In this document: piece by piece, positions 1 through 64,000 of the stretch | Layout: each line of letters opens with the position of its first letter | Numbering within the stretch: position 1 is the first letter of the stretch | NCBI GenBank assembly: GCA_017936615.1 | Contig: JAGBFF010000044.1 | Span: 8,609 to 72,608, forward strand | Direction of reading: 5' to 3' | Length of the DNA stretch: 64,000 nucleotides | Source: Clostridia bacterium | Lineage (GTDB): Bacteria; Bacillota; Clostridia; Oscillospirales; Acutalibacteraceae | Made by a program: the position numbers and the translations under genes | The notes under the pieces: model-generated | What the model saw: the letters and a program-made list of their open reading frames with translations, nothing else | What the model was told of the DNA's origin: nothing | Database searches by the model: none

Positions 1-717
1 GATATTGCGTATCACCGCAACAAATTTGCCCGTGGCTTCGATACCTGTATCGACGTGTGGGGCGCCGATCACCACGGTCACGTTGCCCGTATGAAGGGCG
101 CGATGGACGCCGTCGGTCTGGACGGTGAAAAGCTGCAGGTCACGCTGATGCAGCTCGTGCGCCTGATGCGTGACGGTGAGGTCGTGCGTATGTCCAAGCG
201 TTCCGGCAAGGCGATCCAGCTGGCCGATCTGTTGGACGAGGTGCCGGTGGATGCCGCGCGCTTCTTCTTCAACCTGCGCGAGGCGAACACGCAGATGGAC
301 TTTGACCTCGGTCTGGCGATCGAGCAGTCCTCCTCCAACCCCGTGTATTACGTGCAGTACGCCCATGCGCGTCTGTGCTCGATCTTCCGCACGCTTTTGG
401 AGGACGGTGTCACGCTGACGGATACCACGCAGGCAACGTTGTGCTTGTTGGAAGCGCCGGAGGAGCGCGAACTGATCCGGCATCTGGCAAGCTACGAGGC
501 GGAGATCGTCGCCTGTGCGAAGGCGCAGGATCCTGCCGGTATGACGCGTTATGCACTGGAACTTGCCACGCTGTTCCACAAGTTCTACAACGCCTGCCGC
601 GTCCGCGGTGTGGAGACCGAGTTGCAGCAGGCGCGCCTGGCGCTCTGCCAGGCAACTCGCATCGCATTGAAGAACGTGCTGTCTCTGCTCAAGATCGACG
701 CGCCCGGAAGTATGTAA
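1..717 (+). CDS. argS: arginine--tRNA ligase, C-terminal part (gene starts upstream of the window)
   Basis: Frame 1 is open from base 1. WGADHHGHV, RMSKRSGKAI and SNPVYYVQYAHAR motifs plus a C-terminal helical anticodon-binding domain match class I ArgRS. Stop at 715-717 is followed by a terminator. Confidence 0.9.
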   Translation, partial: DIAYHRNKFARGFDTCIDVWGADHHGHVARMKGAMDAVGLDGEKLQVTLMQLVRLMRDGEVVRMSKRSGKAIQLADLLDEVPVDAARFFFNLREANTQMDFDLGLAIEQSSSNPVYYVQYAHARLCSIFRTLLEDGVTLTDTTQATLCLLEAPEERELIRHLASYEAEIVACAKAQDPAGMTRYALELATLFHKFYNACRVRGVETELQQARLALCQATRIALKNVLSLLKIDAPGSM

Positions 718-731
718 TTGTTGTAAAATGT

Positions 732-765
732 CGCCCGATGACGAAGGTCGTCGGGTGATTTTTTT
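732..765 (+). terminator. intrinsic terminator after argS
   Basis: Hairpin cgcccgatgac / gtcgtcgggtg (two G-U pairs) followed by a T7 run. Confidence 0.7.
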
Positions 766-785
766 GTACATTTTTGGGCAATAGG

Positions 786-814
786 TTGACACAGTTCCTA
801 TTTTACTTTATAAT
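786..814 (+). promoter_or_regulatory. sigma-A type promoter of polysaccharide locus 1
   Basis: Exact TTGACA (786-791), 17-nt spacer, exact TATAAT (809-814), about 80 nt upstream of the first gene. Confidence 0.65.
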
Positions 815-892
815 ATATGAAAATAGTGGGTTATTGTACCCATCGTATTGCGGTCTCAGGAAGTTAACTGCTGTGGAAAGAGGTTACCGGAC

Positions 893-2119
893 ATGAGCGA
901 TATCACAGAATCCAAACGGGTCATCCCGTTTTCCCCTCCCGATATTTCCGAGCGAGAGATCGAGGAGGTCATCGATGCGTTGCGTTCGGGCTGGATCACC
1001 ACCGGCCCCAAAACGAAGGAATTGGAGCGTCGCATCGCTGCGTACATAGGAACGGAAAAGGCGTGCTGTCTCAATTCGCAGACGGCGTGTGCCGAGCTGG
1101 CACTGCGCTTGATGAATATTGGTCCGGGCGATGAAGTCATCGTGCCGGCCTATACGTATACAGCCTCCGCGTCGGTCGTGTGCCATGTGGGGGCTAGGCT
1201 CGTTTTGGTGGATTCGCAGGTTGATAGCCTCGAAATGGATTACGACGCTGTCGAGGCGGCGATCACCGAGCGCACCAAGGCGATCATTCCCGTGGACCTG
1301 GCGGGCATTCCGTGTGATTACGACCGCCTCTTTGCCATTGTCGAGAACAAGAAGTCGCTGTTTCGTCCAAACGGCGAGCTGCAGGAGACGCTCGGCAGAA
1401 TTGCCATTATGGCAGACACAGCTCACGCCTTCGGCGCCAAGCGTGGCGATGTGATGTGCGGCAATATCGCCGATTTCTCCAGTTTCAGCTTCCACGCGGT
1501 CAAAAATCTCACCACTGCCGAGGGTGGCGCGCTGACGTGGCGCACGATCCCGGGTGTATCGAACGAGGAAATCTACCGCCGCCTGCAGCTGCTGTCGCTG
1601 CACGGTCAGAACAAGGACGCACTGGCAAAGACCAAGCTCGGTGCGTGGGAGTATGACATTATCGGCACGTGGTACAAGTGCAATATGACCGACATCGCTG
1701 CGGCGATGGGCCTGGCGCAGTTTGAACGATATCCTGCCATGCTGACTCGCCGCCGTGCGATCATCGAAGCGTACGATGCGGCACTAAAACCGCTGGGGGC
1801 AGAGACTTTGTCCCACTATACAGAGAAGCACACCTCCTCCGGCCATCTGTATCTTACTCGTATTCCCGGCATTACCGCCGAGCGGAGAAACGAGATCATC
1901 ACAAGGATGGCAGAGCGTGGCGTGGCGTGCAACGTGCATTACAAGCCGCTGCCGCTGCACACGGCGTACAAGGCGCTGGGCTTTGATATCGCGGATTATC
2001 CAAATGCCTACGCACAGTTTAAGAACGAGATCACCCTGCCGCTGCACACCTGCTTGACGGATGAGGATGTGGCGTACATTGTGAGGGAGTACGGCGAGAT
2101 CCTGAAAGAGTATATTTGA
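893..2119 (+). CDS. DegT/DnrJ/EryC1/StrS-family sugar aminotransferase (EpsN/PglE-like)
   Basis: ATG 893 is preceded by ggaaagagg; the track ORF begins earlier at TTG 848. SGWITTGPK, AHAFGA and SFHAVKNLTTAEGG (PLP-lysine motif) are present. Confidence 0.85.
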   Translation: MSDITESKRVIPFSPPDISEREIEEVIDALRSGWITTGPKTKELERRIAAYIGTEKACCLNSQTACAELALRLMNIGPGDEVIVPAYTYTASASVVCHVGARLVLVDSQVDSLEMDYDAVEAAITERTKAIIPVDLAGIPCDYDRLFAIVENKKSLFRPNGELQETLGRIAIMADTAHAFGAKRGDVMCGNIADFSSFSFHAVKNLTTAEGGALTWRTIPGVSNEEIYRRLQLLSLHGQNKDALAKTKLGAWEYDIIGTWYKCNMTDIAAAMGLAQFERYPAMLTRRRAIIEAYDAALKPLGAETLSHYTEKHTSSGHLYLTRIPGITAERRNEIITRMAERGVACNVHYKPLPLHTAYKALGFDIADYPNAYAQFKNEITLPLHTCLTDEDVAYIVREYGEILKEYI

Positions 2120-2135
2120 CGGGGGATAGAGGGGT

Positions 2136-2771
2136 ATGTATAAGCATTTCTTCAAGCGGGTGATCGATCTGATAGCGTGTCTCATCGGATTGCCGCTGTT
2201 TTTACTGGTGTTCATCATTTTTGCGCCGATCATTTATTTTACCGACCGCGGCCCGGTGTTTTACAACGCGGAGCGCATCGGTAGAAACGGCAAGCTGTTC
2301 AAGATGTACAAATTTCGCAGCATGTACGTCAACGCGCCGGATATTCGTCTGGCGGACGGCTCTACATATAACGGTGAGGACGATCCTCGTGTGACGCCGA
2401 TCGGTCGGTTTATGCGCAAAACGAGCATCGACGAGTTGCCGCAGTTTCTCAACGTACTGATCGGCAATATGAGCCTTATCGGCCCACGGCCGGATCCTCC
2501 GGATTGGCTCGCACGGTATCCCGAAGAGGTCAAAGTATTTTTAACTGTACGTCCCGGCATCACCGGGTATTGTCAGGCGTACTACCGTAACGGTGCCGAC
2601 GGGGAAGAAAAGATGCAAGCGGATGTGTATTATGCAACGCATTGTACGGTGTGGTTGGATACCAAAATTGTGCTCAAAACCATTTTGATGATATTGAAAA
2701 GCGAAAACGTATATAAGGATGTTTCGGAAGAAACCTCTGCGGTGCAGCAGGTGGAATCCTTGAAGCAGTAA
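2136..2771 (+). CDS. small phosphoglycosyl transferase (PglC/EpsL-type bacterial sugar transferase), priming enzyme
   Basis: 211 aa with one N-terminal hydrophobic helix, then FKMYKFRSM and DELPQFLNVLIGNMSLIGPRP core motifs. Confidence 0.85.
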   Translation: MYKHFFKRVIDLIACLIGLPLFLLVFIIFAPIIYFTDRGPVFYNAERIGRNGKLFKMYKFRSMYVNAPDIRLADGSTYNGEDDPRVTPIGRFMRKTSIDELPQFLNVLIGNMSLIGPRPDPPDWLARYPEEVKVFLTVRPGITGYCQAYYRNGADGEEKMQADVYYATHCTVWLDTKIVLKTILMILKSENVYKDVSEETSAVQQVESLKQ

Positions 2772-2787
2772 TCAAAGAAGGGGGCAG

Positions 2788-3861
2788 ATGTCGTTGATTA
2801 GAGAGTACGGATATGAATACGATGCTGCTCCTGTTGCATCGTTGCTGGCGGATACGGTAGAGCGTGTAATCACCGAGCCGCAAAACGGTGTATGGTATTT
2901 GCGCAGCGGGCGTGATGCACTCAAAATGGTGGCGAGGGAGCATCCCGATGCCACGGTGCTGATGCCGGCGCTTTCTTGCGATTCGATGACGGTGCCGTTT
3001 TCGCTGTACGGACTGCCGATCCGATATTATCGCTTGACCGAGCGGTACACGGTGGATACGGAGAGCGTGGAGGCGCTGATTCACGGGGGCGAAACGGAAC
3101 TGTTGTTCCTGTATATGGACTACTTTGGGAACGAGGCGTTGACCGACAGCCAACTACTGTGTTTGCAATCTCGTTATCCGACCATGGTGTTTGCGGAGGA
3201 TCGTACGCATAATTTGTTACAACCGCCGACACGCACGTTTCAGCCCGATTACGTCGTTGCCAGCCTTCGTAAATGGACGAATATACCGGATGGCGGTATG
3301 CTGCGTTCAAAAGTGCCTCTGCGGCACACCAAGCTTGGTACGGCGTTATCCTTTTCACGGGAACGCCTGCGGGCGCAGGAGCTGCGTCATCGTTTTTTTG
3401 AAACGGGTGATCTTGAACTCAAGCAGCAGTATCGGGAGATTTTTTCCACCGTTTCCGAGCAAATGGATGTCGATCCGTTGCCGTGCGGTATGTCGGAATA
3501 TGCTTTTCGCTTGTTGCAGAGGGTCGATTGGGCGGAAGTGAGTGCCCAACGCAAAGCCAATGCGACCGTGTTGATGGATGTGTTGAAGGACGAACCCGTG
3601 CGATTGATCGGAGCGGTTCCGGGACAAAGCGATCTGTACGTGGCGTTTTTGACAGAGCACCGTGACGAGATCCAACGTCGTTTGTCGGCGGTCGGTGTGT
3701 TTTGCACGGTGATTTGGCCTCTCAGCGAGGAGAAAAAGGCGGCGTGTCCCGTTGCGGCGACGACCGAGGCGTGTATGCTGGCTGCCCCGTGCGATCAGCG
3801 GTATACGGAAGCGGATATGCACGTTATCAGCAATGAAATGGTGAGGGTGCTTCATGAGTAA
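2788..3861 (+). CDS. divergent PLP-fold (DegT-like) protein, function unknown
   Basis: 357 aa. Only weak by-eye resemblance to the aminotransferase fold (SGRDAL, ASLRKW lysine). Good RBS (aagaaggggg). Overlaps the next gene by 8 nt. Confidence 0.4.
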   Translation: MSLIREYGYEYDAAPVASLLADTVERVITEPQNGVWYLRSGRDALKMVAREHPDATVLMPALSCDSMTVPFSLYGLPIRYYRLTERYTVDTESVEALIHGGETELLFLYMDYFGNEALTDSQLLCLQSRYPTMVFAEDRTHNLLQPPTRTFQPDYVVASLRKWTNIPDGGMLRSKVPLRHTKLGTALSFSRERLRAQELRHRFFETGDLELKQQYREIFSTVSEQMDVDPLPCGMSEYAFRLLQRVDWAEVSAQRKANATVLMDVLKDEPVRLIGAVPGQSDLYVAFLTEHRDEIQRRLSAVGVFCTVIWPLSEEKKAACPVAATTEACMLAAPCDQRYTEADMHVISNEMVRVLHE

Positions 3862-5050
3862 GAAAATTATGATTCTCGGCGCCAGCGTGCTTCAGCTGCC
3901 TGCGATCCGCAAGGCGAAGGAAATGGGGCTTACGGTCGTTGCGGTGGATATGGATCCCGGAGCGATCGGGTTTGCCGAAACCGGCATTATCAAAGAAGTG
4001 ATCAGCACCATTGATATTCCAGCGGTGCTGGAAGCGGCGAAGCGGCATCGGATCGACGGTGTGATGACGCTGGCTAGCGATATGCCGATGCGGACGGTGG
4101 CGGCAGTTGCCAAAGAACTGGGGCTTGTTGGTGTATCGGAGGAAACGGCGCTGAAAGCCACCAACAAAGCGGCCATGCGTGAAGCGCTGCGCGAGTACGG
4201 GGTGCCGATTCCACAGTTTTTCAAGGTGTCGAATCGTCAGGAATACAACGAAGTCGTCGGGCAGTTCCGTTCGGCATTTATCGTCAAGCCTGCGGATAAC
4301 TCCGGCAGCCGGGGTATCTTCCTGATCGAAGACATTACCAACACGGCGCTGATTGAGCAAGCGTACGAATACAGCCGCCGCTATTCCCGTGGGGGCGACG
4401 TGGTGGTGGAGGAATATATGCGTGGGCCGGAGGTCAGCGTGGAAACGCTGACTGTGGACGGCACGTGCCATGTCATTCAGATTACGGACAAGCTGACGAC
4501 GGGTGCACCGCATTTCGTGGAAATGGGGCATTCGCAGCCGACACGTCACTGCTCCCGCACAGCGGAGCAGATCCGCTGGGTGGCAGAAGCCGCCAACAAA
4601 GCGGTGGGCATTCAAAACGGCCCGTCACATACGGAAATCATCGTGACGGAGGAGGGCCCGAAGATCGTGGAGCTGGGCGCCCGCTTGGGCGGCGACTGCA
4701 TCACGACGCATCTGGTGCCGCTGTCCACGGGTGTGGATATGGTGGAGTGCTGTATCCGCATTGCCTTGGGAGAGAGCCCGGACGTGACGCCGAAGTTCAA
4801 AAAGGGCAGTGCGATCCGGTATTTTGAGCAGACGGCAGGCGAAGTGCGGCGTATCGATGGTGTAGAAGCCGCCGAGGCGCTTGATGGTGTTCAGCAGGTC
4901 TGCATTGTGCACGGCGTGGGCAAAACCGTGACCGAGATCGACAGCAGTGCGGCACGTCTCGGCTTTGTGATCGCACAGGCAAGCACCGCCGGGGCAGCAG
5001 TGGCGGCGTGCGAAGCCGCACGTGATCGGGTGACGATCGAGATTTTGTGA
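3854..5050 (+). CDS. ATP-grasp carboxylate-amine ligase (L-amino-acid-ligase-like)
   Basis: KIMILGAS pre-ATP-grasp domain, plus KPADNSGSRGI, EEYMRGPEVSVE and ELGARLGGD motifs. Confidence 0.75.
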   Translation: MSKKIMILGASVLQLPAIRKAKEMGLTVVAVDMDPGAIGFAETGIIKEVISTIDIPAVLEAAKRHRIDGVMTLASDMPMRTVAAVAKELGLVGVSEETALKATNKAAMREALREYGVPIPQFFKVSNRQEYNEVVGQFRSAFIVKPADNSGSRGIFLIEDITNTALIEQAYEYSRRYSRGGDVVVEEYMRGPEVSVETLTVDGTCHVIQITDKLTTGAPHFVEMGHSQPTRHCSRTAEQIRWVAEAANKAVGIQNGPSHTEIIVTEEGPKIVELGARLGGDCITTHLVPLSTGVDMVECCIRIALGESPDVTPKFKKGSAIRYFEQTAGEVRRIDGVEAAEALDGVQQVCIVHGVGKTVTEIDSSAARLGFVIAQASTAGAAVAACEAARDRVTIEIL

Positions 5051-5067
5051 GAATGGGTTGACTATGT

Positions 5068-6243
5068 ATGAAAATTGTCATTGTGACCCCTATTTTATAC
5101 GATGCAACCAGTCCGTTTAACCATTTGATGCACGATATTTTGCAGGGGCTGTTGGATGCCGGTCACGAGGTGGTGCGCATTATCGCCACCGACGGCTCGG
5201 ATGACGAAGGTTATAAACTGGGGTTGGATGGTATTACCTACATTCCCGTCGTGCGTAAACCGAGCGGCAAGGCCAATATCATCCGTCGCTACCTCAACGA
5301 CACGATAACGACATGGCGTATGGCGCGGGTGCTCAAAAAGGTGAAGGCCGACGTGCTGTTCGAGGATGTGTGCTACTCTTCGTACTGGAGCGTTCGTGCG
5401 GCGAGAAAACGGATGCAGGTCGTCTCCATGCTTCAGGATGTTTGGCCCGATAACGCCGTTCAAAGTGGCTTGATTGGTGAGGGCTCACTCATCTACCGTT
5501 ATTTTGAGTTTTGGCAAAAGAAGGTGTACAAGCATTCCGATCGTATCGTGTGTATTTCGGAGGATATCAAGCGGTTTATTGCCGACAAAGGGGTTTCCCG
5601 CGATAAGATGTCGGTCATTTATAACTGGGGTTACTCCGACGATACGGTCAACATTCCGTGGGATGAGAATCCGTTTGTTGAACAAAACGCTTTGTCAAAG
5701 AATGTATTCTATGCCGTATACGCGGGCAATATCGGTCGCATGCAGAACGTGGAATTGATCGTGCGTGCGGCCGAGCGGCTGTGTGAGAACGACACGATTC
5801 GTTTTTTGCTGATTGGTGACGGCGTGAAAGCGGACGAGATCCGTGAGCAGGTGCAGGGACTGCCAAACGTCACGATGCTGCCACTGCAGCCGAGTGAGCT
5901 GGCGACCTCGATTTATTGTGCCGCCGGCGTGAACCTGATTCCGTTGGTTAAAGGCGGTGTCAAAACGGCGCTCCCCAGTAAAACGGGTGTGGTACTGTCT
6001 TGCGGCCGACCCACCGTGTTTTGCTTTGGGGAGGATACACTGTTTGCCGAAATGGTGCATGATTGTGAGGCTGGAGGTTGTGTCAGTGCCGAAGATCCCG
6101 CAGAACTTGCAGAGGTTATCCGTTTACTGAGTGAAAAGCCGAAGGGAATCGTAAAAGGAGCCTATACGTTGTTTGAAAAGCAGTTTACCAAGCAGCACAA
6201 CGTGCAGCGATACGTCGACGTGATTACGGCAAACGGAGGGTAA
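5068..6243 (+). CDS. glycosyltransferase, GT-B fold (GT4-like)
   Basis: 391 aa with a two-Rossmann architecture. N-terminus MKIVIVTP; C-terminal donor-binding half (LPSKTGVVLSCGRP). Confidence 0.75.
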   Translation: MKIVIVTPILYDATSPFNHLMHDILQGLLDAGHEVVRIIATDGSDDEGYKLGLDGITYIPVVRKPSGKANIIRRYLNDTITTWRMARVLKKVKADVLFEDVCYSSYWSVRAARKRMQVVSMLQDVWPDNAVQSGLIGEGSLIYRYFEFWQKKVYKHSDRIVCISEDIKRFIADKGVSRDKMSVIYNWGYSDDTVNIPWDENPFVEQNALSKNVFYAVYAGNIGRMQNVELIVRAAERLCENDTIRFLLIGDGVKADEIREQVQGLPNVTMLPLQPSELATSIYCAAGVNLIPLVKGGVKTALPSKTGVVLSCGRPTVFCFGEDTLFAEMVHDCEAGGCVSAEDPAELAEVIRLLSEKPKGIVKGAYTLFEKQFTKQHNVQRYVDVITANGG

Positions 6244-6247
6244 CGGA

Positions 6248-7447
6248 ATGAAGATTCTTTTTATCAACTCCGTTTGCGGCATCGGCAGTACCGGCCGTAT
6301 TTGTGCTGAATTGGCTGAGCAACTGACTGCGCAGGGGCATACGGTAAAAATCGCCTATGGACGGCAGGAGTATGTGCCGGAAGAGTACGCAGGCTTTGGC
6401 GTAAAAATCGGAAACAACTACGGCGTTAAGGCGCACGCATTGCTCACCCGTCTGACGGATCGCCATGGATTTTTTTCCAAATCCGCAACCCGTAAGTTTC
6501 TTCATTGGGCGGATGATTTTGATCCCGACGTACTGTGGCTGCATAATCTTCATGGGTACTACGTGAACGTCAAGTTGCTGTTTGACTGGATCAAATCCCG
6601 TCCGCAGATGCAAGTTAAGTGGACATTGCACGACTGCTGGGCGTTTACCGGGCATTGCACGCATTTTGATGCGGTAGGATGCCAGAAATGGAAGACGCAA
6701 TGCACCCATTGCCCGGAAAAGACCTCCTACCCGGGGAGTATGCTGTTAGATCGTTCGGCAAAGAACTTCAAAGATAAACATGATATTTTTACCGGTGTCA
6801 AAAACATGACGCTTGTGTCTCCGTCACATTGGCTGGCCTCGCTGGTCGAGCAGAGTTTTTTGAAGGAGTATGCAGTCCGAGTTGTTCATAACGGCATTGA
6901 TCTTTCCCTTTTTACGCCGTCGCCCGGTGCTTTTAAGGAAAAGTACGGATTAAAGGACAAGCACCTTTTGCTGGGCGTGGCGTATGGTTTCGGCGAACGG
7001 AAAGGGTTGCAGGATTTCATTCAGCTTTCCCGCCGCTTGAAAGCCGATACCGTACTTGCCTTGGTAGGGGTGAATCAACAAGATACGGCTTTGTTGCCAA
7101 GCAATGTTGTAGCGATTGAAAAAACCGAATGTTTGCAAGAACTGGTCGAGGCATACTCTGATGCCGACGTGCTTCTGAATTTGACGTACGAGGACACATT
7201 CCCGACGGTCAATTTGGAGGCGCTCGCGTGTGGAACACCGGTGATTACTTACCGCACGGGGGGGAGTCCCGAAAGCTTGGACGATACTTGCGGTGTGGTG
7301 CTCGAGCAGGGTGACATCGATGGCATATATCAAAGTGTTCAAAGGTTGCGTGAGCATGCATTCGCCGCACAAGCGTGTGTAAACCGTGCGCAGCAATTTG
7401 ATAAAGCTAAGATGCTTGACGGGTACAAAAAACTGATTTTTGAATAA
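6248..7447 (+). CDS. glycosyltransferase, GT4 family
   Basis: MKILFINSVCGIGSTGRI N-domain. FPTVNLEALACGTPVITYRTGGSPE is a typical GT4 EX7E-region motif. Confidence 0.8.
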   Translation: MKILFINSVCGIGSTGRICAELAEQLTAQGHTVKIAYGRQEYVPEEYAGFGVKIGNNYGVKAHALLTRLTDRHGFFSKSATRKFLHWADDFDPDVLWLHNLHGYYVNVKLLFDWIKSRPQMQVKWTLHDCWAFTGHCTHFDAVGCQKWKTQCTHCPEKTSYPGSMLLDRSAKNFKDKHDIFTGVKNMTLVSPSHWLASLVEQSFLKEYAVRVVHNGIDLSLFTPSPGAFKEKYGLKDKHLLLGVAYGFGERKGLQDFIQLSRRLKADTVLALVGVNQQDTALLPSNVVAIEKTECLQELVEAYSDADVLLNLTYEDTFPTVNLEALACGTPVITYRTGGSPESLDDTCGVVLEQGDIDGIYQSVQRLREHAFAAQACVNRAQQFDKAKMLDGYKKLIFE

Positions 7448-7464
7448 AGAACGAGGGAAATAGC

Positions 7465-8613
7465 GTGAAGATTGTTCATATGTGCCTGTCAGGTCCGATG
7501 ACCGATGGGTGGAACTATCAAGAAAACCTTCTTACCAAGTATCATACGCAATTTGGACACGATGTTTCGGTGATCACGTCTCGCTGGGTTTACGATGACA
7601 AAGGAAACTTAGTGTGCAGTGAACGTGATGACTATGATTATGGCGGCGTGCGGATGATCCGGCTGGGCGGAAGGCAATGGGGGCTATCGCAGCTTCAAAC
7701 GCACAAGAACGTGTATCAACGGCTACAGGAGGAAGCGCCCGACATTCTGTTCGTCCACGGCTGTCAGTTCCTGGATATTTACCCGATTGCTCGGTATTGC
7801 AAGAAGCATCCGCAGGTCACGGTGTATGTAGATAACCACGCTGATTTTTCCAACAGTGCCACCAACTGGGTGTCAAAGAACATTCTGCATAAGCTGTTGT
7901 GGCGCCGCTGTGCGAAGAAGATCGCACCGTACACGAAGAAGTTTTACGGTGTTCTTCCGGCCCGTGTGGAGTTCTTAAAAACGATGTACAAGCTTCCTGC
8001 CGACAAGTGTGAGCTGTTGGTGATGGGCGCTGATGACGAGATGGTGGAGGCGGCCGCAAAGCCGGAGGTGCGCTCCCGCATTCGTGCGAAATACGGCATT
8101 GCCGAGGACGATTTTCTCGTGATGACCGGCGGCAAGATCGACGCTTTCAAAACGCAGACCTTGTTGCTGATGGAGGCTGTCAAAAACATAGACGATCCCC
8201 GTGTCAAGCTGATCGTGTTCGGCTCGGTAACGCCGGAACTGAAGGAAAAAGTCGAGGCGCTGGCGGACGGCCGCAAGGTACAGTACATCGGCTGGGTACA
8301 AGCGAAGGATTCTTACGAATACTTTGCCGCCGCCGATCTGGTGGCGTTTCCGGGTCGCCACTCGGTGTTTTGGGAGCAGGTCGCTGCGCAGGGGATTCCG
8401 ATGCTCGTCAAGTATTGGGACGGTACCACGCACGTGGATCTTGGCGGCAACGTAGCGTTTTTGAAGCAGGATACCGTCGAGGAGATCCGGGTGGCGATCG
8501 AGCGGCTGCTTACCGAGCCGCAGCAGTATGTGGAAATGAAACGGATCGCGGTCGAAGAGGGAATGAAGACCTTTTCGTACCGTGATATTGCGAAACGAAG
8601 TATTGAATCATAA
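7465..8613 (+). CDS. glycosyltransferase, GT-B fold (GT1/GT4)
   Basis: GTG start with RBS gagggaaa. C-terminal FPGRHSVFWEQVAAQGIPMLV motif. Confidence 0.75.
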   Translation: MKIVHMCLSGPMTDGWNYQENLLTKYHTQFGHDVSVITSRWVYDDKGNLVCSERDDYDYGGVRMIRLGGRQWGLSQLQTHKNVYQRLQEEAPDILFVHGCQFLDIYPIARYCKKHPQVTVYVDNHADFSNSATNWVSKNILHKLLWRRCAKKIAPYTKKFYGVLPARVEFLKTMYKLPADKCELLVMGADDEMVEAAAKPEVRSRIRAKYGIAEDDFLVMTGGKIDAFKTQTLLLMEAVKNIDDPRVKLIVFGSVTPELKEKVEALADGRKVQYIGWVQAKDSYEYFAAADLVAFPGRHSVFWEQVAAQGIPMLVKYWDGTTHVDLGGNVAFLKQDTVEEIRVAIERLLTEPQQYVEMKRIAVEEGMKTFSYRDIAKRSIES

Positions 8614-8634
8614 CGTGCAAAGGAGGGACGGGCT

Positions 8635-9447
8635 GTGTTATACGTTGTTACGGCGGTGCACAATCGAAAACCGATCACGGAACAATTTGTGGACCAGTTG
8701 TTGGCACAGACCTATTCCGATATTCAACTGGTGCTGGTGGATGATGGCTCGACCGACGGCACAGCCGATATGGTACGGGAGAAGATGCCGAATGCTGTGA
8801 TTCTGCAAGGTGACGGAAATCTCTGGTGGGGCGGTGCACTTCACAAAGCATACGGTTGGATGAAAAAATCCTCGCTGAACGACCAGGATTATGTGATGTT
8901 CTCCAATGACGACGTGATGTTTGACAAGCGGTATGTGGAGACGGCGCTTTCGATCCTGAAGGACAGGCCCGACACGCTCCTGACCGGCTACGGCGTGAGC
9001 ATCCAGACGGGCAAGCAGATCGACGGTGCGGTAAAGTTTCGGTTCCCGAAGATGCTCTCCGGCACGATCCGTGCTGCGGAGGCGGAAGGAAACTGCGCGT
9101 CGACCCGCAGTCTGTTTTTCCGTGTTCGGGATTGGAAGATGATCGGTGGATTTCATCCGGTGCTGTTGCCGCATTATTTGTCGGATTATGAATGGACGAT
9201 TCGCGGCAGCCGGAAGGGCTTACGCATCTACTGCACCGGGCTGTTGCAGTACGGCGTGAATGAAGCAACGACCGGATATAAGAAGCCGACGATGAAGACG
9301 ATTTTTTCCAAACGCTCGGTGAGCAATCCGTTCTATAAGATCAATTTCGCCTTGTTGGCTGCACCGTGGGGTAAAAAACTGGCGTCGGCGGTGTGCCAAG
9401 GCTGTCGCTTTTTCCAGCGGGTTGTGGAGAAAGAGAATGACGTATAA
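8635..9447 (+). CDS. glycosyltransferase family 2
   Basis: VTAVHNRKP..., LVLVDDGSTDGT and FSNDDV (DXD) GT-A motifs. Confidence 0.8.
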   Translation: MLYVVTAVHNRKPITEQFVDQLLAQTYSDIQLVLVDDGSTDGTADMVREKMPNAVILQGDGNLWWGGALHKAYGWMKKSSLNDQDYVMFSNDDVMFDKRYVETALSILKDRPDTLLTGYGVSIQTGKQIDGAVKFRFPKMLSGTIRAAEAEGNCASTRSLFFRVRDWKMIGGFHPVLLPHYLSDYEWTIRGSRKGLRIYCTGLLQYGVNEATTGYKKPTMKTIFSKRSVSNPFYKINFALLAAPWGKKLASAVCQGCRFFQRVVEKENDV

Positions 9448-9474
9448 TCTGCCCGAGAGATCGGTGAGGCCTGT

Positions 9475-10089
9475 GTGAGAAACATGTTACGAGGGAGTGC
9501 GGATAAGGTGAAAGCGGTATTGATTGGATGCTTTTCGGTATTTGACAAGCTGTATAACGCATTGGTTTGCAAGTACCGCAAGGTGTCTCGCGGTGCAAAT
9601 GTAAGAATTAGAGGAAAGCTCTGCGTTTGCGGACGGGGCAGCATTACGATCGGCGATGGTGTGGCGATCAACACGTGCCGACGAGCGAATCCGATCGGTG
9701 GTGACACTCGTACTATTCTCAACACGGTGCAGCACGGCACGATCCGCATTGGCGCACGCAGCGGGCTTTCCAATTGTACGATCGTGTCACGTGAGAGCGT
9801 TACGATCGGTGAGGACGTTCGTATTGGCGGCAGCTGCCGGATTTACGACACGGATTTTCACGCCGTTTCATTTGAAGATCGGATCATAAATGGCGATCAC
9901 AACGTAGTATCGAAGCCGGTCGTAATCAAGGACGGCGCATTCATCGGTGCGTTTTCTATCATCCTGAAAGGCGTTACCGTCGGTAAGCACAGTGTTGTGG
10001 GCGCCGGTTCGGTTGTGACCAAGAATAGTCCCGACGGTGAAGTGTGGGGAGGTAACCCGGCAAAGTTTATCAAAAAGCTGGAGGAGTGA
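9475..10089 (+). CDS. hexapeptide-repeat (LbH) O-acetyltransferase
   Basis: Successive [LIV]-G-x4 repeats (ITIGDGVAIN, IRIGARSGLS, VTIGEDVRIG, VVIKDGAFIGAFSIILKGVTVGKHSVVGAGSVV). The start could instead be ATG 9484. Confidence 0.8.
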   Translation: MRNMLRGSADKVKAVLIGCFSVFDKLYNALVCKYRKVSRGANVRIRGKLCVCGRGSITIGDGVAINTCRRANPIGGDTRTILNTVQHGTIRIGARSGLSNCTIVSRESVTIGEDVRIGGSCRIYDTDFHAVSFEDRIINGDHNVVSKPVVIKDGAFIGAFSIILKGVTVGKHSVVGAGSVVTKNSPDGEVWGGNPAKFIKKLEE

Positions 10090-10126
10090 GTTTGGTGCAC
10101 CGGCCAACTCGCATCGGAGGTTCTGT

Positions 10127-11398
10127 ATGATGACGGAGAAGAAAAAAGAGCATATTAAGTGGCTTCAGCTGTTGCCGTGCATTGTGTGCATCAGTTGGCT
10201 GAATCACGGCTTGTTTGCGCAGTTCGGCATTGTTAATTTTGCTGTGTTTTTCTGCTGCTTTGGGCTGTGGTTTATATTGGGACTTTCCGACCGCTACTTT
10301 GTTTCCCGTTATCTTCGGGAAAACGTGTGGCTGCTTGGGTATGTGGCAATGGTGCTGCTGTTTTCTGTGCTGTTGGACGAGTTTTGGAACAAGTATTCCT
10401 ATACCGCTTTTTACTTACTGATCATGTTGATGTTTTCAACGTATTATCGTGCGGATCGTTATCGGCAGGAGAGAAAAATCCTTTGGTATTATTATTTGAT
10501 TGAGATTACGGTCATAGCAATCGTCACAGCGTACACCTGTGTCAACGATCCGTATTTGGCACGTACGCTGGCCGGTGGCGTGGAGCTCGAAGAAGGGCAA
10601 TCGTCATTGTTCGTTGCTTCGTTTGATAATATTTATACCTTTGCGCTGGTTGTCATTTTTGCTGTTGCCGTCAGAGGAAAATTGCTCAGCAAGAAGCTGT
10701 GGATAGTCAGCGTAGCCATGTTGATTATCTGCATATATTTTGCGAACTTTGGCACCGCTGTTTTTATCAGTGTCTTATTTTTGGCGTTGATGTTCCTGGT
10801 AAAGAAGCCGTGGAAGATCCTGCTGTGTGTTGTGATAGTTGTGCTCCTGTTTTCGAGTTTGCGGCAGTCTATTGCCGATTTCTCGACGATGCTGTCGAAT
10901 CAGACATGGCTGTCTGATTTTTTGCGTGGTAAGCTGATGGATATTGCGAACACCTTAAACGGGGTGCACGCCTACCAGGATGCTAATACGTTGTATATGC
11001 GCTTAGAATACATCGAGGATGCGTTGACCGTATTTGGAAAGCATCCGTTATTTGGTGTTTACGGTTTCACGGAGCTTTATACCACGGAACGCGTGCTGTT
11101 GCGAGATCATAACGTGTGGTTCGATATGATTGCCTATTTTGGCGTGATTCGTATCATCCCGTTTATCGGCTTCTTGCATTCCTGGTATACGAACAATAAA
11201 CCCCTCTTTAAGCAGTTTAAGTACTCGCCGCTGGCATACGTGCTCCTTTTATGGGTGATTTTGGGCTTTTTCAATCCGGTGAACAAACCGGCAGTACAAG
11301 TGTTCTTGTTTGTGATGCTTCCATTGTCCGACGTGTTGTTTAGGGAAGAGGAAAACGCTGCTCCGGAAGGCGCTTTGCCATGCCGTTCCGGTGTGTAA
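10127..11398 (+). CDS. wzy: O-antigen polymerase/ligase-like polytopic membrane protein (Wzy candidate)
   Basis: About 10-12 hydrophobic helices with a large loop, AT-richer than its neighbours. ATG 10127 was chosen because the track ORF start at 10037 lies inside the previous gene. Confidence 0.6.
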   Translation: MMTEKKKEHIKWLQLLPCIVCISWLNHGLFAQFGIVNFAVFFCCFGLWFILGLSDRYFVSRYLRENVWLLGYVAMVLLFSVLLDEFWNKYSYTAFYLLIMLMFSTYYRADRYRQERKILWYYYLIEITVIAIVTAYTCVNDPYLARTLAGGVELEEGQSSLFVASFDNIYTFALVVIFAVAVRGKLLSKKLWIVSVAMLIICIYFANFGTAVFISVLFLALMFLVKKPWKILLCVVIVVLLFSSLRQSIADFSTMLSNQTWLSDFLRGKLMDIANTLNGVHAYQDANTLYMRLEYIEDALTVFGKHPLFGVYGFTELYTTERVLLRDHNVWFDMIAYFGVIRIIPFIGFLHSWYTNNKPLFKQFKYSPLAYVLLLWVILGFFNPVNKPAVQVFLFVMLPLSDVLFREEENAAPEGALPCRSGV

Positions 11399-11408
11399 TG
11401 GAGGATAT

Positions 11409-12569
11409 ATGAAGAAGGTTGTTGTATTCCACCACGTTTCCAATTTGGGAGGCGGAACCATCAGTTTGGTGGACGTATGCCAAATGCTGGCATCCTCCTA
11501 TGAGGTGGTTGCGGTGATCCCTCGGAAGAATTCCGAACAGCTCACCGAACGTTTGCAACCGTTTGCTCGTGTGAAGCATTTTGAAGGCGTGATGCCGCAG
11601 ATAGCGTATTATAGCGGTTCTCAGGCGTTGATTTCTCGTAGCTTTTTCTCGTCCTTCTGCGTTCCAGCAGATGCCGTTCGAGAGATCGTAGACAGTATCG
11701 CCGAGGAGGATCCTGATATCATTCTGGCAAACTCGATGGTTCAGTGCCGTATGGGAAAGTATTTGAAGCGTCTGCGTGCCAAGAAGCTGATCTACGTGCG
11801 TGAGACGTTTCGCGAGGGTCTCGTTTCTCGGTATATGATTCGATTGATCAATCGGTATTTTGACGGCGTTTTATGCATTTCACCGTACGAAAAAGACTAC
11901 GCTCGCTTCGCCTTGCCGTGCGAGGTGATCACGGATTGCTACGTGCCTACCGCTGAAACGAGTCCGTCGCAGGATCAATCGCATTTCACCGTGCTGTTCT
12001 TGGGCGGTGATGCACGGATCAAGGGCTTGGATATTTTGCTGCGCTCCATCGAACACGTCCAATGCGCCGACGTTCGATATGCGGTGTGCGGACATATCGG
12101 AAGCTTTGCCGGTACTTGGAAAAATCGGCTGTTGCACCCGTTCGAGATGCGTCGTCTCAAACGGATACAAACGTTGCTGGCACGTCATCGGGATAAGGTG
12201 ACGCTGCACGGTTTCGTTTCCAATACGGCGCAGATGATCGTGGACAGCGACGTGATCGTGTTTCCGTCCACCGTGCCGCATCAGGCGCGCCCGGCGCTGG
12301 AAGCGGGCGAATTCAGCCGTCCGGTGATCCTTTCCGATTTTCCGCAGACGGCCGCCTTCATGAGGCACGAGCACAATTGCCTGACATTTCGTCCCAACGA
12401 TCCGAGGGCGCTGGCTCGGGCAATCGATCGGTTAGCGGACGATCCGTCGTTGGCGAAGACGTTGGGTGAAAACAATCGTCGTGTCAACAGGGAGTGTCAC
12501 GACTTTTTGCGAGAACGAGAGCGGTTTATGCAATTTATATCTCGAGTTTTGGAGGGTGAGACGCAATGA
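11409..12569 (+). CDS. glycosyltransferase, GT4 family
   Basis: RBS ggagga before ATG 11409. FPSTVPHQARPALEAGEFSRPVILSD motif. Confidence 0.8.
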   Translation: MKKVVVFHHVSNLGGGTISLVDVCQMLASSYEVVAVIPRKNSEQLTERLQPFARVKHFEGVMPQIAYYSGSQALISRSFFSSFCVPADAVREIVDSIAEEDPDIILANSMVQCRMGKYLKRLRAKKLIYVRETFREGLVSRYMIRLINRYFDGVLCISPYEKDYARFALPCEVITDCYVPTAETSPSQDQSHFTVLFLGGDARIKGLDILLRSIEHVQCADVRYAVCGHIGSFAGTWKNRLLHPFEMRRLKRIQTLLARHRDKVTLHGFVSNTAQMIVDSDVIVFPSTVPHQARPALEAGEFSRPVILSDFPQTAAFMRHEHNCLTFRPNDPRALARAIDRLADDPSLAKTLGENNRRVNRECHDFLRERERFMQFISRVLEGETQ

Positions 12570-13753
12570 GCAACGTGGTGTTATACGGTCACGGCAGTTC
12601 CTTGAATCATGGCTGTGAGGCGATTGTGAAAACAACAGAGGCTATGGTGCGCCGTGCTGTTCAAGATGCGGATGTCTACCTTTCGACGCTGGATGCAGAC
12701 AATGATCGCAAGGCGTTTCCGTTTATTGATCATTTTATTGAAAACCGAAGCGTGCCGAACAATCTGTTTTTTAATGTGGCTTTGTATTTTGGTGCCAAGT
12801 TCTTTCCGTCCCGTGATTTGGGAAATGCATACCGCTACAAGGAGTTTTACCGCCGGATAAAAACCTTTTCGCCGGATACGCTGTGGATCTCCGTTGGCGG
12901 CGACAACTACTGTGCGGCTGCACCGCGGTGGTTGTACCGTCAGAATGAGGCAATTGACCGTAGCGGCGCACGGAGAATACTGTGGGGTGCTTCGGTGGAA
13001 CCGGAAACGACCGGTAGTGAGATGATGGCGGATCTGAATGGGTATCAAGCCATTTTTGTGCGCGAATCTATCACGCGGGACAGCTTAATCGAAAAAGGGT
13101 ATACCGGCAACCTGCTGTACCACGCCGATCCCGCTTTCACATTACCGGTATCTACCGTACGGGTGCCGGATTCGATGAAATCCGGTGATTGGATCGGTGT
13201 AAACCTGAGTCCGGTCGTGATGCGCAGTGAAACCGTTGGCGGTGTCACGTACCAGAATTATCGTTCTTTGCTGGAGTATATTATCAAGGAAACCTCATAC
13301 AACGTAGCGTTGATTCCTCATGTGGTGTTGCCGGAAAACAGTGACTATCAAGCGATGTCGCAGTTATATGCCGAGTTCAAGGATACCGGAAGGATCCTTC
13401 AAATACCGGATACCTATACGGCTTCGGAGTACAAAGGGATCATTTCGTCGTGCAAGCTGTTTGTCGGGGCCAGGACGCACGCCACTATTGCGGCGTACTC
13501 CACCTGTGTGCCGACATTGGTGATTGGATATTCGGTGAAGGCCAAGGGAATTGCCAAGGATCTGTTTGGCTCCTATACCGGTTATGTGCTGCCGGTGCAG
13601 GAATTGGATGAAGTAGACCGTTTGACCGGAGCTTTTGTGAATGCGATGGATCGTGCAGAGAGCGACCGACAACGTTTGCAAGCGGTAATCCCGGGGTTTG
13701 TGGAGAGTTCCCTGTCGGCTGCTGATGATCTGAAAAAGGAGTATGAGCGATGA
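12566..13753 (+). CDS. polysaccharide pyruvyl transferase family protein
   Basis: GHGSSLNHGCEAI N-terminus and GARTHATIAA region are typical of CsaB/WcaK-type pyruvyl transferases. ATGA overlaps at both ends. Confidence 0.8.
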   Translation: MSNVVLYGHGSSLNHGCEAIVKTTEAMVRRAVQDADVYLSTLDADNDRKAFPFIDHFIENRSVPNNLFFNVALYFGAKFFPSRDLGNAYRYKEFYRRIKTFSPDTLWISVGGDNYCAAAPRWLYRQNEAIDRSGARRILWGASVEPETTGSEMMADLNGYQAIFVRESITRDSLIEKGYTGNLLYHADPAFTLPVSTVRVPDSMKSGDWIGVNLSPVVMRSETVGGVTYQNYRSLLEYIIKETSYNVALIPHVVLPENSDYQAMSQLYAEFKDTGRILQIPDTYTASEYKGIISSCKLFVGARTHATIAAYSTCVPTLVIGYSVKAKGIAKDLFGSYTGYVLPVQELDEVDRLTGAFVNAMDRAESDRQRLQAVIPGFVESSLSAADDLKKEYER

Positions 13754-14892
13754 TTGATCAGGTGCCGAGCGCATTATGCAGCGGATGCCGAGCTTGTGAG
13801 GCGGTTTGTCCGCATAAAGCGATCGACTTCGTTGAGGGAGAGGATCGGTTTTTGTATCCTCAAGCAGGGAAAGGATGCGTTTCCTGCGGCCTGTGCCTGG
13901 CAGTGTGTCCCGTTATGAACGAAACTGTCCGGGTCGATCGTGAATCCATTCAGCTGACAGCCGCACAAAATCACAATGCAGCGATTTTAGAGAAAAGCTC
14001 GTCCGGCGGCGTGTTTTTTGAACTTGCCAGGATGGTTGTGGAAGGCGGCGGCGTGGTTTTTGGTGCGGCTTGGGACAAAGACTTCCGTTTGAAGCATCAG
14101 GCGGTGTCGGACGTGAGTGCTCTTTCTGCTTTGATGGGAAGTAAATATGTGCAAAGCGATACGGCGGGCTGTTATCCGCACGTCAAGAGTGTTTTGGATG
14201 ATGGTCGGGATGTGTTGTTTTCCGGAACGCCGTGTCAAGTGCGCGGCTTACTCGCTTTTTTGCGAAAGGATTACGCAAACCTGTATACCGTTGATGTCGT
14301 ATGCCATGGGGTTCCGTCGCAGGACTCGTTTGATCGATATATTGCTGCGTGCCGAAAAAAAGTGGGTTCGGCTTTGACGAAAATTGATTTCCGAAGCAAA
14401 AGCAGTGGTTGGCGCAATTTCTCGGTTCGTTTGGAATTTGAAAATGGCACCGTCATGGAGAATACCGTTCGTGACGATCTGTTTATGAGAGCCTTCCTGA
14501 AAAACTTAACACTTCGCCGTTCGTGTTATCAGTGTCGAGCAAACGATTATCGCAGCGGAAGTGATATTACTCTGGGCGACTTCTGGAACATCGAAAAAAT
14601 CGGGAACGGCTATTCCGATGATCGGGGCGTATCGGGCGTTATGCTGAAAACGGAAAAGGGAAAGCGCCTGTTTTCCCGCTTGTACAGTAATTTCATTCTG
14701 GAAACGCATCCGCTCAGTGATTTTGTAAAGTATAACGTCGTGGTCGAAACCTCGGTGAAGCAGCCCGAAAAGCGGGAGACCTATCTCCGCTTGCTAGCGA
14801 GCAAATCATTTGAGCGGCTGGACGGTCGATTCGTTTGTTCCTCCCGTAAAGAAGCACTGAAAAGGCGTATCAAGAAAATCATAAGAAGGTAA
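13750..14892 (+). CDS. FrhB-like (coenzyme F420 hydrogenase/dehydrogenase beta-subunit family) Fe-S protein
   Basis: Two ferredoxin motifs (CSGCRACEAVCP, CVSCGLCLAVCP) followed by an FrhB-type domain (VDVVCHGVPS). Confidence 0.75.
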   Translation: MIDQVPSALCSGCRACEAVCPHKAIDFVEGEDRFLYPQAGKGCVSCGLCLAVCPVMNETVRVDRESIQLTAAQNHNAAILEKSSSGGVFFELARMVVEGGGVVFGAAWDKDFRLKHQAVSDVSALSALMGSKYVQSDTAGCYPHVKSVLDDGRDVLFSGTPCQVRGLLAFLRKDYANLYTVDVVCHGVPSQDSFDRYIAACRKKVGSALTKIDFRSKSSGWRNFSVRLEFENGTVMENTVRDDLFMRAFLKNLTLRRSCYQCRANDYRSGSDITLGDFWNIEKIGNGYSDDRGVSGVMLKTEKGKRLFSRLYSNFILETHPLSDFVKYNVVVETSVKQPEKRETYLRLLASKSFERLDGRFVCSSRKEALKRRIKKIIRR

Positions 14893-14900
14893 GATGCAGA

Positions 14901-15866
14901 ATGACACCTATTGTATTGTTTGCATATAATCGTCCTGATCATCTAAAAAAGACGGTAGAAGCTTTGAAGGCGAACAAAGAAGCGAAGGAAAGTATTTTAT
15001 ATATTTTTTCGGACGGTCCCCGTATAAAAAAAGCGCCTGCTGATGCAAGTGCGGAGCTGATACGGCAAACGGACGAGAAAAACGAAAAAACACGACAGGC
15101 CGTGGAAGAAACACGGCAATATATACGCGCGGTGGCGGATGAATCGTTTTTTCGGGAGGTTATTGTAACCGAGGCTCCCGAAAACAAAGGATTGGCAACC
15201 TCCATTATCACCGGCGTCGATTGGGTGATCAACAGACACGGGCGGGTTATCGTCATCGAGGACGATGCCGTTTGTGCGCCGGGTTTCCTTCGCTTTATGA
15301 ACGATGCGCTGGATTTTTACGAGTCATATGACCGTAAGATTTGGATGATCGGTGGATATTGCCCGAAGTTGGATATACCGCAGGACTATGCGTATGATTT
15401 TTATGTCATGGGACGCGGCTCCAGCTTTGCATGGGCCACGTGGAAGGATCGTTGGCAGAAAATCGATTGGACGGTTGCGAGTTACCGGGATTTTCGAAAC
15501 AATCACCGTCTGAGAAGAGCGTTTAACCGGTATGGCGATGATCGTGCCAATATGCTGGATGCGCAGATGTTAGGGAAAATCGACTCCTGGGCCGTTCGAT
15601 TTGCCTATGAAATGTTTAGAAACGGTATGTATGCGGTTCTTCCCACGCGTTCGCTGATCCAAACAATCGGCCGCGATGGTACGGGCACGCATGCGACACA
15701 AGTGTCACACGACTTTGACGTCGAATTGGGAGAAGCGCCGCAAAATATAGCGTTTGCGGACGTTGACCCGGACGAGAGAATTGTCAAACAGCATACAGCC
15801 TATTTTAAACGGTCAAAGGCGTATTTGTTTAGGCAATATGTTAAGAATTGTTTATTGAAAAAATGA
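14901..15866 (+). CDS. GT-A fold glycosyltransferase (GNT-I/GT2-like)
   Basis: IVLFAYNRPDHLKKT N-terminus, VIEDD (DXD) motif. AT-rich gene. Confidence 0.6.
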   Translation: MTPIVLFAYNRPDHLKKTVEALKANKEAKESILYIFSDGPRIKKAPADASAELIRQTDEKNEKTRQAVEETRQYIRAVADESFFREVIVTEAPENKGLATSIITGVDWVINRHGRVIVIEDDAVCAPGFLRFMNDALDFYESYDRKIWMIGGYCPKLDIPQDYAYDFYVMGRGSSFAWATWKDRWQKIDWTVASYRDFRNNHRLRRAFNRYGDDRANMLDAQMLGKIDSWAVRFAYEMFRNGMYAVLPTRSLIQTIGRDGTGTHATQVSHDFDVELGEAPQNIAFADVDPDERIVKQHTAYFKRSKAYLFRQYVKNCLLKK

Positions 15867-15907
15867 GCCTGAAAGAAACAAACGGTATGTTGAAGGGATA
15901 GTATAAC

Positions 15908-17434
15908 GTGAAAAACAAGCGATTAGCGTCCAATATGATAGCCAATCTGGTGGCTTTTGCTGTCAATATGTTGGTTAGTTTTTTTCTGTCTCCGTATATT
16001 GTGGGGAACTTGGGAAGCGAAGCCTATGGGTTTGTTTCGCTGATCAACAATATGGTGTCTATGAGTCAAATTGTTACGATCGCATTTAATTCCATGGGCT
16101 CCCGATTTATTACTATAGCGATACATAAAGGTGAGGAGGAGAAAGCACAAAAGTATTTCTCGTCACTGTTTTATGCCAATGTATTTATGAGCGTTTTAAT
16201 CTTGCTTTTCTTTGCGAGTGTGGCGCTCAACGTAACTGCCATATTCGATGTGCCGTCACGGTTAGTTGGAGATGTTCGCCTTTCTTTTGTTGTGATGGCG
16301 ATTGCGTTTTCTCTTTCGCTGATATTTTCTGTGTATTCTGTATCAACGTATGCAACGAACCGACTGGATTTATCGGCATGGCGTGAGATGACTAAGCAAT
16401 TTGTTCGCGCCGGTGTAATTTTTTTGCTGTTTGCCTTGTTCACGGCGAACATTGTGTTTGTAGCGGTTGGTTCTCTCGTGATGGAAATATATTTTATGCT
16501 TGCCAATCACCGCTTGATGAGAAAATTGTTGCCGACATATCGTGTGAAACGTCGAAACTTTTCTTTCGCCGCACTTAAGGAGCTTACATTATCTGGTATT
16601 TGGAATTCGATTGGCCGTTTGAGTTATGTTTTGCTTAGCGACCTGGACCTGATGGTGGCGAATATTTTTATCAGCGCAACGGCGATGGGTGTGCTCTCAA
16701 TTTCCAAGACAATTCCGTCGGCAATCAATTCATTGGTAGTGACGATCGTTTCAATTTTCCTTCCCACACTTACGATACGGTATGCCAAATTGGATATTAA
16801 TGGTCTGCTACAAGAGATGCATAAGGCGATCAAAATTGTTGGTGTTTGTATTGCGCCGATTCTCTGTTTTCTGGTAGCATATGGCAAGGATTTCTATATG
16901 TTATGGCAACCAACCCAAGATGCAGAAGTACTGCAGGTGTTATCTATTCTGGCTATTTTGCCGGTGTATTTCACCTTGGGAATGAAATCGGTTAACAATA
17001 TTTTTTCCATTACCAATAGGCTGCTGCTCCCTACCATTGTCACGCTGATCACATCCGTGGTGACCATCTCGCTTGAGTTCGTTTTGCTGAAATATACATC
17101 CTTGGGTATATTTGCTATTGCGGCAACGAGCAGTGTATGTTTACTTATTAAGGAGATTTCTTTTATTCCTTTGTATGCGGCCAAGTGCTTGGGGGTTCGG
17201 TGGTACACGTTCTATCCGCAGTTGATGAAAGAAATTTTTGTAGTTGCTTTTTCCATTATCATTTCCTTGGCGCTCCATAGCGTTTTGTCGGCAACGTCGT
17301 GGCTTACGCTGATTCTGTATGGAGGATTATCAATGTTGATCGTTATGCTTTTCAACATTGTTGCCACCCTAAAAAAGCAAGATTATATAGCTATCTCGGG
17401 GAAAATTCGAAGAATTGTGAAGCGTGCTGAATAA
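15908..17434 (+). CDS. wzx: Wzx-type oligosaccharide flippase (MOP superfamily)
   Basis: 508 aa, about 14 hydrophobic helices, polysaccharide-biosynthesis-protein pattern. AT-rich. Confidence 0.8.
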   Translation: MKNKRLASNMIANLVAFAVNMLVSFFLSPYIVGNLGSEAYGFVSLINNMVSMSQIVTIAFNSMGSRFITIAIHKGEEEKAQKYFSSLFYANVFMSVLILLFFASVALNVTAIFDVPSRLVGDVRLSFVVMAIAFSLSLIFSVYSVSTYATNRLDLSAWREMTKQFVRAGVIFLLFALFTANIVFVAVGSLVMEIYFMLANHRLMRKLLPTYRVKRRNFSFAALKELTLSGIWNSIGRLSYVLLSDLDLMVANIFISATAMGVLSISKTIPSAINSLVVTIVSIFLPTLTIRYAKLDINGLLQEMHKAIKIVGVCIAPILCFLVAYGKDFYMLWQPTQDAEVLQVLSILAILPVYFTLGMKSVNNIFSITNRLLLPTIVTLITSVVTISLEFVLLKYTSLGIFAIAATSSVCLLIKEISFIPLYAAKCLGVRWYTFYPQLMKEIFVVAFSIIISLALHSVLSATSWLTLILYGGLSMLIVMLFNIVATLKKQDYIAISGKIRRIVKRAE

Positions 17435-17458
17435 GTGCTTCCGGGAGGATGTTTGTGT

Positions 17459-20440
17459 ATGACCAATCTGACATCGTTATTCTTATCACAATCGTATAGT
17501 GACACGTGGGACGACTATAACCGTTCGCTGACGAAGGCGGGCTTTGCCTGTTGGGATTACGTCGTGCTGACGGCATCCAATGAGCAGCAGGCGGCGGGCT
17601 TCCGTGCCCAGCTTGAGGAACGCCGTGCAGCAGGCTTTTTGCCGCCGAAGACGCAGTTCGCCGTGGTGCCCGACCGTGACGGCAAACGTGTCGGCAGCGG
17701 CGGCGCTACGCTGGGTGTGCTGCGCTATTTGGCGGAGCAGATCGGCAGTGACGATTTCAATGGCCTGCGTATTTTGGTCATCCATTCGGGTGGCGACAGC
17801 AAGCGTGTGCCGCAGTACAGCGCACTCGGCAAGCTGTTTTCGCCCGTGCCGCACGAGCTGCCGAACGGTAGAGCCTCCACCTTGTTTGACGAGCTGCTTA
17901 TCGTGATGAGCTCGGTACCCTCCCGCATCCGTGAGGGTATGCTGCTGCTGTCGGGTGACGTGCTGCTGCTGTTTAATCCGCTGCAGATCGACTACAACGG
18001 TATCGGTGCGGCGGCGCTGTCTTTCAAGGAGGACGTGCAGACCGGCAAGAACCACGGCGTGTTCCGTGGCGGTGAGGGCGGAAACGTCTGCGAATTTTTG
18101 CACAAGCAAACGGTGGAGTCGCTGACCGAGCGTGGCGCTGTCAATGAACAGGGCTGTGTGGATATTGACACCGGTGCGGTGGTGTTTTCGACAGATATGC
18201 TGCGCTCGCTGTATGGCCTGATTGCCACCGATGGGCAGTTGGATCCTGACAAATACGATGCGTTCGTCAACGAGACGGTGCGCTTGTCGCTGTACGGTGA
18301 TTTTCTGTATCCGTTGGCGACCGATTCCACGCTGGAGAAGTTTTACGACGAAAAGCCCGAGGGAGACTATTGCGAGGAACTTACCGCTGCCCGCACGGCG
18401 GTGTGGGAGGCACTGCGCCCCTACCGTATGAAGCTGCTGCGCTTGGCTCCGGCGAAGTTCGTGCATTTCGGCACGACACGGGAGATCTTGGCGCTGATGA
18501 GCGGCGGGGTGGACGGTTATCGTGACCTCGGCTGGAGCAAGCACATCAACAGCAGTATCAACCGTGAAACGGCGGGCTATTGCAGCATCCTGTCGGATCG
18601 CGCCACAGTTGGCAAGGGCGGCTATCTGGAGGTCTCGTACGTGCACAGTGGTGCTACGGTGGGAGATAACGTGCTGTTGTCGTACATTGATATTCACGAC
18701 GAGACCATCCCGTCGGATGTGGTGATGCACGGCCTGAAGCAGAAGGACGGCAAGTTCGTCGTGCGTATCTACGGCGTGACGGATAACCCGAAGGAAAGTA
18801 ACCTGTTCGGCAAGCCGCTGTCGGAGTTGGCGGCGGCGTACGGCGGCGCCGATGCGCTGTGGGAGACGGGCGAGGGCACGCTGTGGACGGCGGCACTGTA
18901 TCCCGTGTGCGACACGGTGCAGGAGGCGGTCACGGCGGCGCTGAATGTGTATGCCATCGCGCACGGAGAGGGCGACGTTGCTGCGTGGAAAGCGGCACAG
19001 CGCAAATCACTCTGCTCCGGCTTCAACGATGCCGATCCCGAGGCGATTATTGCGTGGGATAAGCGGATGCAGGAGTTGGTACGTATGGATGCGCTGGCGA
19101 AGTTCATCCGTGCCGGCAAGCCCGCCCGTGAGGCGAAGGGGCTGCTGAAGGCGGATCACCTGACCTCGATCCAGCGGCAGTGGCTGGACAAGCGGTTGGC
19201 GGGTGCCGATTTCAGCGAAGCGATGCGTCTGAATTACTATCTCGGCATAGCGCTCGGCGGTGCCGAGGGCGACGCCTACGTGGCAGAGTGTTTTAAGACC
19301 ATTCAGTCTACCATTTTGAAGGCGACGCTGGATAATTTGCAATTTAATGAGACCTGCCACATGGCAACCGACCGGCACACCGTGAGATTGCCGTTGCGCA
19401 TCAACTGGGGCGGTGGCTGGTCGGATACCCCGCCGTACTGCATTGAAAACGGCGGCACGGTGCTGAATGCGGCGATGCTGCTTGGCGGCGAAAAGCCGGT
19501 TGAGGTGACGCTGGAGCGTATTCCGGAGCACAAGATCGTGTTTGACAGTCGGGATATGGACGTGCACGGTGAGTTTGATACCATTGAGCCTTTGCAGCGC
19601 ACGGGCGACCCCTACGATCCGTTTGCACTTCAAAAGGCGTGCTTGCTCGCCTGCGGCATTCTGCCGAAGGAGGGCGGCGACCTTGATGCGATCCTGACCC
19701 GTCTCGGCGGCGGCTTTGTGATGCACAGCGAGGTCACCAACGTGCCGAAGGGCAGCGGTCTGGGCACCAGCTCGATCCTGTCGGCGGCGTGTGTCAAGGC
19801 CGTGTTTGAGTTTATGGATATTCCGCACACCGAGGACGATCTGTACGGCCATGTGCTTTGTATGGAGCAGATCATGTCGACCGGTGGCGGTTGGCAGGAT
19901 CAGGTCGGCGGCGTGACGGACGGCGTGAAATACATCACCAGCCGACCGGCGCTGTATCAGAAGATGAAGGTACAGCACATCGAGCTGTCCGAAGAAACCA
20001 AACGTGAGCTGGATGAGCGGTTCGTGCTGATCTATACCGGTCAGCGCCGCCTCGCACGCAACCTGCTGCGTGACGTGGTGGGACGCTACGTCGGCAACGA
20101 GCCGGATTCGCTGTATGCGCTGGACGAGATCCAGAAGATCGCCGTACTGATGCGGTTTGAACTGGAACGTGGCAATGTGGATGCGTTCGCCCGACTGCTC
20201 AACCGTCACTGGGAGTTGTCCAATATGGTGGACAGCGGCAGCACCAACACGCTGATTGACCAGATCTTCAGCAGTATCGAGGATCTGATCGACGGCAAGA
20301 TGATCTGCGGCGCCGGCGGCGGTGGTTTCCTGCAGGCGATCCTGAAGAAGGGTGTCAGCAAGGACGAGGTGCATAAGCGGCTGAAGGCCGTATTCCAGGA
20401 CAACCCCGTCGATGTATGGGATTGTGCGTTAGTGTGGTAA
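17459..20440 (+). CDS. fkp: bifunctional L-fucokinase / L-fucose-1-phosphate guanylyltransferase
   Basis: RBS gggagga 7 nt before ATG 17459. N-terminal half has KRVGSGGATLGVL and HSGGDSKRVP. C-terminal GHMP kinase has GGGWSDTPPY, PKGSGLGTSSILSAA, GGGWQDQ and CGAGGGGF. Co-linear with Bacteroides fragilis Fkp. Confidence 0.9.
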   Translation: MTNLTSLFLSQSYSDTWDDYNRSLTKAGFACWDYVVLTASNEQQAAGFRAQLEERRAAGFLPPKTQFAVVPDRDGKRVGSGGATLGVLRYLAEQIGSDDFNGLRILVIHSGGDSKRVPQYSALGKLFSPVPHELPNGRASTLFDELLIVMSSVPSRIREGMLLLSGDVLLLFNPLQIDYNGIGAAALSFKEDVQTGKNHGVFRGGEGGNVCEFLHKQTVESLTERGAVNEQGCVDIDTGAVVFSTDMLRSLYGLIATDGQLDPDKYDAFVNETVRLSLYGDFLYPLATDSTLEKFYDEKPEGDYCEELTAARTAVWEALRPYRMKLLRLAPAKFVHFGTTREILALMSGGVDGYRDLGWSKHINSSINRETAGYCSILSDRATVGKGGYLEVSYVHSGATVGDNVLLSYIDIHDETIPSDVVMHGLKQKDGKFVVRIYGVTDNPKESNLFGKPLSELAAAYGGADALWETGEGTLWTAALYPVCDTVQEAVTAALNVYAIAHGEGDVAAWKAAQRKSLCSGFNDADPEAIIAWDKRMQELVRMDALAKFIRAGKPAREAKGLLKADHLTSIQRQWLDKRLAGADFSEAMRLNYYLGIALGGAEGDAYVAECFKTIQSTILKATLDNLQFNETCHMATDRHTVRLPLRINWGGGWSDTPPYCIENGGTVLNAAMLLGGEKPVEVTLERIPEHKIVFDSRDMDVHGEFDTIEPLQRTGDPYDPFALQKACLLACGILPKEGGDLDAILTRLGGGFVMHSEVTNVPKGSGLGTSSILSAACVKAVFEFMDIPHTEDDLYGHVLCMEQIMSTGGGWQDQVGGVTDGVKYITSRPALYQKMKVQHIELSEETKRELDERFVLIYTGQRRLARNLLRDVVGRYVGNEPDSLYALDEIQKIAVLMRFELERGNVDAFARLLNRHWELSNMVDSGSTNTLIDQIFSSIEDLIDGKMICGAGGGGFLQAILKKGVSKDEVHKRLKAVFQDNPVDVWDCALVW

Positions 20441-20458
20441 ATTGGAACGAGTTGCCGA

Positions 20459-20494
20459 CTTTTGACGGATGTTTACGTCAAAAGGGCGTCAAAA
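20459..20494 (+). repeat. intercistronic inverted repeat plus third half-site (CGTCAAAA x3)
   Basis: cttttgacg (20459-20467), 8-nt loop, cgtcaaaag (20476-20484), then cgtcaaaa again at 20487-20494. No T-run follows. Confidence 0.5.
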
Positions 20495-20516
20495 TAGTTG
20501 GAGAGAGGGAAGAATT

Positions 20517-21560
20517 ATGAGTCTGTTTCAAGACAAAACATTACTCATCACCGGTGGTACCGGTTCGTTCGGCAATGCGGTGCTGAATCGGTTTTTGAAA
20601 ACCGATATCGGCGAGATCCGCATCTTCTCGCGTGACGAGAAGAAGCAGGACGATATGCGCCACGAATTTCAGGCGAAGATGCCCGATGTGGCGGAAAAGA
20701 TCAAGTTTTATATCGGCGACGTGCGCGACCTCGCCAGCGTGAAAAATGCGATGCACGGCGTGGATTTCATCTTCCACGCGGCAGCACTCAAGCAGGTGCC
20801 GTCCTGCGAGTTCTTCCCGATGGAAGCGGTGCGCACCAACGTCATCGGCACCGATAACGTACTGACCGCTGCAATTGAAGAGGGCGTCAGCAACGTCATC
20901 TGCTTGTCTACCGATAAGGCAGCGTATCCCGTCAACGCCATGGGCATTACCAAGGCGCTGGAGGAGCGTGTCTCGGTGGCGAAATCCCGCACCGTGTCAC
21001 CGGATAAGACCAAGATCTGCTGCACCCGCTACGGTAACGTGATGTGCAGCCGTGGCTCCGTGATTCCGCTGTGGATCGAGCAGATCAAGGCGGGTAACCC
21101 CATCACTATCACCGAGCCGTCGATGACCCGCTTCATTATGTCGCTGGACGAGGCAGTGGATCTGGTGCTGTTTGCGTTTGAAAACGGTGTCAGCGGTGAT
21201 ATTCTAGTACAGAAAGCCCCCGCCTGCACCATTGAAACGCTGGCGAAGGCGGTGGCGGAGCTGTTTAATCCGGCAACCGAGATCAAGGTCATCGGCATCC
21301 GCCACGGTGAGAAGCTGTATGAGACGCTGCTCACTAACGAGGAATGCGCCAACGCCATCGATATGGGCGATTTCTACCGCGTTCCTGCCGACACCCGCGG
21401 CCTCAACTACGATAAGTATTTCAAAGACGGCGATAAACAGCGTAACCCGCTGACCGAGTTCAACTCCAACAACACTGAGCTGCTGAACGTCGAGCAGGTC
21501 AAGGAAAAGCTGCTGTCGCTGGAATACATCCGTGGCGAGCTTGCGGCGATGGAGAAGTAA
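20517..21560 (+). CDS. fnlA: UDP-N-acetylglucosamine 4,6-dehydratase/5-epimerase (FnlA/CapE type)
   Basis: KTLLITGGTGSFGNAV..IRIFSRDEKKQ motif and ~347 aa length, typical of CapE/FnlA. Confidence 0.9.
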   Translation: MSLFQDKTLLITGGTGSFGNAVLNRFLKTDIGEIRIFSRDEKKQDDMRHEFQAKMPDVAEKIKFYIGDVRDLASVKNAMHGVDFIFHAAALKQVPSCEFFPMEAVRTNVIGTDNVLTAAIEEGVSNVICLSTDKAAYPVNAMGITKALEERVSVAKSRTVSPDKTKICCTRYGNVMCSRGSVIPLWIEQIKAGNPITITEPSMTRFIMSLDEAVDLVLFAFENGVSGDILVQKAPACTIETLAKAVAELFNPATEIKVIGIRHGEKLYETLLTNEECANAIDMGDFYRVPADTRGLNYDKYFKDGDKQRNPLTEFNSNNTELLNVEQVKEKLLSLEYIRGELAAMEK

Positions 21561-21561
21561 G

Positions 21562-22761
21562 ATGAACATACTGATCACCGGCGCTGCCGGATTTGTCGGG
21601 AAGAACCTGACCGAAGCGCTGAAAAGCATTCGCGACGGCAAGGACAAAACGCATCCAAACCTTGCGGTGGACGAGCTGTACCTGTACGATCTCGGCTCCA
21701 CGGCGGAAGAACTGGATGCCTATTGTGCCAAGGCGGATTTCGTGTTCAATCTCGCAGGCGTCAACCGTCCGCAGACTCCCGAGGAGTTTATGCAGGGCAA
21801 TTTCGGCTTTGCCTCACACCTGCTCGACACACTGAAGCGTCACGGCAATACCTGCCCCATGGTGCTCTCCTCCTCGATTCAGGCGACCCTGATCGGACGG
21901 TACGACAGCGACTACGGCCGCAGTAAAAAGGCGGGAGAGGACCTGTTCTTCTGCTACGGCAAGGAGACGGGGGCCAAGGTGCTGGTTTACCGTTTCCCCA
22001 ATCTGTTCGGCAAGTGGTGCCGCCCGAATTACAACAGCGCGGTGGCGACCTTCTGCAATAATATTGCCAACGACCTGCCCATCACGGTCAACGATCCCGC
22101 AGTGCAGCTCGAACTGCTGTACATCGACGATTTGATCGATGAAATGTTGGCGGCGCTGGAGGGACAGGAGCACCGCTGCGAGTTTGACGGTATCCAAACC
22201 GTGCTTACTGAGAATGGTACGTTCTGTGCTGCCCCCGTGACCCACAAGGTGACACTGGGCGAGATCGTCGCGTTGCTTGAAGCCTTCCGCGATCAGCCGC
22301 AAACGCTGACGGTTCCCGAAATCCCGAAGGGCAGCTTTGCCAAGAAACTGTATTCCACCTATCTGTCCTATCTGCCGAAGGATAAGGTGGCGTTCCCGCT
22401 GAAAATGAACGTCGATGCCCGTGGCTCGTTCACCGAACTGCTCCGCAGTGAAAAATGCGGTCAGGTGAGCATCAACATTTCCAAGCCGGGCATCACCAAG
22501 GGACAGCACTGGCACCATACCAAATGGGAGTTTTTCATCGTTGTCAGCGGTAGGGGGCTCATTCAACTGCGTAAGATCGGCACCGATGAGGTGTTGAATT
22601 TTGAGGTCAGCGGCGACAAGATCGAAGCGGTACATATGCTGCCCGGTTATACGCACAACATCATCAATCTGTCGGATACCGACGATCTGGTGACGGTGAT
22701 GTGGGCGAACGAGTGCTTTGATCCGAACAAACCCGATACTTTTTTTGAGGTGGTAGAATGA
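21562..22761 (+). CDS. fnlB: UDP-2-acetamido-2,6-dideoxy-hexulose reductase/epimerase (FnlB/CapF type)
   Basis: MNILITGAAGFVGKNL SDR N-domain plus a C-terminal cupin domain (GQHWHHTKWEFF), the CapF architecture. ATG follows 1 nt after the fnlA stop. Confidence 0.85.
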   Translation: MNILITGAAGFVGKNLTEALKSIRDGKDKTHPNLAVDELYLYDLGSTAEELDAYCAKADFVFNLAGVNRPQTPEEFMQGNFGFASHLLDTLKRHGNTCPMVLSSSIQATLIGRYDSDYGRSKKAGEDLFFCYGKETGAKVLVYRFPNLFGKWCRPNYNSAVATFCNNIANDLPITVNDPAVQLELLYIDDLIDEMLAALEGQEHRCEFDGIQTVLTENGTFCAAPVTHKVTLGEIVALLEAFRDQPQTLTVPEIPKGSFAKKLYSTYLSYLPKDKVAFPLKMNVDARGSFTELLRSEKCGQVSINISKPGITKGQHWHHTKWEFFIVVSGRGLIQLRKIGTDEVLNFEVSGDKIEAVHMLPGYTHNIINLSDTDDLVTVMWANECFDPNKPDTFFEVVE

Positions 22762-23942
22762 ATATCAAGCTCGACTATTCCGATGTGAAATTCCAGGATA
22801 ACGGTAAGCTGAAGTTGCTCGTCATCGTTGGTACCCGCCCGGAGATCATCCGTTTGGCGGCGGTCATCAACAAATGCCGTACGTATTTCGACTGTGTACT
22901 GGCACACACGGGTCAGAACTATGACTATAACCTCAACGGCGTGTTTTTCAAGGATCTGAAGTTGGATGCGCCCGACGTGTATATGGATGCGGTGGGGGAT
23001 GACCTCGGCTCGACGGTGGGCAACATTATCAACTGCTCCTACAAGCTGATGAATCAGATCAAGCCGGATGCGCTGTTGATCCTCGGTGACACCAATTCCT
23101 GCTTGTCGGCGATCGCGGCGAAGCGCCTGCACATTCCGATCTTCCACATGGAGGCCGGCAATCGTTGCAAGGATGAGTGCCTGCCGGAGGAGACCAACCG
23201 CCGTATCGTAGATATCATCAGTGACGTTAACCTCGCTTATTCCGAGTACGCACGCAAGTATCTGCACGAGTGCGGCTTGCCGAAAGAGCGCGTGTATGTC
23301 ACAGGCTCTCCGATGGCTGAGGTGCTGCGGAACAACTTGTCGGATATTCAGGCGTCCGACATCCATGCCCGTCTCGGCTTGGAAAAAGGAAAGTATATTC
23401 TGCTTTCGGCGCATCGTGAGGAAAACATCGACACCGAAAAGAACTTTCTGTCCTTGTTCACCGCTATCAACAAAATGGCGGAGAAATACGATATGCCGAT
23501 TCTGTATTCCTGCCATCCGCGCAGCAAGAAGCGTTTGGCAGAAAGCGGCTTTGAACTGGATCCTCGCGTCATTCAGCACGAGCCGCTCGGCTTCCACGAT
23601 TATAACTGCCTGCAGATGAACGCCTTTGCCGTGGTGTCGGACAGCGGTACGCTGCCGGAGGAAAGCTCGTTCTTTACGAGCATCGGCAACCCCTTCCCGG
23701 CGGTGTGCATCCGCACCTCCACCGAGCGTCCCGAAGCACTGGATAAGGCGTGCTTTATTCTCGCCGGCATTGACGAACACAGTTTACTGCAGGCGGTGGA
23801 CACTGCCGTGTCGATGAATGCGGACGGTTACGACGGAATACCTGTTCCCGATTATGTGGAGGAGAACGTCTCTACCAAAGTAGTCAAGATCATTCAAAGT
23901 TACACCGGTGTTGTGAATAAGATGGTTTGGAGAAAGTATTGA
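22758..23942 (+). CDS. fnlC: UDP-N-acetylglucosamine 2-epimerase, non-hydrolysing (FnlC/CapG type)
   Basis: VIVGTRPEIIRL, HTGQNYD, GDTNS and HMEAGNR motifs. Confidence 0.9.
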   Translation: MNIKLDYSDVKFQDNGKLKLLVIVGTRPEIIRLAAVINKCRTYFDCVLAHTGQNYDYNLNGVFFKDLKLDAPDVYMDAVGDDLGSTVGNIINCSYKLMNQIKPDALLILGDTNSCLSAIAAKRLHIPIFHMEAGNRCKDECLPEETNRRIVDIISDVNLAYSEYARKYLHECGLPKERVYVTGSPMAEVLRNNLSDIQASDIHARLGLEKGKYILLSAHREENIDTEKNFLSLFTAINKMAEKYDMPILYSCHPRSKKRLAESGFELDPRVIQHEPLGFHDYNCLQMNAFAVVSDSGTLPEESSFFTSIGNPFPAVCIRTSTERPEALDKACFILAGIDEHSLLQAVDTAVSMNADGYDGIPVPDYVEENVSTKVVKIIQSYTGVVNKMVWRKY

Positions 23943-23943
23943 T

Positions 23944-25017
23944 ATGCTAACTCAAAATGTACAACTGGAAAATAAGACAATTTTGGTGACCGGTGCGGCA
24001 GGATTTATCGGCGCAAATCTCGTGACCGAGCTAATGCACACCGTGCCGACGGTGACTATCGTGGGTTTGGATAATATGAATGCCTACTACGACGTGGCGA
24101 TCAAGGACTACCGTCTTGCTGAGATCGAGCGTCTGGCAGAGGAGAAGACAGGCATTCGCTGGGAATTCGTCAAGGGCGATCTCGCGGAGGCGGCACTCAT
24201 CGACCGCCTGTTTGCCGAGTACAAATTTGATGTTGTCGTCAATCTGGCGGCACAGGCGGGTGTGCGGTACTCCATCACCAATCCCGACGCGTACATCCAA
24301 AGCAACTTGATCGGTTTCTACAATATTCTGGAGGCGTGCCGCCGTTATCCGGTGGAGCACCTCGTGTATGCCTCCAGCTCCAGCGTGTATGGCACCAACA
24401 AAAAAGTGCCCTACGCCACCGAGGACAAGGTGGACAACCCCGTGTCGCTGTATGCGGCCACCAAGAAATCCAACGAGCTGATGGCGCACGCTTACTCAAA
24501 GTTGTATAACATTCCGTCGACGGGTCTGCGGTTTTTCACGGTCTATGGCCCCGCGGGTCGTCCGGATATTGCGTACTTCGGCTTTACCAATAAGCTGCTG
24601 AAGGGCGAGACCATTGAGATCTTCAATTATGGCAACTGCAAGCGAGACTTCACCTACGTGGACGATATCGTGGAGGGCGTCAAGCGTGTGATGCAATGCG
24701 CCCCCGAGAAGCAAACGGGCGAGGATGGTCTGCCGATCCCGCCGTACCGTGTGTACAACATCGGCAACAGCAGCCCCGAGAATTTGTTGGATTTCGTGGA
24801 TATTTTGCAGCAGGAGCTGATTCGTGCCGGCGTATTGCCGTCGGATTACGATTTTGAGGCGCATAAAAAGCTTGTGCCGATGCAGGCAGGGGACGTTCCC
24901 GTGACCTACGCCGACACGAGCGCACTGGAAGCCGACTTCGGCTTCAAACCGTCCACCGATCTGCGGACGGGTTTGCGCCGCTTTGCCGAGTGGTACAAAG
25001 CGTTTTATCAGGTATAA
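23944..25017 (+). CDS. NAD-dependent epimerase, UDP-glucuronate 4-epimerase-like (CapI/LpsL family)
   Basis: ILVTGAAGFIGANL, YASSSSVYG and YAATKKSNE (YxxxK) SDR motifs, 357 aa. Confidence 0.7.
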   Translation: MLTQNVQLENKTILVTGAAGFIGANLVTELMHTVPTVTIVGLDNMNAYYDVAIKDYRLAEIERLAEEKTGIRWEFVKGDLAEAALIDRLFAEYKFDVVVNLAAQAGVRYSITNPDAYIQSNLIGFYNILEACRRYPVEHLVYASSSSVYGTNKKVPYATEDKVDNPVSLYAATKKSNELMAHAYSKLYNIPSTGLRFFTVYGPAGRPDIAYFGFTNKLLKGETIEIFNYGNCKRDFTYVDDIVEGVKRVMQCAPEKQTGEDGLPIPPYRVYNIGNSSPENLLDFVDILQQELIRAGVLPSDYDFEAHKKLVPMQAGDVPVTYADTSALEADFGFKPSTDLRTGLRRFAEWYKAFYQV

Positions 25018-25038
25018 CATCGCAAGGAGGAAACGACG

Positions 25039-25494
25039 ATGCTGAATAATATTAGTAAGATCCTGACGGGAGATATGCTGAAGGTGCTGTGCGATATGGG
25101 TCACGGTGATGAGATCGTGCTGGCCGATGCAAACTTCCCGGCGGAGACCTATGCTAAAAACACGATTGTCGGTCATGTGATCCGTTGCTCCGGTGTCAGT
25201 GCGGACGAGTTGTTCCGTGCGATTTTGGATGTGTTTCCGTTGGACGTGGGGTACACTGATCCATCGATCTGCGTGATGGATCTGACAGACGGCGATAAGA
25301 AAAAAGGCATTCCCGAGCCGACGGTGTGGCGGGATTTCGCAGCCACCTTGCACACGGATTATTCGACCGTCGAGATCGGCAAGCTGGAACGGTTTGAGTT
25401 TTACGACCGTGCGCAGAAGGCCTACGCCATTATCCAAACCGGTGAAGAAAAACAGTACGGCAACCTGCTTCTCGTCAAAGGCGTCGTAAAATAA
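25039..25494 (+). CDS. fucU: RbsD/FucU family protein, L-fucose mutarotase
   Basis: 151 aa. MGHGDEIVLADANFP motif is characteristic of FucU/RbsD. Confidence 0.8.
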   Translation: MLNNISKILTGDMLKVLCDMGHGDEIVLADANFPAETYAKNTIVGHVIRCSGVSADELFRAILDVFPLDVGYTDPSICVMDLTDGDKKKGIPEPTVWRDFAATLHTDYSTVEIGKLERFEFYDRAQKAYAIIQTGEEKQYGNLLLVKGVVK

Positions 25495-25496
25495 GC

Positions 25497-25530
25497 AAAG
25501 AAGGCATCCAAACGGATGCCTTCTTTTTAT
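25497..25530. terminator. bidirectional intrinsic terminator
   Basis: gaaggcatcc aaac ggatgccttc hairpin with a T-run on the plus strand and a T-rich tail on the minus strand. Lies between convergent fucU and the DeoR gene. Confidence 0.75.
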
Positions 25531-25538
25531 ATATAACC

Positions 25539-26300
25539 TTATTGTACAATATGCAGCTTGATGCCGAGATCACGCACGACTTTTTTGAACTGCGGATCGA
25601 GCGGACGGTGGGCGTCGGTGACGATCTCGTCCACCAACTCCAGTCCGGCACAGCGGTACACCGACCGCGAGCCGATCTTGGTGCTCTGCACTACCAAAAT
25701 CACGCGCGAGGCATTCTCCATCATCTTGCGCGCCAGATCACCCTCCTCGATACCGGTGGTCATCAGCCCGTCGACGCCGACGGCCGATGCGGTGATAAAC
25801 GCCTTGTCGGTGTGGAAGCCGGCAAGCTGATCTGCCGTGACAGGGCCGAAGGTATAGCCCTCGTCAGGGTGCAGCTGACCGCCCAGCAGAATGCATCGGC
25901 ACTGCTGCTGTAGCAGTGCGGCAACACCGGTGGAGTTGGTGATGACCGTGAGTCCCTCAACGTCGGTGATGTTGCCGGCGACCGCCTCCATCGTCGAACC
26001 GGTGGAGATCGCAATCACGTCGTGCGGCTCGACCAGTGTGGCCGTAAGCGCACCAAGCTGTTGCTTGATCTGGCTTCCTTCGGAGCGGCGCTTTTGATAA
26101 TCCGATTCCGCCACCGGGCGTGTCGCACTGACAGCGCCGCCGTGCACCTTGATAAGCTTGCCCGCCTCACACAGCGCCGTAATGTCCCGTCGGATCGTCT
26201 CCACGGAAACACCGAGCTGTTTGGCAAGCGCACTGACGACGACCTCGCCGTTGCGTGCGGCGAGATCCTCAATAAGTTTTTGTCTGGCACCGGTAAGCAT
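25539..26300 (-). CDS. DeoR/GlpR family transcriptional regulator
   Basis: N-terminal wHTH (LAKQLGVSVETIRRDI) plus a C-terminal sugar-phosphate-binding DeoR_C domain. Start taken at the internal Met (MLTGARQK). Confidence 0.85.
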   Translation of the reverse strand: MLTGARQKLIEDLAARNGEVVVSALAKQLGVSVETIRRDITALCEAGKLIKVHGGAVSATRPVAESDYQKRRSEGSQIKQQLGALTATLVEPHDVIAISTGSTMEAVAGNITDVEGLTVITNSTGVAALLQQQCRCILLGGQLHPDEGYTFGPVTADQLAGFHTDKAFITASAVGVDGLMTTGIEEGDLARKMMENASRVILVVQSTKIGSRSVYRCAGLELVDEIVTDAHRPLDPQFKKVVRDLGIKLHIVQ

Positions 26301-26380
26301 AGGCCACCTCACATTGCTGAATTACGCTTTCAGTATATCAAATTCAAGCCAAAAATGCAAACAGTATTTTCGCAAATATG

Positions 26381-26409
26381 TTGAAATCTTTGGGAAAGTG
26401 TGGTATAAT
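26381..26409 (+). promoter_or_regulatory. promoter of the GlpA-like operon
   Basis: TTGAAA, 17-nt spacer, TATAAT preceded by TGG (extended -10). Confidence 0.6.
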
Positions 26410-26441
26410 GACCGCATAAAACCCAAAAGAGGAGTGTGCTT

Positions 26442-27881
26442 ATGTTGCAAACTGACGTTTTGGTCATCGGCGCCGGTGCAGTGGGTACGGCGATCACCCG
26501 TGAACTGGCAAAGTATGATCTCGATGTCCTGTGCGTGGACAAGAACGAAGATGTCGGCGGCGATTGCTCCAAGAGTAACAGCGCCATCATCCACACCGGC
26601 TACGATGCCGCCCCCGGCACGCTGGAATCCCAGCTCGTCGTGGCGGCCAACCCGATGTACGATCAGCTGACGAAGGATCTGGATATTCCCTTTGAGCGTA
26701 TCGGTGCGATCCTGCCGGCACTCAACGAGGAGCAGTTTGAGAAGCTGCCGTCCATCAAGGAAAAAGCCTTCAAGAACCGCGTGTACGATATCGAGTATCG
26801 CACGAAGGAGCAGCTGCTTGCGATGGAGCCCGAGCTGTCGCCCGAGGTGCTGGGCGGCTTGTACATCCCGCGTGAAAGCATCATCGACCCATTCCTGTTG
26901 GTCGTTGCGATGGCGGAAAATGCCGTGATGAACGGAGCGCGCTTCCTGCTTTCCACCGAGGTCATCGGTATGGAAAAGGAAAATGGCAAGGTCACGGTGG
27001 TGCACACCACCGCCGGTGACATTCAGGCGAAGTACGTGGTCAACGCCGCCGGTCTGCACTGCGACGATATCGCGGAAATGGTGGGCAAGAACGACTACTA
27101 CGTCAATCCCCGTAAGGGCCAGTTCTACATTTTGGATAACAACACCTCCTGTAAGGTTAATCACATCGTGCTGCCCATTCCCACCAAGCTGACCAAGGGC
27201 AAGCTGATGTGTCCCACGATCCACGGCAATATGCTGGTTGGCCCGACGGCCGAAGATCTGACCGACAAGACCGACAAGGCGATCACTGCCGAGGGTCTGG
27301 CATCGATCAAGGCGGACGTCGAGAAGCTGATTCCCGGAGTGCAGCTGCGTGATACCATTACGCAGTACGCCGGTCTGCGCGCCAACCGCAATCCGGAGGG
27401 CCTCAATATCGACGTGTACGACGATATCGCCAACTACGTCAACCTGTCGGGCGTGCGCTCCACAGGTCTGACTGCGTCGGTCTCTATCGGCACCTATGTT
27501 GTCGAAATGCTGAAGAGCATCGGCCTGGCGCTGACCTTCAAGGAGAACTTCATCACCAAGCGCCGCGGCATCCCGCTGTTCCGCGAACTGTCCCGTGCCG
27601 AGCAGGATGAGCTGATCCGCGAAAATCCGCTGTACGGCAATATTGTTTGCCGTTGCGAGACGGTGACCGAGGGTCAGATCGTTGATGCCATCCACTCCGT
27701 CATTCCCGCCCGTTCGATGGACGCGATCAAGCGCCGCGTCCGCGCCGGTATGGGTCGCTGTCAAGGTGGCTTCTGCGGCCCGAAGGTGATCGAGATCATC
27801 GCGCGTGAGTTGGGTGTGGATGCTGAAAGCGTCTGCAAACGCAACAAGGAAGCGTATATGATCGCATCCAAGGTGAAATAA
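26442..27881 (+). CDS. FAD-dependent oxidoreductase, anaerobic glycerol-3-phosphate dehydrogenase (GlpA)-like with BFD-type [2Fe-2S] domain
   Basis: VLVIGAGAVGTA dinucleotide fold. C-terminal CRCETVTEGQI...C.GGFC cysteine pattern. RBS aagaggag. Confidence 0.8.
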   Translation: MLQTDVLVIGAGAVGTAITRELAKYDLDVLCVDKNEDVGGDCSKSNSAIIHTGYDAAPGTLESQLVVAANPMYDQLTKDLDIPFERIGAILPALNEEQFEKLPSIKEKAFKNRVYDIEYRTKEQLLAMEPELSPEVLGGLYIPRESIIDPFLLVVAMAENAVMNGARFLLSTEVIGMEKENGKVTVVHTTAGDIQAKYVVNAAGLHCDDIAEMVGKNDYYVNPRKGQFYILDNNTSCKVNHIVLPIPTKLTKGKLMCPTIHGNMLVGPTAEDLTDKTDKAITAEGLASIKADVEKLIPGVQLRDTITQYAGLRANRNPEGLNIDVYDDIANYVNLSGVRSTGLTASVSIGTYVVEMLKSIGLALTFKENFITKRRGIPLFRELSRAEQDELIRENPLYGNIVCRCETVTEGQIVDAIHSVIPARSMDAIKRRVRAGMGRCQGGFCGPKVIEIIARELGVDAESVCKRNKEAYMIASKVK

Positions 27882-27893
27882 GGAGGGACAGCC

Positions 27894-29139
27894 ATGAAAA
27901 AGATCATTTGTGACGTAGCCGTTGTCGGTGGCGGTCCTGCCGGTCTCGCCGCGGCGGTCGCCGCCAAAAAAAGAGGGTGCTGAGCGCGTGCTGATCGTGG
28001 AGCGTGACAACCATCCCGGCGGCATTCTGCAGCAGTGCATCCATCCGGGCTTCGGTCTCAAGCTGTTCAAGAAGGAGCTGACCGGTCCGGAGTATTACAC
28101 GGAATTTGTCAAAGAAGCCAAGGAGCTCGGCGTGGAGTTCCTGTTCGATACGATGGTGCTGGAGCTGGCGGATAACACCCTGATCTGCGCCAACGGTCAG
28201 TACGGCATCACCGAGGTCGAGGCCGGCGCGGTGGTGCTGGCGATGGGTTGCCGTGAGCGCACCCGTGCCAACATCAGCATTCCCGGCACCCGCCCCGCCG
28301 GTGTGTACACTGCCGGTGCGGCGCAGCGCCTGATGAATCGTCAGAACCGTATGGTCGGCAAAAAGGCCGTTATCCTCGGTTCGGGTGACATCGGCATGAT
28401 CATGGCGCGCCGCCTCAGCCTCGAAGGTGCTGAGGTCGTGTGCGTGGTGGAAATCATGAACTACCTCGCCGGTCTGAAGCGTAACAAGGTACAGTGTCTG
28501 GATGACTTCGGCATTCCGCTGATGCTCAGCCACACAGTTACCGAGATCGTCGGTAAGGATCGTGTGGAGGGCGTCAAGGTCGCACAGGTGGATGCCAACC
28601 GCCGCCCGATCCCCGAGACCGAGCAGTTTATCGAATGCGATACGCTGCTGCTGTCGGTGGGCCTGATCCCCGAAAACGAGCTCAGCCGTGGTGCCAAGCT
28701 GCAGATGCATCCCGTCACCGGCGGCCCGGTGGTGGACGAGAATATGCAGACCACCGCTGCCGGTGTGTTTGCTGCCGGTAACGTGGTACACGTCAACGAT
28801 CTGGTGGATAACGTCAGCGCTGAAAGTGCAACGGCCGGCCGCAGCGCGGCACGGTATGCCAAGGGTGAACTGAAGGCCAGCGACACACTGGACGTTACCG
28901 TTGGCAACAACGTGCGCTACGTCTGCCCGGCGAAGTTCTCGCCTGAGCGCGGTGGCAAGGTGGATTTCTACTTCCGCGTGCTGGCTCCCGTGGCAGGCAA
29001 GGTGGAGATCATCGCGCGCGACGGCGATACCGTACTGGCGCGCCGCGTTGCCCCGTATGTCAACCCCGGTGAGATGGAGCATCTGTCGCCCGACGTCACG
29101 GGCGCTCGGTCGCTCACGATCGAAGTCAAGGAGGTTTGA
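27894..29139 (+). pseudogene. NAD(P)/FAD-dependent oxidoreductase (partner of GlpA-like/DUF1667), frame broken at an A7 run
   Basis: ATG 27894 (RBS aaggaggg) gives MKKIICDVAVVGGGPAGLAAAVAAKKRGC and stops at 27981-27983. The rest (KKEGAERVLIVERDNHPGGILQQC...) continues in the +1 frame to 29139. Deleting one A from 27966-27972 fuses the two parts. Confidence 0.8.
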
Positions 29140-29142
29140 GTG

Positions 29143-29499
29143 ATGGAAAAGAAGATCATCTGTACCGTATGCCCGACCGGCTGTGAGATGACGGTGACGG
29201 GCGAGGACGGCAAAGTCACCTCCGTTGTGGGCAATACCTGCAAGCGTGGCGAAGTGTATGCGGCGAGCGAGTTTTCCGATCCGGTCAGAACGCTGACCTC
29301 CACGGTGCGCGTGGAGAACGGTGCCGAGCCGCTGGTGCCGGTGCGCACCGAGGCCCCCGTGCCGAAGCGTCTGATCCCCGAGATCATGAAGCTGGTCAAC
29401 GGCATCACGCTGCAGGCGCCTGTTGCGCAGAAGACCGTGGTACTGGAAAACGTGCTGGATACCGGCGTTAACGTCGTGACTACCGGCGAGTGCGATTGA
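29143..29499 (+). CDS. DUF1667 domain protein
   Basis: CTVCPTGCEM...GNTCKRG cysteine motifs. Conserved third member of the GlpA-like trio in Clostridia. Confidence 0.75.
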   Translation: MEKKIICTVCPTGCEMTVTGEDGKVTSVVGNTCKRGEVYAASEFSDPVRTLTSTVRVENGAEPLVPVRTEAPVPKRLIPEIMKLVNGITLQAPVAQKTVVLENVLDTGVNVVTTGECD

Positions 29500-29510
29500 T
29501 TCTGTAATCA

Positions 29511-29544
29511 AAAAGACCGAGGACAGCCGTCCTCGGTCTTTTCC
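29511..29544. terminator. bidirectional intrinsic terminator
   Basis: aagaccgaggac agcc gtcctcggtctt hairpin flanked by an A-run and a T-run, between convergent genes. Confidence 0.75.
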
Positions 29545-29545
29545 T

Positions 29546-30331
29546 TTATCCAAACACTTCACAAGCCGCCACGATCTTCAGCATATCACGATCCACCCGA
29601 TCGCGCCCGTAAGCATCCCAAAAGCGATCGCAATACGCCTCGGTTTTGAGATTAAATACCAGTGTCCACGCGCCCCAGAACAGATCGACGTGGCGGTCAC
29701 CGATACCGCCGTTTCCGAGATCGATAAAGCCGCTGAACCGCCAGTTGTCCAACATAATGTTGGGTAGACAGTAGTCGCCGTGTAGCAGCGTGTCGGCGTG
29801 CAGCTCGTGCCCGTGGGTACGCACCACCTCCCACGCCTCCTCGGCGGAGGTGTAGCCCCAGTTGTCGGGAAACAGGGAGGTGTCGTACCATCCGTTGTGA
29901 TAATTCTGCTCCGCCCGTGCCAGATAGTGCGCGGTGTGGTCAGAAATCGGGCAGGCGGCGGTGTCGCTCTCGTGCAGCTCGCGCAGCAGTGTAGCGGTCA
30001 GCTCGCACAGCCGCTTGGGATCGTCCAGGTACGCTGCGTGCGTGCAGTCCTCACCCGGAACACGCGCGGTCAGCAGCCAATCACGATCCGTCGAACGGTG
30101 ATCCAGTACTTCGGCGGCAAGCCCCTTGGTATGAAAAAAACGCGTCATCGCCGCCTCGGCTGCCAGTGTGCCTTGTGGTGCGGATTTGAGATAATAGCCG
30201 CCGTCTTTGTCGATGAACCACACCCGCGCCTCGGGGGAGCAGCTGCTGTCATACACCGCCGCACCGTCGATCAACGGCTGATAGTCGGCGGGGAAGATGT
30301 GAATATCGGGACGTATCCGCGTTCGCTTCAT
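29546..30331 (-). CDS. aminoglycoside 3'-phosphotransferase (APH(3'))-family kinase
   Basis: HGDYCLPNIM (catalytic HGDxxxxN) and IDLGNGGIGDRHVD (Mg-binding) motifs. RBS aaggag before the Met at 30331; the track ORF extends to 30397. Confidence 0.8.
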   Translation of the reverse strand: MKRTRIRPDIHIFPADYQPLIDGAAVYDSSCSPEARVWFIDKDGGYYLKSAPQGTLAAEAAMTRFFHTKGLAAEVLDHRSTDRDWLLTARVPGEDCTHAAYLDDPKRLCELTATLLRELHESDTAACPISDHTAHYLARAEQNYHNGWYDTSLFPDNWGYTSAEEAWEVVRTHGHELHADTLLHGDYCLPNIMLDNWRFSGFIDLGNGGIGDRHVDLFWGAWTLVFNLKTEAYCDRFWDAYGRDRVDRDMLKIVAACEVFG

Positions 30332-30474
30332 AATCGGCGGCTCCTTTTCGATGGTTGATAACAGCTTCAGTATATCACAGACCGATTGGCGGGGCAACAG
30401 TATTTTCCCGATTGCATAACTGTCGAAAGTCTGATATAATACGCTGTATGAAGTGGATATCGGAGGGACGTATC

Positions 30475-30882
30475 ATGGAAAAAAAGATTCAGGAAGCGGC
30501 ACGGTTGCATCAGCAGGGCTTTAATTGCGCTCAGGCGGTGGCGCTGCCGTTTTGTGAGGAGCTGGGGATGGACCGTGCGACAGCGATGCGTGCGCTGGAA
30601 GGCTTCGGCGCAGGCATGGGCGGACGCACGATGGCGTGCGGCGCACTGTCGGGCGCGGTATTCGTGGCAGGTCTCAAGCACAGCGACGGCAATCTGGAAG
30701 CACCTGCGTCCAAGCAACGCACCTACGCGGCGAGCAAAACGATCGTCGACGCGTTTATCGCGCAGTGCGGCGCCTCGGCGTGTGAGGATATCTTGGGGCT
30801 GAAAACGGGAACACCGCTGATCAGCTGCCCTGCCTGCATCGAGCTCGGTGTTCGGCTGGCGTATCAGACCCTCGCAGAATAA
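30475..30882 (+). CDS. C_GCAxxG_C_C family protein
   Basis: FNCAQAV and ACGALSGAV motifs plus a C-terminal CxxC pair. RBS ggaggga; TATAAT at about 30435. Confidence 0.8.
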   Translation: MEKKIQEAARLHQQGFNCAQAVALPFCEELGMDRATAMRALEGFGAGMGGRTMACGALSGAVFVAGLKHSDGNLEAPASKQRTYAASKTIVDAFIAQCGASACEDILGLKTGTPLISCPACIELGVRLAYQTLAE

Positions 30883-30896
30883 ATAACGGAAGAATC

Positions 30897-30931
30897 AAAC
30901 GAGGTCGGAGACTGTCTCCGACCTCGTTTTT
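30897..30931. terminator. bidirectional intrinsic terminator
   Basis: aaacgaggtcggaga ctg tctccgacctcgttt perfect hairpin. Confidence 0.8.
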
Positions 30932-30934
30932 CTG

Positions 30935-31717
30935 TTATTCTTTCTCCGCTTTCGGACGATAGGGGAGGGCGACGCCGTTTTTCGCAAACGCCGCGTGGAG
31001 GTGCTCCGTCAGATCGTAGTGCAGCGTCCAGTAATCGGCGGCGTCACACCACACGCGCACCGTCAGCCCCATCGTGTGCTCACTGTAGCTGCGCAGCCGC
31101 ACGAACGGCGCCTCCGGCTCGGATTTGGACAGCGGATGCTGTGCAACCACCTCCAGCGCGACACGCTTGGCAGCCTCTACGTCCGCCTCATACGCCAGCG
31201 GGATCAGCAGATCCAGCCGCCGCGTTTTTTCGTGGGAGACGTTGGTGATATGGCTGTTGACCAGCACGCCGTTGGGAATGCTGACCTGCTTGTTGTCCAC
31301 CGTTTGGATGGTGGTGTGCATCAGATCGACCGTGATGACCGTACCCTCGTCACCGTCGGTGATGATGTAGTCACCCGTGACGAAACGGGGGACGAACAAG
31401 AGGATGATACCGCCTGCGACGTTCGACAGGGAATCCTTGAGTGCAACGCCGATGGCGAGCGCGGCACCGGACAGCGTTGCCGCCAGGGTGGTGACGGGGA
31501 CGCCGAGCGTGGCCAGCGCGGTGGTAAAGACGATGACGTAACCGACGATCTTGCTCGCCTTGCGGATAAACCGCACCAGCGAATCGTCAAACTTGGCACG
31601 AACGAACGGTCGACTGATGATGCGGGTGAGCAACCGCACCAAAAAATACCCGATCACCAGCACCAAAACGGTATTGGTAAACGGCGAGACAAACGCCCAA
31701 ATGTCTTCCCACGGCAT
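30935..31717 (-). CDS. small-conductance mechanosensitive channel (MscS family)
   Basis: Three N-terminal TM helices, then the MscS beta-domain pattern (GDYIITDGDEGTVITVDLMHTTIQTVDNKQVSIPNG). Confidence 0.85.
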   Translation of the reverse strand: MPWEDIWAFVSPFTNTVLVLVIGYFLVRLLTRIISRPFVRAKFDDSLVRFIRKASKIVGYVIVFTTALATLGVPVTTLAATLSGAALAIGVALKDSLSNVAGGIILLFVPRFVTGDYIITDGDEGTVITVDLMHTTIQTVDNKQVSIPNGVLVNSHITNVSHEKTRRLDLLIPLAYEADVEAAKRVALEVVAQHPLSKSEPEAPFVRLRSYSEHTMGLTVRVWCDAADYWTLHYDLTEHLHAAFAKNGVALPYRPKAEKE

Positions 31718-31879
31718 ACTATAAACACCTCACGAAGCAGAATTCCCCTTTAGTATACCGCACCCGAGGAGAAAAAGCAATCCCTGTTAACCTCTCGTGC
31801 CGCAAAAGCACGCAGTGCCGAGTGGGGTTTACTTTTAATCGGTGATGTAGTATAATGCATACAAGTGAGGTGTTTTACT

Positions 31880-32296
31880 ATGTCCATGACAACGGATGAG
31901 ATCTATACCTCGTTCCTGTGGGACGAATCGTATACGGAAGAGGAGTACGAGGCAAAAATCGCGGCCGGTATACAGGAGATCCGAAACTGTAAATATATTT
32001 ATCCGTTTATTTTGCCTTGTGTGACTCCTGAAAACAGCAAATCTATTTGGGAGCCGTGTGCTACAGGTATTGCCTTGCGATCTAATGAGGAACTTGAACC
32101 GTATTTGCTACTATTATTTGAATGGTTGCAGGATATAAACTGGCCTGGGGCAATTACTATATTTAACAGATTGCTACAGATGCCTTTTTCGATGCTGGAG
32201 AGTGATTATACTTATACTCGGCATCGCGCCGAACAAGAAAATGATACATTGTGGTTAGCGACATTGGATAATTTTGACAAGCAATTAAAGAAGTAA
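31880..32296 (+). CDS. DUF5071-like protein
   Basis: LFEWLQDINWPGA motif resembles the DUF5071 signature. ATG 31880 lies 10 nt after gtgagg. Confidence 0.55.
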   Translation: MSMTTDEIYTSFLWDESYTEEEYEAKIAAGIQEIRNCKYIYPFILPCVTPENSKSIWEPCATGIALRSNEELEPYLLLLFEWLQDINWPGAITIFNRLLQMPFSMLESDYTYTRHRAEQENDTLWLATLDNFDKQLKK

Positions 32297-32340
32297 GGCT
32301 ACGTTCGGGACAGGGGAGCCGATTTAATTCCAACGCCCAG

Positions 32341-32380
32341 AATAACAAAACACCGACCACAAAAGTGGTCGGTGTTTTGT
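32341..32380. terminator. bidirectional terminator (DUF5071 gene / tRNA-Pro)
   Basis: caccgaccac aaaa gtggtcggtg perfect 10-bp stem with T-runs on both strands. Confidence 0.8.
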
Positions 32381-32457
32381 TGGTCGGAGTGACGGGACTT
32401 GAACCCACGGCCTCTTGGTCCCGAACCAAGCGCTCTACCAAACTGAGCTACACCCCG
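32381..32457 (-). tRNA. tRNA-Pro (anticodon CGG)
   Basis: Reverse complement is CGGGGTGTAGCTCAGTTTGGTAGAGCGCTTGGTTCGGGACCAAGAGGCCGTGGGTTCAAGTCCCGTCACTCCGACCA. It folds as a cloverleaf with anticodon loop TTCGGGA, T-loop GGTTCAAGTCC and an encoded CCA. Confidence 0.9.
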
Positions 32458-32475
32458 TTGCACAAAGCATAGGTT

Positions 32476-32504
32476 ATTATACTCTGTAACGAATGGTTTG
32501 TCAA
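32476..32504 (-). promoter_or_regulatory. promoter of tRNA-Pro
   Basis: On the minus strand: TTGACA (32504-32499), 17-nt spacer, TATAAT (32481-32476), 18 nt before the tRNA 5' end. Confidence 0.65.
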
Positions 32505-32596
32505 GGCTTTTTTGCGCATCTTTTTTATTGCTCTTTTGCGGTATCTATGGTACAATACCCTTGTATTGACCGAATTTTATGCGGAGGAGAAACTAT

Positions 32597-35500
32597 ATGA
32601 GCCTGCAAACTTCTCGAGCGTCCCGTATCTTCCAGCAGATCGTGCTGCCGATTTTGGTAGCGCTCTGCTTCTCGGAGATCGTCTTCGTCTTCCTGTGGGG
32701 ATTTCACTCCTGGGAATCGATGGGACTGAACGTGGAAGCCGCAACCTGGCCTGCACAGAAGCTGATGTGTTGCTTTGGTCTGGCGCTGGTCCTCGGCGGT
32801 CCGGTGTACGCTTTGGTGCGCGAGCTCGTGCGTGACCGCGACGAGGTGACCAAGGAGCGCCCCGTGTGGTTCTATCCCGTCTTGTCGGGCGTGCTGTCGC
32901 TGGTCGCCATGTGTGTGGCGTATTCCTTTATCGGCATGTGGCCGTTCGGCGAAAAGAGCGGTATGATGGTGGATATGCACCACCAATACGCACCGCTGCT
33001 GGCGGGCCTGCGGGACAACCTGCTGTCCGGTGAACTGTCTCTGTACAGCTTTGAGGTCGGCCTTGGTGCCAACTACCTCTCGCTCGGTGCGTATTATCTC
33101 GCCAGCCCCTTCAATCTGCTGCTTTTACTTTTCCCCGAAAACCTGCTGGCAGAGGGCATTTTGTTTATCACCCTGCTGAAAAACGCACTCAGCGGTGCCA
33201 TGTTCGCGCTGTGCGTGCAGCAGATCTTCCGTAAACGCGAAATGTGCATCCCCGCCGTGTCGGTGATGTACTCACTGATGATGTACCTGCTGGCGTATTC
33301 CTGGAACTTGATGTGGCTGGACGTCGTGATGGTACTGCCGCTGGTTATCTGGGGCTTTGAGCGGCTGATGCACACCGGCAAATACCTCACCTACCTGCTG
33401 TCGCTGACCTACGCGCTGTTTGCCAACTACTACATCGCGTTTATGCTCTGCATTTTCATTGTGTTGTATTACCTGACCTACTGCCTGCGCTCGCGCCGCA
33501 CGGGCAAGGAATTGGCAATCAGCTTTGCCCGCGTTGCCGGCTTTTCGGCACTGGCGGTCGGCCTGGTGGCGGTGCTGCTGATCCCGGTTTACCTGGCTCT
33601 CAAGCTGACTTCTGCCTCCGGCGCGGAGTTGCCTGAAATGACCAACACGCTGGATATGTTCCAGCTGCTCGGTCGCCATTTTGCCAACGCGGGTCCCACT
33701 ATCCGCTCCGGCAACCTGCCGAACATCTTTTGCGGTGTGTTGGCGGTGTTCTGCGTGCCGCTGTTTGCGCTGAACAAGGGTATTCCGCTGCGCCGCCGCC
33801 TGGCGTTTATGATCCTGTGGCTGGTGATGGCGTTCAGCTTCCTCATCAACCTCACCGACCTCGGCTGGCACGGCCTGCATGCGCCAAACGACCTGCCGTA
33901 CCGTTTCTCCTTCCTGTACAGCTTTGTCCTGCTGCTGATGGCGTATGAGACGCTGCTGCACTACAAGGAGATCGACAAAAAGCACGTGTTTGCCGTCTTT
34001 GCGGGGATCGTGCTGTATCTGCTGGTCGAGGAGCGCTTCGGCGGCGATAAGTACGATTTCAAAATGATCTACGCCAATCTGGCGTTGGTCGCGATCTACA
34101 CCGTGATTCTTGCAGTTTCCACCCACCGTCGGCTGCGTCGCGGCGTATTCTATTCGCTGATCCTGTTGGTCGTCACGGCGGAGATGGTATTCTGCGGCGG
34201 CAGAACCGTCGTGCAGCTGAATGCGAACGAATACTTCACCCGCCACGAGGACTACGTGGACAACGACACCACCGCCGCGATCTACGAAGCGGTGGAGCGC
34301 GCACAGGAATTGGGTGACAGCAAATACGGCGGTGACTTCTACCGTCTGGAGGTGCTGCCGCGCCGCACCTGTGTGGATACCGCACTGTTCCATTACCGCG
34401 GCATCACCAACTTTGCTTCCAGCAACTATTACGCCACCACCAAGCAGATGGGCGGTTGGGGCTACGCCATCAACGGCGTCAACAGTCATCTGTACCACAC
34501 CTTTATGCCGTTTACCGACTCGCTGCTCGGTATCCGCTACCTGGTATCTACCGCCAACTTGGTGAACCATCCGCAGCTGGCCAAGGTGGATTCGGTCACG
34601 GTGGGGGACAGCACCTATTACATCTACGAAAACGGCTATGCGCTGGGTCTTGGCTACGTTGTCGATCCGTATATCAAGGACTACCAATACACGCAGTACG
34701 ATCCCATCTCCTCGCTGGAGGATCTCTACGGCACCGTGACCTCGACCTACAAGCGTCTGCTCAAGCTGCAGAGCTTCACCGCCGACCAGAGCAGCGGCGC
34801 CTCGGTGGGGTATTCGTTCCCCGGCTTCCGCGTACAGCCGACGGGCTCGCTCCCCGCGAATTTCACCGCAACGGTGGAGGATGCCGGTCAGGTCTACGTG
34901 TTTGTGGACTGTATGGCGGCGGATGCGATCAGTGTTACCTGTGGCGGCAACACCTTCTCGGTATCGCCGTATGAGCCGTATATTTTCGACGTCGGCGTGC
35001 TGTCCGAGGGAACGACCGTTACGCTGTCCATCACCTCCGACATCGCCTGTAACGGCAACTTCTACGTGGCAACGCTGGACGATGAAGCGTACACCAAGGG
35101 TATGAAGGAACTGAAGCAATCGCAGCTCAAGGTCAGCCGTCAGGAGGGCAACCGCGTCAGCGGTACGGTGGACGCCAAAAAGGCGGGCGTGATGATGACC
35201 TCCATCCCGTACGACACCGGCTGGACGGTACGTGTGGATGGCAAAGCAGTCGATACCTACGCCGTTTGTGAGGGCTTCCTCGCCTTCGATATGGCGGAGG
35301 GTAAGCACACGGTGGAGATGGAGTTTTATCCCGACGGCTGGTGGTTCGGTGTGCTGATCAGCGGTGCCTCATTGGTCATCCTGCTGGTGGTGCTGATGGT
35401 GACCTGGCTGCTGTGGCGGCGCAAACAGAAGCCTGCACCGGCGGAGTATCTGGACTACGACAGTGCCCTTCCGATCCAGGAGGGCTTCTCGACCGATGCC

Positions 35501-35701
35501 CAGCCGATGACCGCGTGCCCGCCGCTTCCGGAAACCTTTGCGGAGCTGACGGGAGAGAACCCGATCTCGGCGGAGGACGTACTGCTGGAGGAACCGACAG
35601 CACCGAGCGAGCGGCCTGCCGAAGAGCCTGCGCCTCCGATGCCGGAGCTTTACGTACCGATCGAGGTACCGGATGAGGATCCCACACCCGAAGAGAACTG
35701 A
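32597..35701 (+). CDS. YfhO family membrane glycosyltransferase-like protein with Pro/Glu-rich C-terminal tail
   Basis: About 13 TM helices, a large extracytoplasmic domain, a final TM helix, then an acidic P/E-rich tail. RBS ggaggag before ATG 32597. Confidence 0.8.
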   Translation: MSLQTSRASRIFQQIVLPILVALCFSEIVFVFLWGFHSWESMGLNVEAATWPAQKLMCCFGLALVLGGPVYALVRELVRDRDEVTKERPVWFYPVLSGVLSLVAMCVAYSFIGMWPFGEKSGMMVDMHHQYAPLLAGLRDNLLSGELSLYSFEVGLGANYLSLGAYYLASPFNLLLLLFPENLLAEGILFITLLKNALSGAMFALCVQQIFRKREMCIPAVSVMYSLMMYLLAYSWNLMWLDVVMVLPLVIWGFERLMHTGKYLTYLLSLTYALFANYYIAFMLCIFIVLYYLTYCLRSRRTGKELAISFARVAGFSALAVGLVAVLLIPVYLALKLTSASGAELPEMTNTLDMFQLLGRHFANAGPTIRSGNLPNIFCGVLAVFCVPLFALNKGIPLRRRLAFMILWLVMAFSFLINLTDLGWHGLHAPNDLPYRFSFLYSFVLLLMAYETLLHYKEIDKKHVFAVFAGIVLYLLVEERFGGDKYDFKMIYANLALVAIYTVILAVSTHRRLRRGVFYSLILLVVTAEMVFCGGRTVVQLNANEYFTRHEDYVDNDTTAAIYEAVERAQELGDSKYGGDFYRLEVLPRRTCVDTALFHYRGITNFASSNYYATTKQMGGWGYAINGVNSHLYHTFMPFTDSLLGIRYLVSTANLVNHPQLAKVDSVTVGDSTYYIYENGYALGLGYVVDPYIKDYQYTQYDPISSLEDLYGTVTSTYKRLLKLQSFTADQSSGASVGYSFPGFRVQPTGSLPANFTATVEDAGQVYVFVDCMAADAISVTCGGNTFSVSPYEPYIFDVGVLSEGTTVTLSITSDIACNGNFYVATLDDEAYTKGMKELKQSQLKVSRQEGNRVSGTVDAKKAGVMMTSIPYDTGWTVRVDGKAVDTYAVCEGFLAFDMAEGKHTVEMEFYPDGWWFGVLISGASLVILLVVLMVTWLLWRRKQKPAPAEYLDYDSALPIQEGFSTDAQPMTACPPLPETFAELTGENPISAEDVLLEEPTAPSERPAEEPAPPMPELYVPIEVPDEDPTPEEN

Positions 35702-35702
35702 T

Positions 35703-35739
35703 AAAATTGCTGTGCACCGTGCGGTGTACAGCAATTTTT
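35703..35739 (+). terminator. intrinsic terminator after the yfhO-like gene
   Basis: attgctgtgcaccg / cggtgtacagcaat stem (one mismatch) plus a T5 run. Confidence 0.7.
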
Positions 35740-35822
35740 GTCTATATTTTGCACACGGGTGTCTTGCACTTTGTCGCGGCGGCAGTATATAATGTGAGTA
35801 ACTAAAAAAGGGGGCGGGCAGC

Positions 35823-37370
35823 ATGAAAACGTGGCTGAACGATGCGGTGGTCTATGAGATCTATCCGCAATCCTTTTACGATACGAACGGCGACGGCATC
35901 GGCGACCTGCAGGGAATCATCGCCAAGTTGGACTACATTCAGGAATGCGGCTTTACCGTCATTTGGCTGAATCCCATCAACGAAAGCACCTTTTTCGACG
36001 CCGGCTACGACGTCACGGATTTTTACAAGGTCGCGCCGCGCTACGGTACAAATGAGGACTACCGCGAACTGTGCGCTGAGGCTCACCGCCGCGGTATGCG
36101 CGTGATCTTTGATCTGGTGGCGGGACATACCTCGGTCGAACATCCGTGGTTTGTGGAATCGGCAAAGCCGACACGAAACGACTACACCAACCGCTACATT
36201 TGGACCGACAGCACTTTTGACAGTCCCGAGGGCATTTCGGGCTACGGTGACCGCGACGGCAACTACATCACCAACTTTTTCTGGTGCCAGCCGGCACTGA
36301 ACTACGGTTACGCACATCCCGATCCCGAAAAACCGTGGCAGCTGCCCGTCACGCATCCCGATTGCCTTGCCACCAAGCAGGAATTGCTCAACATCATCGA
36401 TTTCTGGATGGATCTCGGCACCGATGCGTTCCGCGTAGATATGGCGTCGTCGCTCATCAAGGGTGACACCGACGGCAGCTACACCCGCGCGCTGTGGCAC
36501 GAGATCCGCGCCCATATCGAGACGCGCGATCCCGAAGTTTTGCTCATTGCGGAATGGGGCTCGCCCGCCGATGCGATCGACGCGGGCTTCCACTGCGATT
36601 TTCTGCTGCACAGTGGCAACGAAGCCTACACCTCGCTGTTCCGTATGGAGGAGGGTCGAAACACCTTCAAGCGGCTGTACACCGGCCACAGCTACTTCAA
36701 CCGCGACGGCCAAGGCGATATTCGCACCTATCTCAACCGCTTGCAATACGATCTGCAGCAGATCGACGGTCGCGGCGTGGTGGGTATGATCACCGGTAAC
36801 CACGATATCCCGCGTCTTGCCTATCGCCGCACGGAGGAGGAACTCAAGGCGGCGCTGACCTTTTTGTTTACAATGCCGGGAACGCCGTTTGTCTATTACG
36901 GCGACGAGATCGGTATGGACTATCTGGAGGGGATTCCCTCCAAAGAGGGCGCGTTCACGCGCACAGGCTCACGTACGCCGATGCAGTGGGACGAGGGCAA
37001 AAACCACGGCTTTTCCGAGAGTGATACGCCGTATCTGCCCACCGACGGGCGTCCCGAACCCCCCACGGTGGCGGCGCAGGCGGCAGACCCCGATTCCGTC
37101 TTGAATTTTACAAAGCGCCTGATCCGTTTGCACCGCGACACGGCGGCGCTGCACGCCGACGGTGCGTTTGACGTGATTGCGGCAGGCTATCCGTTCGTAT
37201 ATACCCGCGCCGCCGAGGGCAAAACGCTGTACGTCGCTATCAATCCCTCGGATACGGCGTATCGCCTGACTCCGCCGCCGTTTAAGACCGTGCTGCTCAG
37301 CCAGAATACCGTAGTGGGGGACGGTATGCACATGAACGGTGTGAGCTTTATCGTGGCAGAGCTTGCTTGA
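35823..37370 (+). CDS. GH13 alpha-glucosidase / oligo-1,6-glucosidase-like
   Basis: GH13 regions I-IV are visible: VIFDLVAGHTS, AFRVDMASS, LIAEWG, ITGNHD. N-terminus has YEIYPQSFYDTNGDGIGDL. Confidence 0.85.
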   Translation: MKTWLNDAVVYEIYPQSFYDTNGDGIGDLQGIIAKLDYIQECGFTVIWLNPINESTFFDAGYDVTDFYKVAPRYGTNEDYRELCAEAHRRGMRVIFDLVAGHTSVEHPWFVESAKPTRNDYTNRYIWTDSTFDSPEGISGYGDRDGNYITNFFWCQPALNYGYAHPDPEKPWQLPVTHPDCLATKQELLNIIDFWMDLGTDAFRVDMASSLIKGDTDGSYTRALWHEIRAHIETRDPEVLLIAEWGSPADAIDAGFHCDFLLHSGNEAYTSLFRMEEGRNTFKRLYTGHSYFNRDGQGDIRTYLNRLQYDLQQIDGRGVVGMITGNHDIPRLAYRRTEEELKAALTFLFTMPGTPFVYYGDEIGMDYLEGIPSKEGAFTRTGSRTPMQWDEGKNHGFSESDTPYLPTDGRPEPPTVAAQAADPDSVLNFTKRLIRLHRDTAALHADGAFDVIAAGYPFVYTRAAEGKTLYVAINPSDTAYRLTPPPFKTVLLSQNTVVGDGMHMNGVSFIVAELA

Positions 37371-37447
37371 TTTTGCGGACAACCGTTCTTGACAATCGGT
37401 CAGGCGGCGGTATAATAAAAACAAAGAACTTCAAAGGGGGAGACCGT

Positions 37448-39037
37448 ATGAAACATTTTGATACCTTTGGTGTGATGCTGGACTGTTCACGCAATGCGGT
37501 AATGACCGTCAAGGAACTCAAGCACTTCATCACCGTGCTGGCTCGTATGGGCTATAATCAGCTTCAACTGTATATCGAGGACACGTATGAGGTGGACAAC
37601 GAGCCGTATTTCGGTAGCTTCCGTGGCCGTTATTCGCAGGACGAGCTGCGCGAGATCGATCAGTTTGCCTTTGACAACGGTGTTGAACTGGTGCCGTGTA
37701 TGCAGACGTTGGCACACCTGAACACGCTGAAATACTGGCCGCAGTACGAGAAGATGATGGATGCGCAGGACGTGCTGATGGTGGGTGAGGAGCGCACCTA
37801 TGAGCTGATCGAGAATATGATCAGCTCGCTGCGCAAGTGCGTGCGCACCAACAAGATCCACATCGGCATGGACGAAGCACATATGCTCGGCAAGGGCCGC
37901 TATCGTGACAAGCACGGCGACCGCGATCGCTCCGAGATCTTGTTGGAGCACCTGGGACGTGTGTGCGAGATCACCAAAAAATACGATTTTGAACCGATGA
38001 TGTGGAGCGATATGTTCTACCGCATCGCCAACAACGGTCATTACTACGCCAAGGAAGATACGGTGAACGCTTCGATCGGCGAGAAGATCCCCGAGTCGGT
38101 CTCGCTGGTCTATTGGGACTATTACCGCGTAAAAAAAGCGGATTATCGGCAGATGATCCGCGGCCACAAGCGCCTGACCGATCGTGTGGTGTTTGCGGGC
38201 GGTGCGTGGAAATGGATGGGCTTTACCCCGAAAAACGCATTCTCGCTCCGTGCGACCAAGGCGGCGTTCAGCGCCTGCATTGAAGAGGGCATCCGCGACG
38301 TGTTTATGACGATGTGGGGTGACAACGGCGCCGAGGCCTCGGCGTGGTCGACTCTGCCGACGCTGTGCTATGCCGCCTGTCTGGCGCAGGGCATCACCAA
38401 GATGGACGACATCAAGGCGAAGTTTGAGGAATGGATCGGCTATCGCTACGACGACTTTATGCTGCTTGATCTGCCCGACCGTTTGAACGGTAACAAGGGC
38501 CGTATCAACCCCTCAAAATACGAGTTGTACAACGACTGCTTCTTCGGTCTGCTGGACAGCGCCGTCGGTGAAAACGATGCCAAACAGTATGCGTCGTTTG
38601 CCAAGCGTCTGCGCAACGCTTCCAAGCGCACGGGCGAATTTTCCTATCTGTTTGATACCGCCTCCAAGCTGTGCGCTGTGCTGGCATACAAGTCGGATAT
38701 CGGCATCCGTACCCGTGAGATGTACGCCTCCGGTGACCCCGAGGCGTTGGAGCCGATCATCGCCGATTACAACAAGATGATTAAGCGCACCGAAGCCTTC
38801 TATCAGGCGTTCCGTGCGCAGTGGTACACCGAAAACAAGGCAAACGGCTTTGAGGTGCACGACATCCGACTCGGCGGTCTCATCATGCGTATGAAGAATT
38901 GCCGCGACCGTTTGGCAGACTATGTCGCCGGCCGGATCGACGAGATCCCCGAGCTGCACGAGCACACGATGCCGTTTCGTCAGGGTCACACCGACTATAA
39001 CTATTATTACAGCACCGTCACGCGTAACCTACTGTAA
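37448..39037 (+). CDS. GH20-like beta-N-acetylhexosaminidase
   Basis: MLDCSRN, LQLYIEDTY and HIGMDE (catalytic D-E pair) motifs. The track ORF starts earlier at 37367. Confidence 0.7.
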   Translation: MKHFDTFGVMLDCSRNAVMTVKELKHFITVLARMGYNQLQLYIEDTYEVDNEPYFGSFRGRYSQDELREIDQFAFDNGVELVPCMQTLAHLNTLKYWPQYEKMMDAQDVLMVGEERTYELIENMISSLRKCVRTNKIHIGMDEAHMLGKGRYRDKHGDRDRSEILLEHLGRVCEITKKYDFEPMMWSDMFYRIANNGHYYAKEDTVNASIGEKIPESVSLVYWDYYRVKKADYRQMIRGHKRLTDRVVFAGGAWKWMGFTPKNAFSLRATKAAFSACIEEGIRDVFMTMWGDNGAEASAWSTLPTLCYAACLAQGITKMDDIKAKFEEWIGYRYDDFMLLDLPDRLNGNKGRINPSKYELYNDCFFGLLDSAVGENDAKQYASFAKRLRNASKRTGEFSYLFDTASKLCAVLAYKSDIGIRTREMYASGDPEALEPIIADYNKMIKRTEAFYQAFRAQWYTENKANGFEVHDIRLGGLIMRMKNCRDRLADYVAGRIDEIPELHEHTMPFRQGHTDYNYYYSTVTRNLL

Positions 39038-39042
39038 AACAA

Positions 39043-39078
39043 AACAGCGGAGAGACGACCAGTCGTCTCTCCGCTGTT
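39043..39078. terminator. bidirectional terminator
   Basis: aacagcggagagacgac cag tcgtctctccgctgtt hairpin between the convergent GH20 gene and dusB. Confidence 0.8.
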
Positions 39079-39080
39079 GT

Positions 39081-40058
39081 TTATTCGTCTTCGTTGGCTT
39101 TGATGACCCGCCAGCACAGTGCCCGCAGATCCTCCATCGTGGAGATAGTACCTGCCTCGCCGCGGAAGATCGCCGCCCCACGCAGCTCGCGCATATACCA
39201 CGACGCGTGCTTGCGCGCCTGCAGCAGCGCGCAGCGCTCGCCTTTGAGCGACGCCGCCAGCGCTACCTGCCGACACAGGATCTCCATCCGCTTGGCGAGT
39301 GGCGGCGTGGGGAGGAGCGTGCCGTGCTTTAAGTACGCCTCCACCTGTGAGAACAGCCACGGCGCGCCCAACGCGCCGCGTCCGATCATGATGAGATCGC
39401 AACCGGTATGCTCATACAATGCGGCGGCGGATTGCGGCGAGGTCACGTCGCCGTTACCGATGATGGGAACGGATACCGCCCGTTTGACATCACGGATGAT
39501 ATCCCAATCCACGGGCGGCGCGTACATCTGATCGCGTGTGCGCCCGTGCACCGTGATGGCGGCGGCACCGCCGCTTTCACATGCCTGCGCTACCTCGACG
39601 GCGTTGACCTGATCCTTGGCGTAGCCCTTACGGATCTTGACCGTCACGGGCACGTCCACCGCCTCGCAGGTTGCCTTGACGATACGGTAGCACAGATCGG
39701 GGTCGCGCATCAGCGCACTGCCACAGTGGTTGCCCGCGATCTTCGGTGCGGGACACCCCATATTGATGTCCAGCCAGTCGGGTTTCTGTGCCATCACCAG
39801 CCGTGCGGCTTGCGCCAACGTGTCGGGATCGTCCCCAAACAGCTGGATCGCGGCAGGGCGTTCGCGGTCGGACAACACCGACAGCTCCTGACTTTTCAGG
39901 TCACCGTAGGTCAGCGCCTTGGCGCTGATCATTTCCGACACCGTAAACGCCGCACCGTGGTCACGGCAGATGCGACGAAACGCCGCGTCTGCCACACCGG
40001 CCATCGGGGCGAGCGCCGCTGCACCTGTAATTTCGATCGAACCGATAAACATAATCAC
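39081..40058 (-). CDS. dusB: tRNA-dihydrouridine synthase
   Basis: LAPMAGVADAAFR, DINMGCP and VTVKIRKG motifs of the Dus TIM barrel. Confidence 0.9.
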   Translation of the reverse strand: MIMFIGSIEITGAAALAPMAGVADAAFRRICRDHGAAFTVSEMISAKALTYGDLKSQELSVLSDRERPAAIQLFGDDPDTLAQAARLVMAQKPDWLDINMGCPAPKIAGNHCGSALMRDPDLCYRIVKATCEAVDVPVTVKIRKGYAKDQVNAVEVAQACESGGAAAITVHGRTRDQMYAPPVDWDIIRDVKRAVSVPIIGNGDVTSPQSAAALYEHTGCDLIMIGRGALGAPWLFSQVEAYLKHGTLLPTPPLAKRMEILCRQVALAASLKGERCALLQARKHASWYMRELRGAAIFRGEAGTISTMEDLRALCWRVIKANEDE

Positions 40059-40140
40059 TCCGTGTGCCTGTGTAGCAGGCTGACCGCAAGAGAAAGAATA
40101 GTGCTACCAGTGTACCACGTTTTTGTCGGGCGGTCAAGTT

Positions 40141-40701
40141 TTACGGCGCGACAAACGCGGTAATACCGTTGGCAACGCCCAACGCAAACAGCTGCGGCGA
40201 GTTTGCCATCAGCGCGGCGTCGCCGGGATTGGTGATAAACCCCAGTTCCACCAGCACCGCCGGCATCCGCGTACGCCGCAGAACGTACAGATTGGTGCGT
40301 GGGGTAACGCCACGGTTGGGAAGCCCCGTTGCTTCCGACAGATACCGCACGATGCTCTCGCCCAGACGTCCCGCCGTAGAATCGACCCGGTAAACCAACG
40401 CCTCCGAGCCCGATGCCGAGGGGATGGTCGAGGCGTTGGCGTGCAGACTGATGAAGTAGTCGGCGTCCCACGCGTTTGCCTCGCTGACACGTGCCGCGAG
40501 CGAGCTTGCGTTGGACGAGCCGAGCTGTGTGTCGGCAGTGGGACGCGACAGCCGCACATCGTATCCCTCTGCACGCAGAATATCCGCCAACTCCACCCCG
40601 ATACGGTACACGAGATCCTGCTCACGGTAGCCGTTTCCCTCCGCGCCGGCGTTGGGGTTTTGGGGGTTATGCCCTTGGTCTATGTAGATTTTCGTCGCCA
40701 T
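40141..40701 (-). CDS. N-acetylmuramoyl-L-alanine amidase (Amidase_3, CwlD-like)
   Basis: IYIDQGHNP..., ISLHANA and ELGFITN motifs. RBS aaaggagg before the Met at 40701. Confidence 0.85.
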   Translation of the reverse strand: MATKIYIDQGHNPQNPNAGAEGNGYREQDLVYRIGVELADILRAEGYDVRLSRPTADTQLGSSNASSLAARVSEANAWDADYFISLHANASTIPSASGSEALVYRVDSTAGRLGESIVRYLSEATGLPNRGVTPRTNLYVLRRTRMPAVLVELGFITNPGDAALMANSPQLFALGVANGITAFVAP

Positions 40702-40798
40702 ACAAAGCCCTCCTTTTCTCTCTACTATATGCACGCAGGGAGGACAAATTGCCGCAAAAAAAGCCGGAGACACACGTCTCCGGCGGTGGGGAAGCGGT

Positions 40799-41551
40799 TT
40801 ATTTCAAATGAAACACCTTGATAAAGCACCAGTAGGCCACGTGGAATGCCGAACGAAATACGTTGAGATGCTCCAGCTCACGGTAGACGATCCAATGGTA
40901 CTTGATGAGCTTGAACTTGTTGCTCGAGATGGAGTTGCTGCACACGCGGTAGTACATCAGCACCTCGGGCAGACCGTGTACGTATTGCTCCTTTTTCAGC
41001 ATCTTGAGCCACAGCGCGTAATCGTTGCGCTTGCGGATGTTGGGAACGGTGAATTTCCCCATCTTTTTGACGCTGTACATTACCGTGGAGTTGCCAACGG
41101 GGTTGTCCAGCAGCAGGCGATTATAGTTGGTTTTCGGAATACAGCGTTTGATCTTACCGAGCGGCTCACCCTGCTCGTTGATCTGTGCGTAGGAGGTGCA
41201 GGAGAAGGCATAGTCATGCTCCTGCATAAACGCGAGCTGACGCTTCAACTTTTCGGGATGCCACAAATCGTCACTGTCCAGAAATGCCATGTATTCACCG
41301 TCGGCGTTTTCCATCGATACGGTACGCGCCACAGCGGCACCGGAGTTTTTCTCCAGGCAGAAATAGCGGATACGCGGATCCTCCGCGGCAAGAGCCTGTA
41401 CGATCTCGGCAGTGTTGTCGGTGGAGCAATCGTCCACTGCGACCAGCTCCCAGTTTTCATACGTCTGGGACTGTAGCGAATGAATGGTATCCGTGATAAA
41501 TGCCGCACAGTTGTACAGCGGCATGATGACCGAAACCAAACCGTCCTTCAT
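40799..41551 (-). CDS. glycosyltransferase family 2 (TuaG/EpsJ-like)
   Basis: VSVIMPLYN, VAVDDCSTDNT and FLDSDDLW GT-A motifs. 250 aa when started at the RBS-preceded Met (gggaggaat); the track ORF extends to 41764. Confidence 0.85.
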   Translation of the reverse strand: MKDGLVSVIMPLYNCAAFITDTIHSLQSQTYENWELVAVDDCSTDNTAEIVQALAAEDPRIRYFCLEKNSGAAVARTVSMENADGEYMAFLDSDDLWHPEKLKRQLAFMQEHDYAFSCTSYAQINEQGEPLGKIKRCIPKTNYNRLLLDNPVGNSTVMYSVKKMGKFTVPNIRKRNDYALWLKMLKKEQYVHGLPEVLMYYRVCSNSISSNKFKLIKYHWIVYRELEHLNVFRSAFHVAYWCFIKVFHLK

Positions 41552-41861
41552 ACTGATTCCTCCCGATGCCACCGCCCGGCGGCAACTGTTTTTCAACTTT
41601 GGAAAACACATCATCAACGTGTTTTCTCTGTAACGTATAGTATAGCATATCCCTTTGTAAAAGGCAAGGTTTTGCTGTCGCTTTGAAAAAGATGGTGACG
41701 CTAAGCGGCCGTTTTTGTTTGATAAAAATTCCAGAATTTCCAAAATTTGCAGTAACAGCCACATAGGTATAAAATCGGGCGAAAATCACTCAAAAAGTGA
41801 CGAATTTTAAACAAAAACCGTCATTACTTTGTGTGAAACTTCCGAAAAAGCCGTCTGTGTA

Positions 41862-41890
41862 TTGACTTTTTGCTTGTTTTGGGCTACAAT
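41862..41890 (+). promoter_or_regulatory. promoter of the second priming transferase gene
   Basis: TTGACT, 17-nt spacer, TACAAT. Leaves a leader of about 215 nt. Confidence 0.55.
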
Positions 41891-42111
41891 CATAACGGTG
41901 AATTTGCCACTGTGTGTTTCTTTTTGGCGCTTTGCGGTGCATCGGCAGCGGCGATTTTCCAATATAGTGCGCCCGCTTTTCGGGTGCGGATCCATTGCTT
42001 TTGATCGGTATATCACAATCCCTTGTTTCATAATCACAGACGTCATACGCGGCAGTGCGTAGGTTTGGCTTGCACAGCCGCCGATCAACATGAGGAAAGA
42101 GCGAGGAAGAA

Positions 42112-42810
42112 ATGAGCGTATTGCAGAATAAAGCAACTGCAGAAGCACCTGAAGCTGCAGGCGTAATTTTGCCCTTTGAGAAAAAAGACGAATATTTTAT
42201 TGAGCATTTGTACGAGATTCCGTCCAAACCGGTGTATCGGTTTTTTAAGCGGGTTTTCGACATTCTGCTTTCCGTATTGGCCCTGATCCTTTTAGCGATC
42301 CCGATGCTGGTCATCGCGATCATTATCAAATGCACGTCGCGCGGCACGGTGTTTTACCATCAGGACCGTCTTGGTCTGAACGGTCGCCCCATCCGTGTCA
42401 CCAAGTTCCGTACCATGCACATGGATGCCGAGGTGGACGGTGCGCAGTGGTCGAAGGGCGACGAGGATGGTCGTATCTATCCGTTTGGCCTGTGCCTGCG
42501 CAAGATGCGGTTGGACGAGCTTCCGCAGTTCTGGGGCATCCTGAAGGGTGACTTGAGTCTGGTTGGCCCTCGTCCGGAGCGCGAGTGCTTCTACAAGGAA
42601 TTCGAGACCTACATTCACGGCTTCAAAGAGCGTCTGAAGGTTAAGCCGGGTCTGACGGGCTTGGCGCAGATCAACGGCGGCTACGATCTTCCTCCGGAGG
42701 AGAAGATCCTGTGGGACGTCAAGTATATCAAGAACCGTTCGTTGTGGAACGATTTCAAGATCATGTGCAAGACCGTTGCAGTCGTGTTTACGCACGACGG
42801 CGCGAAATAA
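42112..42810 (+). CDS. phosphoglycosyl transferase (bacterial sugar transferase, EpsL/TuaA/WbaP-C type)
   Basis: One TM helix, then VTKFRTM and DELPQFWGILKGDLSLVGPRP core motifs. Confidence 0.85.
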   Translation: MSVLQNKATAEAPEAAGVILPFEKKDEYFIEHLYEIPSKPVYRFFKRVFDILLSVLALILLAIPMLVIAIIIKCTSRGTVFYHQDRLGLNGRPIRVTKFRTMHMDAEVDGAQWSKGDEDGRIYPFGLCLRKMRLDELPQFWGILKGDLSLVGPRPERECFYKEFETYIHGFKERLKVKPGLTGLAQINGGYDLPPEEKILWDVKYIKNRSLWNDFKIMCKTVAVVFTHDGAK

Positions 42811-42821
42811 GAGACACACAT

Positions 42822-42851
42822 CACGGGATCGGCGGATCCCGTGATTTTTTT
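42822..42851 (+). terminator. intrinsic terminator
   Basis: cacgggatc ggcg gatcccgtg perfect stem plus T7. Confidence 0.85.
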
Positions 42852-42885
42852 GTATAAAAAAAGCCGCCCACAGGCGACGGTATAA

Positions 42886-42946
42886 AAAATAGAAGCAGCT
42901 CTTGACCGGATGTTTCTTTACACATCATTTGTCGGTCAAGAGCTGC
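42886..42946 (-). terminator. intrinsic terminator of the orphan unit
   Basis: Minus strand reads GCAGCTCTTGACCG, 24-nt loop, CGGTCAAGAGCTGC, then TTCTATTTTTT. Confidence 0.75.
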
Positions 42947-43240
42947 CTCTGCTCGCTCTTAATATCTAACATCGTTTTGGTCAACCTCTCTTTCTGCAAA
43001 GTGGCCTTCGTTTGCGTTTTCGTCTGTCACTGTCATCGTTTGGTCTGTCTCTCGAAAAGCGAGTGTCTTTGCGACTGTCGACGTTGCACCCTGAAGGCTA
43101 TTATCAACTCGGCAACCTGTAGCAGCGATTCCCTTTCATGTATCGTTATTTGTGTTTTCTTCTAACACTGTGTTGATGCTGCTGTGAATCAGGTATCCGA
43201 GTGGTTTACTTGTTCATGGGACTCACCCTTTCCTCTTTGC
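42886..43240 (-). ncRNA. candidate ~355-nt non-coding (or micro-ORF) RNA, family unknown
   Basis: Bounded by a near-consensus promoter and a strong terminator. There is no ORF longer than 25 codons with a conventional start on this strand, and no downstream gene. Confidence 0.35.
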
Positions 43241-43246
43241 ATCTTT

Positions 43247-43275
43247 ACTATACCACACATTTTTCAAAATTTCAA
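43247..43275 (-). promoter_or_regulatory. promoter of the orphan unit
   Basis: Minus strand: TTGAAA (43275-43270), 17-nt spacer, TGG-TATAGT (43252-43247). Confidence 0.55.
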
Positions 43276-43350
43276 GATGGCGTTTTGTACAAATATGACT
43301 ACTTGTAATTGTGCAAATGGTAAAATTTTATGTTAAATGCACAAAAGTTG

Positions 43351-43379
43351 TTGACATGTACACGTGGCTCTGTTATACT
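43351..43379 (+). promoter_or_regulatory. promoter-like element pointing into the 3' end of the esterase gene
   Basis: TTGACA (43351-43356), 17-nt spacer, TGT-TATACT (43374-43379). Confidence 0.4.
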
Positions 43380-43388
43380 AAAACTGTT

Positions 43389-43420
43389 GCGGCTGTTCCC
43401 TCGCCAGAGGGAACAGCCGC
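43389..43420 (-). terminator. terminator hairpin of the esterase gene
   Basis: gcggctgttccctc gcca gagggaacagccgc, a perfect 14-bp stem 8 nt after the stop. The U-tract is imperfect. Confidence 0.6.
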
Positions 43421-43427
43421 AAGTTGT

Positions 43428-44477
43428 TTACCGTATTCCGTTTTCCTTTTCGAAGCCATGCAGCGCTTCCCACGCAGGATCGGCATACAGACGGTGTCCG
43501 CCACTGCCTGTGACCAGTGCCAGCTTGCCGCCGAGAGCCGCAAACATCCGCTCTGCGACGGCGTACGCCTTCCGCACACCGTGGTCAGGGAAGATGGTGT
43601 CCTCAACGCCGTTGACGATGACGAGATTCCGCGGTGCGATGAGACCGGCCAGATCGCCCATGTCAAAATCCGGTGCAATACCCGGAATGTAATTGCAGGC
43701 ACAGTGGCGGATGTCCACGATGGAATCCTGATAGGTACAGAACGCACAGGAAGGCATCGCATACCGAATGCGGCGTTCGATACAGGCGGCGTAGAAGGTT
43801 GCCGTGCCGCCGCCGGAATTTCCCATACAGATCAGACCGTCGGTGGAGATATATCCGATATGCTTTTCGATCGCGTCGATCAACCGCATCACGTCCCACA
43901 CACGCTCGCCGATGGGCGTGCGCCCCAACAGCAGTGTCGCCATACTTTGTCCGGCTGAGCAACCGGGTGCACCGTCCTGTATACCGACGGTGCCCATATA
44001 CCGTTGCTCAATGCAGATGGCAGCGTAGCCTTCCTTGACGGCACGCACGGCGAAATCGCGGTCGTTTGCGACGATCTCTTTCATATCCTTCTTGCTTTTC
44101 GGCGTGTGGTCCGGGTTCATGGCGAGAGAGTTGTGCATACCCGTAGAGTGCCCCTGTAAGCAGATACATCCGCGCAGTGTCTCGCCCTGCCAATCCGCAG
44201 GCAACAGGATATAGCCCGGCACAAAATAACCGGGCTCACTCTGAAAGCGGAATGCCTGTACGTGACCACCGGGAACGTCAAATTCCTCGGTGATCTCAAA
44301 AAGCTCCTCCGCGGCAGGGGTGATGCGGGACAGCCCCAACAAATCCCACAGACGGTCGTAGGCCCGTTGTTGCCATGCTGCTGCATCCTCCGCGCCGTCG
44401 TAGCGAAACGCAGGAACGAGTCCGTTAAACAGCGTTGCCTCGTGAAGCAAGGCGATCTTGTTATCTTGCGGGATCAT
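43428..44477 (-). CDS. alpha/beta hydrolase (acetyl-esterase / glucuronoyl-esterase-like)
   Basis: GNSGGG nucleophile elbow, then downstream D and H (GGHRLY). AGGAG lies 9 nt before ATG 44477. Confidence 0.65.
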   Translation of the reverse strand: MIPQDNKIALLHEATLFNGLVPAFRYDGAEDAAAWQQRAYDRLWDLLGLSRITPAAEELFEITEEFDVPGGHVQAFRFQSEPGYFVPGYILLPADWQGETLRGCICLQGHSTGMHNSLAMNPDHTPKSKKDMKEIVANDRDFAVRAVKEGYAAICIEQRYMGTVGIQDGAPGCSAGQSMATLLLGRTPIGERVWDVMRLIDAIEKHIGYISTDGLICMGNSGGGTATFYAACIERRIRYAMPSCAFCTYQDSIVDIRHCACNYIPGIAPDFDMGDLAGLIAPRNLVIVNGVEDTIFPDHGVRKAYAVAERMFAALGGKLALVTGSGGHRLYADPAWEALHGFEKENGIR

Positions 44478-44611
44478 ACGCAACACTCCTTACAGTGATT
44501 TACTTACAGTATATCGGAACACAAGAGCAAAGTACATTGCATTTAAACTTGAAATTCTTTGTATTTCGAAGCAAAAGCACGGTTAAAAAGGTGTTGTTTT
44601 TTCAAAAAACC

Positions 44612-44640
44612 TTGCACATGGCGGGCAACTTTGATATACT
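44612..44640 (+). promoter_or_regulatory. promoter of the surface-protein gene
   Basis: TTGCAC, 17-nt spacer, TATACT. Confidence 0.5.
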
Positions 44641-44674
44641 TATCCTACAAAAAATCTATGAAGGAGGAATTGTT

Positions 44675-47600
44675 GTGAAAACAAGATCCGCGTTCGTAAA
44701 ACCACTGTTCAGTGTGTTGTTGTGTTTGGCACTTATGCTGGCGTATGTGCCGTCGTTCGTGTTGGCGCAAGAGCCTGCTGTTTTGGGCGATTTCACCGTG
44801 ACATCGGCTGACGGCGTGACAGCACTGACCGACGGAACCGACTACACGTACACTGACGGAACGTTGACGATCACGACGGATACGCCTGTGGTCATCGGCA
44901 TGAAAGACGGCGTTGCAACGACCGATGATGTCATCGTGACTGACAGTACGGTCGGCGAAACGACCGTCACGTTTCACAACCTCCATATTGATACAACAGA
45001 GGACGAAGCGATCACTGTTCAGGGAAGCGCGGCAACGGTGCTGATCTTCTCCGGAACCAACACGCTCTCGTCCGCGGATACGGGCATTGACGTGTCCGAC
45101 GAGACACCTCTTCGTATTACCAGCAGCGATGCCGGCTCCCTGACGATCGCTGATGTGAAATACGGCATCGCCTGCATTGCCTATTCGGCAACCGAAGCGC
45201 TGGAAATCGGCGGCAATATCAAGCTCAGTATTCAAAACTGCAGCTCCCACGCTGTGTATTATCGCTACGGTGCGGTGGCCTTCAGTGGCACACCGACGGT
45301 CGATATCGATACCTATACCTACGCGATCTACGGCATCGGTGTGGACATTGCCGGCGGCACCTTTACTCTGAAAAATGATGATGGCTACATCATCTGTAGC
45401 GGCAGCGGCAATCCGCTGACGCTCAGCGGAACCGCCGATCTGCATATCACCGAGGGCGAGCGTGGGCTGTATACCAGCGGCGGCAAGATCACCATCACGG
45501 ATTCTGCCAAGCTCAAGGTATACGGCGGCAGTGCCGACAGCAAGACTCCGGCGATCGTGGATTGTGCGATCAGCTCGTCGGAGTTGCTTATCAACAAAAA
45601 CGCCATCGTTGACGTGCACACGAAAGAGGATGCCATCAGCGGCGGTACCACCAAGATCGCTGATGATGCCCGGGTGAACATCACGATCGCGTGCACCTCG
45701 TCTTCCAGCCAGCACGCGATCCGTTTTGACTCGCCGTTGGAGATCGGTGACCGTGCCCACATTGATATCGGCATCAGCGGCAGTAAGATCTACGGTCTGT
45801 ACGACATTACTGACGGTGTTGTCAACATTTCGGGCTCGGCGGTCGTGAACATCCGCGGTGCGTATCGTGCGGTATATGCGGATGCTTTGAACCTGTCCGG
45901 GAATGCTGCCGTAAGCATTGCAGACGACTTGAATTACGCGATTTACGGCGTCGTTTCTCTGCAGGATTCCGCCACGCTGACTGCGACCTCCACCTCCAAA
46001 AAGGTGTTGTATGATGCGTTCACGGTGACCCCCGCAACAGGGGAGGCGTATATGGTCAAAGTCGGCGCCTCGGAGGAGTCGGCAACGACGGAGTATTACA
46101 AGGAAAAAACCACGGTATCTGAGAAATCGGCGTGGAGATATTTCCATGCTTCGGCGACCGACAAAGTCCCCGTTAACGTCACCTTCGACGCGAACGGCGG
46201 GGCGGCGATCGATCCGATCACCGTGACCTATGGTGAGAAATACGGCAAGCTGCCGTCGTCGGCGGTGACGGGACTTTCCGGCGGTGACAGCAACTGGTAT
46301 GTGGTGGACGAAAACGGCGCTGTGACCGAGACCAAGATCACCAAGCTGTCCACGGTGGGGCTGACGCGCGATCATCAGTTGTTTGTCGTGCGCAAGGTTC
46401 TTGCGCCGACTCTCAAGATCACGCTCACCGTACCGGGTGCCATCTCGAACGATTATCAGTATTACGTACCCGGCAATTCCAAGCGCATTCTGACGGTAAC
46501 CGTGAACAATCAAAACACGGACGTACTGGAGTACACCTATCAGTGGTACAAGGACGGTGCAGCCATTACCGATGCGACGGGAGCGGTTTTGGAGCTTGAC
46601 GGTGATGTGTCCGACAACGGCACCTATACTGTTAAGGTGACTGCCACGCTGAAGGATGGCAGCGGGATCGTTGTGACGTCGAATACGGCGTCAGCGGAAA
46701 AAGAACAGAAGGTGAAGATCCTGCACGCGGCGAACACGCTGTATTACGATGCCAACGGTGGCGAGGACGGCCCGTCCAGCAACTATACCGGTGGTGTGAC
46801 CCTCGCGGTTGTGCAGGAAGCGCCGACCCGCACAGGGTATGTTTTCAACGGCTGGAATACCGCGGCAGACGGCAGCGGTGACGGCTATACTGCCGGTTCG
46901 ACCTATACCTTTGCGGAGGACGGCGGCAACGGCGGCTGTAGCGTGACGCTGTATGCGCAGTGGATCAAGGCCTATGACCTCTACGTCGGCGGTGTACGCG
47001 TAACAGAGGCGAACAAAAACGACGTGTTCGGTGACGGCACGGTCATCTACGATGCCGAGACCAACACGCTGACACTGAACGGTTATGAGTATGCGGGCGA
47101 AGGCTATCTGTACAGACGCGGCGATGAGAACGACGTTTACTATGCCGCGATTTACAGCACGGGTTCCCTTAACGTCCGGCTGGTAGGCAGCAACACGATC
47201 AAAAACACAGCGGACGGTGTAGCCGAGAACCAATATGGCGACGGTGTGATCACCGAGGGTGACGTTACCTTCGCCGGAGACGGAACGCTCAACCTGTACG
47301 GTTCGTTCGGTGTTGGCTGCAACGGGCAAATGACGGTCGCAGAGGGCGTGCTGGTCCTGTTTACTACCGATAACGGTATCGTCGCAGGCGACGTCGTCGT
47401 GAAAGACGGCGCCGTCGTCATTGTCGAGACAGAGCGTGACGGTATCACGGCGCTCCTTGGCGGCGTGACGGTCGAGGGCGCCGAGGTGGTCGTCACCGCG
47501 TCCCGCGACGGCATTTATGCCGACGGCGATGTTACGATCACCGACAGCAGCGTACAGATCAAAGCGGAAGGTGACGGTGTGTATTCGTATGACGGCAAGG

Positions 47601-48481
47601 TGACCGTCAACAGCACCCAAACGGCGGTAGCGGATCACGGCCCGTGGCTGGAGGGTACGAGCGTCACCGTGACAGCGGGAGGCGACTACGCTATCTTTGC
47701 TTACAACGGCCTGACGGTGAGCGACAAATTGACGGTGTCCACTCCTGAAGGAGGCGTTATCGGCGAGCTGTCCGAGGACGACTATACTTACGGCACGGTG
47801 GTGTATGAGGGTGCTCCCGCGAAGGATGTGGCGCTCAAGCCTCTCGGCTATACCGTGAAGTTCTACGGCTTGAAAAACACGATGCAGGCGCTGGTTCCGG
47901 CGGGTCATTCTTTGAACGAAACGTATTGCGATAGATTTGGTGTCGAGGATTTCTCTGAAATATTCAACACGGAAAAGGACGGCTACCTCTTCGGCGGCTG
48001 GTACACCGATGAATCTTGCACAGCGGGCAACGAGTTCGCGTTTGACGCATCCGTGGCAGCAGATACGGCCGTGTACGCCAAATGGATTCCGCTTCACGCG
48101 GTCAGCGTGGAAACGGTCGATGGCGGCACGGTGACGGTGAGCCCCGAAATCGTTGCTCCCGGTGAGACGGTGGTGATCACGCTTGCCCCCGACGAAGGCA
48201 AGGAAGTGGACACCGTTACGGTCACCGACAAGGACGGCAACACCGTTACGGTGACTGCCGAGGAGGACGGTACCTATTTCTTCATCCAACCGGAGACCGA
48301 GGTTACCGTCCGCGTGACGTACAAGAATATGCAAGCGGCAGCTCCCGATACCGAGGAGGATACACAGACTCCGCCGACCGGGGATAGCGGTGTGTCGTTG
48401 CTGTGGCCGGTACTGCTGGCCGCCAGCGGGATCTGCCTGGCAGTGTGTGGCAAAAGAAACCGAGCATCCGCGAAAAACTAA
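44675..48481 (+). CDS. large secreted, cell-wall-anchored repeat protein (beta-helix-like modules, Flg_new/Listeria-Bacteroides repeats, Ig-like domains)
   Basis: GTG 44675 follows aaggagga. Signal peptide KTRSAFVKPLFSVLLCLALMLAYVPSFVLAQE. Flg_new-type repeats (VTFDANGG..., LYYDANGG...GYVFNGWNT...VTLYAQW, ...GYLFGGWYTDE...AVYAKW). C-terminal TPPTGD, a hydrophobic helix, then KRNRASAKN. Confidence 0.8.
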   Translation: MKTRSAFVKPLFSVLLCLALMLAYVPSFVLAQEPAVLGDFTVTSADGVTALTDGTDYTYTDGTLTITTDTPVVIGMKDGVATTDDVIVTDSTVGETTVTFHNLHIDTTEDEAITVQGSAATVLIFSGTNTLSSADTGIDVSDETPLRITSSDAGSLTIADVKYGIACIAYSATEALEIGGNIKLSIQNCSSHAVYYRYGAVAFSGTPTVDIDTYTYAIYGIGVDIAGGTFTLKNDDGYIICSGSGNPLTLSGTADLHITEGERGLYTSGGKITITDSAKLKVYGGSADSKTPAIVDCAISSSELLINKNAIVDVHTKEDAISGGTTKIADDARVNITIACTSSSSQHAIRFDSPLEIGDRAHIDIGISGSKIYGLYDITDGVVNISGSAVVNIRGAYRAVYADALNLSGNAAVSIADDLNYAIYGVVSLQDSATLTATSTSKKVLYDAFTVTPATGEAYMVKVGASEESATTEYYKEKTTVSEKSAWRYFHASATDKVPVNVTFDANGGAAIDPITVTYGEKYGKLPSSAVTGLSGGDSNWYVVDENGAVTETKITKLSTVGLTRDHQLFVVRKVLAPTLKITLTVPGAISNDYQYYVPGNSKRILTVTVNNQNTDVLEYTYQWYKDGAAITDATGAVLELDGDVSDNGTYTVKVTATLKDGSGIVVTSNTASAEKEQKVKILHAANTLYYDANGGEDGPSSNYTGGVTLAVVQEAPTRTGYVFNGWNTAADGSGDGYTAGSTYTFAEDGGNGGCSVTLYAQWIKAYDLYVGGVRVTEANKNDVFGDGTVIYDAETNTLTLNGYEYAGEGYLYRRGDENDVYYAAIYSTGSLNVRLVGSNTIKNTADGVAENQYGDGVITEGDVTFAGDGTLNLYGSFGVGCNGQMTVAEGVLVLFTTDNGIVAGDVVVKDGAVVIVETERDGITALLGGVTVEGAEVVVTASRDGIYADGDVTITDSSVQIKAEGDGVYSYDGKVTVNSTQTAVADHGPWLEGTSVTVTAGGDYAIFAYNGLTVSDKLTVSTPEGGVIGELSEDDYTYGTVVYEGAPAKDVALKPLGYTVKFYGLKNTMQALVPAGHSLNETYCDRFGVEDFSEIFNTEKDGYLFGGWYTDESCTAGNEFAFDASVAADTAVYAKWIPLHAVSVETVDGGTVTVSPEIVAPGETVVITLAPDEGKEVDTVTVTDKDGNTVTVTAEEDGTYFFIQPETEVTVRVTYKNMQAAAPDTEEDTQTPPTGDSGVSLLWPVLLAASGICLAVCGKRNRASAKN

Positions 48482-48496
48482 TTCATTTTGAGCTTC

Positions 48497-48528
48497 AAAA
48501 AGCAGCGTTGCATAAACGCTGCTTTTTC
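48497..48528 (+). terminator. intrinsic terminator
   Basis: aaaaagcagcgtt gcataa acgctgcttttt hairpin. Confidence 0.8.
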
Positions 48529-48655
48529 CCTTTTCGGTACGGGGAGATCGCATCGGATCCCCCACAAAACGAGGCTCGGAAATGCCCGCCACATCCTTCG
48601 TCGTTCTGTGCGTTGTATGTGAATATATAAAATCAAGAGGAACAGCTGTTTAGAC

Positions 48656-48684
48656 TTGATTTCACGGGCGAAATCGTGTATAAT
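48656..48684 (+). promoter_or_regulatory. promoter of polysaccharide cassette 2
   Basis: TTGATT, 17-nt spacer, TATAAT. Confidence 0.55.
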
Positions 48685-48818
48685 TCAAATATCTGTAATC
48701 ATCTTGCCGGTGTTCCTCGTCTTTGGACTTGAAAAACACACACGCGCATCGCGTGGATCGGCAGCGGAACGGCAGTTTTGCCGCGCTTCGCACCGTATGG
48801 GATAAGGAAGTTTGTCGT

Positions 48819-49871
48819 ATGAAAAAGGCTTGCGTGATAGGACACTTCGGGTTTGGGCACACCTTGCTGAACGGTCAGACGATCAAAACCAAGATCGTTA
48901 CCGCCGAGTTGGAAAAGAACCTGCCAGGGCAGGTCATGACGATCGATACGCACGGTGGTATCAAATCGCTGATAAAAGCGCCTTTTCACTGCTTTAAGGC
49001 GCTGCGGGGGAGTCAAAATATCGTGATATTGCCTGCCCACAAGGGGTTACGGGTATATGCGCCGTTGCTCGTGCTTTTGCGGTATTTCTTTCGTGGCAGA
49101 CGCCTGCACTACGCCGTGGTCGGCGGCTGGTTGCCTGCGATGCTGAAATCCAAGAAGGGCCTTGCCAAGGCCTTAAAGCGGTTTGATCACATCTATGCGG
49201 AAACCGGCACGGCACAGCGCGCGCTGGAGGCGCTTGGCTTTAATAACATTGCGATCATGCCCAACTGCAAGGAGCTGGAACTTCTGCCGGAAGACGCGCT
49301 CGTGTACGACGTGAGCGAACCGTATCCGCTGTGCACCTTTTCCCGCGTGATGAGGGAAAAGGGCATCGAGGACGCGGTTGCGGCTGTGAAAGCGGTCAAC
49401 GAGGCCGTGGGAAGAACCGTGTATCGTCTGGACATCTACGGTCAGGTGGACGGGGGACAGGTGACGTGGTTCGACGAGCTGCAGAAGACCCTTCCCGACT
49501 ATGTGACCTACGGCGGCACGGTGCCTTTTGATCAGAGCGTCGAAGTGCTAAAGAACTATTTCGCGCTGCTGTTTCCCACACGGTTTTACACCGAGGGTAT
49601 CCCCGGCACCGTGATCGACGCCTATGCGGCAGGTGTACCGGTGATCGGTACGCGGTGGGAGAGCTTTGCAGATATGATCGATGACGGCGTGACCGGCATC
49701 GGGTATACGTTTGGGAGCGTTGAAGAATTGACAGAAATTTTGATGGCGTGTGCCGAGGAACCGGATAGGGTTCTCCGCATGAAGGCGGCGTGCCTGACCA
49801 AGGCGGAGGAGTATCTGCCGCGCCGGGCTGTACAGGTGCTGCTGGAGCGGATGGGCGCGGCGGAAGCGTAA
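48819..49871 (+). CDS. glycosyltransferase, GT4 family
   Basis: RBS aaggaag before ATG 48819. LFPTRFYTEGIPGTVIDAYAAGVPVIGTRW motif. Confidence 0.8.
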   Translation: MKKACVIGHFGFGHTLLNGQTIKTKIVTAELEKNLPGQVMTIDTHGGIKSLIKAPFHCFKALRGSQNIVILPAHKGLRVYAPLLVLLRYFFRGRRLHYAVVGGWLPAMLKSKKGLAKALKRFDHIYAETGTAQRALEALGFNNIAIMPNCKELELLPEDALVYDVSEPYPLCTFSRVMREKGIEDAVAAVKAVNEAVGRTVYRLDIYGQVDGGQVTWFDELQKTLPDYVTYGGTVPFDQSVEVLKNYFALLFPTRFYTEGIPGTVIDAYAAGVPVIGTRWESFADMIDDGVTGIGYTFGSVEELTEILMACAEEPDRVLRMKAACLTKAEEYLPRRAVQVLLERMGAAEA

Positions 49872-49897
49872 CATGATGCGGGTGTGGGGTGTGAATC

Positions 49898-50995
49898 GTG
49901 AAACGGCTGTTATGTGTGATAAGCGGTATGAATGCCGGTGGTGCCGAAGGCTTCTTGATGAAGGTGTACCGCGGTCTGGATAAAAGTAAGTACCAGATGG
50001 ATTTTTGCATTAATGTCAGGGAAAAATGCTTTTATGAGGATGAGATCCTGGCCATGGGGGGCAAGATCTATCGCATCCCTTCCAAATCAGAGAACTTAAA
50101 AGAATTCAAGCGGCAGCTAGCCGAAACGGTTTGTAACAACGGATACGATCACGTGATCCGTGTGACCTCCAGCGCGATGGGATTTATGGATCTAAAGATC
50201 GCTAAAAAAGCGGGAGCTCGTGTTTGCTGTGCCCGTTCGAGCAATTCCAGTGACGGCGATGGGTTGAAGGCCAAGGTGGCTCACCGCCTCGGCAGATTAC
50301 TGTACCGTCGGTATGTGGATGTGAGGATCGCGCCGAGTGATCTCGCTGCGAAGTATACGTTCGGAAACGCGGTGTATGCGCGGGGCGGCGTGAACATCGT
50401 TCATAACGGTGTCGACCTTAGCGTGTTCCGTTACGATGCTCAGGCGCGGGATGTGATCCGCGCGGAGCTGTCCGTTCCTCAGGATGCTAAACTGATCGGT
50501 CACGTCGGACGGTTTGATCCGCAAAAGAATCATATGTTTTTGCTGGAGATATTCCGCGAGATTCATGCGCTTGACCCAAACACCCGACTGGTGTTGGTCG
50601 GCAAAGGTCCTTTGGAGGAAGCCGTACGGGCAAAGGCCGAGGAACTGGGTATAGCGGACCGCCTGATTTTCACAGGCGTTCGGTCGGACGTACCCAAACT
50701 GTTATCCGCTATGGATGTTTTTGTATTCCCGTCGTTCTACGAGGGAATGCCGAACACGGTGATCGAAGCGCAGGCCACGGGTCTGCCTTGTGTGATTGCC
50801 GACACCATCACACGTGAGGCGAACATCACGGAACTGGTGAACTATTTGCCGTTGACCTCGCCGTCCGAGTGGGCGGAGGCGGCTTTGAAAGCCATCGGTT
50901 CGGAGCGAGCCGATACAACAGCGGCGTTTGTTCGGAACAAATATGACATTGACAGTGTTGTTCGTGAGTTTTCGCGGCTGGTATTTGAGGCGTAA
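49898..50995 (+). CDS. glycosyltransferase, GT4 family (EpsF-like)
   Basis: VFPSFYEGMPNTVIEAQATGLPCVIAD motif. GTG start. Confidence 0.8.
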   Translation: MKRLLCVISGMNAGGAEGFLMKVYRGLDKSKYQMDFCINVREKCFYEDEILAMGGKIYRIPSKSENLKEFKRQLAETVCNNGYDHVIRVTSSAMGFMDLKIAKKAGARVCCARSSNSSDGDGLKAKVAHRLGRLLYRRYVDVRIAPSDLAAKYTFGNAVYARGGVNIVHNGVDLSVFRYDAQARDVIRAELSVPQDAKLIGHVGRFDPQKNHMFLLEIFREIHALDPNTRLVLVGKGPLEEAVRAKAEELGIADRLIFTGVRSDVPKLLSAMDVFVFPSFYEGMPNTVIEAQATGLPCVIADTITREANITELVNYLPLTSPSEWAEAALKAIGSERADTTAAFVRNKYDIDSVVREFSRLVFEA

Positions 50996-51063
50996 AGAGA
51001 GCCGTTCCACCCGATAGTCTCACCATTCTGTTGTATTCCTGCCGGAAAGGGGATGTCATCGCT

Positions 51064-52212
51064 ATGTACATTGTATATCTGGTACTTGCCGGTGTGCAGG
51101 CTTGGTACGCCACCAAAAAAGGGTGGATGGCTGATACCAAGGGCAAGGGCCGTTATTTGGCGCTGTGCTGTGCTGAGTTGATCCTGCTGGTGGCGCTGCG
51201 CGGAAGAGGCGTCGGCTCAGACACCGCGACGTATCTGGATGCGCTGGCGTATTATTCCTCGTTACCTAAAAGTGAGGTCTTGTTTGCGGGCTTGATCAAG
51301 CCGTTTGATTTTGAGGTCGCATATTTCGGATTGACCAAGATCTGCGCCTTAATAAATATGCCTCCGCAGGTTTTTTTGGGACTCATTGCCGCGGTGATCT
51401 ACGTTCCGGTGTTTATGTGCATTCATCGGTATTCCAAGCTGCCGTACATCAGCATTCTGGCTTATTTTGCTATCGGGCAATTTGCGTACAGTCTGGGCTT
51501 TTTCCGCCAGCTGATGGCGTTTTCCATCGTGCTGTGTGGGTTGACGTATCTTGAAAAACGAAAGCTGTGGAAATTTCTGCCGTTTGTTCTCATCGCAGCG
51601 ACCTTCCACCGATCGGCGTTGTTTATGGTCGTGCTGTACGTGGCGTATGCCATACCGTTTCAGAAATACGTCAAGTGGCTTATTCCGGCAGAGCTGGCTT
51701 GTTTATTGCTGGGCAGACCAATTTCCCTGGCGATCGTCGCAGTGCTGCCGCGGTATGCTGCTTACATAGGCGGTCGGTACGATGTACAGGGCGGCACGTA
51801 TCTCATGCTGCTGCTGCTGACCGTGCTGCTGCTCGTGCTGATGTATCTCCATCGACGTGGCTTTACCGATAGTCGCCTGCTGATCACGGCATTGACACTG
51901 GCGGTATTCGTGCAGGCGGTGGGGTATTCGATGGCGGTGCTGGGCAGAGCGGTGCTGTACTTTTCGTTTTTTGCGATCTTTGCGTTTTCGGAGATCGTGT
52001 TCGTTATGATGACGAGAACGGATCTGTATGCCACGGTGCGGAATGATCTTGTTTCCGCAGGTGGTTGGTGCGTAAAATTTGCAAAAAAGCACAACCTAAC
52101 GTTGCAGAAAGTGGTGCTGGTTCTGGCTGTCGTGGGGCTGTTCGGTTTATTCCTGTTCAGCTTACTGGGCAACAAATACATTTTCCCGTATACGTTTTGG
52201 TTTATGAACTAA
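51064..52212 (+). CDS. EpsG-family polymerase-like membrane protein (Wzy type)
   Basis: Polytopic protein with the RGRGVGSDTATY motif typical of the EpsG family. RBS ggaaagggga. Confidence 0.7.
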   Translation: MYIVYLVLAGVQAWYATKKGWMADTKGKGRYLALCCAELILLVALRGRGVGSDTATYLDALAYYSSLPKSEVLFAGLIKPFDFEVAYFGLTKICALINMPPQVFLGLIAAVIYVPVFMCIHRYSKLPYISILAYFAIGQFAYSLGFFRQLMAFSIVLCGLTYLEKRKLWKFLPFVLIAATFHRSALFMVVLYVAYAIPFQKYVKWLIPAELACLLLGRPISLAIVAVLPRYAAYIGGRYDVQGGTYLMLLLLTVLLLVLMYLHRRGFTDSRLLITALTLAVFVQAVGYSMAVLGRAVLYFSFFAIFAFSEIVFVMMTRTDLYATVRNDLVSAGGWCVKFAKKHNLTLQKVVLVLAVVGLFGLFLFSLLGNKYIFPYTFWFMN

Positions 52213-52269
52213 TCGCTTCGGGCCGAGTGGCGGTCGTTATTCACACAGGAAAGGTCAAGGTGAAACGTG

Positions 52270-53187
52270 ATGGTTTCTTTTAAAAAAGCAATGAAATACC
52301 TTTTCAATCCCGATTATCGTTTTTTAATCAACGCAAACCAGGGCAAGTACGACGACATGGATAACGAGACCTTCCTGAAACGGAAGTTCAAGGCGTGTAT
52401 CGGACACGAGCTGGATCTGGAGGATCCAAAGACGTTCAATGAAAAACTGCAGTGGCTCAAGCTGTACGGGTGCAAACCGGAGTACGAAGTGTTAGTCGAT
52501 AAATATCGTGTGCGGGATTACATCCGCGACAAGCTGGGGGAGGAGTATTTGATCCCCTTGATCGGTGCGTGGGATTCGCCTGAGGAGATCGACTTTGATG
52601 CGCTGCCCGACAAATTTGTGCTGAAATGCAACCACAATTCAGGTGTCGGTATGTACATCTGTCGGGATAAATCCAAGATGGATGTGCAGCGTGTCAAGAA
52701 AGAACTGTATCGCGGTCTGGCACAGGATTATTATCTGACCGGCAGAGAAACGCCCTACAAGAACGTGCCACGCAAGATCATTTGTGAGCAATTTATGTCG
52801 GACGAGCCCGGTGCTTCCGACTTTACCGACTACAAGTTTTTCTGCTTTGACGGCAAGGTCGATTGCGTGATGGTCTGCCTTGAGCGTTCGAGCGGCGACA
52901 CGAAGTTCTATTTCTTTGATGAAAACTGGGAGCTGAAGCGGCTCAATATCCGCGGTAAACAGGCTCCCGCGGATTTCACGCTTCCCAAGCCCGCGTGTAT
53001 GGACGAGATGTTCAAGATCGCCGCGGAGCTGTCGGTGGGGATGCCGTTCGTGCGCGTGGATCTTTACCAGAGCAACGGACAGATCTATTTCGGCGAGCTG
53101 ACCTTTTTCCCGGACAGCGGCTTTGATGCCAATCTGCTTGCGGAGACCGATGAGTATTTCGGGAGCCTGATAACGTTGGAAAAATAA
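52270..53187 (+). CDS. TupA-like ATP-grasp protein
   Basis: NEKLQWLKLY, DKYRVRDYI, FVLKCNHNSG, YFFDENWE and GELTFFPDSG pattern of the ATPgrasp_TupA family. Confidence 0.75.
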   Translation: MVSFKKAMKYLFNPDYRFLINANQGKYDDMDNETFLKRKFKACIGHELDLEDPKTFNEKLQWLKLYGCKPEYEVLVDKYRVRDYIRDKLGEEYLIPLIGAWDSPEEIDFDALPDKFVLKCNHNSGVGMYICRDKSKMDVQRVKKELYRGLAQDYYLTGRETPYKNVPRKIICEQFMSDEPGASDFTDYKFFCFDGKVDCVMVCLERSSGDTKFYFFDENWELKRLNIRGKQAPADFTLPKPACMDEMFKIAAELSVGMPFVRVDLYQSNGQIYFGELTFFPDSGFDANLLAETDEYFGSLITLEK

Positions 53188-53200
53188 ACGGAGGCGCAGT

Positions 53201-54157
53201 ATGAAAACAGTAGGATTCCCTGTCAGTCACAAGGAAAACGAGAACCGACGAGTGATCGTCCCGGAGGATATTGCCAAGATCACTGCACCCGATCACTTGT
53301 ACATTGAAACGGGATTTGGTGAGGTTCTCGGCTTTTCGGACGAGGATTACGCGCGTATGGGTTGTCACATTTGCTCGCGCGAAGAGGTCTTGGCACAGGA
53401 TATCATCTGTGATCCCAAGGTCGGCGACGGCGACTATCTTGAGTCGCTCGGCGAGGGGCAGACCATTTTCGGCTGGGTTCACGCCACTCAAAACCGTGAT
53501 ATCACCGATAAGATACTCAACGCCAAGCTGACCGCCTACGCGTGGGAGAATATGTTCGATCAGAACCGGCACGTGTTTTGGTTCAATAACGAGCTGGCGG
53601 GTGCGTCGGCCGTTATCCATGCGTTTCAGTGCTACGGTCAGCTGCCGTACGGCCTGCGTGTGGCGGTACTCGGCAACGGTAATACCGCGCGCGGTGCCGT
53701 TCGGGTGTTGAATATGCTCGGCGCAGACGTGATGCAATACGGCCGTCGTCAGGAAGCGCTTTTCAAAGAGGAACTGGGCAATTACGACGTGATCGTCAAC
53801 TGTATCCTTTGGGATGTCAGTCGCAGCGATCATATCATCTATGCCGAGGATCTCAAGCGTATGAAGCGCGGTGCGCTCATCATCGACGTCAGCTGTGACA
53901 GGAACGGCGGTATCGAGACCTGCATCCCCACGTCGATCGAAGCTCCCACATATCTGGTGGACGGTGTGATGCATTATGCAGTTGATCACACGCCCTCGTT
54001 GTTTTATAAGACGTTCTCGTACGACAACTCCAAGATCATAGGGGCATATATCAACGAATTGATGAGCGGCAATATTGGCCCTGTGCTGAACGATGCGCTG
54101 ATCATCGAAAACGGTATTGTCATTGATCAGGAAATCAATAAATTTCAAAACCGTTGA
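53201..54157 (+). CDS. N5-(carboxyethyl)ornithine synthase-family dehydrogenase (AlaDH/PNT fold)
   Basis: GFPVSHKENENRRV, EGQTIFGWVHA, VLGNGNTARGAV (Rossmann) and LIIDVSCDRNGGIE motifs. Co-linear by eye with Lactococcus CEOS. Confidence 0.65.
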   Translation: MKTVGFPVSHKENENRRVIVPEDIAKITAPDHLYIETGFGEVLGFSDEDYARMGCHICSREEVLAQDIICDPKVGDGDYLESLGEGQTIFGWVHATQNRDITDKILNAKLTAYAWENMFDQNRHVFWFNNELAGASAVIHAFQCYGQLPYGLRVAVLGNGNTARGAVRVLNMLGADVMQYGRRQEALFKEELGNYDVIVNCILWDVSRSDHIIYAEDLKRMKRGALIIDVSCDRNGGIETCIPTSIEAPTYLVDGVMHYAVDHTPSLFYKTFSYDNSKIIGAYINELMSGNIGPVLNDALIIENGIVIDQEINKFQNR

Positions 54158-54192
54158 TCGGTACGGTATTCATTGCCGGAAAGGAAACCGTC

Positions 54193-55668
54193 GTGCAACA
54201 AGAGTTAAGTAAAAAAATAGGCAAAGCCGCCAAGTGGTCCAGCACTACCGAGATCATGGCAAAGCTGATCTCACCGCTGGTCAATATGGTTCTGGCGCGG
54301 CTGCTTTGTCCGGAAGAGCTGGGCGTGGTGGCGACCATCACGATGATCATCAGCTTTGCCGAGGTGTTTACAGACGCCGGATTTCAAAAATACCTTATCC
54401 AACACGAATTCGATTCGGGGGAGGCGCTGGATCGGAGCACCGATGTCGCTTTTTGGACGAACCTGTCGTTTTCGGCGTTGGTTTGTGTTATCATATTTGT
54501 GTTCCGGCACGACATCGCGGCACTTGTCGGTAATCCCGACCTCGGTAACGCCATCAGTATCGCTTCGATCAGCATCCTCCTGGTTGCTTTTTCCAGTATC
54601 CAAATGGCGCGTTACAAGCGGGACTTTGATTTCAAGACCCTGTTTTTCGTGCGGATCGGCACCTCACTGATCCCCGTCGTAGTCACCATTCCGTTGGCGG
54701 TCTGGCTCAGAAACTTCTGGGCACTGTTGATTGGAACGCTGGTAGCTAACCTGTTTAACGCCGTGGTCCTGACAGCGAAATCGAAGTGGAAGCCGCGGCT
54801 TTACTACAATTTCCGTTTGTTTAAGGAAATGTTCTCCTTCAGTGCGTGGACCCTGCTGGAGAGTATTGCGATATGGCTGACGTCGTATATTGATATTTTT
54901 ATCGTCGGTCGGTACCTGAGTGAGCATTACCTCGGGTTGTATAAGACGGCGATGACGACGGTGAATTCCTATCTGGCCATCGTCACCGCCTCGGTGATTC
55001 CTGTTTTGTTTTCTGCATTATCCCGAGCGCAAAACGACGAAAAGGAATTTCGCTCGACATACTATACCTTCCAAAGGCTGACAGCGGTGCTGGTTATACC
55101 GATGGGTATCGGTATGTTCTTGTACAGCGATCTTGTGACGAGCATCCTGCTCGGGTCGCAGTGGATGGAGGCCAGCGCGTTTATCGGCATTTGGAGCCTT
55201 ACCGGTGTGGTAACGGTCGTTTTCTCTTACTTTTCCAGTGAGGTGTATCGCAGCAAGGGCGAGCCCAAGATCTCGTTGATCACGCAGGTGATCCACTTGG
55301 GTTTCCTGATTCCCACGTTGCTGCTCACCGTGAGTCACGGCTTTGAGACGCTGTATATTGCCCGCTCTCTTGTCAGAGTTCAGGGCATATTCACAGGACT
55401 CATCATTATGCACGTGCGTTACGGGTTCAAGATACACCACGTGCTTAAAAATATTTTCCCGATGACGGTTGCCGCCGTCATTATGGGCGTCGCCGGCTTT
55501 GGCCTGCAATTTGTGGCGGATGGTCTTTTGTGGGATCTTGTAGCCATCGTGCTCTGCGTTATCGTGTATTTTACGGCACTGTTTGTCCTGTTCCCAAAAA
55601 CGAGGCGCGAGATTTTGGACAGCGCATATGCCCAAAAGCTGCTCGGTAAATTCAAAAAAACACCGTGA
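54193..55668 (+). CDS. wzx: Wzx-type flippase (MOP superfamily)
   Basis: About 14 TM helices with a polysaccharide-biosynthesis-protein N-terminus (KWSSTTEIMAKLISPLVNMVLARLL). GTG 54193 follows ggaaaggaa; the track ORF begins at TTG 54154. Confidence 0.8.
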   Translation: MQQELSKKIGKAAKWSSTTEIMAKLISPLVNMVLARLLCPEELGVVATITMIISFAEVFTDAGFQKYLIQHEFDSGEALDRSTDVAFWTNLSFSALVCVIIFVFRHDIAALVGNPDLGNAISIASISILLVAFSSIQMARYKRDFDFKTLFFVRIGTSLIPVVVTIPLAVWLRNFWALLIGTLVANLFNAVVLTAKSKWKPRLYYNFRLFKEMFSFSAWTLLESIAIWLTSYIDIFIVGRYLSEHYLGLYKTAMTTVNSYLAIVTASVIPVLFSALSRAQNDEKEFRSTYYTFQRLTAVLVIPMGIGMFLYSDLVTSILLGSQWMEASAFIGIWSLTGVVTVVFSYFSSEVYRSKGEPKISLITQVIHLGFLIPTLLLTVSHGFETLYIARSLVRVQGIFTGLIIMHVRYGFKIHHVLKNIFPMTVAAVIMGVAGFGLQFVADGLLWDLVAIVLCVIVYFTALFVLFPKTRREILDSAYAQKLLGKFKKTP

Positions 55669-55734
55669 TCCGTGTGAGAAAGGAATGCAGGGGTACTTTC
55701 CCGGCGTTTCGACAGGTGAGAGTCTGCCGTATCG

Positions 55735-55790
55735 ATCTCCTTGCTTTACATACGCCCCGTTGGGTTGTGTAAAGCAAGGAGATTTTTCTT
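55735..55790 (+). terminator. intrinsic terminator after cassette 2
   Basis: atctccttgctttaca (55735-55750) pairs with tgtaaagcaaggagat (55768-55783), followed by TTTTTCTT. Confidence 0.7.
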
Positions 55791-55836
55791 GTATGACGAT
55801 ATATTGCGCGCAGAAAGAAATACCGCGAGGTGAATT

Positions 55837-56043
55837 TCACCTCGCTTTTTTGTAGTTGCTCGGTGAAATGCCAAAGTGATTTTTGAAGGCCCGACTAAAA
55901 ACATAAATTGATGAAAATCCCAATTCATTAGACACATCGGATACGGATTGAGATGCAAGTAGTATTTTGGCTGACCGCATACGCTTATCGTTACGGTAAG
56001 CGATAAGGCTGATACCGTATCTATTTTTAAAACGATGTTCCAA
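55837..56043 (-). pseudogene. AraC-family regulator, C-terminal HTH fragment only
   Basis: Only the last ~68 codons remain (..RMRSAKILL....VSDVSNELGFSSIYVFSRAFKNHFGISPSNY). No sensor domain or first HTH. Confidence 0.75.
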
Positions 56044-56232
56044 ATGACACTTACCGATCCTGTTTATTTTGAAGAAGATTTAAAGGTTACGATTCAGGCG
56101 CTTGGCTGGAGAAGCGAGGGGAGATATCTGCCGCTTCAAGACGATATTTCTTCGGTGGCATATTGGTATTCCGATACGTTGGATGACACTTATCCGGCAT
56201 TTCCCTCGAAAAATGATTTGGAAATCATCTGA
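56035..56232 (+). pseudogene. DUF2961 (GH172-like) protein, C-terminal fragment only
   Basis: FEEDLKVTIQALGW...GRYLPLQDDISSVAYWY matches the DUF2961 C-terminus; about 300 N-terminal codons are missing. Abuts the AraC fragment head-to-head. Confidence 0.7.
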
Positions 56233-56372
56233 TGTAAAATATCAATTATAGAGTATAAATCTCCTTGTTTTACAGATGCGGTTAGAATACAAATAGTCTT
56301 TTTTCGCAGTATAAAACTCCCTTGTTGACAGATAATAACAGTGTTATCAAATCAACAAAGGAGTTTTTATAT

Positions 56373-56435
56373 ATGAAAGCAACCGGAATTGTTCGTAGAA
56401 TAGAGGAATGCGTTATAATAGGGCAAACAGCTTGA
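56373..56435 (+). pseudogene. AbrB/SpoVT-type regulator, N-terminal remnant
   Basis: RBS aaaggag precedes MKATGIVRRIEE (canonical AbrB start MK.TGIVR.[IV][DE]E). Similarity then ends, with a stop after 20 codons. Confidence 0.55.
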
Positions 56436-56595
56436 AACCCGCATAAACACTAGGGTTTTCGCTGGTTTGCCCCATTGAACGCATTGGTGTCAAAACAGGG
56501 TTTTTGGCGGTTTTAGAAAGGAGCAGAATAACATTCTAAATATGCGTCAGAAATACATACTCTGAGCAGCCAAAATTAAATATTCAACTGTCACA

Positions 56596-56634
56596 AAAAG
56601 CCGAATGGGTATTGAACTCATTTGGCTTTTATTT
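56596..56634 (+). terminator. terminator-like hairpin
   Basis: aaaagccgaatg / catttggctttt stem followed by a T-rich tail. Confidence 0.5.
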
Positions 56635-56672
56635 GTACAATCCTGAAAATGAGTAGAGTCAATAAGCACTTG

Positions 56673-56701
56673 TTGACATTTCAACTTCTTTGAGGTATAA
56701 T
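56673..56701 (+). promoter_or_regulatory. promoter of the HAD-MarR-DegV-XRE operon
   Basis: Exact TTGACA (56673-56678), 17-nt spacer, exact TATAAT (56696-56701). Confidence 0.65.
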
Positions 56702-56728
56702 ACAAAAGTTGAGTTTTCAACTTTTGTA
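56701..56728 (+). promoter_or_regulatory. operator-like perfect palindrome over the predicted transcription start (candidate MarR site)
   Basis: tacaaaagttga gttt tcaacttttgta: 12-bp perfect arms with a 4-nt spacer. An extra tcaactt half-site lies in the promoter spacer. Confidence 0.55.
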
Positions 56729-56755
56729 TTTAGATAACGAGAACGGAGAATAAAG

Positions 56756-57478
56756 ATGAGTATTAAAGTTGTTCTGTTTGATTTAGATGGAACTTTACTT
56801 CCTATGGATCAAGATGTGTTTGTAAAAGCATATTTCAAGGGAATTGCAGCAAAACTTGCTCCTTATGGTTATGAGCCCAAAGCACTGATTGACGCAATAT
56901 GGTCAGGAACCATCGAAATGATTAAAAATGATGGGCGCATAACAAACGAAGAAGCATTTTGGGATTACTTTGCTTCAATATATGGCGAAAAATCATTGGC
57001 GGCTATGCCGTTGTTTGAAAAATTTTACATCGAAAACTTTGATGCCGTAAAAGAGGTATGTGGCTATAATCCTGTGGCCGCAGAAACGGTAGAGAAGCTT
57101 AAAAAAGACGGCATTCGTGTTGCACTTGCTACCAATCCCATATTCCCTTCTATTGCAACTGAAAAACGAATGCGGTGGGCCGGACTGAAGCCGGAAGATT
57201 TTGAATTCTTTACGACCTATGAAAATTCAAAATACTGTAAGCCTAACCTCTGTTATTATAAAGAACTGTTAAAACAGTTGGGCGCCAAGCCTGAGGAATG
57301 TTTGATGGTCGGCAATGATGTTGGTGACGATATGGTAGCAGAAGATCTTGGAATGAAGGTCTTTTTGCTGACGGATTACCTGATCAATAAAACAGATAAA
57401 GAAATTTCGAATTACCATAATGGCGGTTTTAGTGAGCTGCTTCAATTTATCAATGATTTAATGGAGGGAAATGTATGA
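56756..57478 (+). CDS. HAD-superfamily hydrolase
   Basis: VLFDLDGTL (DxDGT) motif I, plus GNDVGDD motif IV. Confidence 0.85.
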   Translation: MSIKVVLFDLDGTLLPMDQDVFVKAYFKGIAAKLAPYGYEPKALIDAIWSGTIEMIKNDGRITNEEAFWDYFASIYGEKSLAAMPLFEKFYIENFDAVKEVCGYNPVAAETVEKLKKDGIRVALATNPIFPSIATEKRMRWAGLKPEDFEFFTTYENSKYCKPNLCYYKELLKQLGAKPEECLMVGNDVGDDMVAEDLGMKVFLLTDYLINKTDKEISNYHNGGFSELLQFINDLMEGNV

Positions 57479-57927
57479 TAGATAGATTTGAACGCTTTTC
57501 GCTTGCTATTTCCGAGATCTCGCGCTATTGGCATAAGCTGGCTGCAGAGGAGCTTACAAAGTACGGTCTGAAAGGCCCTCACGCAACCTATCTGACGGCT
57601 ATATACAAATATCCGGAAGGAATCACGGTTCCGCAGCTGTGTATGGTGTGTGGTAAAGATAAGTCCGATGCATCCCGTATGATATCCATATTAGAAGAAA
57701 AGGGACTTGTAAAAAAGCAAGTTGTTGGCGGAAGCCTTTACAGAGGAAAACTACAACTTACTGAAGAAGGTAAACTTGCGGCAGAGCATGTTTCCCGAAG
57801 GGCAAGCCGCGCGGTAGAGATGGCAGGTAAAGATCTTACCGATGAAGCGAGAGCAATGTTTTATAAATCTCTTGACTCTATAACCGCTAATTTACGTGAG
57901 CTTTGTCAGGAAGGAATACCGGACTAA
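57475..57927 (+). CDS. MarR family transcriptional regulator
   Basis: 150 aa winged-helix protein (GITVPQLCMVCGKDKSDASRMISILEEKGLV). ATGA overlap with the HAD gene. Confidence 0.85.
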   Translation: MIDRFERFSLAISEISRYWHKLAAEELTKYGLKGPHATYLTAIYKYPEGITVPQLCMVCGKDKSDASRMISILEEKGLVKKQVVGGSLYRGKLQLTEEGKLAAEHVSRRASRAVEMAGKDLTDEARAMFYKSLDSITANLRELCQEGIPD

Positions 57928-57961
57928 CCAATAACAAAATTATTAGTAAAGGATAGATATT

Positions 57962-58801
57962 ATGAAAACAAGAATTATTGTGGATTCCACAGCAGATTTA
58001 ATGCCTGAAATAAGAGAACGTGTACATGTCGTTCCTCTTACCGTTCATTTTGGACAGGAAGAATATGTTGATGGCGTAACCATCGATCACAAGGCATTTT
58101 ATGAAAAATTGGTTGAAACGGATGTTCACCCTTCAACCAGTCAGGCAACACCTGTTGCATTTGAAAAAGAATATGAGAAGGCTCGCGAAGCGGGAGATGA
58201 GGTTGTTGTCATTACGCTGTCCTCAAAACTCTCGGGCACATATCAAAGCGCAATGATTGCCGCACAGGATTATGACAACATTTATATTGTGGACAGCGGC
58301 AGTGTTGCTATTGGCGGCGGCATTCTGGTTGAGTACGCATTAGAGCTTCTGAATGACGGCTTAAATGCCAAGGAAATAGTTAATAGGTTGGAAGAAGCAA
58401 AAAGAAAAATTGTTATTGTTGCTTTGGTAGACACCCTTGAATATCTTAAAAAGGGTGGTCGCATTTCCAAAGCGGTAGCATTTGCTGGCGGAGTGCTTAA
58501 TATCAAACCGGTTCTTTCTGTTATAGATGGTGAGATTAATATGCTTGGTAAAGCGCGTGGATCCAAGATGGGTAACAATCTGCTTGTTCAAGAAATTGAC
58601 AAAGCCGGCGGTATTGATTTTGGCAAACCGGTATTACTCGGCTATACGGGTATTTCAAATGCTTTATTGCTGAAATATATTGATGATAGCAAACACATTT
58701 GGGAAAACAACCTCAAAGCGGTGCGTTATACGACTATCGGCAGTGTGATTGGAACTCACGCAGGTCCTGGTGCTGTTGCAGTAGCATTTTTCAAAAAATA
58801 A
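57962..58801 (+). CDS. DegV family fatty-acid-binding protein
   Basis: IIVDSTADL N-terminus, LSSKLSGTYQSA and GTHAGPGAV motifs. Confidence 0.9.
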   Translation: MKTRIIVDSTADLMPEIRERVHVVPLTVHFGQEEYVDGVTIDHKAFYEKLVETDVHPSTSQATPVAFEKEYEKAREAGDEVVVITLSSKLSGTYQSAMIAAQDYDNIYIVDSGSVAIGGGILVEYALELLNDGLNAKEIVNRLEEAKRKIVIVALVDTLEYLKKGGRISKAVAFAGGVLNIKPVLSVIDGEINMLGKARGSKMGNNLLVQEIDKAGGIDFGKPVLLGYTGISNALLLKYIDDSKHIWENNLKAVRYTTIGSVIGTHAGPGAVAVAFFKK

Positions 58802-58817
58802 GCTTGGAGGAAATCCA

Positions 58818-59420
58818 ATGGAAGATATAAAAAGCATTGTTGCTAAAAACATAACAGAACTTCGTCTACTCAATAATATGACGCAGATGGAGCTTGCTGA
58901 AAAATTGAACTACTCTGACAAAACGATATCTAAGTGGGAAAGAGCTGAATCTACACCCGACATATCTGTGCTTGTAGAGATTGCTGGTTTATTCGGTGTG
59001 ACACTGGATTTTCTTGTAAAAAGCGAGAACATTGAAGAGGTTGTAGTTGAGCACAAGGAAAAGGAAACTAAATACAACCGAAGAGCCATCGCTTATATTT
59101 CAGAAAGTGTTGGATGGATTGTTGCGATTTTTGCTTTTATTATAACAACATTGATTTTGAAAGAAACAACATTTCAATGGCTTTATTTTGTCTATGCACT
59201 TCCTGTGGTTCTGATTGTAAAGCTTGTGTTTAATTCAGTGTGGTTTAATCCGAGACATAACTATTTTATTATTTCTGCATTGATGTGGTCGCTGCTTGCA
59301 GCCATACATATCACGTTCCTTTACTTCGGTATTAGCGTCGCACTTATCTATCTGTTGGGTGTGGCAGGTCAAATTGTGATTATGATGTGGTCTTTTATCA
59401 AAAAACCGAAAATGAAATAA
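58818..59420 (+). CDS. XRE-family HTH regulator with C-terminal multi-pass membrane domain
   Basis: HTH_3 motif (LRLLNNMTQMELAEKLNYSDKTISKWE) followed by about four hydrophobic helices. Confidence 0.8.
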   Translation: MEDIKSIVAKNITELRLLNNMTQMELAEKLNYSDKTISKWERAESTPDISVLVEIAGLFGVTLDFLVKSENIEEVVVEHKEKETKYNRRAIAYISESVGWIVAIFAFIITTLILKETTFQWLYFVYALPVVLIVKLVFNSVWFNPRHNYFIISALMWSLLAAIHITFLYFGISVALIYLLGVAGQIVIMMWSFIKKPKMK

Positions 59421-59431
59421 GTGCTTATACT

Positions 59432-59467
59432 AAACGCCCTGTTTTCAAGCAAAACAGGGCGTTTTTT
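59432..59467 (+). terminator. intrinsic terminator
   Basis: aaacgccctgtttt caagc aaaacagggcgttt plus a T-run. Confidence 0.85.
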
Positions 59468-59554
59468 GCGCGAATTCTCCGAAATGGAGAGTTGTAGAGA
59501 GTTGATTCTACGATACAAAATCTAATGAGTAGACAGTAATCCATGATACTTAGG

Positions 59555-59583
59555 TTTACCCAATTATATTGCATAAGTATAAT
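59555..59583 (+). promoter_or_regulatory. promoter of the GT8 operon
   Basis: TTTACC, 17-nt spacer, TATAAT. Confidence 0.45.
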
Positions 59584-59609
59584 AAAACTGCGAAGGTGGT
59601 GAAACCGTT

Positions 59610-60440
59610 TTGAATATTTTGTTTTGTGGTGACAAAGGTGTTTGCGAAGGCATCTTCTTGTCAGCACTTTCTATTTGCAAAAACACAAAGAGTGATGTCA
59701 AATTTTATATCTTGACAGCATCTGTTGAGGATCATGAAGCAATACCTCAAAGCTTTGCCGATCTATTGCGGGATACTGTACAAGAAAAGCGAGAGGGACA
59801 TAAAGTGATTCTGCTGAACATAACAGAGCAATTCCGAGGATATCTACCTCTTGCAAATATGGGAACACGTTTTACACCGCTGTGTATGCTCCGCTTGTTT
59901 GCAGATTTAATTCCAGAGATTCCCGACAAAATTTTATATCTCGACACAGACGTTTTGTGCAACGCTAATTTTGAAGACATGTATAGGATGAATTTAAGCG
60001 ATATTGATATTGCCGGTGTACCGGATCGCTATGGAAAATGGTTTTTCGGAAACATCCTGAAACGCGATTATCTCAACTCGGGTGTTTTGCTGTTGAATAT
60101 GGAGAATATTAGAAAGAATGGATTATTTGAAAAATGCCGCCGTATGTGTAGAGATAAGAAAATGTTTATGCCTGACCAATCGGCACTGAATAAGATGGCG
60201 GTTAAGCACAAGATTTCCGGTAGATATAACAACCAAGGGAAAATGAAGAAGGATACCGTGTTTAAGCACTTTACAACCTTTTTTCGATTTCTGCCTCGAT
60301 TCAAAGCGGTTACAATTAAGCCTTGGCAGGTAGAAAAATTACATAACGAACTGAAAATATATGAGTTTGACGATATTTTGGAAGAATACAAAAGGAGTAT
60401 GAAAGATGTACAGAGAGATACCGATTTTCTTTACAATTGA
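59610..60440 (+). CDS. glycosyltransferase family 8
   Basis: TTG start after gaaggtgg. YLDTDVL (DXD) and NSGVLLLN GT8 motifs. Confidence 0.8.
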   Translation: MNILFCGDKGVCEGIFLSALSICKNTKSDVKFYILTASVEDHEAIPQSFADLLRDTVQEKREGHKVILLNITEQFRGYLPLANMGTRFTPLCMLRLFADLIPEIPDKILYLDTDVLCNANFEDMYRMNLSDIDIAGVPDRYGKWFFGNILKRDYLNSGVLLLNMENIRKNGLFEKCRRMCRDKKMFMPDQSALNKMAVKHKISGRYNNQGKMKKDTVFKHFTTFFRFLPRFKAVTIKPWQVEKLHNELKIYEFDDILEEYKRSMKDVQRDTDFLYN

Positions 60441-61359
60441 CGATAGCTACGCGCCTTTCCTTGCAGTAGCACTCAATTCCGCAATTAAGAATGCTAATCC
60501 CGACCGCAACTATCGAGCGATCGTACTGCATCAGGATTTAAGTGAAACTAACATTGCCAAATTACAATCTTTGCAGGCGGACAATTTCAAAATCGAGCTG
60601 ACACCGATGAAAGCGAATTTTGATGCACTGGACGATAGAATGAGCAACCGTCTGCGCTGTGATTATTTTACGCTGACGATTTATTTCCGTCTGTTTATAC
60701 CGGCAATGTTCCCTCAATACGACAAAGGCATCTACATCGATAGCGACGTTGTTTTAACTGATGACATTGCCAAATTGTTTGATATTGGTATTGGGGATAA
60801 TTATATCGGTGCTTGCAACGATTTATCGATTGCAGATATTCCGCCGTTGGTTGCCTATACAGAAAATGCCATAGGTGTCAAAGCAAAGGAATATATCAAT
60901 TCCGGTGTACTCCTTATGAATTTGAAAAAATTGCGCGACAGCGATTTGGAGGGGCATTTCCTCAACCTGCTATCGACTTACCATTTTGACAGCATTGCTC
61001 CAGATCAGGATTATCTTAACGCTATGTGCAACGGCAAGATTTATTATCTGGATGAAGCCTGGGATGCGATGCCTAATGACGCAAAGCCTCAGCTCGAAAA
61101 AACCTATCTCATTCACTATAATCTTTTCTCAAAGCCCTGGTGTTATGATGGTGTGCAATATGAGAAAGAATTCTGGGAGTATGCTGAGGACAGCGGTTAT
61201 ATAGATGAAATCAAAGCCTATAAAGCCGCCTATACAGACGAGAAGAAGAAAGCAGACAGTGAATGCTTAGAATTGCTTGTCAGAAGAGGAACGGAGATTT
61301 CCGACAATGAAATCACGTTTAAAAAGCTTCATGAAAAGGGAGTCAAAATCAGACTATGA
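60406..61359 (+). CDS. glycosyltransferase family 8
   Basis: IPIFFTIDDSYAPFLAVAL, YIDSDVV (DXD), NSGVLLMN and HYNLFSKPW motifs. Confidence 0.85.
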   Translation: MYREIPIFFTIDDSYAPFLAVALNSAIKNANPDRNYRAIVLHQDLSETNIAKLQSLQADNFKIELTPMKANFDALDDRMSNRLRCDYFTLTIYFRLFIPAMFPQYDKGIYIDSDVVLTDDIAKLFDIGIGDNYIGACNDLSIADIPPLVAYTENAIGVKAKEYINSGVLLMNLKKLRDSDLEGHFLNLLSTYHFDSIAPDQDYLNAMCNGKIYYLDEAWDAMPNDAKPQLEKTYLIHYNLFSKPWCYDGVQYEKEFWEYAEDSGYIDEIKAYKAAYTDEKKKADSECLELLVRRGTEISDNEITFKKLHEKGVKIRL

Positions 61360-62219
61360 TTATCGGAGAAAACCGCGAGGCGGTAATCAAAAATATTAAA
61401 GTATATGCAGAGAGTGGACAGTTTCACAATAAAGTTGAACTCAATGACCCGGTGCTTACCTCTGAAGAAAACCGTAAAATCACAAACGGCTATATGGAAA
61501 GCAAAAACACTCTTACATACAAAATTAAAAAAAGTTGCGGTGTTGCACTTGCAAAAGCAGCTACAAGGGTGATCAATAAGGATACAGAAATTGTCGGTCT
61601 TGAAAAAATACCGAAGGATATCGGCGGAGTGCTGATTACCAGTAATCATTTCAGTCCGCTTGAAAACACGGTTATTCGTCATCTTATGAATACGCTCGGC
61701 AGAAAGCATCTTGGCATTATCAGTCAGACCTCTAATTTTGCTATGAAGGGCATTATTGGCTTTTTGATGAACTATGCAGATACCATTCCGATTTCAACAG
61801 ATCCACGCTATTTAATAAAAGATTTCTTATCAATTTTAAAAGAGCGTTTGGTGGATAAAAAACATGCAGTGCTTTTGTATCCTGAGCAGGAAATGTGGTT
61901 TAATTATCGCAAGCCGCGTCCCCCTAAAAACGGTGCGTATTTTTATGCAGCTAAGTTGAACGTGCCGATTATATCCTGTTTTGTGGAAATGGTGGATCTA
62001 CCGGAGGATGATACAGTAGAATTCAAGAAAGTAAAGTATGTCTTGCATATATTAGACGTGTTGTATCCCGAACTCAATAAATCAGTCAAAGAAAATACCG
62101 AAGCATTGGGGGAAGCAGATTACACGCTGAAAAAGAATTGCTATGAAACAGTCTATGGCAAGGAACTGACATATACCTTTGACAACTCCGATATAGCCGG
62201 ATGGAAAGAAGCGCTATGA
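61356..62219 (+). CDS. LPLAT/PlsC-like acyltransferase
   Basis: ITSNHFSPLEN (an H-x4-E variant of HX4D) and LLYPEQEMW (acyl-acceptor pocket-like) motifs. ATGA overlap with the preceding gene. Confidence 0.65.
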   Translation: MIIGENREAVIKNIKVYAESGQFHNKVELNDPVLTSEENRKITNGYMESKNTLTYKIKKSCGVALAKAATRVINKDTEIVGLEKIPKDIGGVLITSNHFSPLENTVIRHLMNTLGRKHLGIISQTSNFAMKGIIGFLMNYADTIPISTDPRYLIKDFLSILKERLVDKKHAVLLYPEQEMWFNYRKPRPPKNGAYFYAAKLNVPIISCFVEMVDLPEDDTVEFKKVKYVLHILDVLYPELNKSVKENTEALGEADYTLKKNCYETVYGKELTYTFDNSDIAGWKEAL

Positions 62220-62989
62220 AAGAAGTAAGATACTATTCAACTTATACAGATGACTTTGAAGAAAGTGCCAATCAGAATTATAAATTGCCTGAAGATTATA
62301 AGTGGGTACGAAAGGATATCTTCTCAAAATTTCTTTCGGGACTGATTTATGGTTTGGCGGTTATTTTTGGCGGCGCTTACTGCAAATCCTTTTTGCATAT
62401 GAAGGTCAAAGGCAGAAAGAACCTCAAGGGCATGAAAGGCGATTTCTTTATTTATGGAAATCATACTCAACCTGTTGGTGATGTTTTTATCCCTGCTCTT
62501 TGTGCGTTGCCAAAAAGGATCTTTACCGTTGTCAGTACGGCGAATTATGGTATTCCCGTGATTGGGAAAATTCTACCGTATTTGGGTGCGCTGCCAATCG
62601 TCGATTCCTTGCATGGATTCAAAGAACTGAATAAGGCAATAGAAATGCGAGTTGAAATGAATCATCCTATTGTTATTTATCCGGAAGCACACGTTTGGGA
62701 ATACTATACTGGCATACGTCCTTTTGCGGATGCTTCGTTTAAGTTTCCGGTAAAAATGAATAAACCAGCCTTTGCTATGACTGTAACGTATCGTGAAAGC
62801 AAAGTATTTAAGCGACCGATTATGGAGGTCTATTTGGATGGTCCTTTCTATGCGGAGGGTGAAACCGTCAAAGACAAAACCACTGATTTGCATTGCAAAA
62901 TCTACGAAGCGATGATGAAGCGAAGCAAAAACAGCAATTACAATTACATCGAATATAAGGAAAAGGAAATATCAAAATGCGAAAATTAA
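62216..62989 (+). CDS. LPLAT/PlsC-like acyltransferase
   Basis: IYGNHTQPVGD (His-Asp block with 5-residue spacing) and VIYPEAHVW motifs. ATGA overlap at 62216-62219. Confidence 0.65.
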   Translation: MKEVRYYSTYTDDFEESANQNYKLPEDYKWVRKDIFSKFLSGLIYGLAVIFGGAYCKSFLHMKVKGRKNLKGMKGDFFIYGNHTQPVGDVFIPALCALPKRIFTVVSTANYGIPVIGKILPYLGALPIVDSLHGFKELNKAIEMRVEMNHPIVIYPEAHVWEYYTGIRPFADASFKFPVKMNKPAFAMTVTYRESKVFKRPIMEVYLDGPFYAEGETVKDKTTDLHCKIYEAMMKRSKNSNYNYIEYKEKEISKCEN

Positions 62990-63813
62990 GAATTGTTTCA
63001 GACTCATCGTTTGATATTTTAGAACTTGAAAATGTGGACTTTGCATATGCGCCGATGAAAATTATTACTGCAGAGCGTGAGTTCGTTGATGACAAAAATC
63101 TCGATGTTGACGAGATGGCAAATTTCTTTAATCTGTACAAAGGAAGATCTCAAACTTCTTGCCCAAATGTTACAGACTGGATAGATGCCTTTGGCGATGC
63201 GGATGATATTATCTGTGTAACTATTACAAGTGCCTTATCTGGAAGTTATAACTCTGAATGTTTAGCAAAACAAATATATGAGGAAGAATATGAAGGTAGA
63301 CGTGTGTTTGTTTTGGATACTCTTTCTGCCGGTCCTGAGATTACGTTGGTGATAAAGAAGCTGGAGGAATATGTCAAGCAAGGAATGGAGTACGAGACTA
63401 TTTGTGAACGAATTAAAGCGTATCTCAAACAGACTGGACTTGTGTTTGTACTCAAATCCCTTCATAACTTTGCTGCAAACGGCAGAGTATCGCCACTTGT
63501 TGCCAAGGTTGCTGGTTTTGCTGGAATTTGTATTGCAGGCAAAGCCAGTGATGAAGGGACACTGGAGCCCTCTCATAAGTGCAGAGGAGAAAACAAATCC
63601 CTCGATGCGATACTCTCTGATATTGAAAAGTACGGACTTAGAAACGGCAAAGTTAGCATCGGACATTGTCAAAACGAAAAGGCTGCAGAACGTCTACAGG
63701 CAATGATTAAAGAAAAATTTGACAAGGTTCAGATTGAGATACATAAACTCAGGGGCCTGTGTAGCTTCTATGCCGAAAAAGGTGGCTTATTAGTCGGTTT
63801 TGAAAAATATTGA
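62977..63813 (+). CDS. DegV family protein (second copy)
   Basis: RIVSDSSFD, ITSALSGSYNS and C-terminal EDD-fold pattern. Overlaps the preceding gene by 13 nt. Confidence 0.8.
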   Translation: MRKLRIVSDSSFDILELENVDFAYAPMKIITAEREFVDDKNLDVDEMANFFNLYKGRSQTSCPNVTDWIDAFGDADDIICVTITSALSGSYNSECLAKQIYEEEYEGRRVFVLDTLSAGPEITLVIKKLEEYVKQGMEYETICERIKAYLKQTGLVFVLKSLHNFAANGRVSPLVAKVAGFAGICIAGKASDEGTLEPSHKCRGENKSLDAILSDIEKYGLRNGKVSIGHCQNEKAAERLQAMIKEKFDKVQIEIHKLRGLCSFYAEKGGLLVGFEKY

Positions 63814-63830
63814 AAAGATTATGAATACTA

Positions 63831-63866
63831 GGGAGATGACGCCCAAAACAAGTCATCTCCCTTTTC
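63831..63866 (+). terminator. intrinsic terminator
   Basis: gggagatgac / gtcatctccc stem followed by TTTTCG. Confidence 0.7.
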
Positions 63867-64000
63867 GTATCTCGATTTAAAAATTTAAAAACAATTGGAA
63901 ATTCTACTCATAATTTCTACAAAAAGTGTGATACTAACAAAGAGCAAAAAACAACAACTCGTCCCAGCTAAGGACCTTGGCAGTGTCGTACTTTTTGGAT

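Follow-up and report, generated by a model that had tools for sequence, protein, structure and literature searches.

What does an intergenic unit of about 355 nt do when it appears to run from its own promoter to its own terminator and was described in the initial annotation as holding no real open reading frame (ORF)? The unit lies on the minus strand of the window, by which we mean the whole stretch of 64,000 nt of a Clostridia genome (G000) that was analyzed. Upstream of it is a gene for an alpha/beta hydrolase (43428-44486), which has a strong terminator of its own, and downstream is a convergent gene for a Bac_transf sugar transferase (42112-42810). Starting from the predicted promoter, the unit comprises the following features.

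43270-43275, minus strand: −35 box TTGAAA, seen in the sequence, with the TTG kept in the genus homologues
43247-43255, minus strand: TG-extended −10 box TGgTATAGT (TATAGT at 43252-43247), with a 17-nt spacer to the −35 box
43222-43236, minus strand: 5′ Shine-Dalgarno (SD) module, a purine run ending in GGGTGAG and then the spacer GTCCC (sequence, alignment)
43206-43217, minus strand: three-codon mini-ORF ATG AAC AAG TAA (MNK) (ORF list, alignment)
42996-43205, minus strand: A-rich, poorly conserved spacer with a small hairpin near 43052-43066 in this lineage (composition, alignment)
42984-42995, minus strand: second SD region, AGAAAGAGAGGT (sequence, conservation)
42925-42972, minus strand: conserved micro-ORF, here 15 codons plus TGA, MLDIKSEQRQLLTDK (ORF list, homologues)
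42884-42950, minus strand: long intrinsic terminator, consisting of a hairpin (42950-42891) and a U-run (folding, covariation)
42856-42878, minus strand: second, short intrinsic terminator (fail-safe), seen in the sequence and with a counterpart in genomes G016 and G008

The promoter, proposed in the initial annotation as TTGAAA and TGG-TATAGT, was present at these coordinates, scored 10 of 12 and would place the start of transcription near 43240. It is conserved in other species; an alignment of five species revealed a near-invariant −10 box, and a similar −10 box and leader were found upstream of units in other families. A 14-bp terminator stem had been noted as well, and this stem was real, representing the core of a longer conserved hairpin that is built of 18 bp, an internal loop and then 5 bp. 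The predicted RNA folded with a z-score of −4.6 and beat all 100 shuffles. Across 50 units, 96% of the cells in the hairpin alignment were paired and compensatory changes were observed in 13 of 14 pairs, which was matched by none of 500 shuffles, and slid controls displayed far lower pairing than the true helix. The genus alignment contained three conserved blocks, namely, the extended −10 box with the leader and the 5′ module, the second SD with the next ~30 nt, and the hairpin; the middle between these blocks was poorly alignable.

BLAST detected full-length homologues of the unit in 8 of 38 species within the genus. We also built a covariance model (R1) of the 3′ domain, in which the G000 copy reached 96.2 bits (E = 2.2e-20). 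Of 151 genomes drawn evenly from the order, 18 (~12%) contained a match; they represent about 11 of 30 families, and some have two copies. These prevalence figures derive from samples and incomplete genomes. Scanning one genome per prokaryote species with a pattern made of the second SD and the start of the micro-ORF yielded at least 120 loci, of which at least 102 were units. The units among the matches listed belonged to Acutalibacteraceae, Oscillospiraceae, Faecousia, Fimenecus, Ructibacterium and unclassified Clostridia. As judged from these genome sequences, the distribution is broad but patchy in Oscillospirales. One unit was found, unannotated, in the cultured human gut isolate Vescimonas fastidiosa MM35 (NZ_AP023416.1, ~65.2-65.5 kb; L217:1290-1600), where it carries a two-codon mini-ORF and the ORF MMLDIKSEG and is located between a TetR gene and spoVAC. 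The single match in a plasmid collection lay on an 861-kb Vescimonas replicon filed as a plasmid and showed no sign of mobility, and a phage collection contained no match to the unit. Where two copies occurred, they were 4.5 kb apart in G234 (L176 and L177) or, in G233 (L185 and L186), were divergent paralogues with different peptides, both carrying LDxK, and with GC-richer synonymous codons.

The initial annotation had suggested a scan with Rfam covariance models. The covariance models of Rfam 15 at the gathering threshold matched neither the unit nor any of 20 homologous or paralogous loci, and a search of the unit at E values up to 10 gave just weak hairpin-type matches to microRNA models. 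Our search turned up neither a described family nor a paper or an annotation for the unit. The sole Rfam match in the window was a tRNA gene (32384-32457, minus strand).

The genomic surroundings bear on the question of whether the unit stands alone. Flanking genes differed from species to species within the genus. At the 91 loci with a callable downstream gene, this gene was co-directional in 48 cases and convergent in 43, and 77 downstream proteins fell into 73 different Pfam families, of which the commonest (ABC_tran) occurred only six times and none was enriched. With unrelated neighbors and about half of them convergent, the unit is a stand-alone element rather than a leader or a part of an operon, in agreement with what had been proposed from the single locus.

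The conserved coding element of the unit is the 3′ micro-ORF at 42972-42925. This ORF, behind the second SD, had been missed along with the second terminator, and the statement that the unit holds no real ORF was therefore incorrect. Its ATG is at 42972 and its TGA (42927-42925) lies in the hairpin, and it shares its frame with a 24-aa ORF that is listed with a TTG start. In 50 diverse units, AAAGAGAGGT was invariant or near-invariant. The nine-codon sequence MLDIKSEQK was encoded in 65 of the 102 units among the matches listed, a set chosen partly by the ORF sequence itself, and variation was found mostly in residues 7 to 9. Due to this bias, additional homologues were gathered via the 5′ module alone and via the covariance model. 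In these homologues, found without the use of the ORF sequence, Leu was encoded by TTA, CTA, TTG or CTG, Asp by GAT or GAC, Lys by AAG or AAA and Ile by ATT or ATC, and length changes comprised whole codons only, resulting in peptides of 8 to 10 residues. The start codon was ATG, TTG or GTG. Divergent members read MKLDIKTEEK, MTLDTKKAEK, MMLDTKIELK and MLDNKNHR; the N-terminal offset and the distance from the motif to the stop each varied by one codon. The stop was located in the 5′ arm of the hairpin as TAA, TAG or TGA, and a complementary change in the 3′ arm accompanied it each time. Synonymous codons, whole-codon indels, stops that are kept with stem compensation and the invariant SD block are the marks of a translated frame and are not what would be expected of a base-pairing seed. 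The comparative evidence thus shows selection on translation and on amino acid identity, with LDxK as the core. An alignment of homologues, as suggested in the initial annotation, returned four synonymous Leu codons and whole-codon indels together with compensatory changes in the stem. The proposal of a micropeptide transcript was supported, although for another ORF than expected: MNK is conserved only as a three-codon frame, and 42972-42925 is the element that is conserved as coding sequence.

MLDIK (window 42972-42958; L171:1503-1520) is also the usual N terminus of clostridial seryl-tRNA synthetase, and among the matches listed the same DNA pattern hit 17 serS genes. A mimic of serS was rejected; serS of G000 begins with MVDIK in other codons and has no leader. 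The resemblance probably arose by chance, though it may be a clue.

In G000 itself, the ancestral stop has been lost. At 42945-42943, TAG is changed to CAG in G000 and in the sister species G045, with a compensating change in the 3′ arm. Owing to this mutation, the ORF has 15 codons in G000 and 14 in G045 (6 and 5 extra). Both frames now reach further up the hairpin before they stop, and in G000 the stop is placed in the internal loop instead of the 5′ arm. The G000 copy retains an intact promoter and hairpin as well as both ribosome-binding sites, and similar extensions were seen in a few other lineages (L065, L199). That such extensions are tolerated indicates a tolerant C terminus and a constrained N-terminal part.

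Three readings of the unit can be weighed on these data. A purely noncoding small RNA that acts by base pairing, with the segment before the terminator as its seed and with incidental ORF features, would agree with the small-RNA size, the unit's own promoter and terminator, the intergenic location and the peak of conservation just before the terminator. A seed, however, would not tolerate an exchange of TTA for CTG with the frame kept, and four synonymous Leu codons, codon-sized indels, a stop that is kept in three spellings and the invariant presence of an SD and a start codon render this reading unlikely. As in mccA (PMC4231749), a strong SD precedes a tiny ORF that is immediately followed by a terminator; this layout brings to mind the precursor of a modified peptide, either microcin C-like or another RiPP, whose tailoring enzymes would be encoded elsewhere. 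We judge such a precursor to be very improbable: no conserved neighbor was found at 77 loci, the flanks in G000 are the hydrolase and sugar transferase genes, the peptide ends in Lys and not in the Asn needed by MccB (PMC6495379), and the LDxK peptide is conserved in sequence while MccA sequences are not. Least credible of all is that the unit serves a downstream gene as its leader or attenuator, or that it is what remains of a decayed gene. The overlap of a short ORF with a terminator is attenuator-like, and the mutated ancestral stop in G000 could be taken as a sign of decay; yet convergent genes lie downstream in G000 and at 43 of 91 loci, the gene families are unrelated, a second terminator follows, and the hairpin stayed compensated after the loss of the stop. 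The initial annotation had also listed a badly decayed small gene, and this idea can be dropped: no homologue contains a longer intact ORF, and the unit is conserved across about 11 families.

Further candidates were rejected. A T-box leader or remnant gave no RF00230 match even at E values up to 10, and the T-box-like string in the 5′ module is UGAG or UGAU, not the UGGN of an antiterminator bulge that pairs with the 3′ end of a tRNA, and is placed at the 5′ end, not before the terminator. For a sponge of CsrA or Hfq, neither protein family was found in the 83%-complete genome, and GGA motifs were not obviously enriched. The peptide of 9 to 15 residues is charged, whereas a type I toxin would be hydrophobic and have ~20 aa or more. 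As for a type I antisense RNA, the lone nearby promoter-like site on the opposite strand (43351-43379) is upstream of the unit and points away from it. This plus-strand site is near consensus (TTGACA, 17 nt, TG-TATACT; 11 of 12), is antisense to the hydrolase gene and faces a 16-bp bidirectional hairpin (43387-43422) that terminates this gene.

At the 5′ end of the unit, the SD (43228-43223) and ATG AAC AAG TAA (43217-43206) reported in the initial annotation were present and conserved. The module begins ~12 to 15 nt past the predicted transcription start. In all five genus homologues the start codon and the in-frame TAA of the mini-ORF are kept while the inner codons vary, and in the genus alignment the frame from start to stop survived a one-base deletion just past the stop. 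Among the matches listed, an equivalent module was present in 84 of 102 units, compared to a mean of 6.5 in base-shuffled upstream regions. The length of the mini-ORF in these 84 listed units was three codons in 77 and two in 7, never one, four or five, and TAA served as the stop in 77 of the 84. The module core with the start codon occurs only seven times in the 1.66-Mb G000 assembly, and four of these occurrences are in the unit and its paralogue; in 401 genomes of the order, the core string was several-fold more common than a reversed control. The 3′ end of the 16S rRNA, with which the SD sequences would pair, was not found in the G000 assembly. The predicted accessibility of both ribosome-binding sites was no better than that of the spacer.

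A strong SD with a frame of one to three codons was also observed in the 5′ leaders of ordinary genes (L187, L025 and L027), namely, genes for a secreted protein, a desulfoferrodoxin-like protein (here ATG is directly followed by TAA) and a sigma factor-like protein. With its occurrence upstream of both small RNAs and ordinary genes, the module appears to be a portable element.

The spacer between the two ORFs is distinguished by its composition. In G000 it contains 36% A and 16.5% T, compared to 23.5% A and 24% T in the window. Among the matches listed, the spacers of the family averaged 42% A, compared to 28% in the flanks, and had a median length of 239 nt. The alignment of the spacer fails beyond close relatives. 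No family-wide structure was found in it, and the small hairpin was present in just 18 of the 102 units among the matches listed. Several elements of this region had been pointed out from the single sequence. The triple stop (43106-43098) and the 25-codon ATG frame (43036-42959) do exist in G000 and are lost in homologues, and the recurring GACAG is indeed present in four copies (43024-43079) that form a cluster not kept beyond the closest relative. An 87-aa Cys-rich ORF on the opposite strand (42902-43165, plus strand) was rejected, as its frame is disrupted by single-base indels when G000 and G016 are compared. The ORF results from the abundance of A and the scarcity of T in the sense strand, and base composition makes for long antisense frames in many units.

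Related RNAs that lack the LDxK ORF were found in the same and in other genomes. A paralogous RNA of ~330 nt in G000 (L015:1400-1745; contig C12, ~8120-8460, minus strand) has the same kind of promoter and leader and contains four modules of SD, start and stop, with frames of 2, 3, 10 and 2 codons. A terminator and then a gene for a TauE/SafE-type membrane protein follow at its 3′ side, and the same arrangement exists in G020 (L007) and G048 (L013). Terminator-ended RNAs with three to six mini-ORF modules were also present in other genera (L172 in G162; L190 and L191 in G141 and G240). These multimodule RNAs suggest that ribosome engagement itself may be the function. Those of other genera include a duplicated pair of modules ~174 nt apart. 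In all three species with the TauE/SafE arrangement, a 6S RNA gene (RF00013, 60 to 70 bits) is located ~500 nt from the multimodule RNA on the opposite strand (L015:2203-2397; L007:852-1046; L013:843-1036).

In our best reading, which we hold to be somewhat more probable than not, the unit is a self-contained micro-gene, that is, a tiny mRNA or a dual-function RNA, whose 5′ mini-ORF parks a ribosome and whose product is a free, trans-acting micropeptide. A sigma-70-type promoter would give rise to an RNA of ~355 nt that ends at the long intrinsic terminator, as judged from sequence and conservation, with both ends predicted. Near the 5′ end, the strong SD and its minimal frame (AUG, two sense codons and UAA) probably recruit a ribosome that goes through repeated cycles without moving on. 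Parked in this way, it would shield the RNA from 5′-to-3′ decay by RNase J, which is encoded in G000. With so few codons, the mini-ORF may allow the ribosome to stay in contact with the SD and to translate the frame reiteratively. These 5′ steps are modeled on Firmicute 5′ stabilizers and on the reiterative translation of ORFs of two to eight codons: in Bacillus subtilis hbs, RNase J1 is blocked once a ribosome initiates at a strong SD (PMC5737220), and ORFs of two to eight codons undergo reiterative translation (PMC6495379). The second strong ribosome-binding site would then drive the LDxK micro-ORF, usually of 9 codons and here of 15, and would yield a large output of micropeptide, by analogy with the mccA RNA, which gives MccA and is ribosome bound, very stable and terminator ended (PMC4231749). 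The hairpin would stop transcription and protect the 3′ end, and terminating ribosomes would have to open its base. We infer that the product is a free cytoplasmic peptide acting in trans. What the comparison of sequences shows directly is the conservation of the unit, its isolated position, its coding signature and the covariation of its terminator. Some observations speak against this micro-mRNA model. The spacer of ~240 nt is always kept, and a gene for a peptide only should need none; lineages without the ancestral stop (G000, G045 and L065/L199) tolerate 5 to 6 extra residues; the distribution is patchy; and the ribosome-binding sites are predicted to be no more accessible than the spacer. 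Moreover, nearly all primary translation products of such a short length that we know of are cis-acting leader peptides, which also counts against a trans-acting peptide.

The main rival is a riboregulator with ribosome engagement as its function, in which the tiny ORFs act as translation events and not via their products. Such a regulator would work by trapping ribosomes or tRNAs or by reporting translational capacity, and LDxK would be a nascent chain that holds the ribosome on the terminator stem by pausing or arrest. This is a real possibility, albeit not the one we would expect to hold. It can draw on the paralogous RNAs with the same promoter and leader and three to six modules but no LDxK ORF (G000 contig C12, G020, G048, G162, G141 and G240), on the strictly fixed length of the mini-ORF, on the stop of the micro-ORF always lying within the hairpin and on the spacer always being retained. 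Known nine-codon ORFs, such as those of cat-86 and cmlA, are cis-acting leaders, and short ORFs are translated reiteratively (PMC6495379). On the other hand, the register of the motif varies by one codon on both sides and stop-loss variants persist; neither would be expected of an arrest peptide. No target or output could be identified, and CsrA and Hfq were not found in the 83%-complete G000 genome. We also know of no arrest motif that would correspond to the LDxK ORF sequence. A broader version, which we regard as rather doubtful, posits a class of RNAs built of one to six ribosome-capturing mini-ORF modules in which translation events are the function. These events would be reiterative cycles of two to three codons and, in the present unit, a nine-codon cycle ending in the terminator stem; possible roles are the titration of ribosomes, initiator tRNA or particular tRNAs, the reporting of translational capacity and the release of N-formyl micropeptides.

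Several known systems resemble parts of the unit. The leader peptides of cat-86 and cmlA have nine codons. As in these attenuators, an ORF of about nine codons overlaps a hairpin with its 3′ end, so that the stem has to open for a ribosome translating the ORF; in contrast to them, no regulated gene is placed behind the hairpin of the unit. This hairpin is a terminator, and after it come a second terminator and, in many cases, a convergent gene. SR1/SR1P, RNAIII/hld and SgrS/SgrT have ORFs of 26 to 43 codons and proven base-pairing targets. The unit shares with them a stand-alone transcript of small-RNA size with a small ORF (here predicted to be translated), but its ORF has 8 to 10 codons and a base-pairing role would be hypothetical. 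The closest layout is that of mccA, in which a tiny ORF with a strong SD is directly followed by an intrinsic terminator (PMC4231749, PMC6495379). The mccA RNA is short, abundant, ribosome bound and very stable, and both ORF lengths are in or near the reiterative range. Unlike the unit, mccA heads an operon with mccB-E and shows some read-through, and its seven-residue peptide must end in Asn and is not conserved in sequence. The unit stands alone without an adjacent MccB (ThiF-like) gene, its peptide is conserved (LDxK) and ends in Lys, its stop is inside the stem, and a separate three-codon ORF and the ~240-nt spacer are located upstream. A very strong SD near the RNA 5′ end in an RNase J host is shared with the cryIIIA STAB-SD, hbs and the ermC leader (PMC5737220). 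Unlike in these Firmicute 5′ stabilizers, the SD of the unit always comes with a start codon, two (rarely one) sense codons and a stop, and its stabilizing effect would be by analogy. ORFs of two to three codons behind an SD are also known from phage lambda bar and other minigenes (PMC8708949), which act via peptidyl-tRNA drop-off or local translational control.

If confirmed, the LDxK micro-ORF, with 8 to 10 codons, would be among the shortest protein-coding genes that are conserved in sequence across families of an order. To our knowledge, its length is below the cut-off of every gene caller, and the unit is unannotated even in the RefSeq genome of a cultured human gut bacterium. The analysis also exposed an apparently portable 5′ element, a strong SD with a three-codon ORF, which small RNAs share with ordinary mRNAs in gut Oscillospirales and which would offer a natural test case for ribosome-mediated RNA stabilization and reiterative translation. 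The module-class reading, if true, would describe a kind of riboregulator without a described counterpart.

A hint of expression, and only a hint, came from three small metatranscriptome runs of one animal gut study, whose contigs match 42965-43192 at ~98 to 99% identity. These contigs carry no information on ends, strand or level, and carry-over of DNA is possible. They span neither the flanking genes nor the first 48 nt nor the hairpin, and missing contig coverage proves nothing in this respect. Contigs of the 3′ ORF region of relatives were present in the same runs.

What the first reader, a model, noticed from the sequence alone, without database searches (positions are those of the whole stretch)
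52270..54157. TupA-like ATP-grasp ligase paired with a carboxyethyl-ornithine-synthase-family dehydrogenase inside a Wzx/Wzy cassette: predicted opine-amidated polysaccharide
Seen: two co-directional genes lie 13 nt apart between the EpsG-type polymerase (51064-52212) and the flippase (54193-55668). The first carries the TupA-like ATP-grasp pattern. The second is co-linear by eye with Lactococcus N5-(carboxyethyl)ornithine synthase (AlaDH/PNT fold, GNGN.A.G Rossmann). Established: CEOS enzymes reductively condense pyruvate with the side-chain amine of Orn/Lys to give opine-type N-(1-carboxyethyl) amino acids. The TupA family is named for teichuronopeptide, where amino acids are associated with a uronic-acid polymer. 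Inference: the cassette makes an opine amino acid and amide-links it to a uronic acid of the repeat unit. A uronate-epimerase-like gene sits at 23944-25017. Carboxyethyl-lysine and alanopine substituents are known chemically from a few Gram-negative O-antigens. I know of no genetically defined route in a Gram-positive gut anaerobe.
Basis: partly seen in the sequence, partly recalled or inferred. Interest (0 to 1): 0.7.

Follow-up and report, generated by a model that had tools for sequence, protein, structure and literature searches.

The report
Opine synthase plus ligase decorating polysaccharide
Two adjacent genes in a cell-surface polysaccharide operon of an uncultured gut-type Clostridia bacterium most likely make an unusual pyruvate-derived ("opine") amino acid and attach it to an acidic sugar; the same gene pair recurs across many gut bacteria, so it is a testable genetic route to a rare sugar decoration known so far only from its chemistry.

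Summary
Gene 52270-53187 encodes a full-length TupA-like ATP-grasp (Pfam 1.3e-60). Gene 53201-54157, 13 nt downstream, encodes a 318-aa AlaDH/PNT-fold protein. Both lie between an EpsG-type polymerase and a Wzx flippase.

The 318-aa protein is not an alanine dehydrogenase (90 bits against a cut-off of 392). It groups with lactococcal N5-(carboxyethyl)ornithine synthase (CEOS), excluding AlaDH and PntA, in 100 of 100 bootstraps. It is only 33% identical to lactococcal CEOS, so it belongs to a sister subfamily, not an ortholog.

The pair is conserved. In 30 of 39 well-flanked genomic loci with this protein, a TupA-like gene lies within 3.5 kb on the same strand, usually directly adjacent. Other loci carry different ATP-grasp ligases, and one relative is an ATP-grasp/CEOS-like fusion. 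UDP-sugar dehydrogenase and Gla-like epimerase genes are the commonest neighbours.

Providencia, Shewanella and an E. coli plasmid carry the same logic in capsule loci. In Providencia the product, carboxyethyl-lysine on GalA, is chemically documented.

Still unproven are the amino acid, the acceptor sugar (no dehydrogenase gene in this window) and the order of the two steps. I rate it a new variant of a known kind, of moderate-to-high interest.

The parts
52270..53187 (+). TupA-like ATP-grasp (305 aa), the predicted carboxylate-amine ligase (amidoligase).
   Evidence: Pfam PF14305, E 1.3e-60, full-length match. Residues K119, E173, D187-Y-K189, R262, D264 and E276 are invariant in 32 CEOS-paired homologs. 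By eye there is no long hydrophobic segment. The identical protein occurs in 5 metagenome contigs with the same neighbours.
53201..54157 (+). CEOS-like AlaDH/PNT-fold reductive aminase (318 aa), the predicted N-(1-carboxyethyl)-amino-acid (opine) synthase.
   Evidence: Pfam AlaDh_PNT_N and _C. It forms a clade with LAB CEOS in 100 of 100 bootstraps. The AlaDH pyruvate-binding and catalytic positions are conserved: R16/R17, K73, H94, D233. The strand after the Rossmann motif ends in basic 'QYGRRQE'. The AF2 model (pLDDT 82) matches AlaDH and PntA domain I at TM 0.70-0.77. Homologs of 70% identity or more are named CEOS by NCBI and JGI.
51064..52212 (+). EpsG-family Wzy-type repeat-unit polymerase.
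   Evidence: Pfam EpsG 9.8e-39. Called as 382 aa in metagenome contigs.
54193..55668 (+). Wzx/MOP flippase.
   Evidence: Pfam Polysacc_synt_3 2.2e-87; NCBIfam MOP flippase 1.9e-48. GTG start at 54193 preceded by GGAAAGGA.
49898..50995 (+). GT4 glycosyltransferase.
   Evidence: Pfam Glyco_trans_1_4 and Glycos_transf_1. An ortholog occupies the same position in L036.
48723..49871 (+). GT4 glycosyltransferase, first gene of the putative operon.
   Evidence: Pfam Glyco_trans_1_4. A promoter-like site lies just upstream.
48656..48684 (+). Sigma-70-like promoter match (TTGATT-17-TATAAT) upstream of the GT4 gene.
   Evidence: Consensus scan only.
55825..55845 (+). Terminator-like hairpin followed by a T-run, 157 nt after the Wzx stop codon.
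   Evidence: Consensus scan only. It coincides with the fall in GC content.
42112..42810 (+). Bac_transf-type initiating sugar-phosphate transferase. It probably starts the same repeat unit; its start codon is uncertain.
   Evidence: Pfam Bac_transf 2.9e-62. It holds the same relative position in metagenome contig L067 and in L036.
23944..25017 (+). Gla-like extended-SDR epimerase, a candidate UDP-GlcA/UDP-GalA 4-epimerase. It is distant from the cassette, at the end of another polysaccharide locus.
   Evidence: Pfam Epimerase 5.6e-56. Best PDB match is 5u4q, 2.7e-110. It scores E 1e-150 to 1e-206 against epimerases next to Ugd genes in CEOS/TupA loci, and 7e-108 against the E. coli plasmid epimerase.

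Best explanation
The two genes form a decoration module inside a Wzx/Wzy-dependent polysaccharide operon (about 48.7-55.7 kb) of an uncultured Clostridia bacterium.

Step 1 (inferred from family and conserved active-site residues). The 318-aa CEOS-clade enzyme uses NADPH to reductively condense pyruvate with a primary amine of an amino acid. The amine is most likely the side-chain amine of L-Lys or L-Orn. The product is an N-(1-carboxyethyl) amino acid, an opine.

Step 2 (inferred from family and gene context). The cytoplasmic TupA-like ATP-grasp activates a sugar carboxylate as an acyl phosphate. The most likely carboxylate is C6 of a GalA or GlcA residue of the lipid-linked repeat unit. The enzyme then forms an amide with the free alpha-amine of the opine.

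Step 3. Wzx flips the decorated unit and the EpsG-type Wzy polymerises it.

Shown here: the family assignments, the conserved catalytic residues, the conserved adjacency across phyla, and the co-occurrence with uronic-acid genes in related loci. Inferred: every substrate, the product, and the order of steps 1 and 2.
For: Family assignments:
- Both Pfam assignments are solid.
- The CEOS-like protein fails the AlaDH equivalog model (90.6 bits against a cut-off of 391.85). It groups with plasmid-borne Lactococcus and Vagococcus proteins that RefSeq annotates as CEOS, excluding AlaDH and PntA, in 100 of 100 bootstraps.
- The pyruvate-binding and catalytic positions R, K, H and D of AlaDH are conserved through the clade. 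The NAD-specifying acidic residue is replaced by basic residues.

Conserved pairing:
- Of 56 genomic loci found with the CEOS-like protein, 32 have a TupA-like gene on the same strand within 3.5 kb. That is 30 of the 39 loci with 1.5 kb or more on both sides. In 26 loci the genes are 200 nt or less apart.
- The loci include Fibrobacter, Muribaculaceae, Bacilli and many Clostridia.
- L003, L006 and L055 carry an ATPgrasp_ST ligase near the CEOS-like gene.
- Providencia, Shewanella and E. coli plasmid loci carry a RimK/LysX-like ATP-grasp directly upstream.
- P0388 is a single-chain ATP-grasp + CEOS-like fusion.

Asymmetry of the pairing:
- Only 7 of 52 well-flanked TupA loci have a CEOS-like gene. 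The opine synthase is therefore an optional supplier to a generic ligase.

Link to uronic acids:
- UDP-sugar 6-dehydrogenase occurs in 20 loci and a Gla-like epimerase cluster in 22 loci, among the commonest neighbours. Of the 33 TupA + CEOS loci, 24 have one or both.

Precedents:
- The C-terminal TupA-like domain of C. jejuni Cj1438 forms amides on the GlcA C6 carboxylate (PMC11800379).
- N-epsilon-(1-carboxyethyl)-L-lysine amide-linked to GalA is known in Providencia rustigianii O14 and Proteus mirabilis O13 (PMC10609480; PMC5560731, file S4).

Operon structure:
- The genes are tightly spaced with good ribosome-binding sites, and the unit is flanked by promoter-like and terminator-like sites.
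Against: - Identity to lactococcal CEOS is only 32.6%. The window protein belongs to a distinct subfamily with a C-terminal extension of about 35 aa, so its substrates may differ.
- The tree has few outgroups and no saccharopine dehydrogenase.
- No UDP-sugar dehydrogenase, and no other uronic-acid-forming gene, lies in the 64-kb window. The epimerase is 28 kb away in another locus.
- About 9 of 39 well-flanked CEOS-like genes have no TupA-like gene nearby. Several of these sit among non-polysaccharide genes such as aconitase/IDH, an MFS transporter and an M32 peptidase. The enzyme can therefore act outside this module.
- TupA proteins up to 67% identical to paired ones lack a CEOS partner. A fixed opine-specific ligase is not implied.
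- There is no biochemical or structural-chemistry datum for any member of this subfamily.
Confidence: 0.6

Rival explanations
1. The end product is the same but the order is reversed. The TupA-like ligase first attaches ordinary L-Lys or L-Orn, through its alpha-amine, to the uronic acid. The CEOS-like enzyme then reductively alkylates the free side-chain amine of the sugar-bound amino acid with pyruvate.
For: TupA-like proteins up to 67% identical to CEOS-paired ones occur without any CEOS-like gene, and some of those loci carry Ugd and Gla-like genes. That pattern fits a Lys-attaching ligase with an optional add-on enzyme. Proteus has both GalA-Lys (O3) and GalA-carboxyethyl-Lys (O13) antigens (PMC5560731, file S4).
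Against: To my knowledge, the characterised Lactococcus CEOS acts on free Orn and Lys. The CEOS-like protein is much more conserved (48-81% identity) than its TupA partner (33-79%) across very different repeat-unit contexts, as expected for an enzyme with small, invariant substrates. Orphan CEOS-like genes exist outside polysaccharide loci.
Confidence: 0.2
2. The ATP-grasp activates a carboxyl group of the opine, not of a sugar, and N-acylates an amino sugar of the repeat unit. The known example is alanopine on 4-amino-4,6-dideoxyglucose in Providencia alcalifaciens O35.
For: That chemistry is known (PMC10609480). A few related loci have DegT-type aminotransferase and 4,6-dehydratase genes next to the pair (clusters c18 and c11; for example L002 and L006). 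This window's cassette lacks any uronic-acid gene.
Against: Ugd and Gla-like genes are far commoner neighbours (20 and 22 loci) than aminotransferases (4 loci). The only characterised TupA-like enzyme activates the sugar carboxylate (PMC11800379). There is no aminotransferase in the 42-56 kb cassette.
Confidence: 0.1
3. The 318-aa protein is a divergent L-alanine dehydrogenase, or another amino-acid dehydrogenase, that only supplies a standard amino acid such as L-Ala for the ligase.
For: The best solved-structure matches by sequence and by fold are alanine dehydrogenases. The pyruvate-binding residues are conserved. L-Ala amides of uronic acids exist.
Against: It scores 90.6 bits on the AlaDH equivalog model, whose cut-off is 391.85. 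It is about 50 aa shorter and shares CEOS-type deletions. It forms a clade with CEOS in 100 of 100 bootstraps. L-Ala is an abundant metabolite that needs no dedicated synthase in a decoration cassette.
Confidence: 0.05
4. The pair makes a soluble small molecule, such as an opine-containing dipeptide or a metallophore-like compound. Its position in the polysaccharide operon is incidental.
For: Some CEOS-like genes are orphans in metabolic contexts. Lactococcal CEOS makes free intracellular opines.
Against: In this window, in five metagenome contigs and in most related loci, the pair sits between Wzy and Wzx or among glycosyltransferases on the same strand. No exporter or NRPS-like gene accompanies it.
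Confidence: 0.05

Closest known systems
N5-(carboxyethyl)ornithine synthase (CEOS, ceo gene, EC 1.5.1.24) of Lactococcus lactis
   Same: Both have the AlaDH/PNT two-domain fold and a length of about 310-320 aa, with the same two deletions relative to AlaDH. Both keep the conserved R/K/H/D pyruvate-site residues and a GxGxxA Rossmann motif followed by basic residues. The two form one clade in 100 of 100 bootstraps.
   Different: Identity is only 32.6%. The window protein belongs to a separate subfamily with an extra C-terminal stretch of about 35 aa. The lactococcal gene stands alone on plasmids among stress and metal-resistance genes, with no ligase or polysaccharide genes nearby. The window gene is welded to an ATP-grasp ligase inside a Wzx/Wzy operon. 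The physiological role of the lactococcal enzyme is, to my knowledge, unknown.
C-terminal TupA-like ATP-grasp amidoligase domain of Campylobacter jejuni Cj1438 (Raushel laboratory)
   Same: It is described as having the same TupA-like ATP-grasp fold (PF14305 for the window protein). It is encoded in a surface-polysaccharide locus and forms an amide on the C6 carboxylate of a uronic acid (PMC11800379).
   Different: Cj1438C is fused to a GT2 polymerising glycosyltransferase in an ABC-transporter-type capsule system and attaches ethanolamine or serinol. The window protein is free-standing in a Wzx/Wzy system and is paired with a dedicated amine-making enzyme. I could not compare the sequences directly because Cj1438 was not available in any collection on hand.
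N-epsilon-(1-carboxyethyl)-L-lysine amides of GalA in the O-antigens of Providencia rustigianii O14 and Proteus mirabilis O13
   Same: This is exactly the kind of product predicted here. Providencia rettgeri and Shewanella carry ATP-grasp + CEOS-like + Wzx + EpsG + Gla-like epimerase + Ugd loci.
   Different: Only the chemistry is published in the papers I could read (PMC10609480; PMC5560731, file S4). Neither assigns genes to the decoration. The Gram-negative loci use a 371-aa CEOS-like subfamily (38% identical to the window protein) and a RimK/LysX-like ATP-grasp that is unrelated to TupA by profile comparison. I did not examine the serotype strains themselves.
WemR and other TupA-like proteins of Proteus O-antigen clusters
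   Same: They are TupA-like ATP-grasps in O- and K-antigen loci, predicted to add amino acids to surface polysaccharides (PMC13419641, citing Iyer et al. 2009).
   Different: They are predictions only. The text I could read mentions no partner enzyme that makes a non-standard amine.

Membership tests
TupA-like ATP-grasp (Pfam PF14305) | Full-length match to the family HMM above the gathering score | tested here: met
   205.4 bits against a cut-off of 25; profile positions 1-240 of 241.
TupA-like ATP-grasp (Pfam PF14305) | Conserved ATP-grasp nucleotide- and Mg-binding residues | tested here: met
   K119, E173, D187/K189, R262, D264 and E276 are invariant in 32 paired homologs. Their assignment to ATP or Mg binding is by analogy, not by structure. 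The single-sequence AF2 model was unusable (pLDDT 43).
TupA-like ATP-grasp (Pfam PF14305) | ATP-dependent amide formation on a uronic-acid carboxylate, as shown for Cj1438C | not testable with these tools
   This needs an enzyme assay. Context support only: Ugd and Gla-like genes lie near 24 of 33 paired loci.
N5-(carboxyethyl)ornithine synthase (CEOS, EC 1.5.1.24) | AlaDH/PNT N- and C-terminal domains | tested here: met
   PF05222 5.2e-17 and PF01262 4.1e-20. The AF2 model matches AlaDH and PntA domain I at TM 0.70-0.77.
N5-(carboxyethyl)ornithine synthase (CEOS, EC 1.5.1.24) | Groups with Lactococcus-type CEOS rather than AlaDH or transhydrogenase | tested here: met
   NJ tree of 61 sequences, 100 of 100 bootstraps for the clade that excludes AlaDH and PntA. 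Limits: distance method, few outgroups, no saccharopine dehydrogenase.
N5-(carboxyethyl)ornithine synthase (CEOS, EC 1.5.1.24) | Orthology or close similarity to the lactococcal enzyme | tested here: inconclusive
   32.6% identity over 291 columns and a separate, deep-branching subfamily. NCBIfam holds no CEOS-specific model. NCBI and JGI nevertheless name close homologs of the window protein CEOS.
N5-(carboxyethyl)ornithine synthase (CEOS, EC 1.5.1.24) | Conserved pyruvate-binding and catalytic residues of the AlaDH-type active site | tested here: met
   R16/R17, K73, H94 and D233 align with the AlaDH Arg/Lys/His/Asp positions and are conserved in all CEOS-clade sequences shown.
N5-(carboxyethyl)ornithine synthase (CEOS, EC 1.5.1.24) | NADPH-dependent condensation of pyruvate with the side-chain amine of Orn or Lys | not testable with these tools
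   Only a hint: basic 'QYGRRQE' stands where AlaDH has the NAD-specifying acidic residue.
L-alanine dehydrogenase (TIGR00518) | Score at or above the curated equivalog cut-off, and a length of about 370 aa | tested here: not met
   90.6 bits against 391.85, matched in two pieces. Length is 318 aa, with two internal deletions.
Wzx/Wzy-dependent polysaccharide gene cluster containing a uronic acid | Wzx flippase, Wzy polymerase, glycosyltransferases and an initiating transferase | tested here: met
   Polysacc_synt_3, EpsG, two GT4 genes and Bac_transf.
Wzx/Wzy-dependent polysaccharide gene cluster containing a uronic acid | UDP-sugar 6-dehydrogenase (Ugd) in or near the cluster | tested here: not met
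   There is no GG.C..KD-motif ORF and no tblastn hit to a Ugd from related loci anywhere in the 64-kb window. Only the Gla-like epimerase at 23944-25017 is present.

The most novel reading that the evidence does not exclude
A CEOS-like opine synthase paired with a carboxylate-amine ligase (TupA-like, ATPgrasp_ST, RimK-like, or fused) is a general and so far undescribed biosynthetic module for N-(1-carboxyethyl)-amino-acid decorations of bacterial surface polysaccharides.

If so, it would do three things:
- supply the missing genes for the carboxyethyl-lysine O- and K-antigens of Providencia, Proteus and Shewanella;
- show that the same decoration is widespread in gut and rumen Clostridia, Fibrobacter and Muribaculaceae;
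- give the CEOS family its main physiological role, with the orphan lactococcal enzyme as the exception.
Probability: 0.45. Interest if true: 0.7.

Novelty: new variant of a known kind. Interest (0 to 1): 0.55.

Why it matters
Amino-acid amides on uronic acids shape the charge and antigenicity of bacterial surface polysaccharides. The carboxyethyl-lysine ("AlaLys") type has been known chemically for decades, yet the literature I could search assigns no genes to it.

This finding, with the comparative data gathered here, names two candidate enzymes and a simple two-step route. It also points to cultured organisms in which the route can be tested. The same decoration is probably common in commensal gut and rumen anaerobes, whose capsule chemistry is almost unexplored.

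It also offers a physiological role for the CEOS enzyme family, which has been an enzymological curiosity. If the route is confirmed, the gene pair becomes a sequence marker for predicting a zwitterionic or extra-acidic surface decoration from genomes. That is relevant to host immune recognition and phage receptor diversity.

Tried and rejected
- Solved TupA-like structure: a sequence search of PDB found none. A single-sequence AF2 model of the TupA-like protein was too poor to use (pLDDT 43). My TupA alignment held locus-derived sequences, which the structure tool does not accept.
- Family-specific models: NCBIfam has no CEOS-specific and no UDP-GlcA-epimerase-specific model. I therefore could not test membership against a curated equivalog.
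- The E. coli and Providencia upstream gene: I tested whether it is TupA-like. phmmer and hhalign found no relation, and Pfam found nothing. NCBIfam gives weak RimK/LysX matches, and RefSeq calls it an ATP-grasp. It is a different ATP-grasp family.
- Ugd in the window: searched by motif and by tblastn, with no hit. I also searched for the GHMP-kinase and nucleotidyltransferase genes seen in L036 and L032, with no hit.
- Co-evolution: the Mantel correlation between CEOS-like and TupA distances is weak (r 0.28, 21 of 2000 permutations). It is not strong evidence of co-evolution.
- Clustering of paired TupAs: the nearest neighbour of a paired TupA is also paired in 0.88 of cases, against 0.46 expected. 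The figure is confounded because the paired and unpaired sets came from two different scans.
- Literature: searches for CEOS or alanine dehydrogenase in O-antigen, capsule or EPS clusters found nothing relevant. One search was wasted on 'wemR'. Three key papers are not in the library: Iyer et al. 2009 on amidoligases, Riegert et al. 2022 on Cj1438C, and Wang et al. 2010 on the Proteus O-antigen locus. Prior mention of the pairing there cannot be excluded.
- Plain alanine dehydrogenase and transhydrogenase readings: considered and rejected.
Full report
1. OBSERVATION

The first runs 52267/52270-53187 on the + strand. It gives 305 aa from the ATG at 52270, which is the start a gene caller used on five metagenome contigs that encode the identical protein. 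The second runs 53201-54157 on the + strand (318 aa). It starts 13 nt after the first stops and has a GGAGG ribosome-binding site 6 nt upstream.

Pfam gives a full-length ATPgrasp_TupA match for the first ORF: E 1.3e-60, 205 bits, profile positions 1-240 of 241. The second ORF matches AlaDh_PNT_N and AlaDh_PNT_C. The flanking genes are EpsG and Polysacc_synt_3/Wzx. The GNGNTARG Rossmann motif is present at residues 158-165.

2. LOCAL CONTEXT

The genes from 48723 to 55668 are co-directional and tightly spaced. In order they are GT4, GT4, EpsG, TupA-like, CEOS-like and Wzx. A promoter-like site lies at 48656-48684 and a terminator-like hairpin at 55825-55845; both are consensus matches only.

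A Bac_transf initiating transferase lies at 42112-42810. It is separated from the operon by an alpha/beta-hydrolase gene on the other strand and by a 1348-aa Flg_new/Cthe_2159 surface protein. Metagenome contig L067 has the same order.

Immediately after the Wzx stop codon, GC content falls from about 52% to about 39%.

A second, separate Wzx/Wzy locus fills 0.8-25 kb. No UDP-sugar 6-dehydrogenase is encoded anywhere in the window.

The nearest named relatives of the window's Dus protein are 'Clostridia bacterium' MAGs at 82% and 72% identity. The most syntenic genome locus is a goat-cecum Clostridia MAG, L036, whose CEOS-like protein is 81% identical to the window's. 'Gram-positive-type gut anaerobe' is therefore reasonable but not proven.

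3. WHAT THE 318-AA PROTEIN IS

- It is not an alanine dehydrogenase by the curated test: 90.6 bits against a cut-off of 391.85.
- The best solved structures by sequence and by predicted fold are AlaDH and transhydrogenase domain I. The AF2 model has pLDDT 82 and TM 0.70-0.77. No CEOS structure exists.
- More than 100 database homologs at 69% identity or more have the same length. Those that carry a name are called N(5)-(carboxyethyl)ornithine synthase by NCBI or JGI.
- I retrieved lactococcal-type CEOS genes from plasmids of L. lactis, L. garvieae and Vagococcus. I also retrieved AlaDH genes and E. coli PntA.
- The window protein is 32.6% identical to L. lactis CEOS and 23-27% identical to the AlaDHs.
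- In a neighbour-joining tree, the window subfamily, a Gram-negative/actinobacterial subfamily and the LAB CEOS group form one clade. AlaDH and PntA are excluded in 100 of 100 bootstraps.
- The alignment shows the AlaDH Arg/Lys/His/Asp active-site positions conserved (R16/R17, K73, H94, D233). It also shows two deletions shared by the whole CEOS clade. Basic residues (QYGRRQE) stand where AlaDH has the acidic residue that selects NAD, which hints at NADPH use.

The protein therefore works like a CEOS-type pyruvate-dependent reductive aminase. It belongs to a sister subfamily of the lactococcal enzyme rather than being its ortholog.

At 50% clustering the family is small: only 87 clusters reach E 1e-30 or better.

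4. IS THE PAIR CONSERVED?

A scan of one genome per species with the CEOS-like alignment returned 56 loci.

- A TupA-like gene lies on the same strand within 3.5 kb in 32 of them. That is 30 of the 39 loci with 1.5 kb or more of flank on both sides.
- In 26 loci it is directly adjacent: 23 upstream and 3 downstream.
- Carriers include Fibrobacter, Muribaculaceae, Bacilli and many Clostridia.
- Loci L003, L006 and L055 carry a different ligase near the CEOS-like gene, the 'sugar-transfer associated ATP-grasp'.

In an E. coli plasmid, in the Providencia rettgeri chromosome and in Shewanella oncorhynchi, a 371-aa CEOS-like protein is preceded by a 322- or 335-aa ATP-grasp of RimK/LysX type. That ATP-grasp is unrelated to TupA by hhalign. 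The two genes are followed by Wzx, glycosyltransferases, EpsG, an epimerase and Ugd. In Providencia the cluster lies between wzi and wza-wzb-wzc.

One distant relative, P0388, is a natural fusion of ATP-grasp_4 with a CEOS-like domain.

The reverse scan starts from TupA. Only 7 of 52 well-flanked TupA loci carry a CEOS-like gene. The ligase family is generic and the opine synthase is an optional supplier.

About nine CEOS-like genes have no TupA-like gene nearby, and several of these sit in non-polysaccharide contexts. These include the two Pseudolactococcus loci. The lactococcal plasmid gene is similarly isolated.

5. WHICH ACCEPTOR?

Among neighbours within 10 kb, UDP-sugar 6-dehydrogenase occurs in 20 loci. 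A Gla-like epimerase cluster occurs in 22 loci, often directly beside the dehydrogenase. Of the 33 TupA + CEOS loci, 24 have one or both.

The window's epimerase at 23944-25017 is a close homolog of these epimerases (E 1e-150 to 1e-206). It also matches the E. coli plasmid epimerase at 7e-108. Its best PDB match is 5u4q at 2.7e-110.

A ugd-gla pair marks UDP-GalA synthesis in Proteus O-antigen clusters (PMC5560731). The one biochemically characterised TupA-like enzyme, Cj1438C, forms amides on the C6 carboxylate of GlcA (PMC11800379).

A uronic acid is therefore the most likely acceptor. In this window that is an inference from relatives, because the cassette holds no uronic-acid gene.

6. MECHANISM AND RIVALS

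Best explanation (confidence about 0.6). The CEOS-like enzyme makes an N-(1-carboxyethyl) amino acid from pyruvate, NADPH and Lys or Orn. The TupA-like ATP-grasp ligates it by its alpha-amine to a uronic-acid carboxylate on the cytoplasmic, lipid-linked repeat unit. Wzx and Wzy then export and polymerise the unit.

Main rival (about 0.2). The end product is the same but ligation of Lys or Orn comes first. TupA proteins up to 67% identical to paired ones lack a CEOS partner, which favours this order. The much higher conservation of the CEOS-like protein than of TupA disfavours it.

Lesser rivals:
- The opine carboxyl is attached to an amino sugar (0.1).
- The protein is a plain AlaDH that supplies L-Ala (0.05).
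- The pair makes a soluble product unrelated to the polymer (0.05).

7. COMPARISON WITH WHAT IS KNOWN, AND NOVELTY

The predicted product class is chemically known. N-epsilon-(1-carboxyethyl)-L-lysine is amide-linked to GalA in Providencia rustigianii O14 and Proteus mirabilis O13 (PMC10609480; PMC5560731, file S4).

TupA-like ATP-grasps are already predicted, and in one case shown, to amidate surface polysaccharides (PMC11800379; PMC13419641).

What I could not find in the searchable literature is any link between CEOS-like enzymes and polysaccharide loci, or any gene assignment for the carboxyethyl decoration.

I classify the finding as a new variant of a known kind: amino-acid amidation of surface polysaccharides, here with a dedicated opine-making partner enzyme.

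8. VERDICT

The amino acid, the acceptor sugar and the order of steps are unproven.

Interest is 0.55. It is not a shock to a glycobiologist. It is a well-supported, widely distributed and easily testable route to a rare decoration, and it suggests a physiological role for the CEOS family.

Noticed in passing
window 55668-64000: GC content drops abruptly from about 52% to about 39% right after the Wzx stop codon. The region beyond encodes HAD, MarR, DegV (twice), an HTH protein, two GT8 glycosyltransferases and an acyltransferase. Metagenome contig L067, which carries the same cassette, ends inside Wzx. This could be a horizontally acquired segment, or the polysaccharide cassette itself could be the foreign part, or it could be an assembly join.
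   Followed up: partly
window 848-5050: The other Wzx/Wzy locus starts with a DegT aminotransferase, Bac_transf, a 357-aa protein with no significant family match and an L-amino-acid-ligase-type ATP-grasp (ATP-grasp_4 + LAL_C2, 3854-5050). This is a second, different candidate amino-acid-attaching ligase in the same window.
   Followed up: no
window 12566-14892: A polysaccharide pyruvyl transferase is followed by an FrhB/FdhB-like 4Fe-4S protein inside the first polysaccharide locus.
   Followed up: no
window 17435-25494: A 1001-aa fucose pyrophosphorylase/GHMP-kinase (FKP-like) gene is followed by FnlA/FnlB/FnlC-like genes (20469-23942), the Gla-like epimerase and an RbsD/FucU mutarotase. Sugar salvage and L-FucNAc-type synthesis sit together.
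   Followed up: no
window 44435-48481 and 43428-44486 (-): A 1348-aa Flg_new-repeat/Cthe_2159 surface protein and an alpha/beta-hydrolase with a weak glucuronyl-esterase-like match lie between the initiating transferase and the glycosyltransferase operon. Metagenome contig L067 has the same arrangement.
   Followed up: no
window 26322-29562 (-): Two large overlapping minus-strand ORFs (582 and 552 aa) have no Pfam match. They lie next to a DeoR regulator and an APH-family kinase.
   Followed up: no
P0388 and P0299: P0388 (784 aa) fuses an ATP-grasp_4 domain to a CEOS-like domain. P0299 (990 aa, from an AT-rich source) fuses a 650-aa N-terminal region with no Pfam hit to a CEOS-like domain. By eye that N-terminal region has a 'GIELRIFD' motif that resembles carboxylate-amine ligases; this is unverified.
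   Followed up: partly
L036 13127-16127 and L032 12492-15528: In the two loci closest to the window, Wzx is followed by three genes in place of Ugd: a galactokinase-family GHMP kinase (208 bits, just under the GalK cut-off), a sugar-1-phosphate nucleotidyltransferase and the Gla-like epimerase. This may be a salvage route to an NDP-uronic acid. None of the first two genes is present in the window.
   Followed up: partly
L063 (Vescimonas coprocola 4-kb plasmid pMM50_01) 1251-2369: A 372-aa protein annotated as alanine dehydrogenase is intermediate between AlaDH and the CEOS clade. It is 32% identical to the window protein, its C-terminal half resembles the window subfamily, and its position in the tree is unstable. 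It sits next to an Asp/Glu racemase on a tiny plasmid.
   Followed up: no
L047 7191-9848: In one locus the CEOS-like gene is preceded by two NTP_transf_5 'uncharacterised nucleotidyltransferase' genes instead of an ATP-grasp. This may be yet another activating partner.
   Followed up: no
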